Source: an uncultured delta proteobacterium (GTDB lineage: Bacteria; Desulfobacterota; Desulfobacteria; Desulfobacterales; JAFDCJ01). Taken from it: 64,000 nucleotides of DNA. The stretch is from assembly GCA_963769935.1 (NCBI GenBank), contig CAVYNY010000011.1, positions 579,032-643,031 of the forward strand, written 5' to 3'. The notes beneath the pieces were generated by a model. The model was given only the letters and a program-made list of their open reading frames with translations. It had not been told where the DNA came from and made no database searches. Positions within the stretch are counted from its first letter, which is position 1. Each line of letters starts with the position of its first letter. Shown one piece after another: positions 1-64,000 of this stretch. Position numbers and translations under genes: made by a program.

Positions 1-69
1 ATCCGCTTTTTTCTTTTTTGCCACAAGGCGTTCGCAAGTCATAAAAATGCAAATCTTCCATCCTCACTT

Positions 70-666
70 CTAATCTTCGTAAAGTTCCGGGTAAAGTTTT
101 CTGGCGCAATCGGGACAGATGCCGTGGCTGAATTCTACCCCTGAATGCCTGGATATATAGGATTCGATGCGGTTCCAGTACCCCTTATCATCACGGATTT
201 TTTTGCATTCCGAACAAATCGGCAGCATTCCCTGAAGCTGTTTTATATGATCCAGGGCTGTCTTTAATTCCGTCATCAAGCGCTGGCGTTCGATGGCGTA
301 GCGAATGGTTCGGATGATGGCCGTGGCGGAAGGCTCCCCTTTAAAAAGATAGTCCTGAGCGCCTTTCCGAACGGCTTCAAAAGCCATAACATGGTCCCTG
401 GCGCCGGTCATGATAATGGTCGGTATTAAGGGATGCTTTTCATGAAAAGAAATATATGAATCAAGGCCGAAACTGTCCGGCAGCGACAGATCGATAATTG
501 CCACATCAATGGTTTGGTTCCCGGCCATCACTATCGCATCCTCAAGCCGGTCCTCGTGCACAATTTCGGCTTCGACTTCTTCAGATGATTCAAGCACCTC
601 CTTCAAAAGGAGAAAGTCATCCACACTATCTTCAATGACTAAAGCCGTGATTTTTTGTTTCATCAT
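70..666 (-). CDS. Response regulator (REC) with C-terminal Cys/His-rich putative metal-binding domain
   Basis: REC motifs (LVIEDSVDD, IIDLSLPD, AQDYLFK) followed by PICSECKKIRDDKGYW...HGICPDC. Start taken at ATG 666. Confidence 0.9.
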   Translation of the reverse strand: MMKQKITALVIEDSVDDFLLLKEVLESSEEVEAEIVHEDRLEDAIVMAGNQTIDVAIIDLSLPDSFGLDSYISFHEKHPLIPTIIMTGARDHVMAFEAVRKGAQDYLFKGEPSATAIIRTIRYAIERQRLMTELKTALDHIKQLQGMLPICSECKKIRDDKGYWNRIESYISRHSGVEFSHGICPDCARKLYPELYED

Positions 667-1118
667 ATTCCAACCCTGCTTGGCAGCTTGACTAATTGAA
701 GCCAAAATCCATCTATTTGTCTGATAATCTCGGTGAATTTTAAAAAATCAACCGGTTTTGAAATGTAACAGTTGGCATGCAATTTATAGGCTTTTAGGAT
801 GTCCTCTTCCGCCTCCGATGTCGTCAACACGACGACGGGAATATCGGTTAGATTCGGATCTTGCCTGATCTCCTTTAATACTTCACGGCCGTCCATTAAT
901 GGAAGGTTCAAGTCTAAAAGCAGCAGGTCCGGCCGTGGTTTAGCGCCATATTCACCCTCACGGCGCAAAAACTTGATAGCGGACATGCCGTCCGAAACCA
1001 CGTGCACCTCCATGTGTACCCTTGAATCCTTCAGAGCCTCCAGAGTCAGCTCGACATCGTCCTCGTTGTCCTCGACCAACAGCACATTGGCTGGTTTGGG
1101 TACCTCTTGGTTGGTCAT
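663..1118 (-). CDS. Single-domain response regulator (Rcp1-like)
   Basis: LLVEDNEDD, LLLDLNLPLMDGREVL, ANCYISKPVDF. Overlaps the next gene by 4 nt. Confidence 0.92.
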   Translation of the reverse strand: MTNQEVPKPANVLLVEDNEDDVELTLEALKDSRVHMEVHVVSDGMSAIKFLRREGEYGAKPRPDLLLLDLNLPLMDGREVLKEIRQDPNLTDIPVVVLTTSEAEEDILKAYKLHANCYISKPVDFLKFTEIIRQIDGFWLQLVKLPSRVGI

Positions 1119-1123
1119 GATAT

Positions 1124-2584
1124 TCACCTTCCCCTGGGTAATGTAAAATGGAAAGTCGATCCGTCTTGTGGTTGGGATTCGACCCAGATCGTCCCACCGT
1201 GTCGTTCGACGATTTTTTTGCAAAGCGCAAGCCCCAGCCCGGTTCCCGGATATTCCCGATCGGTGTGCAGCCGCTGGAACACCATAAAGATTCTATCGTA
1301 AAACTGGGACGCTATGCCGATGCCGTTGTCTTTTACGGAAAATTGATAGGCACTGTCCAGCGCCCGACAGCCGATTTCAACAATAGGTTGGGAACTTTCA
1401 TTATATCTCACGGCATTCATGATCAGATTCTGGAAAAGACTCTGAATCTGGCTGGCGTCGATGGTCAGGGTCGGCAGGTGGGCGCAGGCAATGTTGGTAT
1501 TTTTTTCACGAATGATCGATTGAAGATTATCCAGGACGTCTTTAACAATTTGGTTGAGATCGGCGGACGCGAACGTGGCGCCTTTGGTATTGACTCTGGA
1601 TAAGGTCAATAATTGCCTGATCAAGGTTTGCATCCGCTGTCCTGCTTTCACGGACCGCTCAATATAATGCCGGCCTTTTTCATCGATTTGGTCTTCATAT
1701 CGGCTCTGAAGAAGCTGAAGAAACCCGACAACCGCCCGCAAAGGCTCCTGCAGATCATGCGAAGCCACGTAGGCAAACTGCTCCAGCTCTCGGTTGGATC
1801 TTTCCAGTGCCTCTTGGGACCGCCGCTTGTCGGTGACGTCGTGGAACACGAGCACCGCCCCGATCACCTGTCCGGCGGCATCCAGAATCGGTGCCGCGCT
1901 GTCCTCGACGGGCACGGTGCGGCTGTCTTTGGTCACCAGCGCGGCATGGTTCGCCAGGGCCACCGCGCGGCCCTCGCGCAGAACGCGCGCCACGGGTTCC
2001 TCCAGCGGTTCGCCGGTCTGCTCGTTGATAATGCGAAATACATCCGTCATGGGCCGGCCCATCGCCTCTTCGACCTTCCAGCCGGTCAGAGACTCAGCCA
2101 CAGGATTGACGAAACTGATGCGGCCGGCGCCATCGGTGGCGATCACCGCGTCGCCGATGCTGGTGAGGGTGACCCGCAACCACTCGCGCTGCTCGCGGAG
2201 TTGCCGGTCGGCCTGGTGCTTGTACAGCGCCAGCTCGATCTGGGTTGCCAGTTCCCGTTCCTCGAAGGGCTTGAGGATGTATCCGAAAGGACCGGTAAGC
2301 TTGGCGCGGGCCAGCGTAGCGGCGTCGGAATGGGCTGTCAGGTAGATCACCGGCACGTCATGTCGGCGGCGGATCGTCTGCGCCGCTTCAATGCCGTCCA
2401 TCGCACCCTCCAACTGGATATCCATCAGCACGAGCTTCGGTCTGAGACTGCCGGCCTGCGCGACGGCCTCTGCGCCTGCCGCGGCGATTCCGGCAACCTC
2501 ATAGCCGAGCTGCCGCAGTTTGCCGGCCAGGTCCGCGGCCACGATGGCCTCGTCTTCAACAATAAGTATGGTGGTCTGGCTCAT
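1124..2584 (-). CDS. Hybrid sensor histidine kinase (REC-PAS-HisKA-HATPase)
   Basis: N-terminal REC (VEDEAIVA), PAS (IGDAVIATD...FVNP), H-box FAYVASHDLQEPLR, G boxes DNGIGI and GTGLGL. Confidence 0.93.
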   Translation of the reverse strand: MSQTTILIVEDEAIVAADLAGKLRQLGYEVAGIAAAGAEAVAQAGSLRPKLVLMDIQLEGAMDGIEAAQTIRRRHDVPVIYLTAHSDAATLARAKLTGPFGYILKPFEERELATQIELALYKHQADRQLREQREWLRVTLTSIGDAVIATDGAGRISFVNPVAESLTGWKVEEAMGRPMTDVFRIINEQTGEPLEEPVARVLREGRAVALANHAALVTKDSRTVPVEDSAAPILDAAGQVIGAVLVFHDVTDKRRSQEALERSNRELEQFAYVASHDLQEPLRAVVGFLQLLQSRYEDQIDEKGRHYIERSVKAGQRMQTLIRQLLTLSRVNTKGATFASADLNQIVKDVLDNLQSIIREKNTNIACAHLPTLTIDASQIQSLFQNLIMNAVRYNESSQPIVEIGCRALDSAYQFSVKDNGIGIASQFYDRIFMVFQRLHTDREYPGTGLGLALCKKIVERHGGTIWVESQPQDGSTFHFTLPRGR

Positions 2585-3138
2585 GTTTCCGCTCCCCCGA
2601 ATTGGATCTGCTGCCAATCGAACATGGGAACCGGCTTGCCGGTCATAGTCGTTGTCTTTTCCGTATACTCGAAGAACAGATCGTTGGTGCTCAGGCCGGC
2701 GTTTACCATCACCGCCGGAAAGGCAGGATTGAACTTCTGATAAGCGGGCAGCGAATATCCGAACGAGCACAGCACCAGGATCCGCTTCGGAGTGGCGGGC
2801 GTTCGGCCGGCGGGGCGGTTTTGGGCAAGGACCGCCCGGGAATCATGTGCCAGGGCGCCCAAGATCAGAAAAAAAAGGAAGATGACAAATTGCGGGCTCC
2901 GGATGCCCGGCCGGAGGCGGCCATTCTGCTGTTCCGGATTGGGTTGCTCTCCAGGCCCGGAAAACCGCGGCTCGTTTTCCGGCAGCCCCTTGGATTTCAG
3001 ACGGGTGCGCTCATGAGACAAGGCCCGGTGCGGCAGCTCTTCGGAAGCCGGTTTGATTCGCAATCCTGCCGGTTGCTGAGTCTGTTGTTCGCGGGATTTA
3101 TTCGCATCGAATGGATAGATGGAAAGATCTATGGGCAT
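2581..3138 (-). pseudogene. Remnant of a periplasmic ABC-substrate-binding-like sensor domain (internally deleted)
   Basis: Signal/TM segment, then KRILVLCSFGYSLP...FFEY joined directly to PMFDWQQI. These resemble the start and end motifs of a normally much longer sensor domain. Confidence 0.45.
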
Positions 3139-3406
3139 ATTCCGAATTATCTTTTAGAATTTTTGTCTCAAAGGTACCATAATTATTTTAAAATGAAAAG
3201 GTCTTTGAGAATCGGATGCCTTGAAATACAGCTTTATTCAGATGCCGGGGAACGAACCCGAATCGTAGATAGAGTAAAGAATCCTGGCCCAGCTTCCTGC
3301 CCCGCTTCCAGCCCGTAGGGCTTACAGGCCGGAGGGTAGGCCTACAGCCCGGCTTCCGGGTCGCAGAGCCTACAGCTCGGAGAGAGGGAGTGCCAGGCCT
3401 TCGATA

Positions 3407-5023
3407 TTAAAACAAGGGATGCTGGGGGGCGTTTTCCACTTTTCCGGTTTGCATGTAATTGGATATGATGCCTTTTTTATATGCTTGATCGAATGCCGCC
3501 ACAATGTCCGGATCAAACTGCGTGCCGGAACCTTCATGGATCACCTTGAGAATAATTCTTTCTTCCATGCGTTTGCGGTAGGCTCGATCCGATGCCATGG
3601 CATCATAGACATCGGCCACCGACAGGATACGGGCCAGAAAGGGGATCTGTTTTGCTTTTAAACCATCCGGATATCCGGTCCCATCGAAGCGTTCATGATG
3701 GCACCGGATAATCTGCCTTTCTTTTTCCCACATGCCCAGCTGTTCCAGGATATTGGCGCCGATTGCCGGATGTTCTTTGATTTTTTCAAATTCCTCCTGG
3801 GTCAGCCGACCCGGTTTCAGCAGTATGTCGTCCCGGATGCCGATCTTGCCGATATCGTGAAGGTGACCGGCAAAATTCAGAATATCCAGTTCTTCTCCCG
3901 TGCACCCCAGCTGTCGACCGATGATCAGCGATATGCCGGTTACCCGGCTGGAATGCTGTCGGGTATAGAGATCCCGGGCCTCAACGGCATTGACGAATGC
4001 ATACAGGGTCGCGAACAGATTTTCATAAATATTTTCATATAGGGCCAGGTTCTCAATCGATTGGGCCGCGCTCTGAGCCATAAAGGCAAGATAATAAAGG
4101 TCTTTTTCGCTGAAACGGACCATGCCTCCCAGAATACCGGCCGTCAAAACACCGAAAACTTTTTCGCGGATTTTCAGCGGCACGAGCATTACGGAAAGCA
4201 CATCTTTCGGCAGCCCGCGGGCTCCGTTATTTTGCGAAACCAGCAGCGGTATCTCGTCGGATACGACCTCCATAATCAGGTGGACCAGCGATGACGGATC
4301 GACGGAAGGCACTGCGGCGGCCCGGTTTTGACCGTGCAAGCAGTCGGCCGGGGGTTGCTTTGTATCTTGTTGAACCCGCTGGACAATGGCTGAAGCCACT
4401 TCAAAGGGCTGTTTGACGGATTCGTTGATGACATAAAAATTGGTGAAATCGGCATGACTGATATCAAGGGCCAGATCGACGGCACGTTTAAAGACATCGG
4501 CGGCGGAAACAATGCTGGTAAACTTGCTCATTATTTTGTTTAAAATATTGAGTTCTTCTACCTTATAGATTAATTCCTGGTTGAGCAGTTCGAGGCGCTC
4601 CTTGCCCCGAACCTCCTCTTTTAAAAGAACGTTTTCGATAAAAAGTCCGCGTTGCCGCAAAACACGCTGCATACACAGTTCCATCTGCTTGAGATTGACC
4701 GGTTTGATTAAAAAATCAACGACGCCGTTTTTTATGGTCTGAATCGTATTTTCCAGGGATGGGTACCCGGTCATGACGATGACCGGCATGGTGTTGTCGT
4801 GCAGCCTGATATTTTCAGCCAGATCGAGCCCATTCATGACCGGCATATTGATATCGGTGAAACAGCAGTCCACCTTTTCATGCTCAATTATTCTCATGGC
4901 CTCCGCACCGTTGCCGGCGGTGAGGATTCGGTAGCCCTGTCGCTTGAAAAATTCAGTGACGACTTTCAGGATACTCTCTTCATCATCCACAAAGAGAATC
5001 GTTTCTTTTTTTCGATCATCCAT
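3407..5023 (-). CDS. REC-GAF-HD-GYP c-di-GMP phosphodiesterase response regulator
   Basis: REC (LFVDDEE, TDINMP), central GAF-like region, HDIGKIG and HHERFDGTGYPDGL motifs. Confidence 0.92.
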   Translation of the reverse strand: MDDRKKETILFVDDEESILKVVTEFFKRQGYRILTAGNGAEAMRIIEHEKVDCCFTDINMPVMNGLDLAENIRLHDNTMPVIVMTGYPSLENTIQTIKNGVVDFLIKPVNLKQMELCMQRVLRQRGLFIENVLLKEEVRGKERLELLNQELIYKVEELNILNKIMSKFTSIVSAADVFKRAVDLALDISHADFTNFYVINESVKQPFEVASAIVQRVQQDTKQPPADCLHGQNRAAAVPSVDPSSLVHLIMEVVSDEIPLLVSQNNGARGLPKDVLSVMLVPLKIREKVFGVLTAGILGGMVRFSEKDLYYLAFMAQSAAQSIENLALYENIYENLFATLYAFVNAVEARDLYTRQHSSRVTGISLIIGRQLGCTGEELDILNFAGHLHDIGKIGIRDDILLKPGRLTQEEFEKIKEHPAIGANILEQLGMWEKERQIIRCHHERFDGTGYPDGLKAKQIPFLARILSVADVYDAMASDRAYRKRMEERIILKVIHEGSGTQFDPDIVAAFDQAYKKGIISNYMQTGKVENAPQHPLF

Positions 5024-5254
5024 GGTATTTGTTCGGCAGATATTGAGGGTCTGAAAACCTTTAAGGATGATATCGCCAGATTAGGACAAAACTTTAGCAG
5101 GATAGCAACTTTTTCAATGCGCTGATTGCCGCTGCAAGATTATGACGGGATTGAAAAAGAACTTGACGAAAGACGGCAAATTTCTTTATTTGTTGCGCGG
5201 ATCCGCCGTGACGAAAAAATTCTTTACAACTACGGTTGGGTCTCTTTTTAATAT

Positions 5255-5478
5255 TACAAATTCCAAGCACCAAAAAACAAAAATCAAACAATATCCAAAT
5301 TCCAAGCTCCAATGACCCAAACAGCTTTTAACCTGCGGCAAAGGTATTCCTTCGGTCTGAAACCAGGCAGAAGAAACAGCCGAATCGACCTGATTCAATG
5401 AGATCGGAGATTTGTTTCGAATTTGAGGTTTGTGATTTGAGATTTATTTGTAATTTGTGATTTGAGATTTGGAATTTA
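5255..5478. repeat. Inverted-repeat intergenic element (aaattccaa...ttggaattt family)
   Basis: The left arm aaattccaagcaccaaaaaacaaaaatcaaac is imperfectly complementary to the right arm gatttatttgtaatttgtgatttgagatttggaattt. A related copy lies at ~26562-26895. Confidence 0.7.
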
Positions 5479-5574
5479 TAAGAAAACATTTGAAAGAAAG
5501 CATTATTAGGTCAATCCTCGTTCCGCGTTTTGTAATTTAATTGTAGGTCAAGACACTATGGGAAGAATCCTATT

Positions 5575-6825
5575 ATGCCGGCCAATCTGCGCCCTTTAAA
5601 AATCTGCCTCTTAAGCTACCGCAGCAATCCCCACTGCGGCGGACAGGGGGTATACCTTAAAAATCTTAGCCGGGCGCTTAAGGACCTCGGTCATATGGTC
5701 GAGGTGATCTCCGGTCCGCCGGATCCGCAGCTGGATGACGATATCCCGTTATATCAATTGCCGGGTCTGGATCTTTACAACCCGCAGGATCCGTTTAGAG
5801 TTCCCGCATTCAGCGAGCTTATGGATCCGGTCAATCTCCTCGAATGGATCGGTGTATCGACGATGGGTTTTCCCGAGCCCTTCACCTTCGGGCTCAGGGC
5901 GTATCATTTTGTAAAACCCCGGCTGCGAACCTATGACATCGTGCACGACAATCAGAGCCTATCCTACGGTATCTGGGCGATGAATAAGAAGGTGCCGACC
6001 ATTGCCACCATCCATCATCCCGTGACCGTGGACCGCAAATTGGCCATTCAATCCGAATCGGCTACCTTGAAAAAAATGAAACAGTGGCGCTGGTATTCTT
6101 TTATCGGCATGCAGAAACGGGTTGCCAGGTCCCTGAGCCGGATTATCACCGTCTCCAAGTCGGCCAAAAAAGATATCAGCCGGGATTTTGGCATACCAGG
6201 ACGAAAATTTCTCATCGTTCCCAACGGCATCAATACCAATTTATTTTATCCCATCCCTGAAATCGAAAGAGAAAAAAATCGGGTTATCGTAACCAACAGC
6301 GCGGATACGCCGTTAAAAGGGCTCTTTTATCTTTTCAAAGCGGTGGCCGAACTGGCGCGAACCCAAGACATCAATGTCACCGTGATTGGAACCCCCAAAA
6401 AAGACGGCCCTATTGTAAAATTAATCCGGGAACTGGGCATCGGTCATCGCATCCGGTTCACCGGCCGGATCGACAATGGAGAATTCGTGCAGCACTATGC
6501 CCGGGCAACGGTGGCGGTGGTGCCGTCGGTCTATGAAGGATTCGGTCTGCCGGTAGGTGAGGCCATGGCCTGCGGTGTTCCGGTCATCAGCACCACCGGC
6601 GGCGCCCTGCCGGAAGTGGCGGGGGATGCCGCGATTCTGGTACCGCCGGCCGATCCCATGGCCCTGGTCCGAGCCGTGCGGGAGGTGCTGGAAAATCCTG
6701 CGCGCGCCAAGGAACTGGGTATGGCCGGATATCAGCGGGTTCAGGCCAATTTTACCTGGCAAAAAGCCGCTGAAAAAACCATCGACGCCTACCGTGAGGT
6801 CATCCGTGATTACCGTCGATTTTAG
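5575..6825 (+). CDS. Glycosyltransferase family 4 (GT-B)
   Basis: SYRSNPHCGGQGVY N-terminal motif and PSVYEGFGLPVGEAMACG (EX7E) motif. Confidence 0.92.
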   Translation: MPANLRPLKICLLSYRSNPHCGGQGVYLKNLSRALKDLGHMVEVISGPPDPQLDDDIPLYQLPGLDLYNPQDPFRVPAFSELMDPVNLLEWIGVSTMGFPEPFTFGLRAYHFVKPRLRTYDIVHDNQSLSYGIWAMNKKVPTIATIHHPVTVDRKLAIQSESATLKKMKQWRWYSFIGMQKRVARSLSRIITVSKSAKKDISRDFGIPGRKFLIVPNGINTNLFYPIPEIEREKNRVIVTNSADTPLKGLFYLFKAVAELARTQDINVTVIGTPKKDGPIVKLIRELGIGHRIRFTGRIDNGEFVQHYARATVAVVPSVYEGFGLPVGEAMACGVPVISTTGGALPEVAGDAAILVPPADPMALVRAVREVLENPARAKELGMAGYQRVQANFTWQKAAEKTIDAYREVIRDYRRF

Positions 6826-7569
6826 CCGGCTGACGATTAAACCCGGCTTCAAAATCCTGGACATCGGATGCGGATCCGGCACGGCATACCGCGCCGCATA
6901 TCGATTAAAAAAGGTGATCGCCGTCGGCGCCGATCTCAAATTCGAAGATCTGACCGAAGCCGCCGAACGACTTAAACTGCACGATCGTCTGGGCGAACAC
7001 GGGGGCGGCATCTGGGGCCTTGCGGCGGCGGATGTGGTCTGCCTGCCGTTTAGAGATGACTGGTTCGATCTTGTCATCTGCTCGGAAGTCCTGGAGCATA
7101 TCGGGGATTATTTACGGGCCATGCGGGAGATTGTCAGAGTATTGAAACCGGGCTGCAACCTGGTCGTCAGCGTCCCCCGCTACTGGCCGGAACGCATCTG
7201 CTGGGCGCTGTCGGAAGACTTACCATACGGCTGAAGGCGGACACGTCCGCATCTTCAAACTAAGAGCAATTAACAGCCGACCTTCAAAACGCCGGGGTCA
7301 GGCGGTGGCGCCGGCACTATGCCCACAGTCTGCATACTCCGTTTTGGTGGTTGAAATGTCTGGTGGGGCCGGAGCGCGAAGATTTACTGCCGGTCAGGCT
7401 GTATCATCGTTTTCTGACCTGGGAAATCATGCAGCAGCCGGCCCTGCCCCGCTATTTGGATCGGTTGCTCAATCCCCTCTTAGGAAAAAGCACAGTGGTT
7501 TATTTGAGAAAGGTAAAGGGGGTTGCGGGTTCAAAGGTTCAGAGTTCCGGGTTTAGAAGATCACAATAA
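6806..7569 (+). CDS. Class I SAM-dependent methyltransferase (frameshifted near 7220-7262, probably sequence error)
   Basis: GTG at 6806 overlaps the GT4 stop. Motifs ILDIGCGSG and FDLVICSEVLEHI. Continues in other frames as YHTAEGGHVRIF...HSLHTPFWWLKC...GKSTVVY. Confidence 0.8.
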
Positions 7570-7654
7570 AATTTACCTCGGCAAGACACGGAAGAAGACC
7601 GAGCCCTTAAAACAGACAGAATGCCTTAATTTGTCAATCGTCATTTGTCATTCG

Positions 7655-8281
7655 TCATTCCTTCGCCCGCCGCCGCAGCACCCCCAGCGTCTTGACCATG
7701 GTCAATTCCTGAAACAGACCCGAAGCTTGGGCCAGATTGTAGACACGGTAAGGCGCCTGTCCGCCCTTGGCCGGGTCCGGAAAGATATCATGAATCAGCA
7801 GATAACCGCCGGCGGCGATGTGTCCGGCCCAGGAACTGTAGTCGGTGAACACGGTTTCAAGGGCATGCCCGCCGTCGATAAATACCAGGCTGAGAGGAGT
7901 AGACCAATGCCGGGCGGCGACTTCGGATCGACAGACGATGGGGACCACCGTATCTTCATAACCGGCGGACTCGATGGTTCTTCTGAACTCCCTGAAGGTA
8001 TCTACGCGACCGCTGCGGGGATCATACAGATCGGGATCAAAGTATTCTTCTCCGGGCTGCTGCTCTTCGGAACCTCTGTGATGATCGACGGAAAACAAGA
8101 TGCTGCCGCATTTTTTGCAGGCCGCCGCCAGATACAGCATTGACTTGCCGCAGTAGCTTCCGATCTCCAGGCAAGGTCCCAACCGGCCGGCCGCCAGCGC
8201 CGTTTCATACAGGCACTCGCCTTCGTCCGGGTCGAGAAATCCCTTGACGCCGGCTATGAGATTTTGATCGATGTCCATCAT
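7655..8281 (-). CDS. Class I SAM-dependent methyltransferase (Methyltransf_24-like)
   Basis: KGFL, LEIGSYCGKS, VDHHRGSEEQQPG, FIDGGH motifs. Confidence 0.88.
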   Translation of the reverse strand: MMDIDQNLIAGVKGFLDPDEGECLYETALAAGRLGPCLEIGSYCGKSMLYLAAACKKCGSILFSVDHHRGSEEQQPGEEYFDPDLYDPRSGRVDTFREFRRTIESAGYEDTVVPIVCRSEVAARHWSTPLSLVFIDGGHALETVFTDYSSWAGHIAAGGYLLIHDIFPDPAKGGQAPYRVYNLAQASGLFQELTMVKTLGVLRRRAKE

Positions 8282-8334
8282 TAGTTTCGATATAAGCCCT
8301 CCACCTCTGGTGAAGGGCTTATATCGAAACTAAT
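8280..8334. promoter_or_regulatory. 21-bp perfect stem-loop between ftsK and the methyltransferase
   Basis: attagtttcgatataagccct-(13 nt)-agggcttatatcgaaactaat. Confidence 0.6.
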
Positions 8335-10483
8335 CAAACGTTTTCGGCTCATAGCTTCTTACCAGGACCTCCCGGGGTTTGACGCCGTCCGAGGGGCCGA
8401 CGACCCCCTCTTTTTCCATGACCTCGATGATGCGGGCCGCCCGGTTGTAGCCGATACGCAGATGACGCTGGATCATGGAAATAGACGCCTGCCCGGATTT
8501 TGTAATCAGGGCCACCGCATCATCATAGCGCTCGTCATATTCCTGCTCTTCGGATGTTCCAGCTTCAACAGCTGCCGCTTCGGTGACCTGTTCGTCATAC
8601 TCGGGCTTCGCCTGGGCCCGCAGGAATTTTGTGACCCGGACCAGTTCATCCTCGGAAATGTAGGCACCGTGAATCCGCTGCAATTTGGCTGTACCCGGCG
8701 GCAAAAACAACATGTCGCCGCTGCCTAGCAGGTTTTCAGCCCCGTTGGTGTCGATGATGGTTCTCGAATCGGTCTTGGATGAAACCTGGAAGGTTAAACG
8801 GGTCGGAAAATTGGCCTTGATAATGCCGGTCAACACATCCACGGAAGGACGCTGGGTGGCAAGAATAAGATGAATGCCGGCCGCCCGCGCCATCTGGGCC
8901 AGACGGGTCAAGGTGACCTCAACATCCCGTGAGGCCAACATCATCAGATCGGCGAGCTCATCAATAATGATAACGATGTAGGGCAGTTTTTCGACGCCGT
9001 CTTGTGGGTCCGGCCTTTCTATCTTTTCAAGCTTGCTGTTGTACTGTTTGATATTGCGGGCATTATTCTTCGACAGCAGCTCATAGCGTCTTTCCATCTC
9101 CCGCACCGCCCAGTAAAGGGCATTGGTTGCTTTTTTAGGGTCCATGACCACCGGTGTAATCAAGTGGGGAATTCCGTCATAGCTGGAAAGCTCGATTCGT
9201 TTGGGATCGACCATGATAAGCTTGACTTCATCGGGGGTGGCCTTAAACAACAGACTGCATATCATCGCATTCAAGGCGACGCTCTTGCCGGTTCCGGTCG
9301 CACCGGCAATCAGCAAATGGGGCATCTTCTCCAGCTCTGCCACAACGGGATTTCCGACAATATCTTTGCCCAGACAGATCGTCAATTTGGACTTGGATTT
9401 ATCAAACTCGGGGGAGGCCACAATTTCCTTGAACCGCACCATCTCGCGGGTGCTGTTGGGGACCTCGACGCCGACCACGGCCTTTCCCGGAATCGGCGCG
9501 ACGATCCGGATGGATGAAGCCCGCAGGGCCAGCGATAAGTCATCGGATAAATTGACGATCTTATTAATCTTCACACCGGCGGCAGGTTCATACTCAAAGG
9601 TGGTGATCACCGGCCCGGGCGATATGGCCACCACTTTGCCGTGAACGCCGAAATCTTCAAGCTTCTTTTCGAGCAATTGCGATTGCATGCGCAAATTTTG
9701 ACTGTCGGAAGAAATGGGCGATTCTTCCGGATCTTCAAGTAAACTGAAGGGAGGGACCTGATACCCCTTGCCGCTTCTCATAAAATCGAATACTTCCTGC
9801 TTGGGGGGCGGGAGGGCCTTGATCGGTTTAGGCAGCGCTTTTTTGATTTGGATCTCCTGAGATCTTTTGACCATAATATCCGTGTCAATTCGGGAACGCT
9901 TTTTGGCCTTTTCCTTGCGCTCCCTGCGTTTCAGATAGAAAGTCCCGAGGTGGTCGCCGAGTACATTCATCCATCTTAAGAAGCGCTTGCCGAAAGCGAT
10001 CAGGGAGAATCCGGTCGCCAGAATAAACCCGATAACCCACGTCAGAATTAAAATAATCCCGGCGCCGGTGTAGTTGGTATACCTTATCAGAAAGGCTTTG
10101 AACGGAATTCCGACAATGCCGCCGGCTGAAAATTTTTGGCTGAACAATATGAAATAATTTTGCTTGACCGAAAGCAGGCTCCCGGTAATGACCACCAGGA
10201 TGACACCGCCGACCAGCGTTGAAATCATGGCCCGGTTGGGATGGTTGCCGAAAAAATGGATGCTTGCCAGCAGCAGCAAAACCGGTATCCAGAATGCTCC
10301 CATCCCGAACAGGCCGATCAGCAATCCGGCTACGTGGGCGCCGACAACACCGAACAGATTGTGTATTTGCCCCGCGGCTCTGGCATTGTTGATGGATGGA
10401 TCACCCGAGCTGAAGGACAAAAGGCTGATCAGCGTAAAGATGACAAGAAAAAAAAGAATGATACCGGAGATTTCTTTGCGCAT
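8330..10483 (-). CDS. ftsK: DNA translocase FtsK
   Basis: N-terminal TM domain, Walker A GATGTGKS, IIIDELADLM, ATQRPSVDV, gamma domain ASISMIQRHLRIGYNRAARI. Confidence 0.97.
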   Translation of the reverse strand: MRKEISGIILFFLVIFTLISLLSFSSGDPSINNARAAGQIHNLFGVVGAHVAGLLIGLFGMGAFWIPVLLLLASIHFFGNHPNRAMISTLVGGVILVVITGSLLSVKQNYFILFSQKFSAGGIVGIPFKAFLIRYTNYTGAGIILILTWVIGFILATGFSLIAFGKRFLRWMNVLGDHLGTFYLKRRERKEKAKKRSRIDTDIMVKRSQEIQIKKALPKPIKALPPPKQEVFDFMRSGKGYQVPPFSLLEDPEESPISSDSQNLRMQSQLLEKKLEDFGVHGKVVAISPGPVITTFEYEPAAGVKINKIVNLSDDLSLALRASSIRIVAPIPGKAVVGVEVPNSTREMVRFKEIVASPEFDKSKSKLTICLGKDIVGNPVVAELEKMPHLLIAGATGTGKSVALNAMICSLLFKATPDEVKLIMVDPKRIELSSYDGIPHLITPVVMDPKKATNALYWAVREMERRYELLSKNNARNIKQYNSKLEKIERPDPQDGVEKLPYIVIIIDELADLMMLASRDVEVTLTRLAQMARAAGIHLILATQRPSVDVLTGIIKANFPTRLTFQVSSKTDSRTIIDTNGAENLLGSGDMLFLPPGTAKLQRIHGAYISEDELVRVTKFLRAQAKPEYDEQVTEAAAVEAGTSEEQEYDERYDDAVALITKSGQASISMIQRHLRIGYNRAARIIEVMEKEGVVGPSDGVKPREVLVRSYEPKTFD

Positions 10484-10667
10484 ATATTAGTTTTTAAAAA
10501 TAATATAATTAGTAAGCTTTTATGTTTCCATTGGCTGCATCATGGGCTATTCGAAATTGGCTCATGGCTTAAGGCACAAGGCTCACGGTCAATTGTAAAT
10601 TAATTGTAGCCAGTCCCTGAAAATGTTCTTTATTTACCCGCACCACCTAAAAATGGTCCCTGGATTG

Positions 10668-10770
10668 CCTTGCGCCGTGCGCCTTGTGCCGTGCGCCGTA
10701 TCCCGCACCCGAATGCCACCCGCACCCCGCAACCCGCAACTCGCAACCCGCAACCCGCAACCCGCACCCC
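10668..10770. repeat. Heptamer tandem repeats (tgcgccg / cccgcaa)
   Basis: Degenerate 7-nt units visible directly. Confidence 0.75.
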
Positions 10771-10771
10771 G

Positions 10772-12427
10772 TCAAACTTCCATAATAAAAGGAAGTATAA
10801 CCGGCCGCCGTCCGATGGTAAAGAAAAAATATTGCCGCAAGGCGGTTTGTACTTTGGCGCGAATTCTATCCACCCGGTGGGGGACGTCGGATTCAATTTC
10901 CTCGACAACTTCCAAAATTACACATTGAGCGTCTGCGAGCAAATGACCGGTTTCAGTCTCGAAAACAAAACCGCGGGAGACTATTTCAGGTCCATAGATG
11001 ATGATGCCGGTTTCTTCATCAAACGCCATGGTCACGGCAACCAGTCCCTCTTCCGAAAGGACGCGTCTCTCTCTGAGCACGCTGCGTCCGACATCGCCGA
11101 CGCCTTTACCATCGATGAGCACGCGGCCGGTGAGCACTCTGCCGTTGACCCGTCCACCGGTTCTATCAAATTCTATAATCTGACCGTTTTCAGCCAGCAG
11201 AATCTTATTCTCGGCTATTCCAACGTCCTGTGCCAGCCGGGCGTGCAGAATCAGATGGCGGTATTCTCCATGAATCGGAATAAAATGCGTCGGCTTTGTC
11301 AGATTGATCATCAGTTTGAGTTCTTCCCTGAAGGCATGACCCGAAACATGAATATCCGATATTTTTTCGTAGATGACGTCGGCCCCTTTGCGGTAAAGAT
11401 TGTTGATGATTTTACCGATAGCCTTTTCATTGCCCGGAATGAATTTGGAAGACAGGATCACCGTATCACCGGCCTTGATTTTTATCTGTTTGTGAATCCC
11501 CGAGGCCATCCGCGCCAGCGCCGACATGGGTTCTCCCTGGCTGCCGGTGGTTATGATGATAATTTCATCAGGCGGGTAGTCCGGCACCTGTTCAATATCG
11601 ATCTCCATTTTTTCAGGAATGATCAGATGCCCGAGGGATCTGGCAATTTTAACGCTGACCTCGATGCTGCGGCCGTCGAATACGATCTTTTTGCCCCGCA
11701 ATCGGGCGATATCGACGATCATTTGAATCCGGGCGACATTGGAGGCAAACAGGGCAATAATAACGCGTCCATGGTGTTCGGTAATAATTCGATCCAGCGT
11801 CTGGCCGATCTCCTTATCGGATATGGTGTATCCTTCCTTCTCAACATTGGTTGAATCGGATAACAGCGCCAGGACCCCCCTTTCCCCACAGGCCGCAAAT
11901 TTGTTCAAATCGGTAGTCATGCCGCCGGCAGCGCCATGACCGATCTTATAGTCGCCGGTATGGATAAGCAGTCCGCGGGGCGTATTGATCGCCATCCCCA
12001 GGCCATCGACGACACTATGGCCCACCCGAATAAATTCAATTTCAAAGGGACCCAACCGCAGTTTTTCACCAGGGTGAATCTCATGCAGAGCGACCCCTGA
12101 AAGCAGCTCCAGTTCTTCGAGTTTGTGGCGCACGAGTCCCAGGGTGAATGGTGAGCCGAAAACCGGCAGATTAATTTCCTTGAGCAGGAAGGGCAGCGCT
12201 CCGATATGATCTTCATGGGCATGGGTTAAAACGATGGCTGCTGCTTTGGACCGATTCTGCCGGATATAATCCATGTTCGGAATGACAAAATCAACCCCGA
12301 GCATGTAATCTTCGGGAAACATCAGGCCGCTGTCGACCACAAACATGGTGTCCCCGTATTCGAAGACCATCATATTCATGCCGATTTCTCCCAGCCCGCC
12401 CAGAGGGATTATTTTAAGAATTGACAT
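10772..12427 (-). CDS. rnj: Ribonuclease J
   Basis: IIPLGGLGEIGMN, THAHEDHIGA metallo-beta-lactamase motif, HVSGHA, PIHGEYRHL. Confidence 0.96.
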   Translation of the reverse strand: MSILKIIPLGGLGEIGMNMMVFEYGDTMFVVDSGLMFPEDYMLGVDFVIPNMDYIRQNRSKAAAIVLTHAHEDHIGALPFLLKEINLPVFGSPFTLGLVRHKLEELELLSGVALHEIHPGEKLRLGPFEIEFIRVGHSVVDGLGMAINTPRGLLIHTGDYKIGHGAAGGMTTDLNKFAACGERGVLALLSDSTNVEKEGYTISDKEIGQTLDRIITEHHGRVIIALFASNVARIQMIVDIARLRGKKIVFDGRSIEVSVKIARSLGHLIIPEKMEIDIEQVPDYPPDEIIIITTGSQGEPMSALARMASGIHKQIKIKAGDTVILSSKFIPGNEKAIGKIINNLYRKGADVIYEKISDIHVSGHAFREELKLMINLTKPTHFIPIHGEYRHLILHARLAQDVGIAENKILLAENGQIIEFDRTGGRVNGRVLTGRVLIDGKGVGDVGRSVLRERRVLSEEGLVAVTMAFDEETGIIIYGPEIVSRGFVFETETGHLLADAQCVILEVVEEIESDVPHRVDRIRAKVQTALRQYFFFTIGRRPVILPFIMEV

Positions 12428-13124
12428 TTTCAAAACCCCGGCAAATAACAGATCTGACGGCTTCGATAAGATCATCTTTGGTCTCGCGGGTGTAGCCGGT
12501 CGTATCGATGGGCATTTCGACGTGCAAAGACACCTCCCCGGTGTTGATTCGCCAACTGCTTTTGGCCATGATCGGCCAGGTTCCCTGCAGAATGACCGGC
12601 ACAACCGGAACGCCGGTGTCGACGGCCATCACAAAACCGCCTTTTTTAAAAGGCCGAATGTTGCCGTCACGGCTGCGCGTGCCTTCCGGAAATATCATGA
12701 CCGATACACCGTCTTTCATCTTGGCGGCGGCTTCCTTAAGGCTTTCGATGGCCGATTTTCGATTGAAGCGGTCGATTCGGATATAGCCTGCACCGCGCAT
12801 GGCGCGACCGAAAATGGGTATTTTAAACAGCTCCGCTTTGGCAAGCCAGCGGAACTGCACGGGAAGATGCGCCAGAAGTACGGGAATATCAAAATTACTC
12901 TGATGGTTGGACATGTATATGTATGACCGCGACGGATCTACATGGGCAAGCCCTTGGACGGAAACTCGGATGCGGCTGACGACCAGGATGCCCCGCCCCC
13001 AAATTCGGGCGATCAGGTGAACCATATTTCCGGTACGGCTGAAAAATGATATGATAATCGCCAGGATACCCAGAACAAGTGTCCACAGGACCACCCACAA
13101 AAAAATATATGCTGTTCGAATCAT
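12414..13124 (-). CDS. plsC: 1-acyl-sn-glycerol-3-phosphate acyltransferase
   Basis: NHQSNFD (HX4D) and FPEGTRS motifs. Confidence 0.92.
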   Translation of the reverse strand: MIRTAYIFLWVVLWTLVLGILAIIISFFSRTGNMVHLIARIWGRGILVVSRIRVSVQGLAHVDPSRSYIYMSNHQSNFDIPVLLAHLPVQFRWLAKAELFKIPIFGRAMRGAGYIRIDRFNRKSAIESLKEAAAKMKDGVSVMIFPEGTRSRDGNIRPFKKGGFVMAVDTGVPVVPVILQGTWPIMAKSSWRINTGEVSLHVEMPIDTTGYTRETKDDLIEAVRSVICRGFENVNS

Positions 13125-13156
13125 TTAAATAATCGTTTCCGGCCGGCCGGCAAAAT

Positions 13157-13489
13157 TCACGTGATGATCTTAAGCCGGTTGAAAATATCGTCAATTAATG
13201 CAATAAGCCAGCTGAATTGCTCTTCCGTCGCATAGCGGATGCAATCGCAGCGCACCCGGTTTTGGGTGCGTACCAGCAATTCGCAGGCCAGACGGTTGGG
13301 GTCAAGATCGACGGCAACATAGTGGGGCTGACAGGCCTGGTGCGCCTGCTGGACGGTCGTCAACACTTTGGCTGCCAGCGGAATCCAGTAGATACCTTTC
13401 AGAGCAGCCGGGCCATAATGCTCATCAAAATAATTTTTTAGCGCCTGATAATCGGCTGGTCGGAGTTCGTCGATTACATACTGCTTCAT
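13157..13489 (-). CDS. Hypothetical protein
   Basis: Plausible 110-aa ORF (MKQYVIDELR...) co-oriented upstream of plsC, with H-x-x-C-x-P-H and C-x-C motifs. Confidence 0.7.
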   Translation of the reverse strand: MKQYVIDELRPADYQALKNYFDEHYGPAALKGIYWIPLAAKVLTTVQQAHQACQPHYVAVDLDPNRLACELLVRTQNRVRCDCIRYATEEQFSWLIALIDDIFNRLKIIT

Positions 13490-13689
13490 AAAAAACAGAA
13501 TTATCACAGTTTGTTGCGGCGTGCAAGCCGTATATAAACGTTTAGAGGGCGTCTTAACTGTCTCATTCGGCCTTTGTTCACCACCTAATTAGGCGGGATG
13601 GTGAAGTTTAAGTATTATCGCATCCGACCGATATAGTTTCCAAAAGCTTAATGCATGCGGCTGGAATAAAGAAAGGAGTGGTTTGAAAT

Positions 13690-14740
13690 ATGGCAGCAAC
13701 CGGGACGTATGGATCGAACGGAACAAAATGTAGCTATCGCAGCGTTTTTAAATTTGCTCTGGCGCACCTGATTGCCGTCGGGGTCTGCCTTATTGGATCG
13801 ATGGGCAATGTTTATGCCGCCAACGCTGCCGTTCAGGCCGGCTCCGAAACTGCCTTCGAGCACACCTCCAAATTCCGACCGGAAGTGCAGCTGGATTTCG
13901 ATGCCGGATACCGCCGGGATGATCTGAACTGGAATATTGCCGGTGACACCAGCGGGCATAATCCGAATGTTTTATCGGAATTGACTTGGGACGATTTGGA
14001 AAGCTGGCAGGTTAAATTTACTGAGCAGTTTGGTAATTCCCAACATCGTCGCCCTGCGGGGGTATGCCGACTACGGCTGGATTTTCGACGGGGAAAACCA
14101 GGACTCGGATTTTGCGGGCGACAACCGCACCTACGAATATTCCCGCTCCAATAACAATGCCGACGACGGTGATGTATGGGATGCTTCCCTGGCTGTCGGC
14201 TATCCTTACAGGACGAGCCAAACCATCATTGTGACGGTCATCCCGCTGGTCGGCTATTCGCACCACGAACAAAATTTGAAAGCCACCGACGGATACCAGA
14301 CAGTCCCGCCCCTGGGATCTTTTCCCGGCTTGAACAGTTCATACGACACCGAGTGGAAAGGCCCCTTTCTCGGCATTGATATGCGCTTCAGGGCTGGCAA
14401 ACCCAACAATTTTGCCGAGCGCTTTGAAACGTATTTCACCTATGAATATCATTGGGCCGATTATCACGCCAAAGCGAACTGGAACCTGCGGGACGATCTC
14501 CGGCATCCTAAAAGCTTCGAACATGAAGCCGACGGCACGGGCTGGATCATCGGTGCGGGGTTGAATTTTATTCTCCAGCGACACATCGCGCTGAATTTCG
14601 ACTTCGACTACCAAAACTGGAGGGCTAAAGACGGCACCGACAAAGTGTTTTTCGCCGACGGCACCACGGCTAAAACACGCTTAAACGAGGTCAACTGGTC
14701 CACCTACGCTTTGGGTCTGGGGCTGGAAGTGCGTTTTTGA
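13690..14740 (+). CDS. Outer-membrane beta-barrel protein (omptin-like), frameshifted near 14020
   Basis: Signal-like N-terminus, GYRRDDLNWNIAG...PNVLSELTWDDL, aromatic-rich alternating strands, C-terminal Phe (LGLEVRF). Split over two frames. Confidence 0.75.
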
Positions 14741-14786
14741 TTGCGTGAAGTTTTATACGAGGCTTAAGCGGGATAAAAAATTGGGC

Positions 14787-14830
14787 AATCCCCCTGCCCT
14801 GATTTATCTCAACTCAGGATCAGGGGGATT
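14787..14830 (-). terminator. Probable intrinsic terminator between convergent genes
   Basis: aatccccctg...cagggggatt hairpin with a nearby A-run (U-run on the minus strand). Confidence 0.55.
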
Positions 14831-14845
14831 TTAGATGCACAGGGA

Positions 14846-15034
14846 TTAGATCTCTTCGACGGTAATGGCGCTTTCTTCGCAAACCTCGACACAGCTTTCG
14901 CAGCCGAGGCATTCTTCGGCATTGACGGGCACGGATTTGCCATCCTGCATCTCGAAAACTTCAACCGGGCAGACATCCACGCACTCTTCACAACCGGCGC
15001 ACTTTTCTTCATCGACAGTTGGGTTAAAAGCCAT
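14846..15034 (-). CDS. 2[4Fe-4S] ferredoxin
   Basis: CAGCEECVDVCP and CLGCESCVEVC motifs, 62 aa, SD ggag upstream. Confidence 0.95.
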   Translation of the reverse strand: MAFNPTVDEEKCAGCEECVDVCPVEVFEMQDGKSVPVNAEECLGCESCVEVCEESAITVEEI

Positions 15035-15155
15035 CAGCAAACTCTCCTTTCAATAGATTATTCTGAAATGGTGTTGATACCATCCATTTGAGTTCGTCAA
15101 TCAAAAATTCCAGAAAAGAGTCCATATACCAATTAAAAATGGGAGTCAAGCCTTC

Positions 15156-16160
15156 TTAATATTTTTTTTCGTGACGTTCTATTAAAGCGATGAGGGTATG
15201 TTTATATTTTCCCGTCTGAACGAATTGCTCGGCATCCTTGAATTCGGCACAGCGGGCAAAGAATTCGCCGGGAATTTGATGCGGCACCAGATAGACATTG
15301 AGGGAAACGGTGGTTTCCGCCGCCGGAAACTCGATATTTTCATGCCCAACGGCTGCGGCAGGCGCCTGTTCATTCTGAGCCCAGCGCTCCAAATCTAATG
15401 CCAATTTTTGCTGCCAGGACTCACCGGCCGCGGTCTTTCCGATATCCAGCGGTATCGATTCCAAATGCATAACCCTGACAGCCGTCGGCGATCTTTCCAG
15501 CAGATGCGCCATCACCGCCGGACTGGGGGTAACAAATAAGCCGGACGCATCCGGATCCCGGCGATAAATCCGGCTCCAGGCTTTCATCCGGTCGGAAACC
15601 ATATAATCCGCCAAAAGATCCGGCAGCGGCTCCGTCTGCAATTCATCTGCCAGGGAATCTTTTTCCATTTTAAGTTGCCGGACCAAATCCGCATTCTCCT
15701 GATGGAATCGGTATAGCTCGTGGGCTACCTCCTGATTTTGGCGATCGAACTCCTGCGCCAGACATAAAAAGATCCTGGCGGTAAAAGTCGGATCCGTGAT
15801 TTTGCCGGCAGAACCGCCTTGGATTTTTGCTTTAACATCCGCCAGAATCTTGGAGGATGAAAAATCATCAAAAAACGGCAAACCGCCCATGCGCGCCTTT
15901 AGATCGGCGGTCTTGTCGGCGGAGCCCCGCAGGTGCAAATTAGCCCAGTTCAAATAGCTTTTCACGGCCGCAGTCAGCGCTTGTCCATTTTCGGTCACGG
16001 GTACCCGGAGTTCCAGAACACCCTGATGAACCCGGCGCTGCATTGGCTCAGGGACCTTATCGTCCAGGGGTCGATAAACAATAAATTGTCCGAAACAGGC
16101 TGCCACCGCATCTGCCATGGGGTCGGAAACATGGGTAAAGGGAAAATAAATTGGTTTCAT
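15156..16160 (-). CDS. Hypothetical protein
   Basis: Long ORF beginning MKPIYFPFT. No recognisable motif. Confidence 0.75.
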   Translation of the reverse strand: MKPIYFPFTHVSDPMADAVAACFGQFIVYRPLDDKVPEPMQRRVHQGVLELRVPVTENGQALTAAVKSYLNWANLHLRGSADKTADLKARMGGLPFFDDFSSSKILADVKAKIQGGSAGKITDPTFTARIFLCLAQEFDRQNQEVAHELYRFHQENADLVRQLKMEKDSLADELQTEPLPDLLADYMVSDRMKAWSRIYRRDPDASGLFVTPSPAVMAHLLERSPTAVRVMHLESIPLDIGKTAAGESWQQKLALDLERWAQNEQAPAAAVGHENIEFPAAETTVSLNVYLVPHQIPGEFFARCAEFKDAEQFVQTGKYKHTLIALIERHEKKY

Positions 16161-16274
16161 AGTATTCGTTAACCTTTTGATGTGTTTAGCAATCGACAAG
16201 AAACGCGATCAGGGCATTTTATTTTACAGTGTGTTGTTCGAAACTGCTGAGGTGTCAGGTTTCAGGTGTCAGCG

Positions 16275-16505
16275 CCGCCGCCGGCCAAAACAACGGCCGG
16301 TCTGATCATAAAAGAAACTTTTGGAAATCGGACACAGTTGGATTTAATATCACGCCCACTTTCAGGCTTCGCTCTTCGAGCTACGACCCGACAAGCCGTT
16401 AGAGCTCACAGAGACCGCAGAGAACATTTTTCTTTCGCCGCAGGCGCCTGTAAACCCAGACCTCTGTGATCTCGGAGCGCTCTGTGTGAGATGTAGTTTC
16501 ACACG
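16275..16505. repeat. Dispersed ~230-bp composite repeat, copy 1
   Basis: Shares aaagaaacttttggaaat...cagttggattt and acctctgtga...gagcgctctgtgtgagatgtagtttca with 40775-41022. Flanked by tttcaggtgtcag / ctgacacctga inverted arms. Confidence 0.8.
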
Positions 16506-16658
16506 AGGTTTCAGGTGTCAGCCTATGCCGCTGAAGTTTAACCTCCCTGGGAGGGCAGCCGGTTTGATCGGAAAAGAAACTAATGAACAGCAGAATAATC
16601 CGCCTTCGGAACACCTGAAACCCGAAACCTGACACCTGACACCTTAATCACCGTCCGT

Positions 16659-17291
16659 TTACTTCAAAAATTTAGCCAGCGCCTCGCGAATATCCGATTG
16701 GACCGCATGCACCGGCCGGGATGCGTCAATGATCTTAAATCGTCTGGGCTCCAGCCGCGCAAGTTCCAGGTAGCCTTGGCGCACCTTTTCATGAAAATTG
16801 ATGGCTTCTTCCTCAAAGCGGCTTTCTGTTCCGCAGCGGCTGCCGCTGTCAAGCTCCTGCCAGGCGCGCGCCAATCCGATGCGGGGTGGAAGGTCCAGCA
16901 GAAGGGTCAGGTCCGGCTTAAGATCCTGGAACAGGAGCCGGTGCAGGTCCAATATGAATCGGGTATCCAGCCCCCGGGCAAAGCCCTGATAAACCACCGT
17001 GGCATCAAAATAACGATCACACACAACGATTTTACCTTCCGCCAGACAGGGTTTTATCAATTTGTTAATGTGTTGCGCCCGATCCGCCATATACAGGAGC
17101 AATTCGGCGGTCGCTACCAGGTCTTTGCTGGCAGGATCCAGCAGGATCGATCTGATTTTTTCCCCGATGGCCGTGCCGCCGGGTTCACGAGTTACAATAT
17201 GCGGGTGTCCCTTTTCTTCAAGATAGATGCTCAGCTGCCGGATCTGGGTCGTTTTACCGCAGCCTTCAATACCTTCCAGTGAGATGAACAT
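16659..17291 (-). CDS. tmk: Thymidylate kinase
   Basis: FISLEGIEGCGKTT, TREPGG, CDRYFDATVVYQG. Confidence 0.96.
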   Translation of the reverse strand: MFISLEGIEGCGKTTQIRQLSIYLEEKGHPHIVTREPGGTAIGEKIRSILLDPASKDLVATAELLLYMADRAQHINKLIKPCLAEGKIVVCDRYFDATVVYQGFARGLDTRFILDLHRLLFQDLKPDLTLLLDLPPRIGLARAWQELDSGSRCGTESRFEEEAINFHEKVRQGYLELARLEPRRFKIIDASRPVHAVQSDIREALAKFLK

Positions 17292-17495
17292 TAAATTCAA
17301 TCAGCCTTTCGCAAATTGTCTGCTGTTGATAGTCAATTGTATGTCAAATGTTGCGGGTTGCATGTTGTTTCTTCAGTGTTGTTTGTTTCCGTTTTTTTTC
17401 GCTCTGCGCTATGCGCTTTGCTCTCTGCCTTTTGCCCTCTGCGCTCCGCGCTATGCTCTCTGCCCTTGGCTCTCTGCCCTTTCCAGCTTCCGCAT

Positions 17496-18272
17496 TCATT
17501 CGAGCCGCCCAAGCCATTCATCCAACTCCCAATCGGCCAGATTTTCCATGGCGCGATAGTCGGTCATATCGCATTTGACCGGGGTTATGGAAATAAAATT
17601 TTGGGCCAGCGCCACCCCGTCAATCTGAGGATCATTGCCAAATGACTGCCTGTCTTCGCCCTGCCAATAATAGGTGCGATTGCGCGGATCCAGGCGCTTT
17701 TCAACATACTCGGACAGCACTTCCACGCCTTGACGGCTGATCCGAACCCCGGCGATTTCTTTCAGCGGGAGATTCGGCAGGTTCACATTGAGAAAGGTTC
17801 CAAACGGAAGCCCTTTCCTATAAACTGTTGCGCTTAATCGTGCAACAAACAAGGCGGCATCATCATAAAAATCAACTCCGGGCCCGACAATTGAAACGGC
17901 AATTCCGATGGTCCCGCACAGAGCCGCCTCCTTGGCGGCTGCAACCGTGCCGGAATAATTTAAATTGGCACCCACATTGGCGCCCGGATTAATGCCGGAC
18001 ACCACTACGTCCGGCCGGGTGGGCAGCAATTCCAGAATACCCAGTTTAATGCAGTCTGCCGGCGTACCATTGACCGCGTAGCCGCCGTATTCGCCGTTTA
18101 GCGAAAACCGGGTTACACGCAGCGGCTGATGGAGTGTGATGGCATGCCCGATGGCACTTCGTTCCCGATCCGGGGCCACAACGGACACCTGATGGATTTT
18201 AGCAAGGCGGTCATAAAGCGCCCGCAACCCCCGGGCATAGATACCGTCATCATTTGTCAATAGAATGTTCAT
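17496..18272 (-). CDS. surE: 5'/3'-nucleotidase SurE
   Basis: ILLTNDDG, GTPADC, SGINPGAN, YSGTVAAA. Confidence 0.96.
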   Translation of the reverse strand: MNILLTNDDGIYARGLRALYDRLAKIHQVSVVAPDRERSAIGHAITLHQPLRVTRFSLNGEYGGYAVNGTPADCIKLGILELLPTRPDVVVSGINPGANVGANLNYSGTVAAAKEAALCGTIGIAVSIVGPGVDFYDDAALFVARLSATVYRKGLPFGTFLNVNLPNLPLKEIAGVRISRQGVEVLSEYVEKRLDPRNRTYYWQGEDRQSFGNDPQIDGVALAQNFISITPVKCDMTDYRAMENLADWELDEWLGRLE

Positions 18273-18778
18273 TTTAACCAATCATTAACCAATCAATTTT
18301 TTCCGTGCGATCTGTGATGGAGTATATATTAATCCAAACATAACGCTTTTCGAAGAAATGCCTAAAATTTCAAACAAGCCTCGATTGTTCAATAAAAATG
18401 AATGAGCCCAGCGACACCACCATTTTAGGCATTTTAGGCATTTTAGGCACTTTAGGCACTTTTCATTCGTCCCGAAGAAAGGGTTGCCCCTAAAACCCAC
18501 ATATATACAATGCGCTAAACCATTCGATATAATATAACACAACTATATCTTGACTTTTTTCGTCGACTTGGATTTATATCTTAAATCCTGATATGATTCA
18601 AGTTGCATACTTGCCCTGTCCGGGACAACACGTTTGGATTTTGAATTTTGACCGTTCGAATTTGTTTCGAACTTCGATTTTAGTCTGTCAGCCGAATCTG
18701 AAATCTGCCTGTCAAAGGCGTGAATCAGTTGCCCGGACCTGACTTTTAATCTGAAAACTCTTGGCTGTCATACCCTGA

Positions 18779-21223
18779 ATGGTGCAGGACAAATCCATCT
18801 TAAAATCCCATATGAAGGGCCGGAGGCCGAACGCCGGGTTCAGGCGGCAGTTGGTATCTCCGATCTGCCTGTTCATCGCTGCTGCGCTCGGCATCCTGGC
18901 CGTTTATCATATGATTTCTCCTTTGCCGGCAGCAGGGCAGATAGGTGCTGATAATAGCCAGACAGAGAAAATCATCAAGAATCCAAAGATTCCCTGGAAC
19001 CTGGAAGCCGATGAGATCTTTTATGACCAAAAATACGATGCCTACATCGCCAAAGGCAACGTAATGATATCTAAAGCCAATATCAAGCTGCTGGCAGACT
19101 TTGTCCGATTCGATCAAAAGAACATGAAGGCCTATGCCGAAGGCAATGTGGTGTTGACCAACGGGCAGGACATCCTGAGCGGCACGAGCATGGACATCGA
19201 CCTGGTAGATCAGGTCGGCACAGTTGAAGACGGATCTCTGTACATCAAGGAAAACAACTATCATATAACCGGGGGGGTCATCCAAAAGGTCGGTGAGAAG
19301 ACTTACACCATCGATGATGCCACCCTGACCACCTGCGATGGTGACAACCCGGATTGGAAGATAACCGGAAAAAACGTTAAGGTTGACGAGGACGGCAGCG
19401 GCTCCGCCCAGCACGCAACCTTATGGGCCAGGCATATGCCGGTTCTGTACACGCCTTACTTTTACTATCCGGCCCGCAAAGATCGACAATCCGGTTTACT
19501 ATGGCCCGAAGGCGGCCACTCCGACCGTTTGGGTTGGTTTTACGACCAGCCTTTTTTCTGGGCTATCGACAAAAGTTCGGATGCCACGTTTTACGGGCAG
19601 TACATGTCCGAACGCGGTACGAAAGGGGGTCTGGAATACCGTTATGATCTGGACGATTGGTCCAAAGGGGCCTGGCAGCTCGATGGTTTTATCGACAGCA
19701 AAACCGACGATGGCGGCGAGTCCAGCAAACAATGGGGATTTGAAGACGGCACCCAGGATATCCTGCGCAAAAACCAGGATCGCTACTGGCTGCGGGGAAG
19801 CCATCATCAACAATTGCCCTACGACTTCCGGGCCGTGCTGGATATCGACATTGTCAGCGACCAGGATTATACCCGTGAATTTCAAGACGGCTATATGGGC
19901 TGGTCGCAATCAAAGGCCTATTTTGAGGAGGTTTTCCATCGCAACCTCAACGACTACAATGACCCGATCCGAACCAACCGCTTGAATTTCAACCGGCTGT
20001 GGCCCAATTATACCTTCAATGCGGAATTGCGCTACGATCTGGACAGCAATATTCGCAACAGCCACCAACCCGATCTGACCCTGGAACAGCTTCCGCTCAT
20101 CCAGTTTGACGCCATCAAACAGCGTATCTCCGCATCCCCCTTTTTTTACAACATGAATTCGCAGTATATTTATTACTGGAGTGTGGACGGACAGCGAACC
20201 CAGCGAATCGATGCCTATCCGCGGTTTTATCTGCCCTTCAAGCTCAAGTCTTATCTCACACTCGAGCCGTCGATAGGGCTGCGCGGAACCGCCTGGCGCC
20301 TGGATAAAAAAGAATTCGGACCGCAAGACAATCAACAATATTACACTCGCGGCCTTTACGACACGCGTCTGGATCTCTTTTCGGAAATGTTCAAGATATT
20401 CCGCTTGGAAGGCAAAACGTTCGATGCTATCAAACACACCCTCCGACCCCGCATCATTTATGAATATATTCCGGACATCGATCAGACAAACCTGCCGAAT
20501 TTTGACGCCATCGATAGCAATGTTAGCGCCATTGATCGCATTGAAAAGCAGAATCTTATCACCTACTCCCTGACCAATACCCTGACATCCAAAACCAGAA
20601 AAAAGGGCAGCTTTGAAATTTCCCGCGTCGTCAACAAAGATGAATCAGCGGTCATCGACTCGCCGGCGCAATACAATTATAATGATTTTTTCCGCCTTGC
20701 GTTGCAGCAAAGTTACGATATAAATGAAGCCAGGAACAATAATCCGGGAAGGCCGTTTTCTCCGCTGAACGCCAGGCTGGACCTATATCCGGGAAAATAT
20801 ATTGCGTTGGATGCCACGGCGTTGTGGTCCGTATATGAAAATAAATTTTTATCCCACAACGTTGGGACAAATATCTGGGACGGACGAGGGGACAAACTGA
20901 CCATCGATTACCGCTATACCAGGCAGTCCGATGAAATCACTTCAAAAAATGCCCCTTTTATTAATGCAGTCACTTTAAACAAAGCCCATTCTATTTTTGC
21001 AGATTTGGAGCTTAAGGTAACCGACCGGCTCCTGGTTTCGTCACTTTATGAATATAATTTTCTGGATAACACCCAGGTCCAATTAGGTTTTGGAATCAAT
21101 TACAAGGCGAATTGCTGGGCCATTAACGGCCGTATACTCGAAAAGACAAACGTCGATAATACCAGTAATTTGAGTTATACATTTCAAATTCAACTTTTCG
21201 GGTTGGGTCAGTTCGGAATCTAA
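18779..21223 (+). CDS. lptD: LPS-assembly protein LptD
   Basis: 814 aa with OstA-like N-domain (TTCD...PDWKI), R-x-SGLL-x-P motif and beta-barrel C-domain. Confidence 0.88.
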   Translation: MVQDKSILKSHMKGRRPNAGFRRQLVSPICLFIAAALGILAVYHMISPLPAAGQIGADNSQTEKIIKNPKIPWNLEADEIFYDQKYDAYIAKGNVMISKANIKLLADFVRFDQKNMKAYAEGNVVLTNGQDILSGTSMDIDLVDQVGTVEDGSLYIKENNYHITGGVIQKVGEKTYTIDDATLTTCDGDNPDWKITGKNVKVDEDGSGSAQHATLWARHMPVLYTPYFYYPARKDRQSGLLWPEGGHSDRLGWFYDQPFFWAIDKSSDATFYGQYMSERGTKGGLEYRYDLDDWSKGAWQLDGFIDSKTDDGGESSKQWGFEDGTQDILRKNQDRYWLRGSHHQQLPYDFRAVLDIDIVSDQDYTREFQDGYMGWSQSKAYFEEVFHRNLNDYNDPIRTNRLNFNRLWPNYTFNAELRYDLDSNIRNSHQPDLTLEQLPLIQFDAIKQRISASPFFYNMNSQYIYYWSVDGQRTQRIDAYPRFYLPFKLKSYLTLEPSIGLRGTAWRLDKKEFGPQDNQQYYTRGLYDTRLDLFSEMFKIFRLEGKTFDAIKHTLRPRIIYEYIPDIDQTNLPNFDAIDSNVSAIDRIEKQNLITYSLTNTLTSKTRKKGSFEISRVVNKDESAVIDSPAQYNYNDFFRLALQQSYDINEARNNNPGRPFSPLNARLDLYPGKYIALDATALWSVYENKFLSHNVGTNIWDGRGDKLTIDYRYTRQSDEITSKNAPFINAVTLNKAHSIFADLELKVTDRLLVSSLYEYNFLDNTQVQLGFGINYKANCWAINGRILEKTNVDNTSNLSYTFQIQLFGLGQFGI

Positions 21224-21311
21224 TTTTTGGATGCTGGATGCTTGGATGCTGGATGCTGGATACTGGATATTCAATCTTCAATCTTCAATCTGTCGATAAG
21301 GTAATATCTAA

Positions 21312-21839
21312 ATGAATGATCGCAGGCTTGAGCCTCTGTGGTACGTATTGCACACCAAAAGTCGTCACGAGAAAGTTGTCACCGACGGTTTGCTGAAAAA
21401 ATCAATCGAGGTTTATCTTCCCCTGGTGACGGTGCGCAGCAAACGAAAAGACCGCCGGGTGATGATCCGGGTGCCCCTTTTTCCGGGTTATATATTTGTC
21501 AAAACGGACCTGCACCCCAACTCTCATCTGGAAGTGGTTAAGACCGTCGGCGCGGTGCGTTTGATCGGCAGCAACCACGGACCGGTACCCGTGCCGGATG
21601 AAACCGTAAGCTCTCTGCAAATTATGGTGGAAAGCAATCATGCCGTGACAACCGGGAATCAATTAAAATCAGGGGATCGCGTGATGGTGGTATACGGGCC
21701 TTTTGCAGGCGTTGTCGGGACCTTCGTTCGCTATGGAGGCAAAGGACGCGTCATTGTCAATATCGAGGCACTCGGTCAGTACGCCGGGGTTGAGGTGAAT
21801 GAGGAAGATATAGAAATTATTCCGAAAATATTATCATAA
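21312..21839 (+). CDS. NusG-paralog transcription antiterminator (UpxY/RfaH-like)
   Basis: WYVLHTKSRHEK, PLFPGYIFV NGN motif, KOW (GDRVMVVYGPFAG). Confidence 0.9.
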   Translation: MNDRRLEPLWYVLHTKSRHEKVVTDGLLKKSIEVYLPLVTVRSKRKDRRVMIRVPLFPGYIFVKTDLHPNSHLEVVKTVGAVRLIGSNHGPVPVPDETVSSLQIMVESNHAVTTGNQLKSGDRVMVVYGPFAGVVGTFVRYGGKGRVIVNIEALGQYAGVEVNEEDIEIIPKILS

Positions 21840-21843
21840 CTGC

Positions 21844-21873
21844 TTGACATTTAATTATGTTTCGGGCTATAAA
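21844..21873 (+). promoter_or_regulatory. Putative sigma70 promoter for ihfB-holB
   Basis: TTGACA-18 nt-TATAAA. Confidence 0.5.
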
Positions 21874-21918
21874 TTTCTAATATACTAATGAATACCTGTT
21901 GTTTAAGAAGGAGGGCTT

Positions 21919-22194
21919 ATGAATAAACTGGAGCTAATCTCCGCCCTGAAAACCGAAGCGGATATTTCAAAAGCGGAAGCGGCAAAAGTGGTCCAGATAT
22001 TTTTCGATAACATGGCGGATGCCATGGCCCGGGGAGAGCGCGTCGAAATCAGGGGTCTGTGCAGCTTTTTTGTGAAAGAATACAAGAGCTACACCGGCAG
22101 AAACCCCAAAACCGGGGACAAAGTAACTATAAAACCTAAAAGACTTCCATTTTTCAAATCGGGAAAAGAATTGAAAGATCGGGTAGACTACTGA
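21919..22194 (+). CDS. ihfB: Integration host factor beta / HU family protein
   Basis: MNKLELI, GERVEIRG, GRNPKTG, PFFKSGKELK. Confidence 0.85.
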   Translation: MNKLELISALKTEADISKAEAAKVVQIFFDNMADAMARGERVEIRGLCSFFVKEYKSYTGRNPKTGDKVTIKPKRLPFFKSGKELKDRVDY

Positions 22195-22197
22195 TTT

Positions 22198-23244
22198 GTG
22201 CCTGGATTTGATTCAATAATAGGTCAAGATCGTCCTAAAAGAATCCTAACCGCCTTCCTTCAGAAAGGGACCTTCCCACACGCCCTTCTTTTCACCGGAA
22301 TAGAAGGGGTTGGAAAAAAAAGCGCGGCAGTTGCATTCGCCATGGCGTGCAACTGCGCCGGAAACCGTTCACTTTTCAATCCCGCGGGGGAGGACAGCCG
22401 AACAAGCAATCCTACTGACGTCGTCGCCCGGTCATCAACCGTTCTGCCCTGCGGGACCTGCAAACCATGCCGTAAAATCGAATCCGATTCCCATCCGGAC
22501 ATCATCCGGATACAGCCCGCCGGTTCATTCATCAAAATCGATCAGATTCGGTCACTTTGTCAAACGCTGGCCATGAAACCTTACGAGGCAAAGGTGCGGG
22601 TGGTGATCATCTCCGACGCCCAGGCGCTGAATCCTGCCGCCGGCAATGCCCTGTTGAAAATGCTTGAAGAACCGCCGGCCGGTACCGTATTGATACTCGC
22701 GGCCTCCCATACATCGGACTTGCTGCCGACAATCGTGTCCCGCTGCCAGCAAATCCGTTTCTACCCGATTCCGCGAAAATATATGGTATCCGTGTTGGTA
22801 CGTGAACATGGCGTGGACCCCAGGGAAGCTCAAATCATCGCCGCCATGGCCGGCGGAAGTCTATCCCGCGCGGTGCAGATGCATCAGACCAATTGGATAA
22901 ACCGCAGAAACTGGCTGATTAAGGAGTCCGAGGCAATATCAATTGGATCTGCGAATCGCCTGCTGGCTTTTGGAGACCGGTTGTCAAAGGATAAAGAAAG
23001 CCTGCCCGAGGCGCTGGAGGTGATAAAGTCCTGGCTGCGGGACCTGATGGTTGCCAAGCTTAATCCGAAGAACATCATCAACCAGGATCTGGCCGCCACA
23101 CTGCAGCAGACTTCTCGCAAAATGACGCTGTCATCGTTGCTGTCAAAATTTGAAGCAATTCAATCTACCGAAAATGCCATCAAAGCCGGCACCAATATAA
23201 GGTTGGCAATGGAATCCATGGTCCTGAAATTGTCTCGCATTTGA
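22198..23244 (+). CDS. holB: DNA polymerase III subunit delta'
   Basis: HALLFTG, CGTCKPC zinc motif, HPD, NALLKMLEEPP, LLPTIVSRCQ. Confidence 0.95.
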   Translation: MPGFDSIIGQDRPKRILTAFLQKGTFPHALLFTGIEGVGKKSAAVAFAMACNCAGNRSLFNPAGEDSRTSNPTDVVARSSTVLPCGTCKPCRKIESDSHPDIIRIQPAGSFIKIDQIRSLCQTLAMKPYEAKVRVVIISDAQALNPAAGNALLKMLEEPPAGTVLILAASHTSDLLPTIVSRCQQIRFYPIPRKYMVSVLVREHGVDPREAQIIAAMAGGSLSRAVQMHQTNWINRRNWLIKESEAISIGSANRLLAFGDRLSKDKESLPEALEVIKSWLRDLMVAKLNPKNIINQDLAATLQQTSRKMTLSSLLSKFEAIQSTENAIKAGTNIRLAMESMVLKLSRI

Positions 23245-23366
23245 GCCGATTCCCCGGCCGCTGAAACCTCATATGAAGCCGCCATGCATTAGGATGTCAG
23301 CCCGTCCGCCGGCCGCGAGCGTCCAGTCTGATCAGATAAAAAACTTTATAACTGGGAAGAAAAAGA

Positions 23367-23523
23367 GGAATGGATTCTTCTTTTAAAGAAAATAATTGGA
23401 CAGGATCAACAGGATCGTTAGGATAATGCGGCCTTCGGCCGAAAGGCCCCTCGCCGCAGGCGAAAAAATTTCTGACAATCCTGTTAATCCTGTCTAAATA
23501 AAAATAAAAATCGAATCCATTCC
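23367..23523. mobile_element. MITE-like element, gacaggat family, copy 1
   Basis: Outer IRs ggaatggattc/gaatccattcc, inner IRs gacaggatcaacaggat/atcctgttaatcctgtc, internal tcgccgcaggcga hairpin. Confidence 0.7.
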
Positions 23524-23768
23524 ACATACCTTCATTGAAGTTTCACAGGGGCCGGGCCGCTGTTTTCAGGCTCCGAAAAATTTTTTGTTGATGTTGTCGG
23601 CAATGAATCCTATATTTGATTTCGACAGCGCATGCTTGGAGACGAAATTCTTTCCGATTCATAAGGATTGACAACCCTGATTTTCCGCATTTGTAACTAT
23701 AGCCTTTGCGAGTGTCTCGTATAAGTTTCTTTACCGGGGGATAGTTCTGGAAAAAGCGCGAGGAGATA

Positions 23769-24566
23769 ATGAATAAAAAAGTTGGCATTAGATTTAAATC
23801 CACCGGCAAGGTGTATGATTTTGACTGCGGCGCTTTCGTGCTGAAGCCCGGCGACCAAGTAATTGTAGAAACCGAACAGGGACTCGGTCTCGGCGCAGTG
23901 GCGGTGGCACCGTTGGAATACGAGGCCAACCCGTCGGATCGACCTCTAAAAAAAGTTTACCGCCTGGCACAGCCGAAAGATTTCGAGCTGCTCAATAAAA
24001 ACCTGGCCGAAGAAAAAACAGCTCACAGTTATTGTGTTAACTGCATTAAGGAATTGGGGCTGAAAATGAATCTTTTTTCGGTGGAAAAATCTTTCGACGG
24101 CAATAAATACACATTTTTTTTCACTTCCGAAGGACGGATTGACTTTCGGCAACTGGTAAAAATGCTGGTCAAAGAACTGGGGGCCCGCATTGAAATGCGC
24201 CAGGTCGGCATCCGCAACCAGGCTAAAATGTGCGGCGGTATGGGCCGGTGCGGCCGGGAACTGTGCTGTGCCGCTTTTCTGGATAAATTCGAACCGGTGT
24301 CTATCCGCATGGCCAAAGAGCAGAGCCTGTCGCTAAACCCCACAAAAATCTCGGGCCAGTGCGGACGCTTGATGTGCTGCTTGACCTATGAGTTTGAAAC
24401 CTATCAGGATCTGAAAAAAAAAATGCCCAGAATCGGAAAATCCGTAACGACCACCAACGGCAAAGGCAAAGTGATTCGTCACAATGCGATTTGTGACCGG
24501 ATAACCGTTCGGTTGGAAGACGGTATGGAAATCGAAACCGCGGTCAATCAACTCATAAAGGATTAA
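23769..24566 (+). CDS. ricT: PSP1/RicT (YaaT) family protein
   Basis: RIDFRQLVK, GGMGRCGRELCC, KISGQCGRLMCCL. Sits in the holB-ricT-metG order. Confidence 0.9.
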   Translation: MNKKVGIRFKSTGKVYDFDCGAFVLKPGDQVIVETEQGLGLGAVAVAPLEYEANPSDRPLKKVYRLAQPKDFELLNKNLAEEKTAHSYCVNCIKELGLKMNLFSVEKSFDGNKYTFFFTSEGRIDFRQLVKMLVKELGARIEMRQVGIRNQAKMCGGMGRCGRELCCAAFLDKFEPVSIRMAKEQSLSLNPTKISGQCGRLMCCLTYEFETYQDLKKKMPRIGKSVTTTNGKGKVIRHNAICDRITVRLEDGMEIETAVNQLIKD

Positions 24567-24569
24567 AAA

Positions 24570-26492
24570 ATGTCCAGGCCCTTTTATATCACCACCCCGA
24601 TTTACTATGTCAATGCCCGTCCGCATCTGGGACATGCCTACACCACCATCGTGGCCGATGTGGCGACGCGTTTCCATACCATGCGCGGTTGCGAGGTTTA
24701 TTTTTTAACCGGCACCGACGAACATGGCGACAAGGTTGTGCGCGCTGCAAAAAAAGAGAATATGACGCCCAGAAATTACGTGGACACTATCAGCCAGCTT
24801 TTTCGTGATCTTTGGCCGGAATTGAACGTCAACAACAGTGGCTTTATCCGAACCACGGATGCCCCCCACATGGCCGTCGTAGAACAGGTGCTGCAGAAAA
24901 TCTATGATGCCGGCGATATCTATTTTTCCGAGTACGAAGGGCTATATTGTTTTGGATGCGAGCGCTTCTACACCGAACGCGAGCTGGTGGACGGAAAATG
25001 TCCGGATCATGAAACCGAACCGGAAGTGATTAAGGAATCCAACTACTTCTTTAAAATGAGCCGGTATCAGGATTGGTTGGTGGAGCATATCAACAATACA
25101 CCGGATTTCATCCGCCCTGAAAGATATAAAAACGAGGCACTGGCTTTTCTAAAAGAGCCCCTGGAAGATCTGTGTATTTCCAGGCCCAAATCCCGGTTGA
25201 AATGGGGCATTACCCTGCCTTTTGACGGCGACTATGTCACCTATGTCTGGTTTGATGCTCTGTTAAACTACGTCTCCGCCCTGGGGTATCCGGATGGTGA
25301 GCTGTTCAAAACTTTCTGGCCGGAGGCCCAGCACATTGTGGCCAAGGATATCCTTAAACCCCACGGCATTTATTGGCCGATCATGCTCAAGGCCGCCGGC
25401 ATTCCGATCTACCGCCACCTGAATGTTCACGGGTATTGGAATGTCGAGCAAAGCAAAATGTCAAAAAGCCTCGGCAATGTCGTTGAGCCCCTGGCGCTTA
25501 AAAATATTTATGGCCTGGATGCGTTTCGCTTTTTTCTGATTCGGGACATGACATTCGGCCTGGATTCAAGTTTCAGTGAGGAGTCCCTGATTCAGCGCAT
25601 CAATGCGGATCTGGCCAATGACCTCGGCAATTTGTTTTCCAGGGTCCTGTCGATGGTGCATAAATATTTCGAGGGCGTTGTTCCGGAGATTGATCCGGCG
25701 GTGGAGCAGGAATGCGAACTCGGTCTGGAAGCAGACGCCCAAAGCGCAATTGCCGAGTATGAACCCCTGATGGAATCATTTCAGTTTCACAATGCCCTGC
25801 GGGCTGTGTGGCAATTTATCAGCCGCATGAACAAATACGTGGACGTCACGGCTCCCTGGGAGTTGGCCAAGAAAAAATCAAGCCGCAAATCATTGGCGGT
25901 AGTCCTTCACAATCTGCTGGAAGGACTCAGAATTATTTCCGGCCTGATCTATCCGGTGATGCCGGAGACTGCCGCCAAAATGCAAAAACATCTCGGATTA
26001 AATCCGGACGAGCCATTCTATTTGCTTGATCGGCTCAAATCCTGGAAAGCCATTCAACCCGGCACCCATCTGCCGAAGTCCACGGTCCTTTTTCCACGGA
26101 TCGAACCGGTTGACAACAAAGATGCCCAGGCGGCTAAACAGGAAATACCGGCCCAATACCCTGAGATTAAACCGGAGATCACAATTGAGCAATTCAGCGC
26201 GGTCGACCTGAGAGTGGCAACCGTGGTTCAGGCGGAGACAATCCCCCGAGCCAATAAAATTCTTAAACTCGAAGTCGATCTGGGGCAAAAACGGATTATC
26301 GTGGCGGGCATCGCCGGTACCTATACCCCCGCAGAACTGGTCGGCAAACAGGTGATTGTGGTGGCCAACTTAAAGCCGGTCAAACTGATGGGGATTGTCT
26401 CCAACGGCATGTTGGTTGCGGCTGTCGGTGATGCCGGCCCCACCCTGGCAACCCTGGACAAACCGGTGGCGCCCGGAACACCGCTTAGGTGA
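24570..26492 (+). CDS. metG: Methionine--tRNA ligase with C-terminal tRNA-binding domain
   Basis: HLGH, KMSKS, zinc-knuckle region, C-terminal OB domain. Confidence 0.97.
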   Translation: MSRPFYITTPIYYVNARPHLGHAYTTIVADVATRFHTMRGCEVYFLTGTDEHGDKVVRAAKKENMTPRNYVDTISQLFRDLWPELNVNNSGFIRTTDAPHMAVVEQVLQKIYDAGDIYFSEYEGLYCFGCERFYTERELVDGKCPDHETEPEVIKESNYFFKMSRYQDWLVEHINNTPDFIRPERYKNEALAFLKEPLEDLCISRPKSRLKWGITLPFDGDYVTYVWFDALLNYVSALGYPDGELFKTFWPEAQHIVAKDILKPHGIYWPIMLKAAGIPIYRHLNVHGYWNVEQSKMSKSLGNVVEPLALKNIYGLDAFRFFLIRDMTFGLDSSFSEESLIQRINADLANDLGNLFSRVLSMVHKYFEGVVPEIDPAVEQECELGLEADAQSAIAEYEPLMESFQFHNALRAVWQFISRMNKYVDVTAPWELAKKKSSRKSLAVVLHNLLEGLRIISGLIYPVMPETAAKMQKHLGLNPDEPFYLLDRLKSWKAIQPGTHLPKSTVLFPRIEPVDNKDAQAAKQEIPAQYPEIKPEITIEQFSAVDLRVATVVQAETIPRANKILKLEVDLGQKRIIVAGIAGTYTPAELVGKQVIVVANLKPVKLMGIVSNGMLVAAVGDAGPTLATLDKPVAPGTPLR

Positions 26493-26561
26493 ATAAGAAT
26501 TTCGTTGAGGTGCATTGGAACGACGGGAGCACACTGGGAACAATGGTGTATCGGAATATCG

Positions 26562-26895
26562 TAAATTCCAAATCACAAATAACAAATATCAAACAAATCA
26601 CAATGATCAAAATTCGAAATTCGGTCCGCCATCATACAAAAGCTCAGAGCCGCCCGCAGCACATCGGGTACATCGGACTTGAGCACACAACGAACGTCTC
26701 ACTGTAGATAATTTCGTAGCGCGCTAATTGTGTTTGGGTCATTGAATATTGGAATTTGAGATTTGCCTGCCCTGTTAAATGGGTTCGCGGCATAAGTTGT
26801 CAGTCTGATCTTTATTCCTAAAAACGCAGAACGCCGCACCATTAATTGCATTATTTAACAGGGTAAATAATTTGGTGCTTGTATTTTGGGATTTT
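26562..26895. repeat. aaattccaa-family inverted repeat carrying a nested ccctgttaaa...tttaacaggg element
   Basis: Arms similar to 5255-5478. The right arm is interrupted at ~26766-26863 by a second IR element. Confidence 0.65.
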
Positions 26896-26914
26896 GTGTC
26901 GCTTTTAACTTATT

Positions 26915-27700
26915 ATGGCCGATAAAAATCACAAAAACGGTTTACCGCCTTGTTTTGGAATAATCCCGGCCCGCTATGATTCACAAAGGTTTCCCGGTAA
27001 ACCCCTGGCGGATATTCACGGCCGGCCCATGATCTGGCATGTATTTGAGCGGGCCCGCCGATGCCGGACCCTTGCAGCGGTGGTTCTGGCCACCGACGAC
27101 GCGCGCATTCAATCCGCGGCCCAAAAATTCGATATCCCGGTGGTCATGACCCGCAGCGATCATCCCAGCGGTACCGACCGCGTGCTGGAAGCGGCGCAAA
27201 AACTGAATCTAGCCGCGGATGCGGTTGTCGTCAACATTCAGGGCGACGAGCCCGCGCTGGACCCGGCCATGCTGACGGAACTGATTCTGCCATTCCGTGA
27301 GCCGGAAATTCAGGTGGCAACCCTGGCACGCAAAATCAGTGCCGGGCAGGCCCGGAATCCGGATCTGGTTAAAGTGGTGTTTGCCGCAGAAGGCCGCGCA
27401 CTTTACTTTTCGCGCTCACCGATTCCGTACCACCGGCAGTTGGAAAATAGTAGTCACTACGGGCATGTCGGGATTTACGCGTTTCGCATGCCGGCCCTGC
27501 AAAAATTCGTTGCTTTACCCCGGGGCCGCCTGGAAGTCACCGAAAAGCTCGAACAGCTGAGGTTGCTTGAAAACGGCATCCCCATCCATATTGTGGTGAC
27601 CAAACATCAAAGCATCGGCGTGGACCGGCCGGAAGACATTGAAATCGCAAGCAGAATCATAATGGAGCAGGAGCGAAGTCAGGCGAGTCCACCGGCCTGA
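26915..27700 (+). CDS. kdsB: 3-deoxy-manno-octulosonate cytidylyltransferase
   Basis: [46 protein letters not shown]. Confidence 0.96.
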
Positions 27701-27895
27701 AATGAGCGGCACGGTTTTAATCCCGAATAATAAAGCTTAATCATGTTCACCGCATGATTTTTGTATCAGAGACTGATCCGATAACGACGAACAAGATTAA
27801 AAAGGATAGATGAAACAAATTTTCAATTCTGCGATCTCCGTGGTCTCTGCGGTTAATCTTCAGTCTCCAGGTTATCCGGGTAGGGAGCTGATCAC

Positions 27896-30800
27896 ATGAA
27901 GCAACATATCCATTCAAAGTTGGCACGGATCGTAAAAACTCTCGGCAGGCTAAGCCGGCCGGCCTGGGAGGCTCTGACCGGGATCTTGACCGCGGATGTC
28001 TATTTCGGCCGCAGCCCGGCCGGCCAACTTCCGGGATCCATCGTATTGTTCCCTTATCGCGAAAGCATGTTGTGCTGCGGGATCGCCGCCATGGTTTCCT
28101 ATAAGATTAAAAAACCCAAAGCAGCTTCCCCGAAGATAGCGCGGCTGGATGAAATGGCCGCCGCAATTGAGCAGCAGGGCTGTGAAATCTGTAAAGAATC
28201 CGGATACAACGACATCGAAGATAAATATCTGGGCGGAGAAGCCCTTATCGATTCTTTGTGGCTGGCGGCCCAGAGCCTTAAATCCGAAAACCCGTTTTTT
28301 TCCCTTTATACCAATTCCGATGCACAGAAGCAGCTTGAAAAGCTCGGGCGGCAGCTGAACGCCGTAGCCGCAGCCGAACTGCGATTGCTGGCCGAGCTGA
28401 TGGGTCGAATTCCGGCCCAAAAAGCGGAATTGATGTTTGCCCGCATTGAAAAGCTTAAAGATATCGCCTGGTGCCTCCTCAATGAAATTACAAACAACAT
28501 TAACCAGATAAAGGAATTATGCCGGGGACTCCCGCAGCCGCCGCAACCCGGAACCATCAGCGTTTTTAAAAAGATCAATACCATCTTAAACAGCATTGAT
28601 CGACTGGAAGTCAGAGGACGTGATTCGGCCGGCATTTCGTTGATATTCGTATTGAAGGCCGCCGAATTTGAAAATTTTGAAAATGCCTTGAAAAAGGCAA
28701 ACATTTACAACCGCTTGGATGAGCGCTGCGTCCGGGACACCCTGGTCAACGGCGGGATCAGCATCCACCGCCCCAACCCGGACGCGGTTGACGGACATGC
28801 TGCTGTTTCGATGGTCTACAAAGTGGCCAACGAAGTCGGCAGCCTGGGTGACAATATATCATTTTTGCGCCGGCAGATTGCCGATGACCCGATCCTGCAA
28901 ACCCTGGCCGCCCGCCCCAGCGAGTTTGATACCATATCGGCCCACACCCGCTGGGCTTCGGTGGGTGCCATCACCGAAGCCAACTGCCACCCGGTGGACA
29001 ACCAAACCGTGCAAAATTCGACGACCGACCTGGATATCATTCATACCTGTCTAAATGGAGATATTGATAATTTTCAAGAGCTCAAACGTGAGTTCGAATC
29101 CAGCGGCGATCGAATCCAGGATGACATCACCACGGATACCAAGATTATACCCCTGACCATTCAAAAGTATATTACGCAGGGCCATCCCGTGGAAGAGGCC
29201 TTCCGGCTGGCCCTGAATGATTTTGCCGGATCCCACGCCATTTCCATGCATACGAATCTGGCCCCCGGCAAAATTTTTCTGGGTCAAAAAGGCAGCGGAC
29301 AGGCCCTTTTTGTAGGGATTGCCGCCGATCATTATATGGCCACTTCCGAAGTCTATGGATTCGTCGAAGAAACTCAGGACTACATCAAGCTGGACGGCGA
29401 AACCATGGTGCCGGGCAAGCAGGGACCAACCCAGGGTCAAATTTTCATTTTGGACCAACAGTCTGCCGGATCTCTGGCCGGCATCACCGCTTTTTATTAC
29501 GACGGCACGCCCCTCGATCTGGGTCAAAAGGACCTCAAGCATACCCAGATTACCTCGCGGGATATCGACCGCCAGGCATTCCCCCATTATTTCTTAAAGG
29601 AAATCTCGGAATCGCCGGATTCCATGGAAAAAACGCTGCGGAATCGCTGGAAAGTATCAGAAAACGACAGCCGGCAATACACCATAACCCTGGATCAGAC
29701 CGTGATTCCGCCTGCGCTGGAAAGTGCGCTGGCCGAGGACCGGATCAAACGCATATATTTCATCGGCCAGGGCACAGCCGGCGTGGCCGCCTTGGCTTGC
29801 GCGAACATCCTGAATTACTATCTGGATAATCCATCCTACCATATCCATGCGTTGAAAGCGTCTGAATTCAGCGGATTTCAGATAAAGGAAACTGACGATG
29901 CCGCCAGCATGGCCGACACGCTGGTCATCGCTATCAGCCAGTCGGGCACCACAACCGATACCAATCGCACCGTGGACATGGTGAAAGAAAGAGGCGCCCA
30001 TACCCTGGCCATCGTCAACCGCCGAGATTCGGACCTTACGTTTAAAGTCGACGGCGTCATGTATACCAGCAGCGGCCGCGACATTGAAATGTCGGTAGCC
30101 TCCACCAAGGCTTTTTATTGCCAGATCGTGGCGGGAGCAATCCTGGGGCTTTATATTGCAACTGTCAAAAAGCGCCGTGATGCGAAATTTGTTACCGCAG
30201 AAATCAAGCAGCTTCTCGAGCTGCCCGGTCATATGCGCAAAATCCTGGCCGCAACCGACTCCATTCAAAAATCGGCTGAAAAATTGGCCGTCACAAAAAC
30301 ATACTGGGCCGTGGTGGGCAGCGGCCCCAATAAAGCGTCGGCCGATGAAATACGCATCAAGCTGAGCGAATTGTGTTATAAGACGATTTCATCGGATTTT
30401 GTGGAGGATAAAAAGCACATTGATTTGTCCTCGGAGCCGCTGATCATTGTCTGCGCAGCCGGCATGCGCAGCTCGGTGATTGGTGATATTATGAAGGATA
30501 CCGCCATCTTCAAAGCTCATAAAGCCACTCCCGTCGTCATTGTCGATGAAGGCGAAGATCGTTTCGATGCTTATGCGGATACCGTCATCCATGTGCCCCG
30601 GGTCCAGGAACACCTCGCCCCGATTCTAAACACCCTGGTCGGTCATATCTGGGGCTACTATGCGGCCTTGGCCATTAATGACGGCTCAAGATTTCTCTAC
30701 CGCTTCCGGGATGAACTTAAAAATACGATCGACGAATATTCTGCCGGGGGCCTGAACGTATACGAAATCATTCTCGAACAGCCATTTCGGGAAAAAATCG

Positions 30801-31687
30801 CCGAGTTTTATGCTGAATTCAGAAAAAAAAGAGCCGCCGGGAAATTCCCGGTGGCCATCGGATTGGATGTCGCCTCCGATCTCACGCTGCTTCTCAAGTA
30901 TCTTTCCGGCCGGCTGCCGGTAGCGGATTTCGACCTCGACTTCAATCAAAAGGGCACCGCCGCCAACATGCTCAATGCCCTGTTTAAATGTCTGGCAGAA
31001 GCCATCGGCATTATGGCCCGCCCGGTGGATGCGATTAAACACCAGGCGAAAACCGTTACGGTCGGTACCAGCCGAATCACCGACCTGATCGAAGGTATCC
31101 TGTTTGATGCCCTGCACCGTGAAAGTTTTACCATTGCCCAGCTGACCAACACGAATATCATTGTCCTGAAAAATCTACAGGCCATCATCGAGCAAATCAA
31201 TGGAACCACCCTTTATCGTATTGACGGCTTGAATGTCCTCGGCGAACCTGCCGAAGAAACAACCATTGCGGTTATTAAAAAGACGGGAGCGGCTGCCGAT
31301 GTAAGGTCCCGGGTTGAAAAGGACAATCGTTTGAAGGGAACCAAGCGGATTATCATAAGACAGGGCAACGTCTACATCGGGAAGGGTCGCAAAGACGAGC
31401 GCAGCATACTGATTATTCCCATTTTAACCATCTCGAGCCAAACTCCGACCCGTATAGAATATCTGTTGCTGCTGCATATATCTTTTAAAACAACCGTCGA
31501 CCTCGACTCAAAGATTAAGGCCCTGGGCGGCAAATACGAACACATAAAAAATATTGTGCAGGAAAACAATATCGTCTGGCACAATGGTCTTCTCGAACTT
31601 GTGGATACCGAAGAGCTGTTCGGCCGCTCGGCTGAAAAAATCGGCGAATCCATCGTGTCGCATCAAAACGGACAGAAGGAAAGATAG
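27896..31687 (+). CDS. Expanded GlmS-like glutamine amidotransferase / SIS-domain protein (1263 aa)
   Basis: CCGI, LEVRGRDSAG, AHTRWAS, NCHP, NGDIDN, ISQSGTTTDT, VASTKAF, plus a large N-terminal insert and a C-terminal extension. Confidence 0.85.
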   Translation: MKQHIHSKLARIVKTLGRLSRPAWEALTGILTADVYFGRSPAGQLPGSIVLFPYRESMLCCGIAAMVSYKIKKPKAASPKIARLDEMAAAIEQQGCEICKESGYNDIEDKYLGGEALIDSLWLAAQSLKSENPFFSLYTNSDAQKQLEKLGRQLNAVAAAELRLLAELMGRIPAQKAELMFARIEKLKDIAWCLLNEITNNINQIKELCRGLPQPPQPGTISVFKKINTILNSIDRLEVRGRDSAGISLIFVLKAAEFENFENALKKANIYNRLDERCVRDTLVNGGISIHRPNPDAVDGHAAVSMVYKVANEVGSLGDNISFLRRQIADDPILQTLAARPSEFDTISAHTRWASVGAITEANCHPVDNQTVQNSTTDLDIIHTCLNGDIDNFQELKREFESSGDRIQDDITTDTKIIPLTIQKYITQGHPVEEAFRLALNDFAGSHAISMHTNLAPGKIFLGQKGSGQALFVGIAADHYMATSEVYGFVEETQDYIKLDGETMVPGKQGPTQGQIFILDQQSAGSLAGITAFYYDGTPLDLGQKDLKHTQITSRDIDRQAFPHYFLKEISESPDSMEKTLRNRWKVSENDSRQYTITLDQTVIPPALESALAEDRIKRIYFIGQGTAGVAALACANILNYYLDNPSYHIHALKASEFSGFQIKETDDAASMADTLVIAISQSGTTTDTNRTVDMVKERGAHTLAIVNRRDSDLTFKVDGVMYTSSGRDIEMSVASTKAFYCQIVAGAILGLYIATVKKRRDAKFVTAEIKQLLELPGHMRKILAATDSIQKSAEKLAVTKTYWAVVGSGPNKASADEIRIKLSELCYKTISSDFVEDKKHIDLSSEPLIIVCAAGMRSSVIGDIMKDTAIFKAHKATPVVIVDEGEDRFDAYADTVIHVPRVQEHLAPILNTLVGHIWGYYAALAINDGSRFLYRFRDELKNTIDEYSAGGLNVYEIILEQPFREKIAEFYAEFRKKRAAGKFPVAIGLDVASDLTLLLKYLSGRLPVADFDLDFNQKGTAANMLNALFKCLAEAIGIMARPVDAIKHQAKTVTVGTSRITDLIEGILFDALHRESFTIAQLTNTNIIVLKNLQAIIEQINGTTLYRIDGLNVLGEPAEETTIAVIKKTGAAADVRSRVEKDNRLKGTKRIIIRQGNVYIGKGRKDERSILIIPILTISSQTPTRIEYLLLLHISFKTTVDLDSKIKALGGKYEHIKNIVQENNIVWHNGLLELVDTEELFGRSAEKIGESIVSHQNGQKER

Positions 31688-32005
31688 AAGATGAGAAGAG
31701 CAGAAGAGCAGAAGGTGAGAAGATGAGAGGCTGGAAGGCGCTGACGCGCCGGTTTATTGGGTTTATTGAGTTTGTTGCGTTTGTTGCGTTAAAAAGCTGG
31801 AAAGCTGTTAAGCTGATGAGCTGATAAGCTCGTGAGTTCGTAAGTTCTTAAGCACCAACCCAATCAACAGCGCCACTTCTCCCCTTCTCAACTTCCCACC
31901 TTCTATCTTTGCCTCCGTGCGCCGTTAGCCGTGCGCCGTATGCCGTCGAAACCGCACACACTGAAATCCGCCTTTTACGCTATGCCCTTTGCTCTATGCT
32001 CTCCG
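31688..32005. repeat. Heptamer-periodic purine-rich/pyrimidine-rich inverted tract
   Basis: agaagat/agaagag units followed by cttctca/cttccca units. Also aagctga and tgcgccg units. Confidence 0.7.
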
Positions 32006-32227
32006 CCCGGCGTTATTGTTGCAATAAAGTTGACAACTGCGTTATTTTTATTGTAACATGTCAACAATAATACAAATTCATATAATTCCAGTCAGAAATT
32101 AAGAAAAAGCGAATTCCAGGTTCCGAGGGCCTGGAATTTTATTGTAAACATCCGGATCCAAAACCGAAAAATCGATTGCATTTCTTTAGCGGTTAAGGTT
32201 CCCAAAAGATTATGAGAGTGCAATAAT

Positions 32228-33727
32228 ATGGATAGCTTATCTGTCAATACCGATTCTTCCATCGATCGCCTTAAAGAGATTTCCACCTGGGTGTCATCGG
32301 TTCAGGACCTTGACCGACTCCTCGAGCTCATCATCGAAACAGCTACCCGCATGATGGATGCCAAGGCCAGCTCACTGCTGTTGTTGGATCAAAAGACCCA
32401 AAAATTGTATTTTAAAGTGGCCACCGGTGAAAAGAGTACCGACGTCAAACAGTTCGAAATCGATCTCGGACAGGGCATTGCCGGTCATGTGGCCGCCACC
32501 GGCGAACCCTTGCTGATTCCGGATGTCGCCCAGGACCCCCGCTGGTACAAAGAAATCAGCGAATCTATTGGTTTTAAAACTCAATCCATCGCCTGCGTAC
32601 CGATGAAGATAAATGGCGGCATCATCGGCGTGGTGGAAATTATCGACAAGGCCGACGGGGGTGCCATCCGGGAAGAAGACTTGAAAATATTGTCCGTGTT
32701 TGCAGATCTGGCGGCCCAGGCCATCGGCAATGCCCGCAAGATTGAACATGATAAGAGAGAAATCCAGGATCTAAAAAAAGAGCTGCAGGGCAAATATGAA
32801 ATTGTGGGCGAAAGCAAGGCGCTGCGGAAAGTTATCTCCGATGCCATCAAGGTCGCCAATTCAAAATCAACGACCCTCATTCTGGGAGAAAGCGGCACCG
32901 GCAAGGAATTGCTGGCCCGGCTGATCCATCGGGCCGGTGCCCGCAAAGATGAACCCATGATCGTCCTCAATTGCGCGGCTCTGCCGGAAACGCTGCTCGA
33001 AGATGAATTGTTCGGCCACGAAAAAGGCGCCTACACCGGTGCCGCCAGCCGCAAAATCGGTAAATTTGAACTGGCGGACCGGGGTACCATTTTTCTGGAT
33101 GAAATTGGAGAGATGAGCCCGAGTATGCAGACCAAACTGCTGCGAATTTTACAGGAAGGCGTTTTTTACCGGGTGGGAGGCAACAAATCGATACCCGTTG
33201 ATGTGCGGGTCATATCAGCCACCAACCGCAACATTGAAGAGGACGTGGCCCAGGGACGGTTTCGGGAAGACCTCTACTACCGCATCAACGTCGTTCAGCT
33301 CCAAATGCCGCCCTTAAGGGAGCGCAGGGAAGACATCCAGGTGCTGGCTGAATATTTTTTAGATATTTACAAGAATGAAAGAGGCATATCGGATTTGACC
33401 ATCTCCAAAAAGGCTATGGATCTCATGATCCAATATGACTGGCCGGGCAACGTGCGAGAAATGAAAAATGCGCTGGAGCGGGCAGTCGTGATGGGCAACG
33501 GCAAACAGATTATGCCCGAAGATCTGCCGACGTTTGCCTGTCGGCCGCAGTATCCCGGCCTGGAATTGGGACTGACGTTAAAAGAGGCCATCGACGCCTT
33601 TAAGAAAGAATTCATCAGCCTGAATCTCAGACATACCGGCGGCAATCGAAGCCTGGCTGCCAAAAAAATGGAAATTCAACGGACCTATCTGTCACGGCTG
33701 ATTGCCAAATACGATATTGGGGAGTAA
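32228..33727 (+). CDS. GAF-containing sigma54-dependent enhancer-binding protein
   Basis: N-terminal GAF, GESGTGKE, ELFGHEKGAYTGA, FLDEIGE, WPGNVRE, Fis-type HTH. Confidence 0.94.
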   Translation: MDSLSVNTDSSIDRLKEISTWVSSVQDLDRLLELIIETATRMMDAKASSLLLLDQKTQKLYFKVATGEKSTDVKQFEIDLGQGIAGHVAATGEPLLIPDVAQDPRWYKEISESIGFKTQSIACVPMKINGGIIGVVEIIDKADGGAIREEDLKILSVFADLAAQAIGNARKIEHDKREIQDLKKELQGKYEIVGESKALRKVISDAIKVANSKSTTLILGESGTGKELLARLIHRAGARKDEPMIVLNCAALPETLLEDELFGHEKGAYTGAASRKIGKFELADRGTIFLDEIGEMSPSMQTKLLRILQEGVFYRVGGNKSIPVDVRVISATNRNIEEDVAQGRFREDLYYRINVVQLQMPPLRERREDIQVLAEYFLDIYKNERGISDLTISKKAMDLMIQYDWPGNVREMKNALERAVVMGNGKQIMPEDLPTFACRPQYPGLELGLTLKEAIDAFKKEFISLNLRHTGGNRSLAAKKMEIQRTYLSRLIAKYDIGE

Positions 33728-34138
33728 AAGATAGAAGATTAGAAGCTGAGAAGATGAGAAGGTGAGGGCATCGAAGATGCCCAGCTCATAGCTCATAGCT
33801 GATAGCTCATAGTGAAAGGATGGGAGATAGGAAGCTGAGTGGATGAGAAGATGGGAAGATGGGAAGATGGGAAGATGGGAGGTTGAGAATTTGGGAAGCT
33901 GGTAGCTGATAAGCTGATAAGCTGGTGAGCTCTTAAGTTAGTAAGCACAACCCAATCAACTTAATCAACTTTGCTAAGCTTTCAGGTTTCAAGCCTTGCG
34001 GCTTCCAAGCATCGCAGCCGTGCGCCTTTTTCCTTCATGCTATCAGCTATGAGCTATGAGCTGGCGCTCCAGCCCCCCCGCAACGTGCACCTCGCACCCC
34101 GTATCCGGCAGCCAGCATCGAGCATCCAGTATCCAGAA
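33728..34138. repeat. Heptamer-periodic intergenic tract
   Basis: gctcata/gctgata, gggaaga(t) x3, gctatga and gcatcca units. Confidence 0.7.
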
Positions 34139-34143
34139 TTAAT

Positions 34144-34159
34144 TGGAATGTTTTTTGCT
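34144..34159 (+). promoter_or_regulatory. Putative sigma54 (-24/-12) promoter
   Basis: TGGAAT-GTTTT-TTGCT, with GG at 34145 and GC at 34157 (12-nt spacing). Confidence 0.55.
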
Positions 34160-34385
34160 TAAAACTAGGTGAACATAGCTTTAACCCTAACGTTGCAATA
34201 GCCGGAGGGGAAACAACATGGCAAAATCGACCCCATCCTTCGAATTCACCATTGGAGGTATCTAAGAATTTGTCATTTTGCTATGATATTGGCTATAATT
34301 GCAGACCATTATCTAATCCTTGCCATGTTGTTTATGCAATTAAGGGGTTAACTCATTCATGTCCGCCATTGTCCAGGGGGAAGCC

Positions 34386-34994
34386 ATGAAAAGATATCAC
34401 CTGTTGCTGGTAGATGACGATCCTTTTATACTCGAAGGCATCGGAGACGACCTGGAGAACAATGGCTATCAAGTAACCCGGGCCACCAGCGGAGAAATGG
34501 CTGTGAACCTGCTTGAATCCATGGATTTCGATATGGTCATTACCGATCTTGTCATGGAAAGCGCTGGCGGAATTAAAGTCTTGCAAACGACCAAACGGGT
34601 AAACCCGGCAACTCAGGTGATCATTTTAACCGGATACGGCGACATAGAATCGGCGATTGCGGCCCTGCGCAATAATGCCGATGATTACCTGCTCAAACCA
34701 TGTGAATCCCAAGAGATGATATTTCGGGTGAAAAATTGCTTGGAAAAGCTGGAATTGGCGCGAAAAGTCAGCCTTTATCAAAAAATTTTGCCAATGTGCT
34801 GCGTTTGTAAAAAGATACGAGACGACTCCGGCAAAAAACCCGGCACAGGCGAATGGATGAGAATAGAAGAATTTATCCACGAAAAAGCCAATCTTGACAT
34901 AACCTCCAGTTATTGTCCGGATTGCGCTCAGAAAACCATGGCCGATTTTATCCAAAAAACCCGAAGCCCTGCCCCCCTGCCCCAAAAACCATGA
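34386..34994 (+). CDS. Response regulator (REC) with C-terminal Cys-rich domain
   Basis: LLVDDD, ITDLVM, DDYLLKP, then PMCCVCKKIRDD...W...YCPDC. Confidence 0.9.
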   Translation: MKRYHLLLVDDDPFILEGIGDDLENNGYQVTRATSGEMAVNLLESMDFDMVITDLVMESAGGIKVLQTTKRVNPATQVIILTGYGDIESAIAALRNNADDYLLKPCESQEMIFRVKNCLEKLELARKVSLYQKILPMCCVCKKIRDDSGKKPGTGEWMRIEEFIHEKANLDITSSYCPDCAQKTMADFIQKTRSPAPLPQKP

Positions 34995-35111
34995 GCGTCC
35001 TTTTATTTCCAGTTGTCTAAATAACCGGATTGTGTTTAGATATTATATATTCGGCGCCTGATTCACAACAACATCATGTATATAACAATTTGGAACTGAA
35101 GGAGTTTTGAA

Positions 35112-35975
35112 ATGATTTCTAATTTTGCCAAATCCTGTATGGTACTGGCAGCTTTGATCCTCTTGTCGAACGCTTCCCGGGTCCAGGGCGCGGTTGAAAT
35201 CGACCTTGAAAAAACATTGAAACCCGACGCAGCGCCCATCGACGTGGCGGTTTCGCCGGACGGTAAATCGACCTTCGTACTTACCGATAAAGGCACCGTG
35301 CTGATATACGACGAACAGGGCGATCTAAAAGACACCATCAATGTGGGTTCTCACATCGATCGAATTGAGATCGACCCGAGCGGTGAGCGATTGTTTGCCG
35401 CCAGTCGACAAAATAAAACCGTAGATATTATCCTGCTGAACTTTATCCAGGAGATAAATACTGCCGGATCACCTGTTAAAGGCGCCGAAACTGCGCCGGT
35501 CACCATCGCGGTCTTCAGTGATTATGAATGAGGGTACTGTGCGAATTTAGTTCCGCAACTTGAGCAGTTGCTCGAGAAATACCCCGGCAAAGTGAAACTG
35601 GTGCATAAAGACTTTCCCATTCGATCTCATAGATTTGCCCTCAAAGCCGCCATGGCGGCCCGGGCGGCCGGCCGTCAGGGCAAATACTGGGAATTTCACG
35701 ACGAGCTTTATAAAAATTACAATATTCTCAACGATGAGAAAATTAACGAGATTGCAAAACAACTGGGATTGAATGAAACCGAATTTCAGCAAGAGCAGAA
35801 AAATCCCGAAATCCTCGAGCAAATTCGGCAGGATTATGAAGAGGGCATCCGTTTGGGATTAAGAGGTGTACCGACTGTTTTCATCAATGGCAAAAAAATG
35901 CGGCAGCGCGATATGGAAACTCTGGGGACCGTTATCGACGCCGAGTTGGAAAAAGCTAAGGGAGCGGGGAAATAA
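35112..35975 (+). CDS. Secreted DsbA-family thiol/selenol oxidoreductase, selenoprotein (UxxC)
   Basis: ORFs 35112-35531 and 35568-35975 are in one frame. TGA 35529-35531 sits at the first Cys position of VFSDYE-U-GY-C. Downstream motifs KDFP, WEFHD and cis-Pro GVPT. N-terminal signal peptide. Confidence 0.88.
35555..35571 (+). promoter_or_regulatory. Candidate bacterial SECIS hairpin
   Basis: GCAACT-TGAGC-AGTTGC. The loop starts 29 nt after the UGA and has G at its second position. Confidence 0.5.
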
Positions 35976-36322
35976 GAAGATAAGAAGATAAGAAGAGCGA
36001 GAAAGTGAAAAAATGAAACCGTGAAACGAGGAAACTGGGAAACGGGGAAACGGTGAGAAGAAAAGAAGATGAGAAGATCAGAAGATGGGAAGATCAGACG
36101 GTGAGATGATGAAACGGGGACCCGGTGAGAATATAGGAAGCTGATAAGCTCGTAAGTTTGTGAGCGCGAACCATCACTATCAAGCTTCAATCAACTTGCG
36201 CGCCAGCCCGCTCACCTTCTCCACTTCCTTACTTCCCTGCTTCTATCTTTTAAGCGCCAGCGCCGCTCACCTTCTCCCCTTCTCGACTTCCCCGCTTCTC
36301 CACTTCTCAACTTCTCCGCTTC
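35976..36322. repeat. Heptamer-periodic inverted tract between convergent genes
   Basis: agaagat/gaaacgg units on the left, cttctcc/cttccc units on the right. Confidence 0.7.
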
Positions 36323-37975
<1,653 letters not shown>

Positions 37976-38054
37976 TCAAGGCTGCGCGTTAGGTGTTTAT
38001 GCAACATTAGAGTCATAATTGTTATTTCTTTGCATTTTATGAAAAATTTTTTCA

Positions 38055-38172
38055 TCACGAAAATACGAAGTCTAGAAAACACGAAATTTATCTTTTCCCG
38101 TTTTCGTGTTTTCGCCTGCCCCGTTAAACCTCTTTTTTCTGTTTAACCGGGGTCCTTTCGTGCTTTCGTGAT
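38055..38172. repeat. cacgaaa/tttcgtg inverted repeat with nested ccccgttaaa...tttaaccgggg element
   Basis: atcacgaaaatacgaa...acacgaaa versus tttcgtgttttcg[insert 38115-38152]tcctttcgtgctttcgtgat. Confidence 0.65.
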
Positions 38173-38218
38173 TAATTTCTTTTTTGGTTCTCAGCCGCTG
38201 GCGGATCCGAGTTAGGGG

Positions 38219-39202
38219 TTATTCAAAAATGTGCTTAAACTCTTCGATGGTTTTCTGGATCTCGCTCGGCTCTTCAGGCGCGCCGGATGCGGCCGGCGGC
38301 GGGGAGATCGTTCGGGGATAGACCATCTCCAGATGATCGATGTCGAACAGCTCTTTTGAAAACGTCGCGTTTTCCTCAAAATTTTCGGCCTGGTTGACGC
38401 GCACCAGGTTGTCGTCCTGATAAAACTCAATTCGCGACGGATAGCGGGTTTCGCCGATGTTCCACCAGGTAAGATACCGCACCTCCACTGTATCCGAATC
38501 AGCGCCGCCATTGGAACCTTTGATGATCAGACGCAAGGGCAGGAGCGTTTCTTTATCAACCCAAAATTGATTCGCCGATTCATCCGGGTATTCGGCCCCG
38601 AGGACATATGCAATCTTATCCTCAAACCGTCCCAGGCTCGAAATCGACACATCCACTCCCAGCTTCGACAGTCTATCGGATAGCGCCGGGCGTGAGCGGT
38701 ATAACAAAATATCTTTATAAAGCTCAAATCGATTGGCAGCATCCGGCACGATATTCCCATCGATTATCGTCAGGGTCCGGCCGTGGGAAAAGATAAAAAT
38801 ACGCTCCGAATTTTGGGATCTTGCATCCGAGCGAAAGGCATCTGAAAAAACAAATCTCAGAGACCCCTCGAGTTCAATCGTCTCCGATGCCGGAACCTTT
38901 TTATAGGTTGCGAAGCGTGCGGCCGCCTGAATGGCGCCGCCACCGGCATCGGCATTGGTCTGCGGCGCATCAGCCGTTGCAGAAGTTGAGGCAGCGGCGG
39001 AAGGGGCCATCCGATGAAAAATAAGCTTCTGCGAGACAAAAAGAGTTTCGGCCACCCCCAGCTTTTCGACCATCAAATCCAGCACATGGCGCCCCTGAAG
39101 CACATAAGCGTGGCTCGGGGAAATAAAAACAAATGTAATGGCAAAAAACAAACGAAAGTTAATCTTTATTTTACTTTCATAGACGACCCAATTTTGCTTC
39201 AT
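38219..39202 (-). CDS. Exported hypothetical protein (possibly LolA-like fold)
   Basis: Signal peptide (SHA-YVL), FWVDKETLLPLR and YPSRIEFY motifs reminiscent of lipoprotein-sorting folds. Confidence 0.65.
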   Translation of the reverse strand: MKQNWVVYESKIKINFRLFFAITFVFISPSHAYVLQGRHVLDLMVEKLGVAETLFVSQKLIFHRMAPSAAASTSATADAPQTNADAGGGAIQAAARFATYKKVPASETIELEGSLRFVFSDAFRSDARSQNSERIFIFSHGRTLTIIDGNIVPDAANRFELYKDILLYRSRPALSDRLSKLGVDVSISSLGRFEDKIAYVLGAEYPDESANQFWVDKETLLPLRLIIKGSNGGADSDTVEVRYLTWWNIGETRYPSRIEFYQDDNLVRVNQAENFEENATFSKELFDIDHLEMVYPRTISPPPAASGAPEEPSEIQKTIEEFKHIFE

Positions 39203-39208
39203 ATACCC

Positions 39209-40557
<1,349 letters not shown>

Positions 40558-40774
40558 TTAACCTTAGTCGCCATCTTGAGCCTTGACAAATTTGAATGAA
40601 ATGTTACTCTGCTTCCACGCGTATGTCAAGCAATGACCGTTGCCGGTCGCGGCAATTTTTTCTTTTTTTTGCCGGAATATCCGGGAGATATCTATGGCGG
40701 CGCGGCATCGAAAATCCTGCCGGCCATAAAAACCCCGCCCGCGTGCCGGGCGCAGCGCAGGCAGGTACGAGCCA

Positions 40775-41022
40775 GGCCGCTGGCCCAAAAGACGGCCAGA
40801 TTAATCGAGAAAGAAACTTTTGGAAATTCGGAGCTCAGTTGGATTTACTATTAACGCCAACTTTAGACAGGCTTCAGCAGGATCGTTCGAGATACGGCCT
40901 GACGGCCGAAAGAGCCCCTCGCAGAGGCCGAGAGACATTCCTGTAATCCTTTGCCTGCAGGCGGCTGCCAACCCGAACCTCTGTGACCTCTGAGCGCTCT
41001 GTGTGAGATGTAGTTTCATATA
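40775..41022. repeat. Dispersed ~240-bp composite repeat, copy 2
   Basis: Same blocks, same orientation as 16275-16505. Confidence 0.8.
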
Positions 41023-41073
41023 AGCTGCAGGGCTCCACCGACCGGAAGCCGGCGTGCCCGGGCAAGGGGAACT

Positions 41074-41499
41074 ATGCAAGATAAGAAAACTGACTTATAT
41101 CAGGAAGCCCATCTTCTGGTTGCGGCCATCCGAATTTTCAATCACTTAAATTCACGGCCGCCGACTGTCGAAGACCTGTGCCGGACCATTCATATTTCCA
41201 TTGAGCGCGGAAACCTGATCTGCCGCAGACTTGAAGAATTGGGGATCATCGAGGCGGTGGCAGGATCATACGGCGCCCGCTGGTATATCAAGGACCATTT
41301 AAAGCTGGAAGACATCCCCCGGGGCGAGCCGGGAAGCAAACTGGACGATGAACTCAAAAAATTTCAGGATTCTCAGAAAGCCCTGTCCCAAAAAATAGAA
41401 TCTATGAAGGCCGAACAAAAGCAGAAAAAAAAGAATCTTTTTGCCGATATGGAAAAAAAGCTCAAAGAAGAACTGGAAAAAAAGATGCCCAAGTATTAA
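41074..41499 (+). CDS. Hypothetical protein with winged-HTH-like N-terminus and Lys/Glu coiled-coil tail
   Basis: PPTVEDLC...RRLEELGII pattern and a charged C-terminus. Confidence 0.75.
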   Translation: MQDKKTDLYQEAHLLVAAIRIFNHLNSRPPTVEDLCRTIHISIERGNLICRRLEELGIIEAVAGSYGARWYIKDHLKLEDIPRGEPGSKLDDELKKFQDSQKALSQKIESMKAEQKQKKKNLFADMEKKLKEELEKKMPKY

Positions 41500-41614
41500 A
41501 TATAATAATAAATTTTTTACTTGACATAAAATGCCCTTTGTCATTTACTAATGTATACATCCCCTTTAATCCGGATTGGTTATTACCCGATCGACATAAC
41601 TTAAAGGTTAATTA

Positions 41615-42085
41615 ATGGACATTGGATTGACAGGCAGCTCGAACATATATTACCGCAAAGTGATCCGCCGCGATAATGACGAGATTTCACTGGATGCGGA
41701 TATGATCCGCCTGTTGATTGCCGTTGATGAAAGCAAAAGCCTGAATCAGATTGCCGAAGAAGTGGATATGAGCAATACCGCGTTTAAAATTGCGCTGTCC
41801 AATCTTTTGCGGCAAGGCCTTATCGAACCCGTCCAAAAAGACCTGCTGGTGCTGGACAAATCATTTCTTGAAACACTTAGAATCAATTTATCAAAAGCGA
41901 TCGGCCCCATAGCCGAAATTCTCATTGCAGACGTTACCGAGGAAATGCAAGTGGACTCATCTGCCATCCCCATCAACCAGGCGGCCGAATTGATCACGCA
42001 ATTATCTCTTGAAGTCCCCGATGAAGAAAATCAAATGCAGTTTAAGAAATCTATGATTGCGATCCTGAACAAAATGCGAAGATAG
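41615..42085 (+). CDS. Winged-HTH-containing hypothetical protein (C-terminus resembles DUF8082)
   Basis: KSLNQIAEEV...LSNLLRQGLIE wHTH pattern and C-terminal LSKAIGPIAEILIAD helical motif. Confidence 0.7.
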   Translation: MDIGLTGSSNIYYRKVIRRDNDEISLDADMIRLLIAVDESKSLNQIAEEVDMSNTAFKIALSNLLRQGLIEPVQKDLLVLDKSFLETLRINLSKAIGPIAEILIADVTEEMQVDSSAIPINQAAELITQLSLEVPDEENQMQFKKSMIAILNKMRR

Positions 42086-42103
42086 GGCCAAGGAGCTTAA
42101 ACG

Positions 42104-43489
42104 ATGTTGGAAATAACCTGCGACGAATGCGAAAAAAAATACCGGGTGGATGAAACCAAGATGAAGGGCACGCAGGCTAAAGTAAAGTGCAAAGCCTGCA
42201 ACCACATTATGGTGGTTACCCGGCCCGGCCCGGAAGTCGGCCGGCCGCCTTCATTTTCTTCCGAAAATTACCAGCCATCCGTAACAGCCGATATACCGGT
42301 ACCGCCTCCGTCACAATCACAAAAGGTGCCGCAAAGCGTGGTTGAACGCTCCGGAGCCAAGACGGCAGAGCAGCCCGCCGCGCCGGAAAAAAGGGCAGCC
42401 GCATTAGTAAGCGGCCAGAAAATCCGTTTTGGTTTGTTTGCCAAAATAATCATTGTCATGCTGATTGTAAGCCTGCTGCCGTTGGCCGTCTTCTGGAGTA
42501 TAACGTTCAAGGAAACCAGCCAACGTATCCGTATTGAAACCGAAAATTTAATGGCCCAAACCGCCAAGGGGCTGGGAGTTCAGGTGGACAGCTGGATCGA
42601 CAACAATGTTTCGATCCTGCGGACGGCCGCCAACCTGCCGGAAATCATCAGCATGAATCGCGCTGAACAGGAGCCGGTGCTCAAGGTCATTCAAAAAGAA
42701 TATCCGTGGATGTACCTGGTATTTACCGTCGGGCTCGACGGCATGAACGTCGCCCGAAATGATGATCGTCCCTTAACAGATTATTCGGATCGTCAGTATT
42801 ACAAGGACGTGTTGGCCGGTAAAAAACTCAGCTGGCAGACCCTGATCGGCAGAACCTCCAAACAACCCGCTCTGGTGATGGCCGTTCCAATCAAATCGGG
42901 CGATACTTTGGTGGGAATCATGGCCGCTGCCATGACGATTGATGAAATTTCCAATCACATTGCCAATTGGCGCCAGGGAAAAACCGGGTTTGCTTTTCTG
43001 GTAGATGAAAAAGGCTATGTGATCGCGCATCCGGATAAACAGTATGTACTCAAACGCAAAAATCTTAACAACCATCCTCTCATTGCCAGCTTTCGCAAAA
43101 AGGGTTGGCTGACGACCACCGCCAAATTTAAGACCCCGGACGGGGAAACGGCATTTGGTTATGTGAGAAGCAATAATTACGGTTGGGCCCTGGTGCTGCA
43201 GCAACAGGATAAAGAGGTCTTCCAAGCTTTAAATCGGGTGCAGGAATTTGCCCTGATTTTATTGGGGTGTACGGTTTTGCTGGTGCTGGTTATATCCTGG
43301 TTCTCGGCCCGGACCATCGTGACTCCCATAATGAGCCTGACCGATGCCGCCGAGCGTATGAGCCTGGGAGATCTGAATGTCAAAATTGACATCAAATCAA
43401 AGGATGAGATCGGATTGCTGGCCCAGGCCATCGGCCGCATGCAGACCAGTTTGAGATTGGCCATGAACAGGCTGAGAAAAAAAAGATAG
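42104..43489 (+). CDS. Zinc-ribbon-TM-dCache-TM-HAMP membrane sensor lacking an output domain
   Basis: CDEC...CKAC (MJ0042-like), Pro-rich linker, TM, Cache motifs DYSDRQYY and FLVDEKGYVIAHP, TM, HAMP (DEIGLLA), then stop. Confidence 0.88.
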   Translation: MLEITCDECEKKYRVDETKMKGTQAKVKCKACNHIMVVTRPGPEVGRPPSFSSENYQPSVTADIPVPPPSQSQKVPQSVVERSGAKTAEQPAAPEKRAAALVSGQKIRFGLFAKIIIVMLIVSLLPLAVFWSITFKETSQRIRIETENLMAQTAKGLGVQVDSWIDNNVSILRTAANLPEIISMNRAEQEPVLKVIQKEYPWMYLVFTVGLDGMNVARNDDRPLTDYSDRQYYKDVLAGKKLSWQTLIGRTSKQPALVMAVPIKSGDTLVGIMAAAMTIDEISNHIANWRQGKTGFAFLVDEKGYVIAHPDKQYVLKRKNLNNHPLIASFRKKGWLTTTAKFKTPDGETAFGYVRSNNYGWALVLQQQDKEVFQALNRVQEFALILLGCTVLLVLVISWFSARTIVTPIMSLTDAAERMSLGDLNVKIDIKSKDEIGLLAQAIGRMQTSLRLAMNRLRKKR

Positions 43490-43688
43490 CCCTTTTCAAG
43501 TCTTCCACAACTCCCGGTTCAAATTCGATGGTGGTCAGCGAACCGGTAGAACCCACGATGGCAGCGCTAAGTTGTCCATTTTCTATGCCGGATTCCCGGA
43601 TTAACGCGTTAAGGGCCGAGGTGACGTCGCAAATATCCGGCCCGGTTTTCAGGCTGACTTCAATGGATTGACAAAACATGGATATCAT
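43486..43688 (-). pseudogene. 5' fragment of a YjbQ (UPF0047) family gene
   Basis: DICDVT...SGIENG...GSTGSLTTIEFEPGVVEDL. Similarity ends where it meets the stop codon of the opposing Cache gene. Confidence 0.75.
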
Positions 43689-43716
43689 CTTAATCTCCGA
43701 CTTCGAAAACTTATAA

Positions 43717-44020
43717 TGGAATGGATTCTATTCTTATAGCTATTGTAGACAGGATTACCTGGATTAAATGGTTGTCGTTCAACCGTTTTCCTGAAGAAAA
43801 CGGTCAAATCGAATCGCCTTCGGCCAATGGGAAAACGCCAATTTATTTCCTGGAAGTCAAATAATTTTCTGCATTGATTGATTCGGCTGTTACTGTTTTT
43901 TTCGCCGCCAGGCGAATTTGGTAGGATCACTTTCATCCGGAAAGTGATCCGAACAAAATATAATCCTAATAATCCCGTAAATCCTGTCTAATTATCTCTC
44001 CTAAAAACAGAATCCAAACC
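43717..44020. mobile_element. MITE-like element, gacaggat family, copy 2
   Basis: ggaatggattc...tagacaggatta / atcctgtcta...gaatcca ends, internal ttcgccgccaggcgaa and atcactttc...gaaagtgat hairpins. Confidence 0.7.
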
Positions 44021-44061
44021 TTAATGCTCCAGTGACCATCCATGGTAAGCGGACATTACCC

Positions 44062-46045
44062 TTATTTCAGCGAATGCTCCCAATTCCACAGTCCCTTCCT
44101 TTTCTTCAGCTTGACACTCCTGGGCACCGGTTCTATCAAATTGACAAAAAGCGTATAGCCTGCTTTTTGCAGCGCCCTCTTCTGATCTCCCAAATCAAGC
44201 TGCCAGTTCGGGTAGGTCCAGTAATCCGGCCCATACCGGGTTATCCAGGCCTGCTCTCCTTTGGGGCTTGCAAATGGCTTCTCCAGCTGTACTTCTTCCG
44301 CCGCCGAACGGGCAACACACAGCGGCCAATTGCCTTCCGCAACGATTCCCAGCGGAATCGGACATTGTTGCGGCAGCTGTAGAAAATCTTCACTGCCAAG
44401 CTCGGGGCTGACAATTGCGCCGCTGAACCCCATGGGTTCAATAGATGCGATGGCCAGGGGATTGGCCAGATTACAAAACGGTCCGGCCCATAGGTTAAAG
44501 CCTTGAGAAGTTTTGAAAAAGGCAATCTGCCAGGGAGCGTTCAATACGAAATAGCGCGCTCCCGATTTGACGGCCGCCTGCACGTCGTCATTGACGGCTT
44601 GTTCATTGTCCGGCCAAATTGTCGGCGGAAGCCACCACCAGATCCGGGAGGCGGTTTTGCCGGACACTTTTTTAATCGCCTGGCGTGATAGCCAGATACC
44701 GAGCCACCCCTGCGGAAGAGATTTCGGCAGTGACCGATATACTTCTATTTCCTGAACCTTTGGTTTCCTTGAAATCACGGGCGGCAGGACAGGCGTAAAT
44801 TTTGAGATCCGGTTCAGGGATGCGGATGTTTGACCGAGCTGGTCCTGCAGAGCGCTGATCATGCTGTCCAGGTGCTTTTCACGCCGATCCGTCAAAAACA
44901 CCGGCACCCCGCTTTTAAATCCTTTTTGCGAGGACGGACTGATATGCAGGCGACCGCCTTTGGGTACCGCCCGTGCGATGCGCTTTATGCTGTGGGCATC
45001 CTCATCCTCGTAGCCCAGCCGAAGCACATCTCCGGGCAGCAATTCTTCCCTGGTGTTAAAATAGGCGCTTTCGGCAGTGCCCTTAATCTTTCCCACCAGC
45101 AGACCGGAACCGGTTTGACTGTGGAGGTCGATTGGATTTTGCGGACGCTGAGGCAAAAAAAAGTAATGGGTGCCGCTGCGCCCCAAAGCGTAGTCCAGCA
45201 TCTGCAGCGCATCTTTTTTCATTTGAGGGTCGCCTCCGTGATCTCTGAGGATCCGATAGCCGCAAACAGTATAATAAACATAATGCGGCCCTTTTTTGCG
45301 CCCCTCTATTTTCCAGGTGCGCACGCGGGGGATGGATAAAAGCACTTTGGCCAATACGTCGACGCTCAGATCCTGACAGGAGAAATAACGATGGGTTTCG
45401 TTGTTTTGCGGAGTAGCGCCGTCGACATGGCTGCACACAACGGCCCCGCAGGCTGCTTTTCCCTCCAAGATAACTGCTCCAGTAACATCTGCCGGAAACA
45501 CCATAACAAAGGGCACCGTGGACAAACACCTCCAGGTCAAGGCCCGGCGGGCATTCGTGCGCCAGCGTTTTGAGCTCGTCAATGTTCAACTCTCTGGGAA
45601 GCACCACCCGGTTTACCTGAAGCTGTTGGCGAACGACGCGCAGGGCCCCGGCAAAACTTACGTTGGCCAGGGTCGAAAGATGAATTTCACCGGCAAATCC
45701 GGTTTGTTTCACCAATGGCACCAGCGCTAAATCCTGAATTATGATGGCATCCGGCTTTACATGCCGCTGCAAAAGATCCAGCATTTGACCGGCCTGGGCC
45801 AGATCAGCAGGCTTCAGCAGGGAGTTGAGCGTCACAAAAACCTTAACGCCCTTTTCGTGGGCCAGATGAACCAGATCGATAAATTCCTCGAGTGTAAAAT
45901 TTTTGGCTTCCATGCGCGCTGAAAAAACTTTCAGACCGCAGTAGACGGCATCCGCCTGAGCGGCCACGGCCGCTAAAAAAGAGGCCTTGTTGCCGGCCGG
46001 CGCCAAAATTTCCGGTGGATGGGGTATTGTATTGGGTTCAGTCAT
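44062..46045 (-). CDS. U32 family protein (RlhA-like RNA hydroxylase), frameshift near 45420
   Basis: PEILAPAG, HLSTLA, EVFVHGALCYGVSGRC, RGRCVQPCRR, then KIEGRKK in the other frame. Confidence 0.85.
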
Positions 46046-46150
46046 CGGGATACCGAGTACGGGTTGTTAGTTGAAAATTTTAATTAATCCGTCCTGAAAA
46101 ATAGCGGATTAATTATGCAATGTTTCGGCGATAGAGTCAACGACCAGGTG

Positions 46151-46314
46151 CTTAGGGCTCACTCAAAAATAACTTCACATTTTATACGCCGCTGCATCCC
46201 GCCTGGCTGCGTTGCGAAAGCTCGGAATATCCAGATATTCCTGCGTTTTCGCGCCTTGCCAGCCGGGCGCCCCGACGCCTAAAATTGTGAACTTATTTTT
46301 TCGTGAACCCTAAG
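46151..46314. mobile_element. Palindromic MITE-like element (~164 bp)
   Basis: cttagggctcac..aaaaataacttcacatttta / taaaattgtgaacttatttttt..gtgaaccctaag terminal IRs, with internal arms pairing around ggaatatccagatattcc. Confidence 0.75.
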
Positions 46315-46521
46315 ACGATTTGTTTTGATCATCCGGAAATCGTGATTCCAGGCAATTTAAAAATTTCCGTTTTATTTTAGCAACATTTTAGGCACTTTAG
46401 GCACTTTAGGCATTTCTTTATACTGTATTTAGAATTAAAAATTTGATATAGTTTTTCGGTTATGAACTATAAAGCTAATACCGGAACCTTTAAGGTTGAA
46501 TCCTGACTTGAGAGTACTCAT

Positions 46522-48237
46522 ATGAACAACGACACCTTTGTTGAACCCCACGGCGGTTCACTGGTTAACTTACTGGTAGATGAGCACCGCGCAGCCTTAC
46601 TCAAGGAAATTGCCCTGAATCTTCCGGACATTACTTTAAATGACCGGCAGTTGTGCGATCTTGAACTGTTGAGCACCGGGGCTTTTTCCCCCTTGACGGG
46701 GTTCATGAACCGCTCCGACTACGAATCCGTGCTGGATCGCATGCGTCTGCAGAACAATCTGTTATGGCCGATTCCAATTTGCTTTGATGTAAACGAACTG
46801 AAGGCCCGCAGTTTGGAGGCGGGACAGTCTGTTGCCCTCAGGGATCCTGAGGGATTTCTTTTGGCGATCATGCATATTGAAGATATCTGGCAGGTCGAGC
46901 CTGAAAAAGAAGCGCTAAAGGTTTACGGCACTGCCAATCGCAGTCATCCCGGCACGGAGTACCTGTTCCAACGGGCCGGCAGCTTCTATCTGGGCGGGAA
47001 GCTGGAAGTTTTAAACCTTCCGCTGCATTTCGATTTCAAACACCTGCGCCGCACGCCGGAGGAAATCCGGGCGGCCATTAAAAAATTGGGCTGGCAGCGG
47101 ATGGTGGCATTTTTAACCCGCAATCCCCTGCACCGGCCCCAGTTCGCCATGACCATCAATGCCATGCGACAAGCCAAGGCCAACCTGCTCCTGCTTCCCA
47201 TTGCCGGCATGACGAAACCCGGTGATTTTGATCACCATACGCGGGTTCGGTGTTATAATCAAGTGGTGCGGCACTATCCGCCCGATTCCCATATTCTGAG
47301 TCTGCTGCCTTTGGCCATGCGCATGTCGGGTCCCCGGGAAGCCCTGCTGCATGCCATCGTCTCGAAAAACTTTGGCTGTTCACATTTTATCGCCGGCCGG
47401 GATCATGCCGGCCCGGGTAAGGATCACAACGGGCAGCCCTATTATGCCAGTGATGAAGCCGCCAAATTGACTGAAAAATTTGCGGATGAAATAGGTATGA
47501 CCATCGTCCCCTTCCCGGAGATGGTTTATTTGCCCTTTGAGGACGAATACCGTTGTGCCGATCAGGTGCCGGAAGGCACTCAGTTCATATCGCTTTCCGG
47601 CTCCGACATCCGTGATCGGATCCGCACCGGACGCCGCATCCCGGAGTGGGCCACCTTTCCGGAGGTCATCGAGGAGTTGCAGAAAGCCTATCCGCCGCCA
47701 CGCAAACAAGGCTTTACGGTTTTTTTAACCGGTCTGTCCGGTGCCGGCAAATCCACCATCGCTAAAATCCTTTACGCGCGCTTTCTGGAGATCGGAGAGC
47801 GTCCGGTAACCCTGCTGGACGGTGACATCGTGCGGCATAATTTATCCAGCGAGCTGAGTTTCTCCCGGGAACACCGGGATATCAACGTCCGGCGGATCGG
47901 TTTTGTCGCCAGCGAGATAACCAAAAACCGCGGCATTGCAATTTGTGCGCCCATCGCCCCCTATGCCGCCACCCGGGCTGAAATCAGAAAAATCATTGAA
48001 AACTATGGTGGTTTTGCCGAAGTCTTTGTATCCACTCCGCTCGAGGTTTGCGAGAAGCGGGATCGCAAGGGTATGTATGCCAAAGCCAGAGCCGGCCTTA
48101 TCCAGGGCTTTACCGGCATTAATGATCCCTACGAAACCCCCCAATCGCCCGAGGTTTTGATCGATACCAGCAACATTACCCCCGATGAAGCCGCTCGCGA
48201 GATCGTGCTGCACCTGCAGCAGAGAGGGTTCATTTGA
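46522..48237 (+). CDS. Bifunctional sulfate adenylyltransferase / adenylyl-sulfate kinase
   Basis: GAFSPLTGF, TRNPLH, GPREA, GRDHAG (Sat) plus GLSGAGKST, LDGD, RDRKGMY (CysC). Confidence 0.95.
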   Translation: MNNDTFVEPHGGSLVNLLVDEHRAALLKEIALNLPDITLNDRQLCDLELLSTGAFSPLTGFMNRSDYESVLDRMRLQNNLLWPIPICFDVNELKARSLEAGQSVALRDPEGFLLAIMHIEDIWQVEPEKEALKVYGTANRSHPGTEYLFQRAGSFYLGGKLEVLNLPLHFDFKHLRRTPEEIRAAIKKLGWQRMVAFLTRNPLHRPQFAMTINAMRQAKANLLLLPIAGMTKPGDFDHHTRVRCYNQVVRHYPPDSHILSLLPLAMRMSGPREALLHAIVSKNFGCSHFIAGRDHAGPGKDHNGQPYYASDEAAKLTEKFADEIGMTIVPFPEMVYLPFEDEYRCADQVPEGTQFISLSGSDIRDRIRTGRRIPEWATFPEVIEELQKAYPPPRKQGFTVFLTGLSGAGKSTIAKILYARFLEIGERPVTLLDGDIVRHNLSSELSFSREHRDINVRRIGFVASEITKNRGIAICAPIAPYAATRAEIRKIIENYGGFAEVFVSTPLEVCEKRDRKGMYAKARAGLIQGFTGINDPYETPQSPEVLIDTSNITPDEAAREIVLHLQQRGFI

Positions 48238-48239
48238 AG

Positions 48240-48800
48240 GCGGGATAAGGTAGAAGTTGGGAAGTTGGGAAGTTGGGAAAATGAAACGGGGAAACGGTGC
48301 GCGCATCGAAGATGCCCAGCTCATAGCTGATAGCTCATAGCGAGAGAAAGACAGATAGATGAGAAGGTGAGAGGGTGGAAGAGGGTGAGAGGGTAGGAAA
48401 GTTAGAAGATCAGAAGATCAGAAGCTGAGAGTCTGAAAGGGCAAAGGGCATAGAGCACGGCGCATAGAGTATAGGAAAAAGACAAACGGCGCACGGCTCA
48501 AGGCATACGGCGCAGGGCAATGGGGTTGCGGGGAATGGGCATGGGGTGGAGCCCCTGATGCGCCAGCTCATAGTTCATAGAAGATAGCTCATAAAAAAGG
48601 CTTGAAGGGGAGAGGGGGCGCTGATGAATGATTGAGTTGCTTGGGTTGTGCTCACGAATTTAGGAACTTACGAACTCAAGAGCTTATTGTCCTTTATCCT
48701 TTTACCTATCAACTATGAACTGTCAACTATCAACTCAATTAACTCAATAAACTCAATAAACTCAATTAACTCAATTAACTCAATAAACACAATCAACTTA
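48240..48800. repeat. Nested 7-nt/9-nt periodic tract
   Basis: gaagttg, gctcata, agagggt, ggcatag, cggcgca units, and aactcaat(t/a) 9-mers x6. Confidence 0.75.
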
Positions 48801-48802
48801 CT

Positions 48803-50184
48803 ATGAGCTCAATCGAAAAACCGCCGCCATCCTTATCATCGGCAAGGTCGAGGATGAAACCAGGAATCTGGCGGACACCCTGGCGGCCGAGTATCACATC
48901 AGCGCTTCGCCCAATCTGAAGGAAGCCGCCCGCCGCCTCGGCAAAGAGACATTTAATGCCATCATCTATGATTTCTTGAGCGATGGATCGGATCTGGAGC
49001 GCATTCTTCAATCTCTGCGGCAATTATCACCGACCACCCCCATAATTGTGATCGGCCGGGAGAATGATGTCCAGTTAATTGTCGGCGCGATTAAAGCCGG
49101 TGCGTTTGATTTTGTCACCAAACCCTACCCGCCTGAAAAAATCAAATTATCGGTCCACCAGGCCCTTGAAAATCGCAGCTTGAAAAATGAGATCGATTAT
49201 TTACGCCGGGAGCAGGACGTCGTCTATGATTATGATCGCATCATTGCCGTCAGTCCGGCCATGCAAAAAGCCATCAGCACCATAAAAAAGCTTTCTGGCA
49301 CGGATTCCACGATTCTGGTTACGGGCGAAACCGGAACCGGCAAAAGCTTTCTATCGGGCAATATCCATTTCAACAGTCTGAGACGCGACAAACCGTTTAT
49401 CAAGGTCAACTGCGCCAATATCCCGGAGACCCTGCTGGAAAGCGAGCTCTTCGGCCATGAAAAAGGCTCTTTTACCGGGGCCGACAAAACCCGCACCGGC
49501 CGATTTGAACAGGCCAACGCCGGTACGATCTTTCTGGACGAATTCTGTGAGCTGAGCTTTGAGCTGCAGGCCAAGCTTCTGCGGGCCATCGAAGACAAAT
49601 CCTTCGAGCGTCTGGGCGGCAATAAAACCATCCATGCCGACACCCGCATCATTGCCGCGACCAACCGCGACATCGAATCACTGGTGCGGGAAGGCAACTT
49701 TCGCGAGGACCTGTATTACCGTATAAATGTGCTCAGGATCCATCTGCCTCCGCTGCGCGAGCGCGTGGATTGCATCGAACCCCTGGCCCATTACCTCCTG
49801 TCGAAATTAGGCCGCTCCGTAAAGAAAAAAATTGATGCTTTCGAACCCGAAGTCATCGAAATGTTTCGCCAATACCCCTGGCCCGGCAATATTCGCCAGC
49901 TTTCGAACACCATTGAAAGAGCCCTTTTGATGGAAGATGAAATGGTGATCCGGAGAGAAAATATTTCATTGCCGAAAGTCGACGCCTTATCTGCCTCAAA
50001 AACCAAGCCGGCAGGACTCACGCTGTCGCCGGACCAGGAAAAGGAACTGATCTCCGGCGCCCTGGAAAACAATCTCTGGATCCAAAAGGATGCCGCCCGC
50101 CAACTGGGTATAACGCCGCGCGCCTTAAATTACCGCATCAAAAAACTCGGCATCACCCACGCCAGATGGCGGAAAAATAAATAG
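48803..50184 (+). CDS. Sigma54-dependent NtrC-type response regulator (5' end frameshifted)
   Basis: Degenerate REC (GAFDFVTKP), GETGTGKS, ELFGHEKGSFTGA, WPGNIRQL, C-terminal HTH. Confidence 0.9.
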
Positions 50185-50634
50185 GACAGCTCATAGTTCA
50201 TAGCTGATAGCTGATAGGGAAAAAGAAGGTGAGAAGGTGAGAGGGTAAGAGGGTGAGAAGCTGGGAGGCTGGGAAGCTGATAAGCTCTTATGCTCTTAAG
50301 CTTGTTCGTAAGCATCAACAACAATCACCCTAATCATTGAGCGAAACAGCGCCACACTCTCCCCTTCCCCCGCCCCATTTTTTCATACCCTCTCACCCTC
50401 TTATCTTCTCAACCTTCCAGCCTCCCGACTCCCAGCGGTTCTCGCTTTCATCCTTTTACCTTTATTAACCTTTTGCCTTTATCCTTTCACTATCATCTGT
50501 AGGCTGAGCGTCTTCGATGCCCTCACCTTCCCAACCTCCCAACTTCCATCTTTTAAGCGTCAACGCTTCCTACCCTCCTACCCTCACACCCTCTTACCTT
50601 CTTTCTTCTATCGCCTGCCTTGCTGCTTACCAAA

Positions 50635-50940
50635 TCGTAATTCATGTATGATAAAACATACTCAAATCGTATATTAAATCATACCCGGATCTTCCTAAGC
50701 GGACTTTTTTAAATTAAAGATACCACTCAGACCGGTCTCTCCCGATCGGTTGAAAATACTGTTTCTTGTAAATTACTGAGATTACGATAGTTTTAGAATT
50801 CCGAGCCTATATCCTTTTTTCTATTTTATAAACCCCGTTCAGAAAATATGTGGCACCTGGTCTTGCTCTGAAGCAGAATGTTTGCACCGGCCCTGCAAAC
50901 CCTACTGCACACGAGGCAGTCTAATTTCCTGGAGGGGGAT
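50635..50940 (+). promoter_or_regulatory. Enhancer (tandem GTA-N10-TAC palindromes) + sigma54 promoter + two-hairpin leader, copy 1
   Basis: GTATGATAAAACATAC and GTATATTAAATCATAC, TGGCAC-CTGGTC-TTGCT at 50851 (one base too long), duplicated at 53553-53856. Confidence 0.7.
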
Positions 50941-50946
50941 TGAATT

Positions 50947-53515
50947 TTGTTATTTATCAGGTTTTATATTCAAAAATATGTTGATTATTTAAATTCATCG
51001 AGCCCACGCAGATCGGACGGCAGAGGTCAGAGGACAGAAGTTGAGAGGTTGGGAAGGTGGGAAAGTGAGACCGCCAAACCGCTCCTAAAGTGTAACGATC
51101 CTCGAACGAAGTGCTCCTTGAGCGCAGCGCTCATATTTATTTTTTTCGCTTTGTGCCTTGCGCCTACCTTTGCATCTGCCGCAGATGTAACACTGGCTTG
51201 GGACAGCAATCAGGAAAATGATGTCGCCGGTTACCGTCTGCATTATGGAACTTCCAGCGGAAATTATACGCAAAATATCGATGTCGGCAATATAACCGAG
51301 CATACCCTTACGGGACTCCAGGATGGGACCACCTATTATTTTGCGGTCACGGCCTATGATCTTGACAATTATGAGAGCGGCTATTCACAAGAACTGTCTT
51401 ACACGGCCGGCAACCAGAACAGCAGTCCCACCACCCCGGCCGTGCCCAACAGCCCCTCCAGCGGGTCTGTGGGTACCAGCTATTCATTCAGCACCTCGGC
51501 TTCCGACCCGGACGGCGATGCGATTGAATACCAGTTCGATTGGAGCGGCGGAGCCGCCTCCAGCTGGGGGGCTGCCACGCGAAGCCATTCCTGGTCCTCG
51601 GCCGGCACTTATTGTGTGAAAGCGCACGCCCGAGACAGCCAGGGTGCGATCTCCGACTGGTCGGGCTGCCGTAATATATCGATTGCCACACCGACCTATA
51701 CGATTTCAGCCTCAGCCGGATCCAACGGCAGCATCTCACCTGCCGGAACGGTGACGGTCAACCAGGGTGCCGGCCGATCATTTACCATCAATGCCAATCA
51801 GAGCTATCAGGTGCTGGATGTCCGGGTGGACGGTGCTTCTGTGGGGGCGGTCACCTCCTATACGTTTACCAATGTGACCCAAAATCACACGATCAGCGCC
51901 AGCTTCGTTTCCGTCAACCAGGCACCGACAGCCAATGCCGGACCGGATCAGACCGTCACGGAAGGCGCGGCGGTTACATTAAACGGCAGCAATTCCAAGG
52001 ATCCGGGGGGAAGCATTGCTTCCTATCAATGGCGGCAAATCGATGGCTTGACGGTGCAGCTGTCGCAGGCCGGCACCCAACGGGCCTCCTTTGCAGCGCC
52101 CAACGTCGGCATGGCCGGTGAAACCCTGACTTTCAGGCTGACCGTAACGGACAACGGCGGTCTGCAGGGTGTCGATACCTGTGTGGTGACGGTCACCAAG
52201 GCGGCGGTTGTGGACAGCGACGGTGACGGGGTGCCGGATGCTCAGGATGCCTTCCCGTACGATCCGGACGAGTACCTGGACACCGACGGCGATGGTGTTG
52301 GAAACAATGCCGACCTTGACGACGACAACGACGGTTTGCCGGATGAATGGGAACTGGCATATGGTTTAAATCCGCTCAGAAACGATGCCGCCGAGGATCC
52401 GGACGGCGATGGGGTCAACAACATCAACGAATTCAATCTGGGGACCGCGCCCAATCACTATGAAGGCAATTTTAGTCCGAATCCTCCGATCCTGTTGACG
52501 CCGGAAAATGGAGCGGTTGTCGGATTAACCCCGCGGCTTGAAACCGATCAGTTTGATGATCCCAACGTTAACGATGTTCACGGCAAAACCCAGTGGCAAA
52601 TTATCCGGGCTTTCGATGGTGTCCCTGTCTTTAATGTTACTTCATCAAATTCTTTAACCTCTATTGAGATACCCAATCTGATCCTGGAAGAAGATACCGA
52701 ATATGTATGGCAGGTTAAATTTTTAGATAATCACGATTCGGCATCAGATTGGTCAGTTGCCGGTCATTTTACAACTGATTTCAATAACCAGGATTCAAAC
52801 GGAAATGGTATACCGGATGACCAGGAATTAGATACCACGCTTGACCTGGACCAAGACGGTATTCCGGACAGCGAACAAGATGACATTAAAAGTGTCGTCG
52901 TTGAAGGAGGATCCACCCAAATTGGAATCAGCATTCGAGATAGAAGACAGGGTTCAATCCATTGAAGCGTTCGAATCGGAAAACCTCGCCGACCTTCAGC
53001 CGCACTGCCAAATCCATTGACCAGCCGGCAAATCTACCCTATGGGGATTGATCAGCTTTAAATTGATTGTCGACCAGCCCGGGGATGAAGTTGAAGTGGC
53101 ACTCCATTTATCCGGGGAGGCTCCGGCGGACAGTACCTGGTTCAAATACGATCCGGTGGACGCTGTCTGGTCTGACTACTCCGCCTATACGGAATTCAGT
53201 GTCGATCGCAAAACAGTTTATTTAACGCTTGTGGACGGCGGTTTTGGCGATGCGGACGGCATCGCGAACGGCATCATTGTCGATCCGTTGGGACTTGGCG
53301 CAACATCTTCACCTGCACCTGCGGAAGGTGCATCGGGCGGAGGCGGCGGTGGGGCAGGCTGTTTCATATCCGCTTCGTCTAACAGTATAGAAATAACCAG
53401 CCCGGCCGCTATCCGGCAAAAATTAGCGGAGCTTGCATTTATGTTGACGCTATTGCTGGTAATTTTCATTTTGGCTCGATGCCTGAAAATGTTGAACTCC
53501 TATAAAGTCCGCTGA
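50947..53515 (+). CDS. Surface protein 1: FN3/PKD-like/Ig repeats, Asp-rich (TSP3-like) repeats, choice-of-anchor-U-like domain, CFI-box C-terminal anchor (frameshift near 52945-53045)
   Basis: Signal peptide ASA-ADVTLAWD, YYFAVTAY, NQAPTANAGPDQ, DSDGDGVPD repeats, DGGFGDADGIANGIIVDP, GGGGGGAGCFIS + TM + basic tail. Confidence 0.85.
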
Positions 53516-53552
53516 CAACGCTAAGTACTCTATTTCGTAATTACAGTAACGT

Positions 53553-53856
53553 AATCGTAATTTATGTATGATAAAACATACTTCATCGTATATTAATTCA
53601 TACCCGAATCCGCCGAATAGGGACTTTATTTAAATTGGAGATGCACCTAGTCTGGTCACTCCCGGTCGGTCGAAAATATTGCTTCTTTTAACCTGCTAAA
53701 ATTAATAGGATTCTATCACTTCAGACCTTGATCCTTTTTTGAATTTATAAACCCCGTTCAAAAAATAACTGGCACTGGTATTGCTCTAATCCAGGACGTT
53801 TGCACCGGCCCTGCAAACGGTGCAGCCCACGGCTGCATAATTTAATGGAGGGGGAC
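53553..53856 (+). promoter_or_regulatory. Enhancer + sigma54 promoter + two-hairpin leader, copy 2
   Basis: Same palindromes as copy 1, TGGCAC-TGGTA-TTGCT at 53770-53785 with canonical spacing, SD GGAGGGGG. Confidence 0.75.
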
Positions 53857-53862
53857 AGTATT

Positions 53863-55687
53863 TTGTTAATTACCAGGTTTTGTACTCAAAAAAATATTGA
53901 TCATTTAAATATACCGAGACCGCATAGAAAGGCAAAATTCCATAAGCCTTTATCCTTTTGCCTTTTACCTTTCTTGCCGCGGCATAGTCCCGCCCTATCA
54001 GGACGTCGACGGGTATCCTTTATCCTATCAGCTATCACCTATCAACTATCAACTGCCGCAGGCCGTAAGCTTATGCGCGTCGCCTGTTACGTTTTTCCTT
54101 TTACCTTTTGCCTTTATTCGCCCTGTGCCTGTATGCCTGCATTTGCTTCCGCCGCGGATGTCACTTTGGCATGGGATTCGAACAAGGAATCCACTGATAA
54201 AGCGGATACATTCTGTACTATGGTACTTCCAGCAGGATTTACGCCATAATGTTGACGTGGAAAAAAAGACCAGATATACCGTTACGGGACTTCAGAATGG
54301 GGCAACCTATTATTTTGCCGTTACCGCCTATGACGGGAACGGTCTGGAGAGTGCCTATTCCGCAGAGTTGGTTTACACTAACATTGCGGACAGCGACGGC
54401 GACGGGGTGCCCGATGACCGGGATGCTTTTCCGCTGGATCCTAACGAAACCTTGGATACAGACGGCGATGGTGTTGGAAACAATGCCGACATTGACGACG
54501 ACAACGATGGTATGCCGGATGCATGGGAAACTTTGCACGGCTTAAATCCGCTCAGAATGATGCTTCCAGGATCCTGGACGGCGATGGGATCAGCAACATC
54601 GACGAATACAATATGGCGGGACCGAACCCAATCACTTATGAACAATTTTCCCACCTGAATCCCCCGGCTCTATTATCGCCTTCAAATGACGACATTGTCG
54701 GACCTAACCCTGTCGGCTCTGAAACCGACAGTTTCACGATCCGGATGCATAACGATGTCCTACGGCAAATCCCAGTGGCAAATTTTCCGGGCCGATGGTG
54801 TCCCTGTCTTTAAGTAACTTCAGCCATTCTTCACCCTCTATTGGAATACCCAATTTGATCCTTGAAGAGAATACAGAATACGTGTGGCAGGTTAAGTTTA
54901 TAGACAATCACGGTTCGCATCTGATTGGTCCGAAAGCGGCGCTTTTACTACTGGTGACAGTTGCCAGGATGCAGACGGTAATGGTATTCCTGATGATCAG
55001 GAATTGCGACATCACGCCTGGATCTGGATGAAGACGGCATGCCGGACAGAGAACAAACGATATTAAAGTGTCCAGATTCAAGGGGAATCCACTCAAATCG
55101 GACTCAGCATTCGAGATGCAGATACGGTCCAATCCATTGTGGCCATCGAATCGGAAAACCTCGCAGACCTTCAGTCACACGCCAGTTCTATCAACCAACC
55201 GGCAAGTCTTCCTTATGGGCTGATCAGTTTTAAGTTGATCGTCGACCAGCCCGGGGATGAAGTTATGGTGACGCTGCATTTATCCGGAGACGGCTCCGGC
55301 GGACAGTACCTGGTTTAAGTACGATCCGGTGGAGGATGTCTGGTATGACTATTCCGCTTATACCGAATTCAGTGCCGATCGCAAAACAGTTTATTTAACG
55401 CTGGTGGACGGCGGCTTTGGCGATGCGGACGGCATTGCGAACGGGATTATTGTCGATCCATTGGGGCTTAGCGATAACGTCTTCACCCACGGATGCTGGA
55501 TCGGGCGGTGGGGGCGGTGGAGCCGGCTGTTTCATATCCGCCTCATCTAACAGTTTAAAAATAACCGGTCCGCGCTATCCGACAAAAATTAGCTGAGCTT
55601 GCCTTCGTGTTGACCCTGATGCTGGTAATCTTCATTCTGACTCGATGCGTGAAAAAGTTGAACTCTATCTCTCGCAGAGTCCGCTGA
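53863..55687 (+). CDS. Surface protein 2 (shorter paralog: FN3, Asp-rich repeats, anchor domain, CFI-box), many frameshifts
   Basis: ASA-ADVTLAWD, YYFAVTAY, DSDGDGVPD, DGGFGDADGIANGIIVDP, ggagccggctgtttcatatcc (GAGCFIS). Fragmented across frames. Confidence 0.7.
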
Positions 55688-55709
55688 AGACTCAGAGGAA
55701 CCTAAGCTT

Positions 55710-55890
55710 AATTAGTGGTTGAGCGGAAACCCGCCCACATAAGGCTGTGTTGGGTTTCGCTCTTGGAAATCCATGACGGCATGTAGACCTTGATTGACGT
55801 AGGTTGGGTTGCGGGACGAAACCCAACATTATCGGTCGGGCTCAACCCAACCTACCCGAAATCTGGGCTTTTCGTTCAGGTACTAATTAA
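55710..55890. repeat. IR element containing a GTAG-type REP-like palindrome
   Basis: gtaggttgggttg...caacccaacctac inside aattagtggttgagcggaaaccc / gggcttttcgttcaggtactaatt ends. Confidence 0.65.
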
Positions 55891-56209
55891 CCTAAATTGG
55901 GTAAACTACGTAACATTGTGGATTTATTTTCATACTTTTATGGTAAGGATTCCCTTATAAGCAATCCTTCCGAAAACCTGTTTTTATTTTATCTATCTGA
56001 TATCATTTCAAAACGAAAAATGTTTACCTCCTGGTATATCTTTTGCAGCTCCAAAAGTTAAAACCCACCTGGAAGAAGCACAAAAATTAGCTCCAAACAG
56101 GAGGGTTTGAAAATGTCGGGAAAAAAGAGAAATCAAACCGACAAGCAAACAGAGGGATTCAGGGGGTTCAAAACCCCAATCCATATAGCAACTATACCTC
56201 CCCAAACCA

Positions 56210-56253
56210 GAATCCGAAGGAGAACTTTGCCCTCCTTCGGATTCAATTTTTTT
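56210..56253 (+). terminator. Intrinsic terminator
   Basis: GAATCCGAAGGAG-9 nt-CTCCTTCGGATTC followed by aattttttt. Confidence 0.65.
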
Positions 56254-56695
56254 GGGCTACAGGAATTTTTTGCCGCGATTAATAAGCAGATTTGCTTACA
56301 TAATTGAAAGCTTTGGGAACTTTGCCTGTAAGTTGTGAGTTGTCTGTTGTTTGTTGTTTGTTGAATATCGGCCGGCATCGCTGGTTTTGTTGTAAATTGC
56401 GTTTTATTATTGGTTACAACTGCATTAATTTGGTTGAACGGCCTGATTCTCAAAAACTCACGAGCTTCTTAACCGCTCACCCACTCACCGTTTCACCCAC
56501 TCACCGTTTCACCCACGTTTCACTCGTTTCATTTTCCCAACTTCCCAACCGTCCCACCTCCCCCACTTCCATCTTTTTCCTACACCCTATGCGCCATGCT
56601 CTATGCCCTTTGCCCTGTCAGCTTCTCAGCTTCTGATCTTCTTATCTTCTCATCTTCTTTCTTTTCCCTACCAGCTATCAGCTATGAGCTACGAG

Positions 56696-58891
56696 CTATG
56701 AGCCGCTGCTTCGTCGCCTCCAAATCGCTTTGGCAGCCAACAACAGGAATATCGCCACAAACACAATCGCCAGTTCGCGGCCTCTGATTTCACGCCATAG
56801 GTTCCACCATGACGGCGAGCCGGTTGAGCGGCGAGGCGGCCGCCGAAATAAAACAGCTGAGGTCGCTCGGAATCAGGCCGTCGAACAGATCATCGAGCGG
56901 TGAACCACCCGAACCTCCGTTTGGATCCGTCGCAGAACCAAAAGCGAGGGGATCGACGATAATACCGTTCGCGATGCCGTCCGCATCGCCGAAGCCGCCG
57001 TCCTTAAGGGTCAAATAGACCTCCCTGCGGTCGGAACTGAATTCGGTATAGCCGGAATAATCCAGAAAGACCGCATCAACGGGATCATATTTGAAGCAGT
57101 TGCCTTCATTGAAAGCCGGCTTGGAAAGATAAATGGTCACCGTCGTCTCATCGCCGGGGTTATTGACCAGCACTTTGAAGTCAAGCAAAGCGAATTCAAA
57201 AAAATTCGGTTTCCCTTTTGACCCGGAAATCACTTGCGGATCGGTGGGGTCTTCCGCTGCGAGTGAAAGGATTGAATAAGCATTTTCGGCATCCCGAATG
57301 CTGACACACATTTGGGCAGCATCATTATCAACACTGACACATTTGATATCATTCTGGGTCTTGTCCGCCGTACCGTCCGCATCGAGATCCAGCGTTTCGA
57401 CAACCTCCTGATCATCCGGCACACCGTTTTTATCCAGATCATGTCCGGCATAAGCCGTGGTGAATTCTCTTTCTTCAGACCATTCCGATGCATCGTCATG
57501 GTTGTCGATGTACTTTACCTTCCAGACGTAGTCGGTGTCTTCCTCCAGGATTTGATTGGGCAGTGTGATGGAGGTCAGGGAAGCGGAAGTGGTGACATCG
57601 AACACGCAGACATCATCAAAGGCCCGGACAATCTGCCACCGGGTTTTGCCGTGGACATCGTTGACGTTCGGGATCATCAAATTGATCGGTTTCAAGCCGC
57701 GGGGTTAATCCGACAGTCGCTCCATTTTCCGGCATCAACAGGTTCGGAGGATTCGGACTAAAATTGCCTTCATAGTGATTCGGCGCGGTCCCCAGATTGA
57801 ACTCGTTGATGTTGTTGACCCCATCGCCGTCCGGATCGTCGGCGGCATCGTTTTTGAGCGGATTTAAACCGTACGCCAGTTCCCATTCATCCGGCAAACC
57901 GTCGTTGTCGTCGTCAATATCCGCATTGTTGCCCTCGCCGTCGCCGTCGGTGTCCAGGTACTCGTCCGGATCGTACGGGAAGGCATCCTGAGCATCCGGC
58001 ACCCCGTCACCGTCGCTGTCCACAACCGCGGCCTTGGTGACCGTGACCACACAGGTATCGACATCCTGCAGACCGCCGTTGTCCGTCACGGTCAGCCTGA
58101 AAGTCAGGGTTTCACCGGCCATGCCGACGTTGGGCGCCGCAAAGGAGGCCCGCTTGGGTGCCGGCATGCGACAGCTGCACCGTTAATCCATCGATTTGCT
58201 GCCATTGATAGGAAGCAATGCTTCCACCCGGATCCGTCGAATTGCTGCCGTTTAATGTAACCGCCGCGCCTTCCGTGACGGTCTGATCCGGGCCGGCATC
58301 CGCTGTCGGTGCCTGATTGATGGAAACGAAGCTGGCGCTGATCGTGTGATTTTGGGTCACATTGGTAAACGTATAGGAGGTGACCGCCCCCACAGAGGCA
58401 CCGTCCACCCGGACATCCAGCACCTGATAGTTCTGATCGGCGCTGATGGCAAACGATTGATTGGCGCCCTGGTTGACCGTCAGTGTTCCGGCAGGTGAAA
58501 TGCTGCCGTTGGATCCGGCTGAGGCTGAAATTGTAATATGTCGGATTACCGACCGTGTAGGACAGTTCTGTTGAATAGCCGCTCTCATAATCGTCAGAAT
58601 TATAGGCGGTGACCGCAAAATAATAGGTGGTCCCATCCTGGAGTCCCGCAAGGGTATGCTCGGTTATATTGCCGACATCGTGTTGCTGGTATAATTTCCG
58701 CTGGAAGTTCCGTAATAAAGGATATAACCGGCCAGATCGGATTCGCTGTTGGCATCCCACGCCAGGGTGACATCGGCGCAGTGGGCAACAACAGGCACCA
58801 GGATCATAAAGCCGGTCAGGGCGGCAAAAAGAAAAAATCCTCGGCACAACCGGGATTTTTTTCGAGGACGGTTTAACGTTTTTGATTTCAT
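56696..58891 (-). CDS. Surface protein 3 (paralog, opposite strand), several frameshifts
   Basis: MKSK... signal peptide AHC-ADVTLAWD, FN3, PKD-like repeat, DSDGDGVPD repeats, DGGFGDADGIANGIIVDP, LSCFIS + TM + RRR tail. Confidence 0.8.
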
Positions 58892-58957
58892 TGAAGCACC
58901 TTCCAATTTCGTTATGCACCGCGCAAGGCGCAGCAACCATGAAAGGTGCTACGTTTG

Positions 58958-59050
58958 CCCGGCAACCCTGCCGCCATATTCCGGAATATTGGAACTTAGG
59001 CCAGTGGCTTTGCGTCCCACCCTTTCGAGTGGTTTGCCTTTATCAAGCAA
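58958..59050 (-). ncRNA. Cyclic di-GMP-I (GEMM-I) riboswitch
   Basis: Minus strand reads AAAGGCAAACCACTCGAAAGGGTGGGACGCAAAGCCACTGGCCTAA...ATGGCGGCAGGGTTGCC. This matches the GGCAAACC...GAAA...GGGACGCAAAGCC...CCTAA consensus and lies in the 5' leader of surface protein 3. Confidence 0.93.
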
Positions 59051-59083
59051 TTCTTCCTGAAAAAATAAGTCACCTTCGTATAG

Positions 59084-59099
59084 AGCAAATTAAATGCCA
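59084..59099 (-). promoter_or_regulatory. Sigma54 promoter upstream of the riboswitch
   Basis: Minus strand TGGCAT-TTAAT-TTGCT with canonical 12-nt GG-to-GC spacing. Confidence 0.75.
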
Positions 59100-59591
59100 A
59101 ACATTGAGATTTTTGGGGATCGTTTTAATACTCTTAAATTATTATAAATATAAACAGCGATATCCTTTGATTGCAATTTTGATTGTATCTTTTTGTTCAA
59201 ACAACATGGTATTTCAATTACAAGATGGTAATTTAAAGACAGAGGACAGATGCCAGAAGACAGACGACAGAGATCAAAGGCTAAAAAGCTTGAAGGCTAT
59301 TTCTCTGGGGCGAAGCCTACTATTCCTCTGGGGTAGGCAGGTGCTATCGTACTGGGGTTAGATGCTTCTTTGTAGATGAACGCGGCGGATTTAACTGGGG
59401 CAAACTCAATAAACCTGTACGTCAGCGCTTCCCAGCTTTTTTCAATCAGCCATGAACTATGAGCTATCTGATGGCGCGTCAGCGCCTCATCACCCACTTT
59501 CTCAACTTCTCACCGTACTTGCCCCGTTAAATTTTCCACAGGAAAGAAGCAGAGCGAATTGGTTCTTAAATCATCAGCTCATAACAAAAGG

Positions 59592-59620
59592 TTGACATAA
59601 TAATTAACAAAGTTTATATT
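59592..59620 (+). promoter_or_regulatory. Putative sigma70 promoter of the TA operon
   Basis: TTGACA-17 nt-TATATT. Confidence 0.55.
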
Positions 59621-59654
59621 TCAAAGTATCAACTTCAATCGAAAGGAATTCACC

Positions 59655-59891
59655 ATGCATGCGACTGCTAAAGAATTGAGGTTTAATTCAAAAAACCTTC
59701 TGGATGTTGTTTCTCGCGGAGAAGAGGTCATCATCACCTATCGTGGTAAACCCTGTGCGAAATTAATCCCTCTCAAGGAGACTGATAAAAAAGTATTAAA
59801 AGCGGATCCTCTTTTCGGCATATGGATAGATCACCAGGATGTGAAAAATGTGGAAAAATATGTTCGAAAGCTGCGAAAAGGAAGGTTTTAA
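59655..59891 (+). CDS. Phd/YefM family antitoxin
   Basis: TAKELR...GEEVIITYRGKPCAKLIP, 78 aa, stop overlaps the toxin start. Confidence 0.9.
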   Translation: MHATAKELRFNSKNLLDVVSRGEEVIITYRGKPCAKLIPLKETDKKVLKADPLFGIWIDHQDVKNVEKYVRKLRKGRF

Positions 59892-60268
59892 TGCTGATTG
59901 ATACTGATGTGCTTGTCTGGTACATGCGTGGAAATGAAAAAGCCAAACGAGTGATTGAAAATTCTGATGGTTTTTCCATATCAGTCGTAACCTATATGGA
60001 ATTGGTGCAGGGACTTCGAAACAAAGAAGAATTAAATGTTTTAAGAAATTCTTTTAAGAGTTGGAATGCCGGGATAATTTACATTAACGAAGAAATTTCA
60101 ATCAAGGCTATGTTTTTGGTCGAACAATATTTCCTCAGTCATTCTCTACAACTGGCAGATGCTTTAGTTGGCGCCACCTCAATGATATACGGTCTTCCCT
60201 TGCTGACGGCTAATACAAAACACTATACCGTAATAAAAAATATTATTTTAAAAAAATTCCACCCATAA
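59891..60268 (+). CDS. vapC: VapC (PIN domain) toxin
   Basis: MLIDTDV, ELVQG, LADALVGATS, LLTANTKH. Confidence 0.92.
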   Translation: MLIDTDVLVWYMRGNEKAKRVIENSDGFSISVVTYMELVQGLRNKEELNVLRNSFKSWNAGIIYINEEISIKAMFLVEQYFLSHSLQLADALVGATSMIYGLPLLTANTKHYTVIKNIILKKFHP

Positions 60269-60573
60269 TCTTCTTGTGCACGGGAAAAAACGATTCAATT
60301 GGCTAATAATTGCCACATCTTTCGTCTCTTTCCTTTCTCCTTTATCCTTTTGCCTTTAACCCTTGTCCTTAATTTTTATCGAATCAACGTCCCAGTCAAC
60401 TTAATTTATCCAGTTAAATATCGATAGATCAGCGTAGCGGATTTAACCGGGATCAACTCAATTAACTGACGTTCCAGTGTCTCACCCTCTTCTCAACTTC
60501 CCAACTTCTATCCGCTCTGCCTCTCAACTTTCTTTACCTTTCTCAACTTCTTAATTTCTAATCTTCTATCTCT

Positions 60574-61485
60574 TTAGCGCCTTTCATCAACAATCTCCAT
60601 CAAGTACTGCCCGTATTCATTTTTCAAATAAGGCTCTGCCAGTTTCTTCAATTGGTCTGAATCGATATAGCCCATGCGCCAGGCAATTTCTTCGACGCAG
60701 GCAATCTTCAAGCCCTGCCTCTTTTGAATCGTTTCGACAAATAATGATGCTTCCAGAAATGATTCGTGGGTTCCTGTGTCCAACCACGCAAAACCTCTTC
60801 CGAGCAGCTCTACCTTGAGCACCCCTCGCTTAAGGTAGGCATCGATCACATCCGCAATTTCAAGCTCCCCCCTGGCAGAAGGCTTCAGTCTTGATGCAAT
60901 CTCAACGACTTCTCGATCGAAAAAATACAGTCCGGGAACGGCATAATTCGATTTCGGTTTGCGGGGCTTTTCTTCAATGCTCAGCACATTGCCCTCTTTA
61001 TCAAAATCGACAACCCCATAGCGTTCCGGGTCTTTGACGTAATATCCGAAAACGACGCCGCCTCTTTTGGTTTGAATAGCCCTGCCCAGAATCTCGGGCA
61101 GGCTGTGGCCGAAAAAGAGATTGTCCCCCAGTATCAGGCAGCAATTTTCATCCCCAATAAATTCCTTGCCGATAATAAAAGCCTGAGCCAGGCCTTCGGG
61201 TCGCGGTTGAACGGCATAAGACATGTTCAATCCGATGCGGGAACCGTCGCCGAACAACGCCTCAAATTTCGGCAGGTCTTCCGGCGTCGAGATGATAAGA
61301 ATGTCCCTGATGCCTGCCATCATGAGAATCGAAAGCGGGTAGTAGATCATCGGCTTGTCGTAGATCGGCAGAAGCTGTTTGCTGACGACATGGGTGATGG
61401 GGTACAGCCGGGTGCCGGATCCGCCGGCCAGAATAATTCCCTTAACCGAAGTGTGATTGGGCTTGGGAAACGAAATATCGATCAT
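60574..61485 (-). CDS. rfbA: Glucose-1-phosphate thymidylyltransferase
   Basis: [40 protein letters not shown]. Confidence 0.97.
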
Positions 61486-61515
61486 GCAAACCTCCAAAAT
61501 TATTTTGGCAAATGA

Positions 61516-62551
61516 TTGGATTCTGTTTTATATGAAAGAGAATTAGACAGGATCAACAGGATCAACTGGATATCTTGCTATTCTTTGTTTCCGGAAGAAA
61601 CAATGAATAATCAATCGCCTCCGGCGAGAAAAATTTGGTAGTTTATTACTGACAATCTTATTATTTGAATCAATTGGGATTCGCATCACTTTCGCGAAAG
61701 CGTTAATTAAGCTTTTTTATTTGCCTCAGGTAAATAAAAAAAGTAATATCCCCATAAAGCACGGTAGGAATGCCCCTCACGGGACACCCCCCGCGCAGAC
61801 CCGTACGTGCGGAACTACCGCATACGGTTCCTGCCTTGGGTAATGACAACCAAACCGCTGGTTGGGCCAGGGATGCTTACACCTTGGGTGCGCGGTGAAC
61901 TGCATCTGCCTGTCTCGCTCAGCTGCCTTCCGTACGTCGATCAGTCCACGCGACACCTTCCTGCCCGAACTCTGGGTTCCGGTGGTGGGCGACTTGACCC
62001 GCGTTCCCCTTGGCCAACCCCCTTCCCTGACCAGACTCCTCCAGTCGTTGGGCACGCTCCCGGCGTGCTTGAGAACTGCTCGTTCGCCTGTTTTGACGGT
62101 ACTATGGGGCTGTATGACTCCCTAACGGCGTACGTGTGGGACGTTCGGCTCCTTCACCTTCTCCCACCGATCTAAACCATCTCTAGCTTTCAGATCCATT
62201 AGGGCCTCCCGGCTTCCGACACCAAAGTATACAGGTACATGCTCAGGGTCTCTGACTCCGCAGGGCCGTGCAGCTCCTTGTCTTTAGCGTTGCTGTCCGT
62301 GTCGCCTTCCGTGTACAGGAATACCGTCGGCGCCCTCGATTGGGATTTTTCGTAGCTCAATACCTGGCCTATACCAACCCCTGTCAACGTTTCCCCAAGT
62401 GAGTTACCCCGCATGGGACATGACTCGGGGACAAAGTGGTTGACCTACCTTCCTTTGTGTGGCATTCTCAGCCATACCTTTGTGCCGGCTTGGCCAGCGC
62501 ATCTCCTGTAAATCCTGTCAAATATTTCTAAATATAAATCGCATCCACTCC
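61516..62551. mobile_element. MITE-like element, gacaggat family, copy 3 (interrupted by the group II intron)
   Basis: Left end ggattc...tagacaggatcaacaggat, internal tcgcctccggcga, right end tcctgtaaatcctgtca...aaatcgcatcca. Confidence 0.7.
61760..62502 (-). mobile_element. Group II intron RNA, ORF-less (RT ORF internally deleted)
   Basis: 5' ATGCGCTGGCCAAGCCGGCAC, domain V GAACCGTATGCGGTAGTTCCGCACGTACGGGTC, domain VI GGGGGGTGTCCCGTGAGGGGCATTCCTACCG. Residual IEP ends fused as RKAAERDRQMQFTA|HPRCKHPWPNQRF. Confidence 0.88.
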
Positions 62552-62557
62552 TTAAAT

Positions 62558-62683
62558 CTATAAAAGCTTTGACTCTGCGGTGTATAATCTTGCAATCATC
62601 TCCTCCAGCGCTTTTGTCCACGGTCGCGGGTGAATTCCGAATTTGCGCATGATTTTGGAACAATCCAGCACCAAATTCCCCCT
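62558..62683 (-). pseudogene. rfbD: 3' remnant of dTDP-4-dehydrorhamnose reductase
   Basis: VLDCSKIMRKFGIHPRPWTKALEEM resembles the RfbD C-terminus. Upstream of and co-oriented with rfbA, cut by the IS end. Confidence 0.7.
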
Positions 62684-63292
62684 GTGTAGGATAGTTGTCA
62701 CCTCTGACCGATCTGATCGCCGATGGGGAAGCCCCCCCGGGGGGCTTCCCCATCGGCGGCAACCCAATATTTCTCCGCGTAATTTAATTTTGGGGGCGGA
62801 GGAGGTTGACATGCAGTATTCTGATATGTTCAAAAATGCGATGATACAAAAAATGACCGGTCGTACCCAAACTTGCGGATCAGGGTGTTTATCTGGCCTC
62901 TGAATCGACTTTTTACCGGGTTCTCAAAGAGCATAAGATGCTGGGCATCGGCAGCTTCAAAATCCGCTGTCTGCCGCCGTCCAAAGCAGCATGTAGCCAC
63001 CGGTCCCTGCCAGGTGTGGAGTTGGGACATAACGTACCTGAAGACTCCGTTAAGGGCCTATTTTTCTATCTTTACATGATTGTCGATGTTTGGAGCCGCA
63101 AAATCATCGCCGCCCAGATCTTTGCTGAAGAATCCATGGATCACAGCGCGATGCTATTGGCCCATGCGTGCATGATCCACGGTGTGCAGCCTGAAGAGCT
63201 CGTGCTTTATTCCGACAACGGTGGCCCGATCAAAGGTGCCGCCATGTCGGCGACTTTACACAAACTGGGCGTCATTGCATCGTTCTCACGGC
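62684..63292 (+). mobile_element. IS3-family element remnant (deleted and frameshifted transposase)
   Basis: TG-starting end tgtgtaggatagttgtca, OrfA start MQYSDMFK, rve motifs GPCQVWSWDITYL, LYMIVDVWSRKI, SDNGG. Confidence 0.85.
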
Positions 63293-63630
63293 TCGGGCTT
63301 CTACTACTGCGCCACTTCATCAAAATCTGGCGCCGACAGGCCCACTTTATTATCCCCGCTAAATCCAACAATCGCCCGAAAGTCTTGCGGACGCTCGGCA
63401 AAGGCGATTATCTATGCCAATCTCGAATCCAAGACCATACAACCCTCATCGTTCGGGTACTTCGTCTATCGAAAGGGGTATCGTCGACGCCGCCTGGTTA
63501 CCTCTCTGCTGCACCCAAGTCTGTTTCCGGCTTCAGAACTGGCTAATCTGTATCACATGCGCTGGGATATCGAGACTTATTACGTGATTTCAAACACACC
63601 CTGCGGGCTACATCCTGGCATTGTCACACC
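63293..63630 (+). mobile_element. IS4-family transposase fragment
   Basis: RLVTSLL...[16 protein letters not shown] (Y-x2-R-W-x-I-E signature). Confidence 0.7.
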
Positions 63631-63645
63631 CCAACCCCATTCCCT

Positions 63646-64000
63646 TCAAATTTCATTTGATAGCAACATGTCTTTGATATTTTTAAGAACGTGATCCAGA
63701 TCTTTAATAGGAGATCCCTTCAGAGGCGATGGTTCAACGTCTCCTTTTGAATTGTGATAATGATGAGGAAAAGTTGATATTTTCTGGAAATGCGGAGCGT
63801 TATCCCATCTTACGATTGGATAGTCCGTATAGAGTTGATAAGAGTAGATCGTTTCATTTTCCGTCTGGATTAGTCGAATATCAAGGTGATAAGCAGATGG
63901 AAGCAAGTTACAACGTATTCGCAATACGCTTCGCGTTAAAACTTCATCAATGGCTATAATCTTTAATGAAGAGATAGATGAAACGGATTTAAGAAATGAT
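63646..64000 (-). CDS. DUF6516/TumE-like putative TA component (5' end outside the window)
   Basis: YSYQL...VRWDNAPHF...TFPHHYH motif. The frame stays open to the window edge. Confidence 0.7.

Follow-up and report, generated by a model that had tools for sequence, protein, structure and literature searches.

The window analysed here, a stretch of 64,000 nucleotides from an uncultured delta proteobacterium whose genome (G000 in this analysis) is 96.7% complete, raises two questions: how three paralogous exported proteins that share a C-terminal Cys-Phe-Ile (CFI) tail may be processed for the cell surface, and what controls their genes. The host is a sediment or soil bacterium. The reading that we favour, at a little better than even chances, is that the tail is of myxosortase type and is processed by a CPBP protease and its partner encoded on another contig (C22), that the adjacent sigma54 activator drives genes 1 and 2, and that gene 3 is turned off by c-di-GMP.

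Layout and control of the locus

An earlier, sequence-only reading described an NtrC-type activator followed by three exported paralogs, each with an ADVTLAWD start, a CFIS tail, a TM helix and a basic tail. These elements were located in all three, together with one copy each of DGGFGDADGIANGIIVDP, and every gene exceeds the threshold of the choice-of-anchor U model, a search proposed as a check (Table 1). All genes of the proposed series are present, but gene 3 is convergent; the linker, described as Gly/Ser, is a Gly linker in gene 1 but acidic in gene 3 (…DLSCFIS).

Table 1. Features of the locus, with positions in the window
Feature	Position	Strand	Basis or remark
Sat-CysC, bifunctional sulfate adenylyltransferase/APS kinase (PAPS synthesis)	46522..48237	+	NF004040 842 bits, cut-off 669
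Sigma54 enhancer-binding protein, NtrC-type (REC-AAA+-Fis HTH)	48802..50184	+	Pfam
Gene 1 box X (TTAC-N6-GTAAT)	50626-50641	+	predicted activator site
Gene 1 tandem box Y (GTAT-N8-ATAC type)	50646-50661, 50669-50684	+	predicted activator sites
Gene 1 sigma54 promoter	50851..50867	+	GG..GC spacer 11 nt as assembled; canonical without base 50859
Gene 1: signal peptide (start codon uncertain), FN3, PKD/Ig repeats, TSP3-like repeats, Ig, choice-of-anchor U, Gly linker, CFIS (53360), spacer, TM, basic tail	50947..53515	+	NF041766 74.7 bits, cut-off 32
Gene 2 box X	53540-53555	+	duplicated with gene 1
Gene 2 tandem box Y	53566-53581, 53588-53603	+	duplicated with gene 1
Gene 2 sigma54 promoter	53770..53785	+	canonical
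Gene 2, shorter paralog: FN3, TSP3-like, Ig, U, CFIS (55528), TM, basic tail	53845..55687	+	NF041766 67.6 bits across breaks
Gene 3, convergent paralog: FN3, PKD, TSP3-like, Ig, U, acidic linker, CFIS (56855), WREIRGRELAI-type TM, basic tail	56696..58891	-	NF041766 64.8 bits
Gene 3 expression platform: anti-Shine-Dalgarno (58950-58941) pairs with ribosome-binding site (58904-58895) around inner hairpin	58895..58950	-	folding
c-di-GMP-I riboswitch aptamer, full-length match	58958..59048	-	Rfam RF01051 85.3 bits, cut-off 35
Gene 3 sigma54 promoter, upstream of aptamer	59084..59099	-	canonical
Gene 3 single degenerate Y-like box	59200-59185	-	
Gene 3 box X	59232-59217	-	perfect match
ADVTLAWD, genes 1, 2, 3	51181, 54154, 58777	+, +, -	
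DGGFGDADGIANGIIVDP, genes 1, 2, 3	53234, 55407, 57002		

None of the three paralogs is an intact open reading frame in this assembly: gene 1 has one break (~52942), gene 3 five and gene 2 about a dozen, and in genes 2 and 3 the CFIS and the TM/basic tail lie in different frames. Because short-read contigs from public runs do not carry the extra bases at 52942, 55286, 55473, 55573 and 58537, and disagree with the assembly at 58678-58688, at least these differences are probably assembly errors. Three frame changes of gene 2 are contradicted in this way and most of its other breaks fall outside contig coverage, and gene 2 could still be a pseudogene. The activator probably carries another indel or frameshift at its 5' end, a region without read coverage, where the first in-frame start comes only at 48976 and an ATG at 48803 misses the frame by a single base.

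The linkage of sat-cysC, activator and CFI gene is conserved: Sat-CysC adjoins the activator upstream in 14 of 17 activator orthologs (with a gap of 41-132 bp in several of these loci), and a U/CFI gene lies within about 6 kb on the same contig for 13 of the 17, as a synteny check in relatives was meant to establish. A suggested contribution of rfbA and rfbD to modification of the proteins or matrix found no backing in gene neighbourhood, since rfbA occurs in 0 of 11 syntenic loci (and in none of 8 further loci examined) and rfbD is a 3' remnant of ~32 residues (PF04321 positions 255-286, E 0.0025) adjoining an IS/intron remnant.

Each gene had also been credited with its own sigma54-type promoter. 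Canonical sites precede genes 2 and 3, and that of gene 1, whose spacer is too long as assembled, is canonical in one short-read contig, from which the extra base is missing; the genome background for such sites was 62 in 20,000 random 450-bp windows. The regions upstream of genes 1 and 2 are duplicated (78% over 378 bp), and the adjacent activator probably binds their tandem box, about 180-205 bp upstream of the genes, and so drives sigma54 transcription. When a tandem-box matrix trained on six other genomes only was scored over 154 sigma54-like sites of G000, the top three were gene 1 (27.2), gene 2 (22.8) and an unlinked paralog on contig C16 (14.0), the last close to the fourth-ranked glnK-amtB site (12.1). 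Gene 3 has no tandem box Y upstream (matrix score -0.3). The sorting system is distinct from the regulon, no sigma54 site having been seen at other CFI-tailed genes, such as that of the C39 CAP-domain protein.

The activator has a single close copy in G000 (next paralog 39%). Judging from its orthologs, its receiver domain is probably degenerate and non-phosphorylated: of the 10 orthologs readable there, 3 have N, S or V in place of the phospho-Asp, the Lys has given way to Arg in 4 of 11, an acid pocket was not found, and the window holds no adjoining kinase gene. On these grounds a phosphorylated NtrC-type response regulator was rejected; identity with PrsR was rejected on its score (TIGR02915, 344 bits against a cut-off of 502.6). 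FleQ-type c-di-GMP-binding enhancer-binding proteins (bEBPs) are marked, in the available text of PMC10714721, by an Arg following Walker A together with an ExxxR motif; the 11 orthologs, judged by eye with no FleQ sequence aligned, have Gly after Walker A (GKSFLSGN) and show no ExxxR at the expected place.

The remaining control element is the riboswitch of gene 3. Its aptamer carries G at the ligand-specificity position, which we take to be position 20. The rule of G20 versus A for ligand specificity follows the accessible part of PMC6140456. In folding calculations, opening the Shine-Dalgarno sequence costs 2.5-9 kcal/mol more with P1 locked in all 11 leaders, a result whose sign is partly built into the test; whether or not P1 forms, the Shine-Dalgarno is for the most part paired at equilibrium, and neither fold shows significant covariation. 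The riboswitch is predicted, by folding, to be a translational OFF switch: gene 3 would be transcribed from its sigma54-type promoter, and c-di-GMP-bound riboswitch would block translation, in which case different paralogs could be displayed at low and high c-di-GMP. The claim that c-di-GMP gates the whole locus found no support, with a riboswitch on one gene of three, predicted OFF rather than ON, and no FleQ-type residues seen in the activator.

A rather unlikely alternative makes sat-cysC or other genes the targets of the activator and puts the CFI genes under another bEBP, with the linkage as inherited synteny and the riboswitch working as an ON switch, the usual arrangement for adhesins. 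Consistent with it are about 60 further bEBP-like matches in G000, the presence of only gene 3-type promoters without a tandem box as neighbours in G001, G013, G018 and G051, and the fact that one genus supplies most of the linked genomes. However, the linkage outlasts rearrangement in two other families (divergent in G049, and in G051), the top-ranked tandem boxes all belong to CFI/FN3 promoters, and the fully folded aptamer is compatible with the Shine-Dalgarno-sequestering hairpin, whereas the open fold takes the P1 3' strand.

The Cys-Phe-Ile tail

The conserved Cys proposed for these proteins is borne out, since neither Cys nor Phe varies in any of 23 TM-type or 20 TM-less tails. CFIS sits about 20 residues before a strongly hydrophobic TM (19-residue mean 2.3), and the tails hold the general Cys-type sorting-signal pattern of an invariant Cys signature, a TM and a basic cluster. 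Depending on the genome, the CFI tail behind the same U domain is long, TM-short or TM-less, and CFI is therefore the shared signal.

Assignment of the window tails to CFI-box-CTERM was not upheld, as NF041770 (threshold 40 bits) finds no match on them and its 69-position CFI plus helical domain is missing. By their sequence they are instead a short form near sort_motif_CFI (NF041763, 14 positions, threshold 15.9 bits), for which gene 3 reaches 15.4, neither gene 1 nor gene 2 appears among the matches listed, and a close G018 ortholog passes the threshold. NCBIfam lists the motif as a putative sorting signal; in the library searched, no paper turned up that names the motif, either NCBIfam family or an enzyme for it.

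Other known tails were considered and rejected. MYXO-CTERM and JDVT-CTERM models (TIGR03901, NF033191) gave no match at E<=0.1-0.5 on a window tail and eight relatives' tails, and the GCGC and DP-nine-after-Cys motifs are missing. GlyGly-CTERM/rhombosortase, which calls for a GG motif immediately ahead of the TM, was set aside, TIGR03501 being unmatched on the tails. The PEP-CTERM parallel is not supported as the mechanism, for the tails have no PEP motif, exosortase (PF09721, TIGR04178) was not found in G000 and the activator falls below the PrsR cut-off; a myxosortase-like CPBP route fits better.

A candidate protease and its partner on another contig

That no processing enzyme is visible in the window is agreed. 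On sequence grounds the best candidate system is a pair on contig C22, of which the first member, one of five PF02517 proteins in G000, is a CPBP (Rce1-like) protein that is single-copy in 40 of the 41 genomes holding an ortholog (61 searched) and has invariant EExxxR, FxxxH and HxxxN motifs in 29/29 sequences. A gene for a HEAT-repeat membrane protein adjoins it in 30 of 30 loci. This partner is homologous to long CFI boxes (hhalign profile-profile probability 95%, E 2.4e-8), and its profile retrieves such boxes in G023 (E 1.9e-6). It is also the sole NF041770 match in G000 (20.6 bits), and sub-threshold matches, nearly all in the partner, occur in 21 of 22 genus relatives versus 2 of 14 controls. 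These profile comparisons indicate that what the partner shares with the long CFI box is its helical core; the CFI motif itself is missing.

Short tails and partner co-occur. Among 38 genomes, one per family, 19 have both, 2 a short tail without partner, 1 a partner without short tail and 16 neither (p 1.5e-7), with short-tail status taken from chosen best-listed matches rather than a blind census and related genomes not independent. Profiling, which had been proposed against CAAX-like proteases among others, found the partner in 19/21 short-tail genomes versus 1/17 others, with two exceptions, G037 and G049 (both 97% complete), which have short tails, yet neither partner nor protease ortholog was found. 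In five of the 38, only long boxes were seen and the protease ortholog is missing. A short tail was seen in 11 genomes of a 201-genome phylum sample, and each of the 11 holds the partner or a divergent form. Against the reading, G041 has a partner but no protease ortholog was found, no adjoining CPBP was seen beside the divergent partners of G163 and G253, and among partner-positive genomes the tails seen were all long in G100, G135 and G255, while G248 showed none.

In the favoured reading, the paralogs are Sec-exported, beta-sandwich-rich and possibly adhesive surface proteins whose tail Cys is putatively lipidated; the HEAT-repeat partner would recognise the short tag, working with the CPBP intramembrane protease that would remove the TM/basic tail, and a type II secretion system (T2SS) would then place the clipped protein on the surface. 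GspD is present in G000, and gspF follows the pair in G040.

An unlikely alternative is that the window TM tails are uncleaved inner-membrane anchors, their Cys lipidated or disulfide-linked by general machinery, and that the pair serves only TM-less tails such as that of the C39 protein. The hydrophobicity of the TM and its distance from the Cys agree with this, as does G049, where several TM-type tails and a single TM-less one occur in the absence of the pair; in addition, the profile cannot separate the two kinds because most partner-positive genomes hold TM-less tails too. Against it, CFI is equally invariant in both kinds, and a divergent partner is present even in G163 and G253, which showed TM-type tails only. 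Least probable of all is that the pair acylates or modifies the Cys like LnsAB (LnsB being, in the available text of PMC7387801, a CPBP-fold protein of a two-component acyltransferase) or serves the Wza/Wzc/Wzy polysaccharide (EPS) cluster in which it lies in three genus members, any cleavage falling to another enzyme, for instance one of four G000 rhomboids at the Gly-rich linker, a view that would suit the long CFI boxes of G023, where PF02517 is unmatched, but the CPBP here, unlike LnsB, retains every catalytic motif, the pair travels beyond the genus as a two-gene cassette into unrelated contexts, the three of four rhomboid domains scanned stay below the rhombosortase cut-off (best 37 of 84 bits), and the gene 3 linker is not GlyGly.

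The partner's homology also invites an extension of the favoured reading, possible though on the whole doubtful, in which the module is split: the long form would combine CFI and an RD..G..YY helical hairpin in one chain with no dedicated partner, whereas in short and TM-less forms the hairpin would have moved to a membrane adaptor with CPBP that captures the CFI peptide in trans, even from anchorless proteins. If true, this would be a two-component sortase acting by fold complementation on a bacterial CAAX-like tag.

Comparison with known systems

The analysis gives the CFI motif a specific two-gene candidate system and a structural reason for the partner; if true, it would extend Cys-type sortases to many sediment and soil deltaproteobacteria and to substrates without a membrane anchor. 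The precedent, as far as the available texts go, is MYXO-CTERM with myxosortase MrtX and JDVT-CTERM with MrtJ (bioRxiv 10.1101/2023.06.07.544157; PMC11980579); co-expression in E. coli has been done for myxosortase. Shared features are an invariant Cys after a flexible linker, a TM, a basic tail, a CPBP glutamic-type candidate sortase and a T2SS. In contrast, the signature here is CFI rather than GCGC or Cys..DP, a spacer of ~20 residues precedes the TM, TM-less and long forms exist, and the protease, below every Mrt cut-off (best MrtJ, 40.4 bits versus 75), is coupled to a HEAT-repeat partner for which those texts show no counterpart.

NF041770 and NF041763 likewise describe a C-terminal CFI motif after choice-of-anchor U (a long-form G037 example scores 103 bits); unlike NF041770 proteins, the window tails have the missing core in a separate gene, and gene 3 lies just below the NF041763 cut-off. 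The PEP-CTERM/PrsR/PrsK system, in the accessible part of PMC1569441, resembles the locus in that genes stand singly, with a long leader, a sigma54 promoter and repeats of an activator box upstream, but has the PEP motif, exosortase and adjacent kinase not found here, and the present box is different (not ending TTTACA) and farther upstream. That box is put forward as a candidate site for binding by the pseudo-receiver sigma54 activator, itself uncharacterised. Finally, nothing sets the gene 3 aptamer apart from RF01051; here it lies under a sigma54 promoter and has a predicted translational OFF platform, and for this surface protein it is likely to act as an OFF switch responding to c-di-GMP.

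Layout and conservation of the locus

The locus is real and conserved, and is assembled mostly from catalogued parts. All three paralogs combine a signal peptide, FN3, TSP3-like repeats, an Ig domain, a choice-of-anchor U domain and a CFIS-spacer-TM-basic tail, with PKD domains additionally in genes 1 and 3; the U domain, for which the sequence-only reading had proposed an HMM search, was recovered in each by that means. All three paralogs are frameshifted as assembled, several of the indels are absent from short-read contigs, as is the extra base of the gene 1 promoter, and relatives hold intact orthologs. Decay of gene 2 is possible; its frame changes number about a dozen, of which three were compared with short-read contigs. 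Two further U-domain genes lie elsewhere in the source genome (G000), on contigs C16 and C39.

Conservation extends well beyond this genome. The gene 1 tail region finds matches in 36 of 61 genomes, and the proposed linkage between activator and tail-bearing genes is kept in relatives: among 60 of these, 17 activator orthologs were found, with a U/CFI gene nearby in 13, a contig end near in two, an FN3 gene in one and none in one. Directly upstream of the activator stands sat-cysC in 14 of the 17, often with a gap of 40-130 bp, which suggests an operon. The convergent A/B pair is found again in five members of the genus, the riboswitch-type gene stands alone in four genomes (where the promoter is visible), and the locus of G049, one of the relatives, is rearranged. 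At a broader scale, a contig scan gave four close activator relatives among the at least 80 matches listed, the remainder being generic bEBPs; a search of 1.84 billion representatives returned 974 proteins at E<=1e-30; and the U-domain tree has little resolution, with 14 of its 25 branches open.

Modification by neighbouring genes, as first suggested, fared poorly. Since no rfbA turned up in the syntenic loci examined and the rfbD of the window is a remnant, the rhamnose link is incidental and the linkage of these genes to the locus is rejected; PAPS modification of the proteins is unsupported, the sole PF13469 sulfotransferase found sitting on another contig.

Among other neighbours, the U32 peptidase-family gene is conserved in most syntenic loci, and the winged-helix and membrane protein gene set adjoins the locus in several relatives too, and its zinc-ribbon/dCache/HAMP protein might serve the pseudo-receiver activator as a sensor. 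The VapBC-like pair was not found in the syntenic loci examined. Short degenerate repeats fill three intergenic regions and also lengthen the leaders of genes 1 and 2.

Positions of the features discussed (unprefixed, window; C, contigs of G000; L, loci)
Feature	Position	Remarks
Two small winged-helix-like genes and zinc-ribbon/dCache/HAMP membrane protein	41074-43489 (+)	membrane protein without output domain
U32 peptidase-family gene	44062-46045 (-)	frameshift-split; divergent from sat-cysC
sat-cysC	46522-48237	first of the set, then activator
Intergenic repeats	48240-48800, 50185-50620, 56440-56700	e.g. AGCTCATAG, TCAACTT
Activator, REC-AAA+-Fis	48802-50184	then two + strand paralogs, one convergent paralog
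Identical 21-nt hairpin	50880-50900, 53798-53818	just past gene 1 and gene 2 promoters
Gene 1	50947-53515 (+)	
Gene 2	53845-55687 (+)	
Gene 3	56696-58891 (-)	
VapBC-like pair	59657-60268 (+)	small antitoxin-like ORF, then PIN-domain gene (PF01850)
Intron, rfbD and IS remnants	61780-63550	group II intron fragment (RF02005, 62468-62246), rfbD 3' remnant, integrase-core IS remnant
FN3 paralog	C16	own sigma54 site and riboswitch
CAP-domain protein	C39	ends CFIDTLLK, without TM
Partner	C22:339959-341458	499-residue membrane protein, C-terminal HEAT repeats; only NF041770 match of G000 (20.6 bits)
CPBP protease	C22:339339-340028	gene overlaps partner gene
Wza/Wzc/Wzy polysaccharide cluster	C22:328000-355600 (L367, L368)	surrounds CPBP-partner pair
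Sigma54 site before glnD-like gene	C11:399583 (-)	perfect TTAC-N6-GTAAT at -124 (-133 at gene 3)
Promoters with tandem box and riboswitch	L041:10615-10800 (G049), L001:10198-10521 (C16)	
PEP-CTERM-like tails	C1:163720, C9:83271, C11:279749, C16:16701, C16:44477, C31:7495	G000

Tail forms and a candidate sorting enzyme

The window tails do not match CFI_box_CTERM (NF041770), the model to which the first reading would have assigned them, and lie at the edge of sort_motif_CFI (NF041763). In relatives, the U domain leads into three forms: a long one (CFI, helical domain and TM), a short one with TM, as seen in the window, and a TM-less one that stops 5-11 residues past the Cys. C and F are invariant across all aligned short tails, and a fold search with a model of the long CFI box (pLDDT 81) gave nothing clear (best Z 4.4). 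No paper naming the CFI box was found in a search of the literature outside subscription journals; the main text of the myxosortase paper (10.1101/2023.06.07.544157) contains neither 'CFI' nor 'Desulfo', and its supplements could list the family of the CPBP protease discussed below.

As machinery, the suggested PEP-CTERM parallel finds no support: no exosortase was found in G000 (96.7% complete). Nor was a rhombosortase found among the three of four rhomboid domains scanned. Six PEP-CTERM-like tails (VPEP, TM and basic residues) nonetheless occur in this genome, and another lies beside the syntenic locus of the relative G051.

A candidate CFI sorting enzyme, proposed from homology and co-occurrence, is the pair formed by a CPBP protease and its membrane partner. 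All 30 loci have the two genes side by side, and the protease retains its catalytic motifs, its best named relative being MrtJ at a score below the cut-off. Partner residues 177-217 align with the long-box core (profile-profile, 95% probability), a match that also holds in the reverse direction; all 35 partners keep R185, D186, L189, G195, Y202 and Y203 in this segment, and the partner itself lacks the CFI motif. For its model (pLDDT 90) a fold search gave HEAT/alphaRep repeats alone, at E>0.001; a predicted complex of partner, CPBP and gene 1 tail scored 0.08 against a mark of 0.32, with controls not folded, and was given no weight either way. Of the five CPBPs in G000, the C22 one was profiled across genomes and the remaining four were covered by an NCBIfam scan. 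The polysaccharide cluster around the pair also has an ExeA-like ATPase, an HD domain protein, a radical SAM protein, an ABC transporter and an asparagine synthase.

Phylogenetic profiling, proposed earlier as a check of CFI-box proteins against CAAX-like proteases among others, points to an association that has exceptions. Across 38 genomes, one per family and with tail classes assigned from selected matches, the partner occurs in 19 of 21 with short tails versus 1 of 17 without. In four genomes (G023, G025, G029, G032) only long boxes were seen and the protease ortholog is absent, G023 having no PF02517 match at all; G037, with long boxes and one TM-less tail, also lacks the ortholog and was counted as an exception. 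G037 and G049 are real exceptions to the co-occurrence. Of 201 genomes sampled from the phylum, a short tail was seen in 11, each of which has the partner or a divergent version of it. No protease was seen next to the partner in three genomes (G041, G163, G253), only long tails were seen in some genomes that have the partner, and five long-only genomes of the phylum (G190, G246, G120, G063, G104) gave no direct partner match with a less sensitive profile.

In the proposed sequence of events, the proteins would be exported by Sec and lose their signal peptides, as their sequences suggest; the Cys may then be lipidated, by analogy, Cys lipidation of MYXO-CTERM proteins being itself only proposed in PMC11980579; the partner would recognise the tail for cleavage by the CPBP, as homology and co-occurrence imply; and precedent and domain content point to T2SS display and a role in adhesion. 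GspD is present in G000. Taken as a whole, this route of export, lipidation, partner/CPBP processing and T2SS display is one that we modestly favour. The gain is a concrete candidate for the CFI sorting enzyme that can be put to the test, and with it the split-box observation.

Promoters, activator and the riboswitch of gene 3

The regulation is of an ordinary kind. In gene 1-type promoters a tandem 16-bp box (GTAT-N8-ATAC type) lies near -205 and -182 relative to the TGG, in most cases with TTAC-N6-GTAAT (box X) ahead of it, and gene 3-type promoters carry box X at about -132 plus one degenerate copy of the 16-bp box. A matrix trained on six other genomes only put genes 1 and 2 and the paralog on C16 at the top of 154 sigma54-like sites of G000, followed by glnK-amtB with a score close to that of the C16 paralog; the gene 3 promoter, at -0.3, does not stand out. 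On grounds of synteny, the tandem box is probably bound by the adjacent activator, the alternatives being about 60 other bEBP-like matches in the genome. Several of its orthologs have lost receiver phosphorylation residues, and no FleQ-type Arg or ExxxR was seen in them by eye, on criteria from PMC10714721. A sulfur or PAPS-related input would be a guess from the operon arrangement.

The perfect box X before a glnD-like gene indicates that this box may belong to a broader regulator. The 21-nt hairpin has no Rfam match; its core, GGCCCTG, is also present in the leaders of paralogs without a riboswitch in several relatives. Tandem box and riboswitch occur together at the G049 and C16 promoters, which means that a single gene can come under both layers of control.

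Control by c-di-GMP, originally claimed for the locus, is predicted for gene 3, which alone among the three paralogs is preceded by RF01051, downstream of its promoter; for the locus as a whole it is unsupported. In all 11 leaders folded, a hairpin buries the ribosome-binding site; it is compatible with the bound aptamer, and the fold that opens the Shine-Dalgarno sequence takes up the 3' strand of the aptamer stem P1 in most leaders. Locking P1 raised the predicted opening cost in 11 of 11. The OFF and ON folds are each 94-97% paired in the nine aligned leaders, covariation of the platform was not significant (129/500 and 36/500 shuffles, respectively; 9 of 11 leaders aligned), and the site is predicted to be mostly closed at equilibrium with or without P1. 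From these observations taken together we predict, with moderate confidence, a kinetically controlled translational OFF switch. Such a switch would reverse the usual adhesin logic, and would do so at a single gene rather than across the whole locus.
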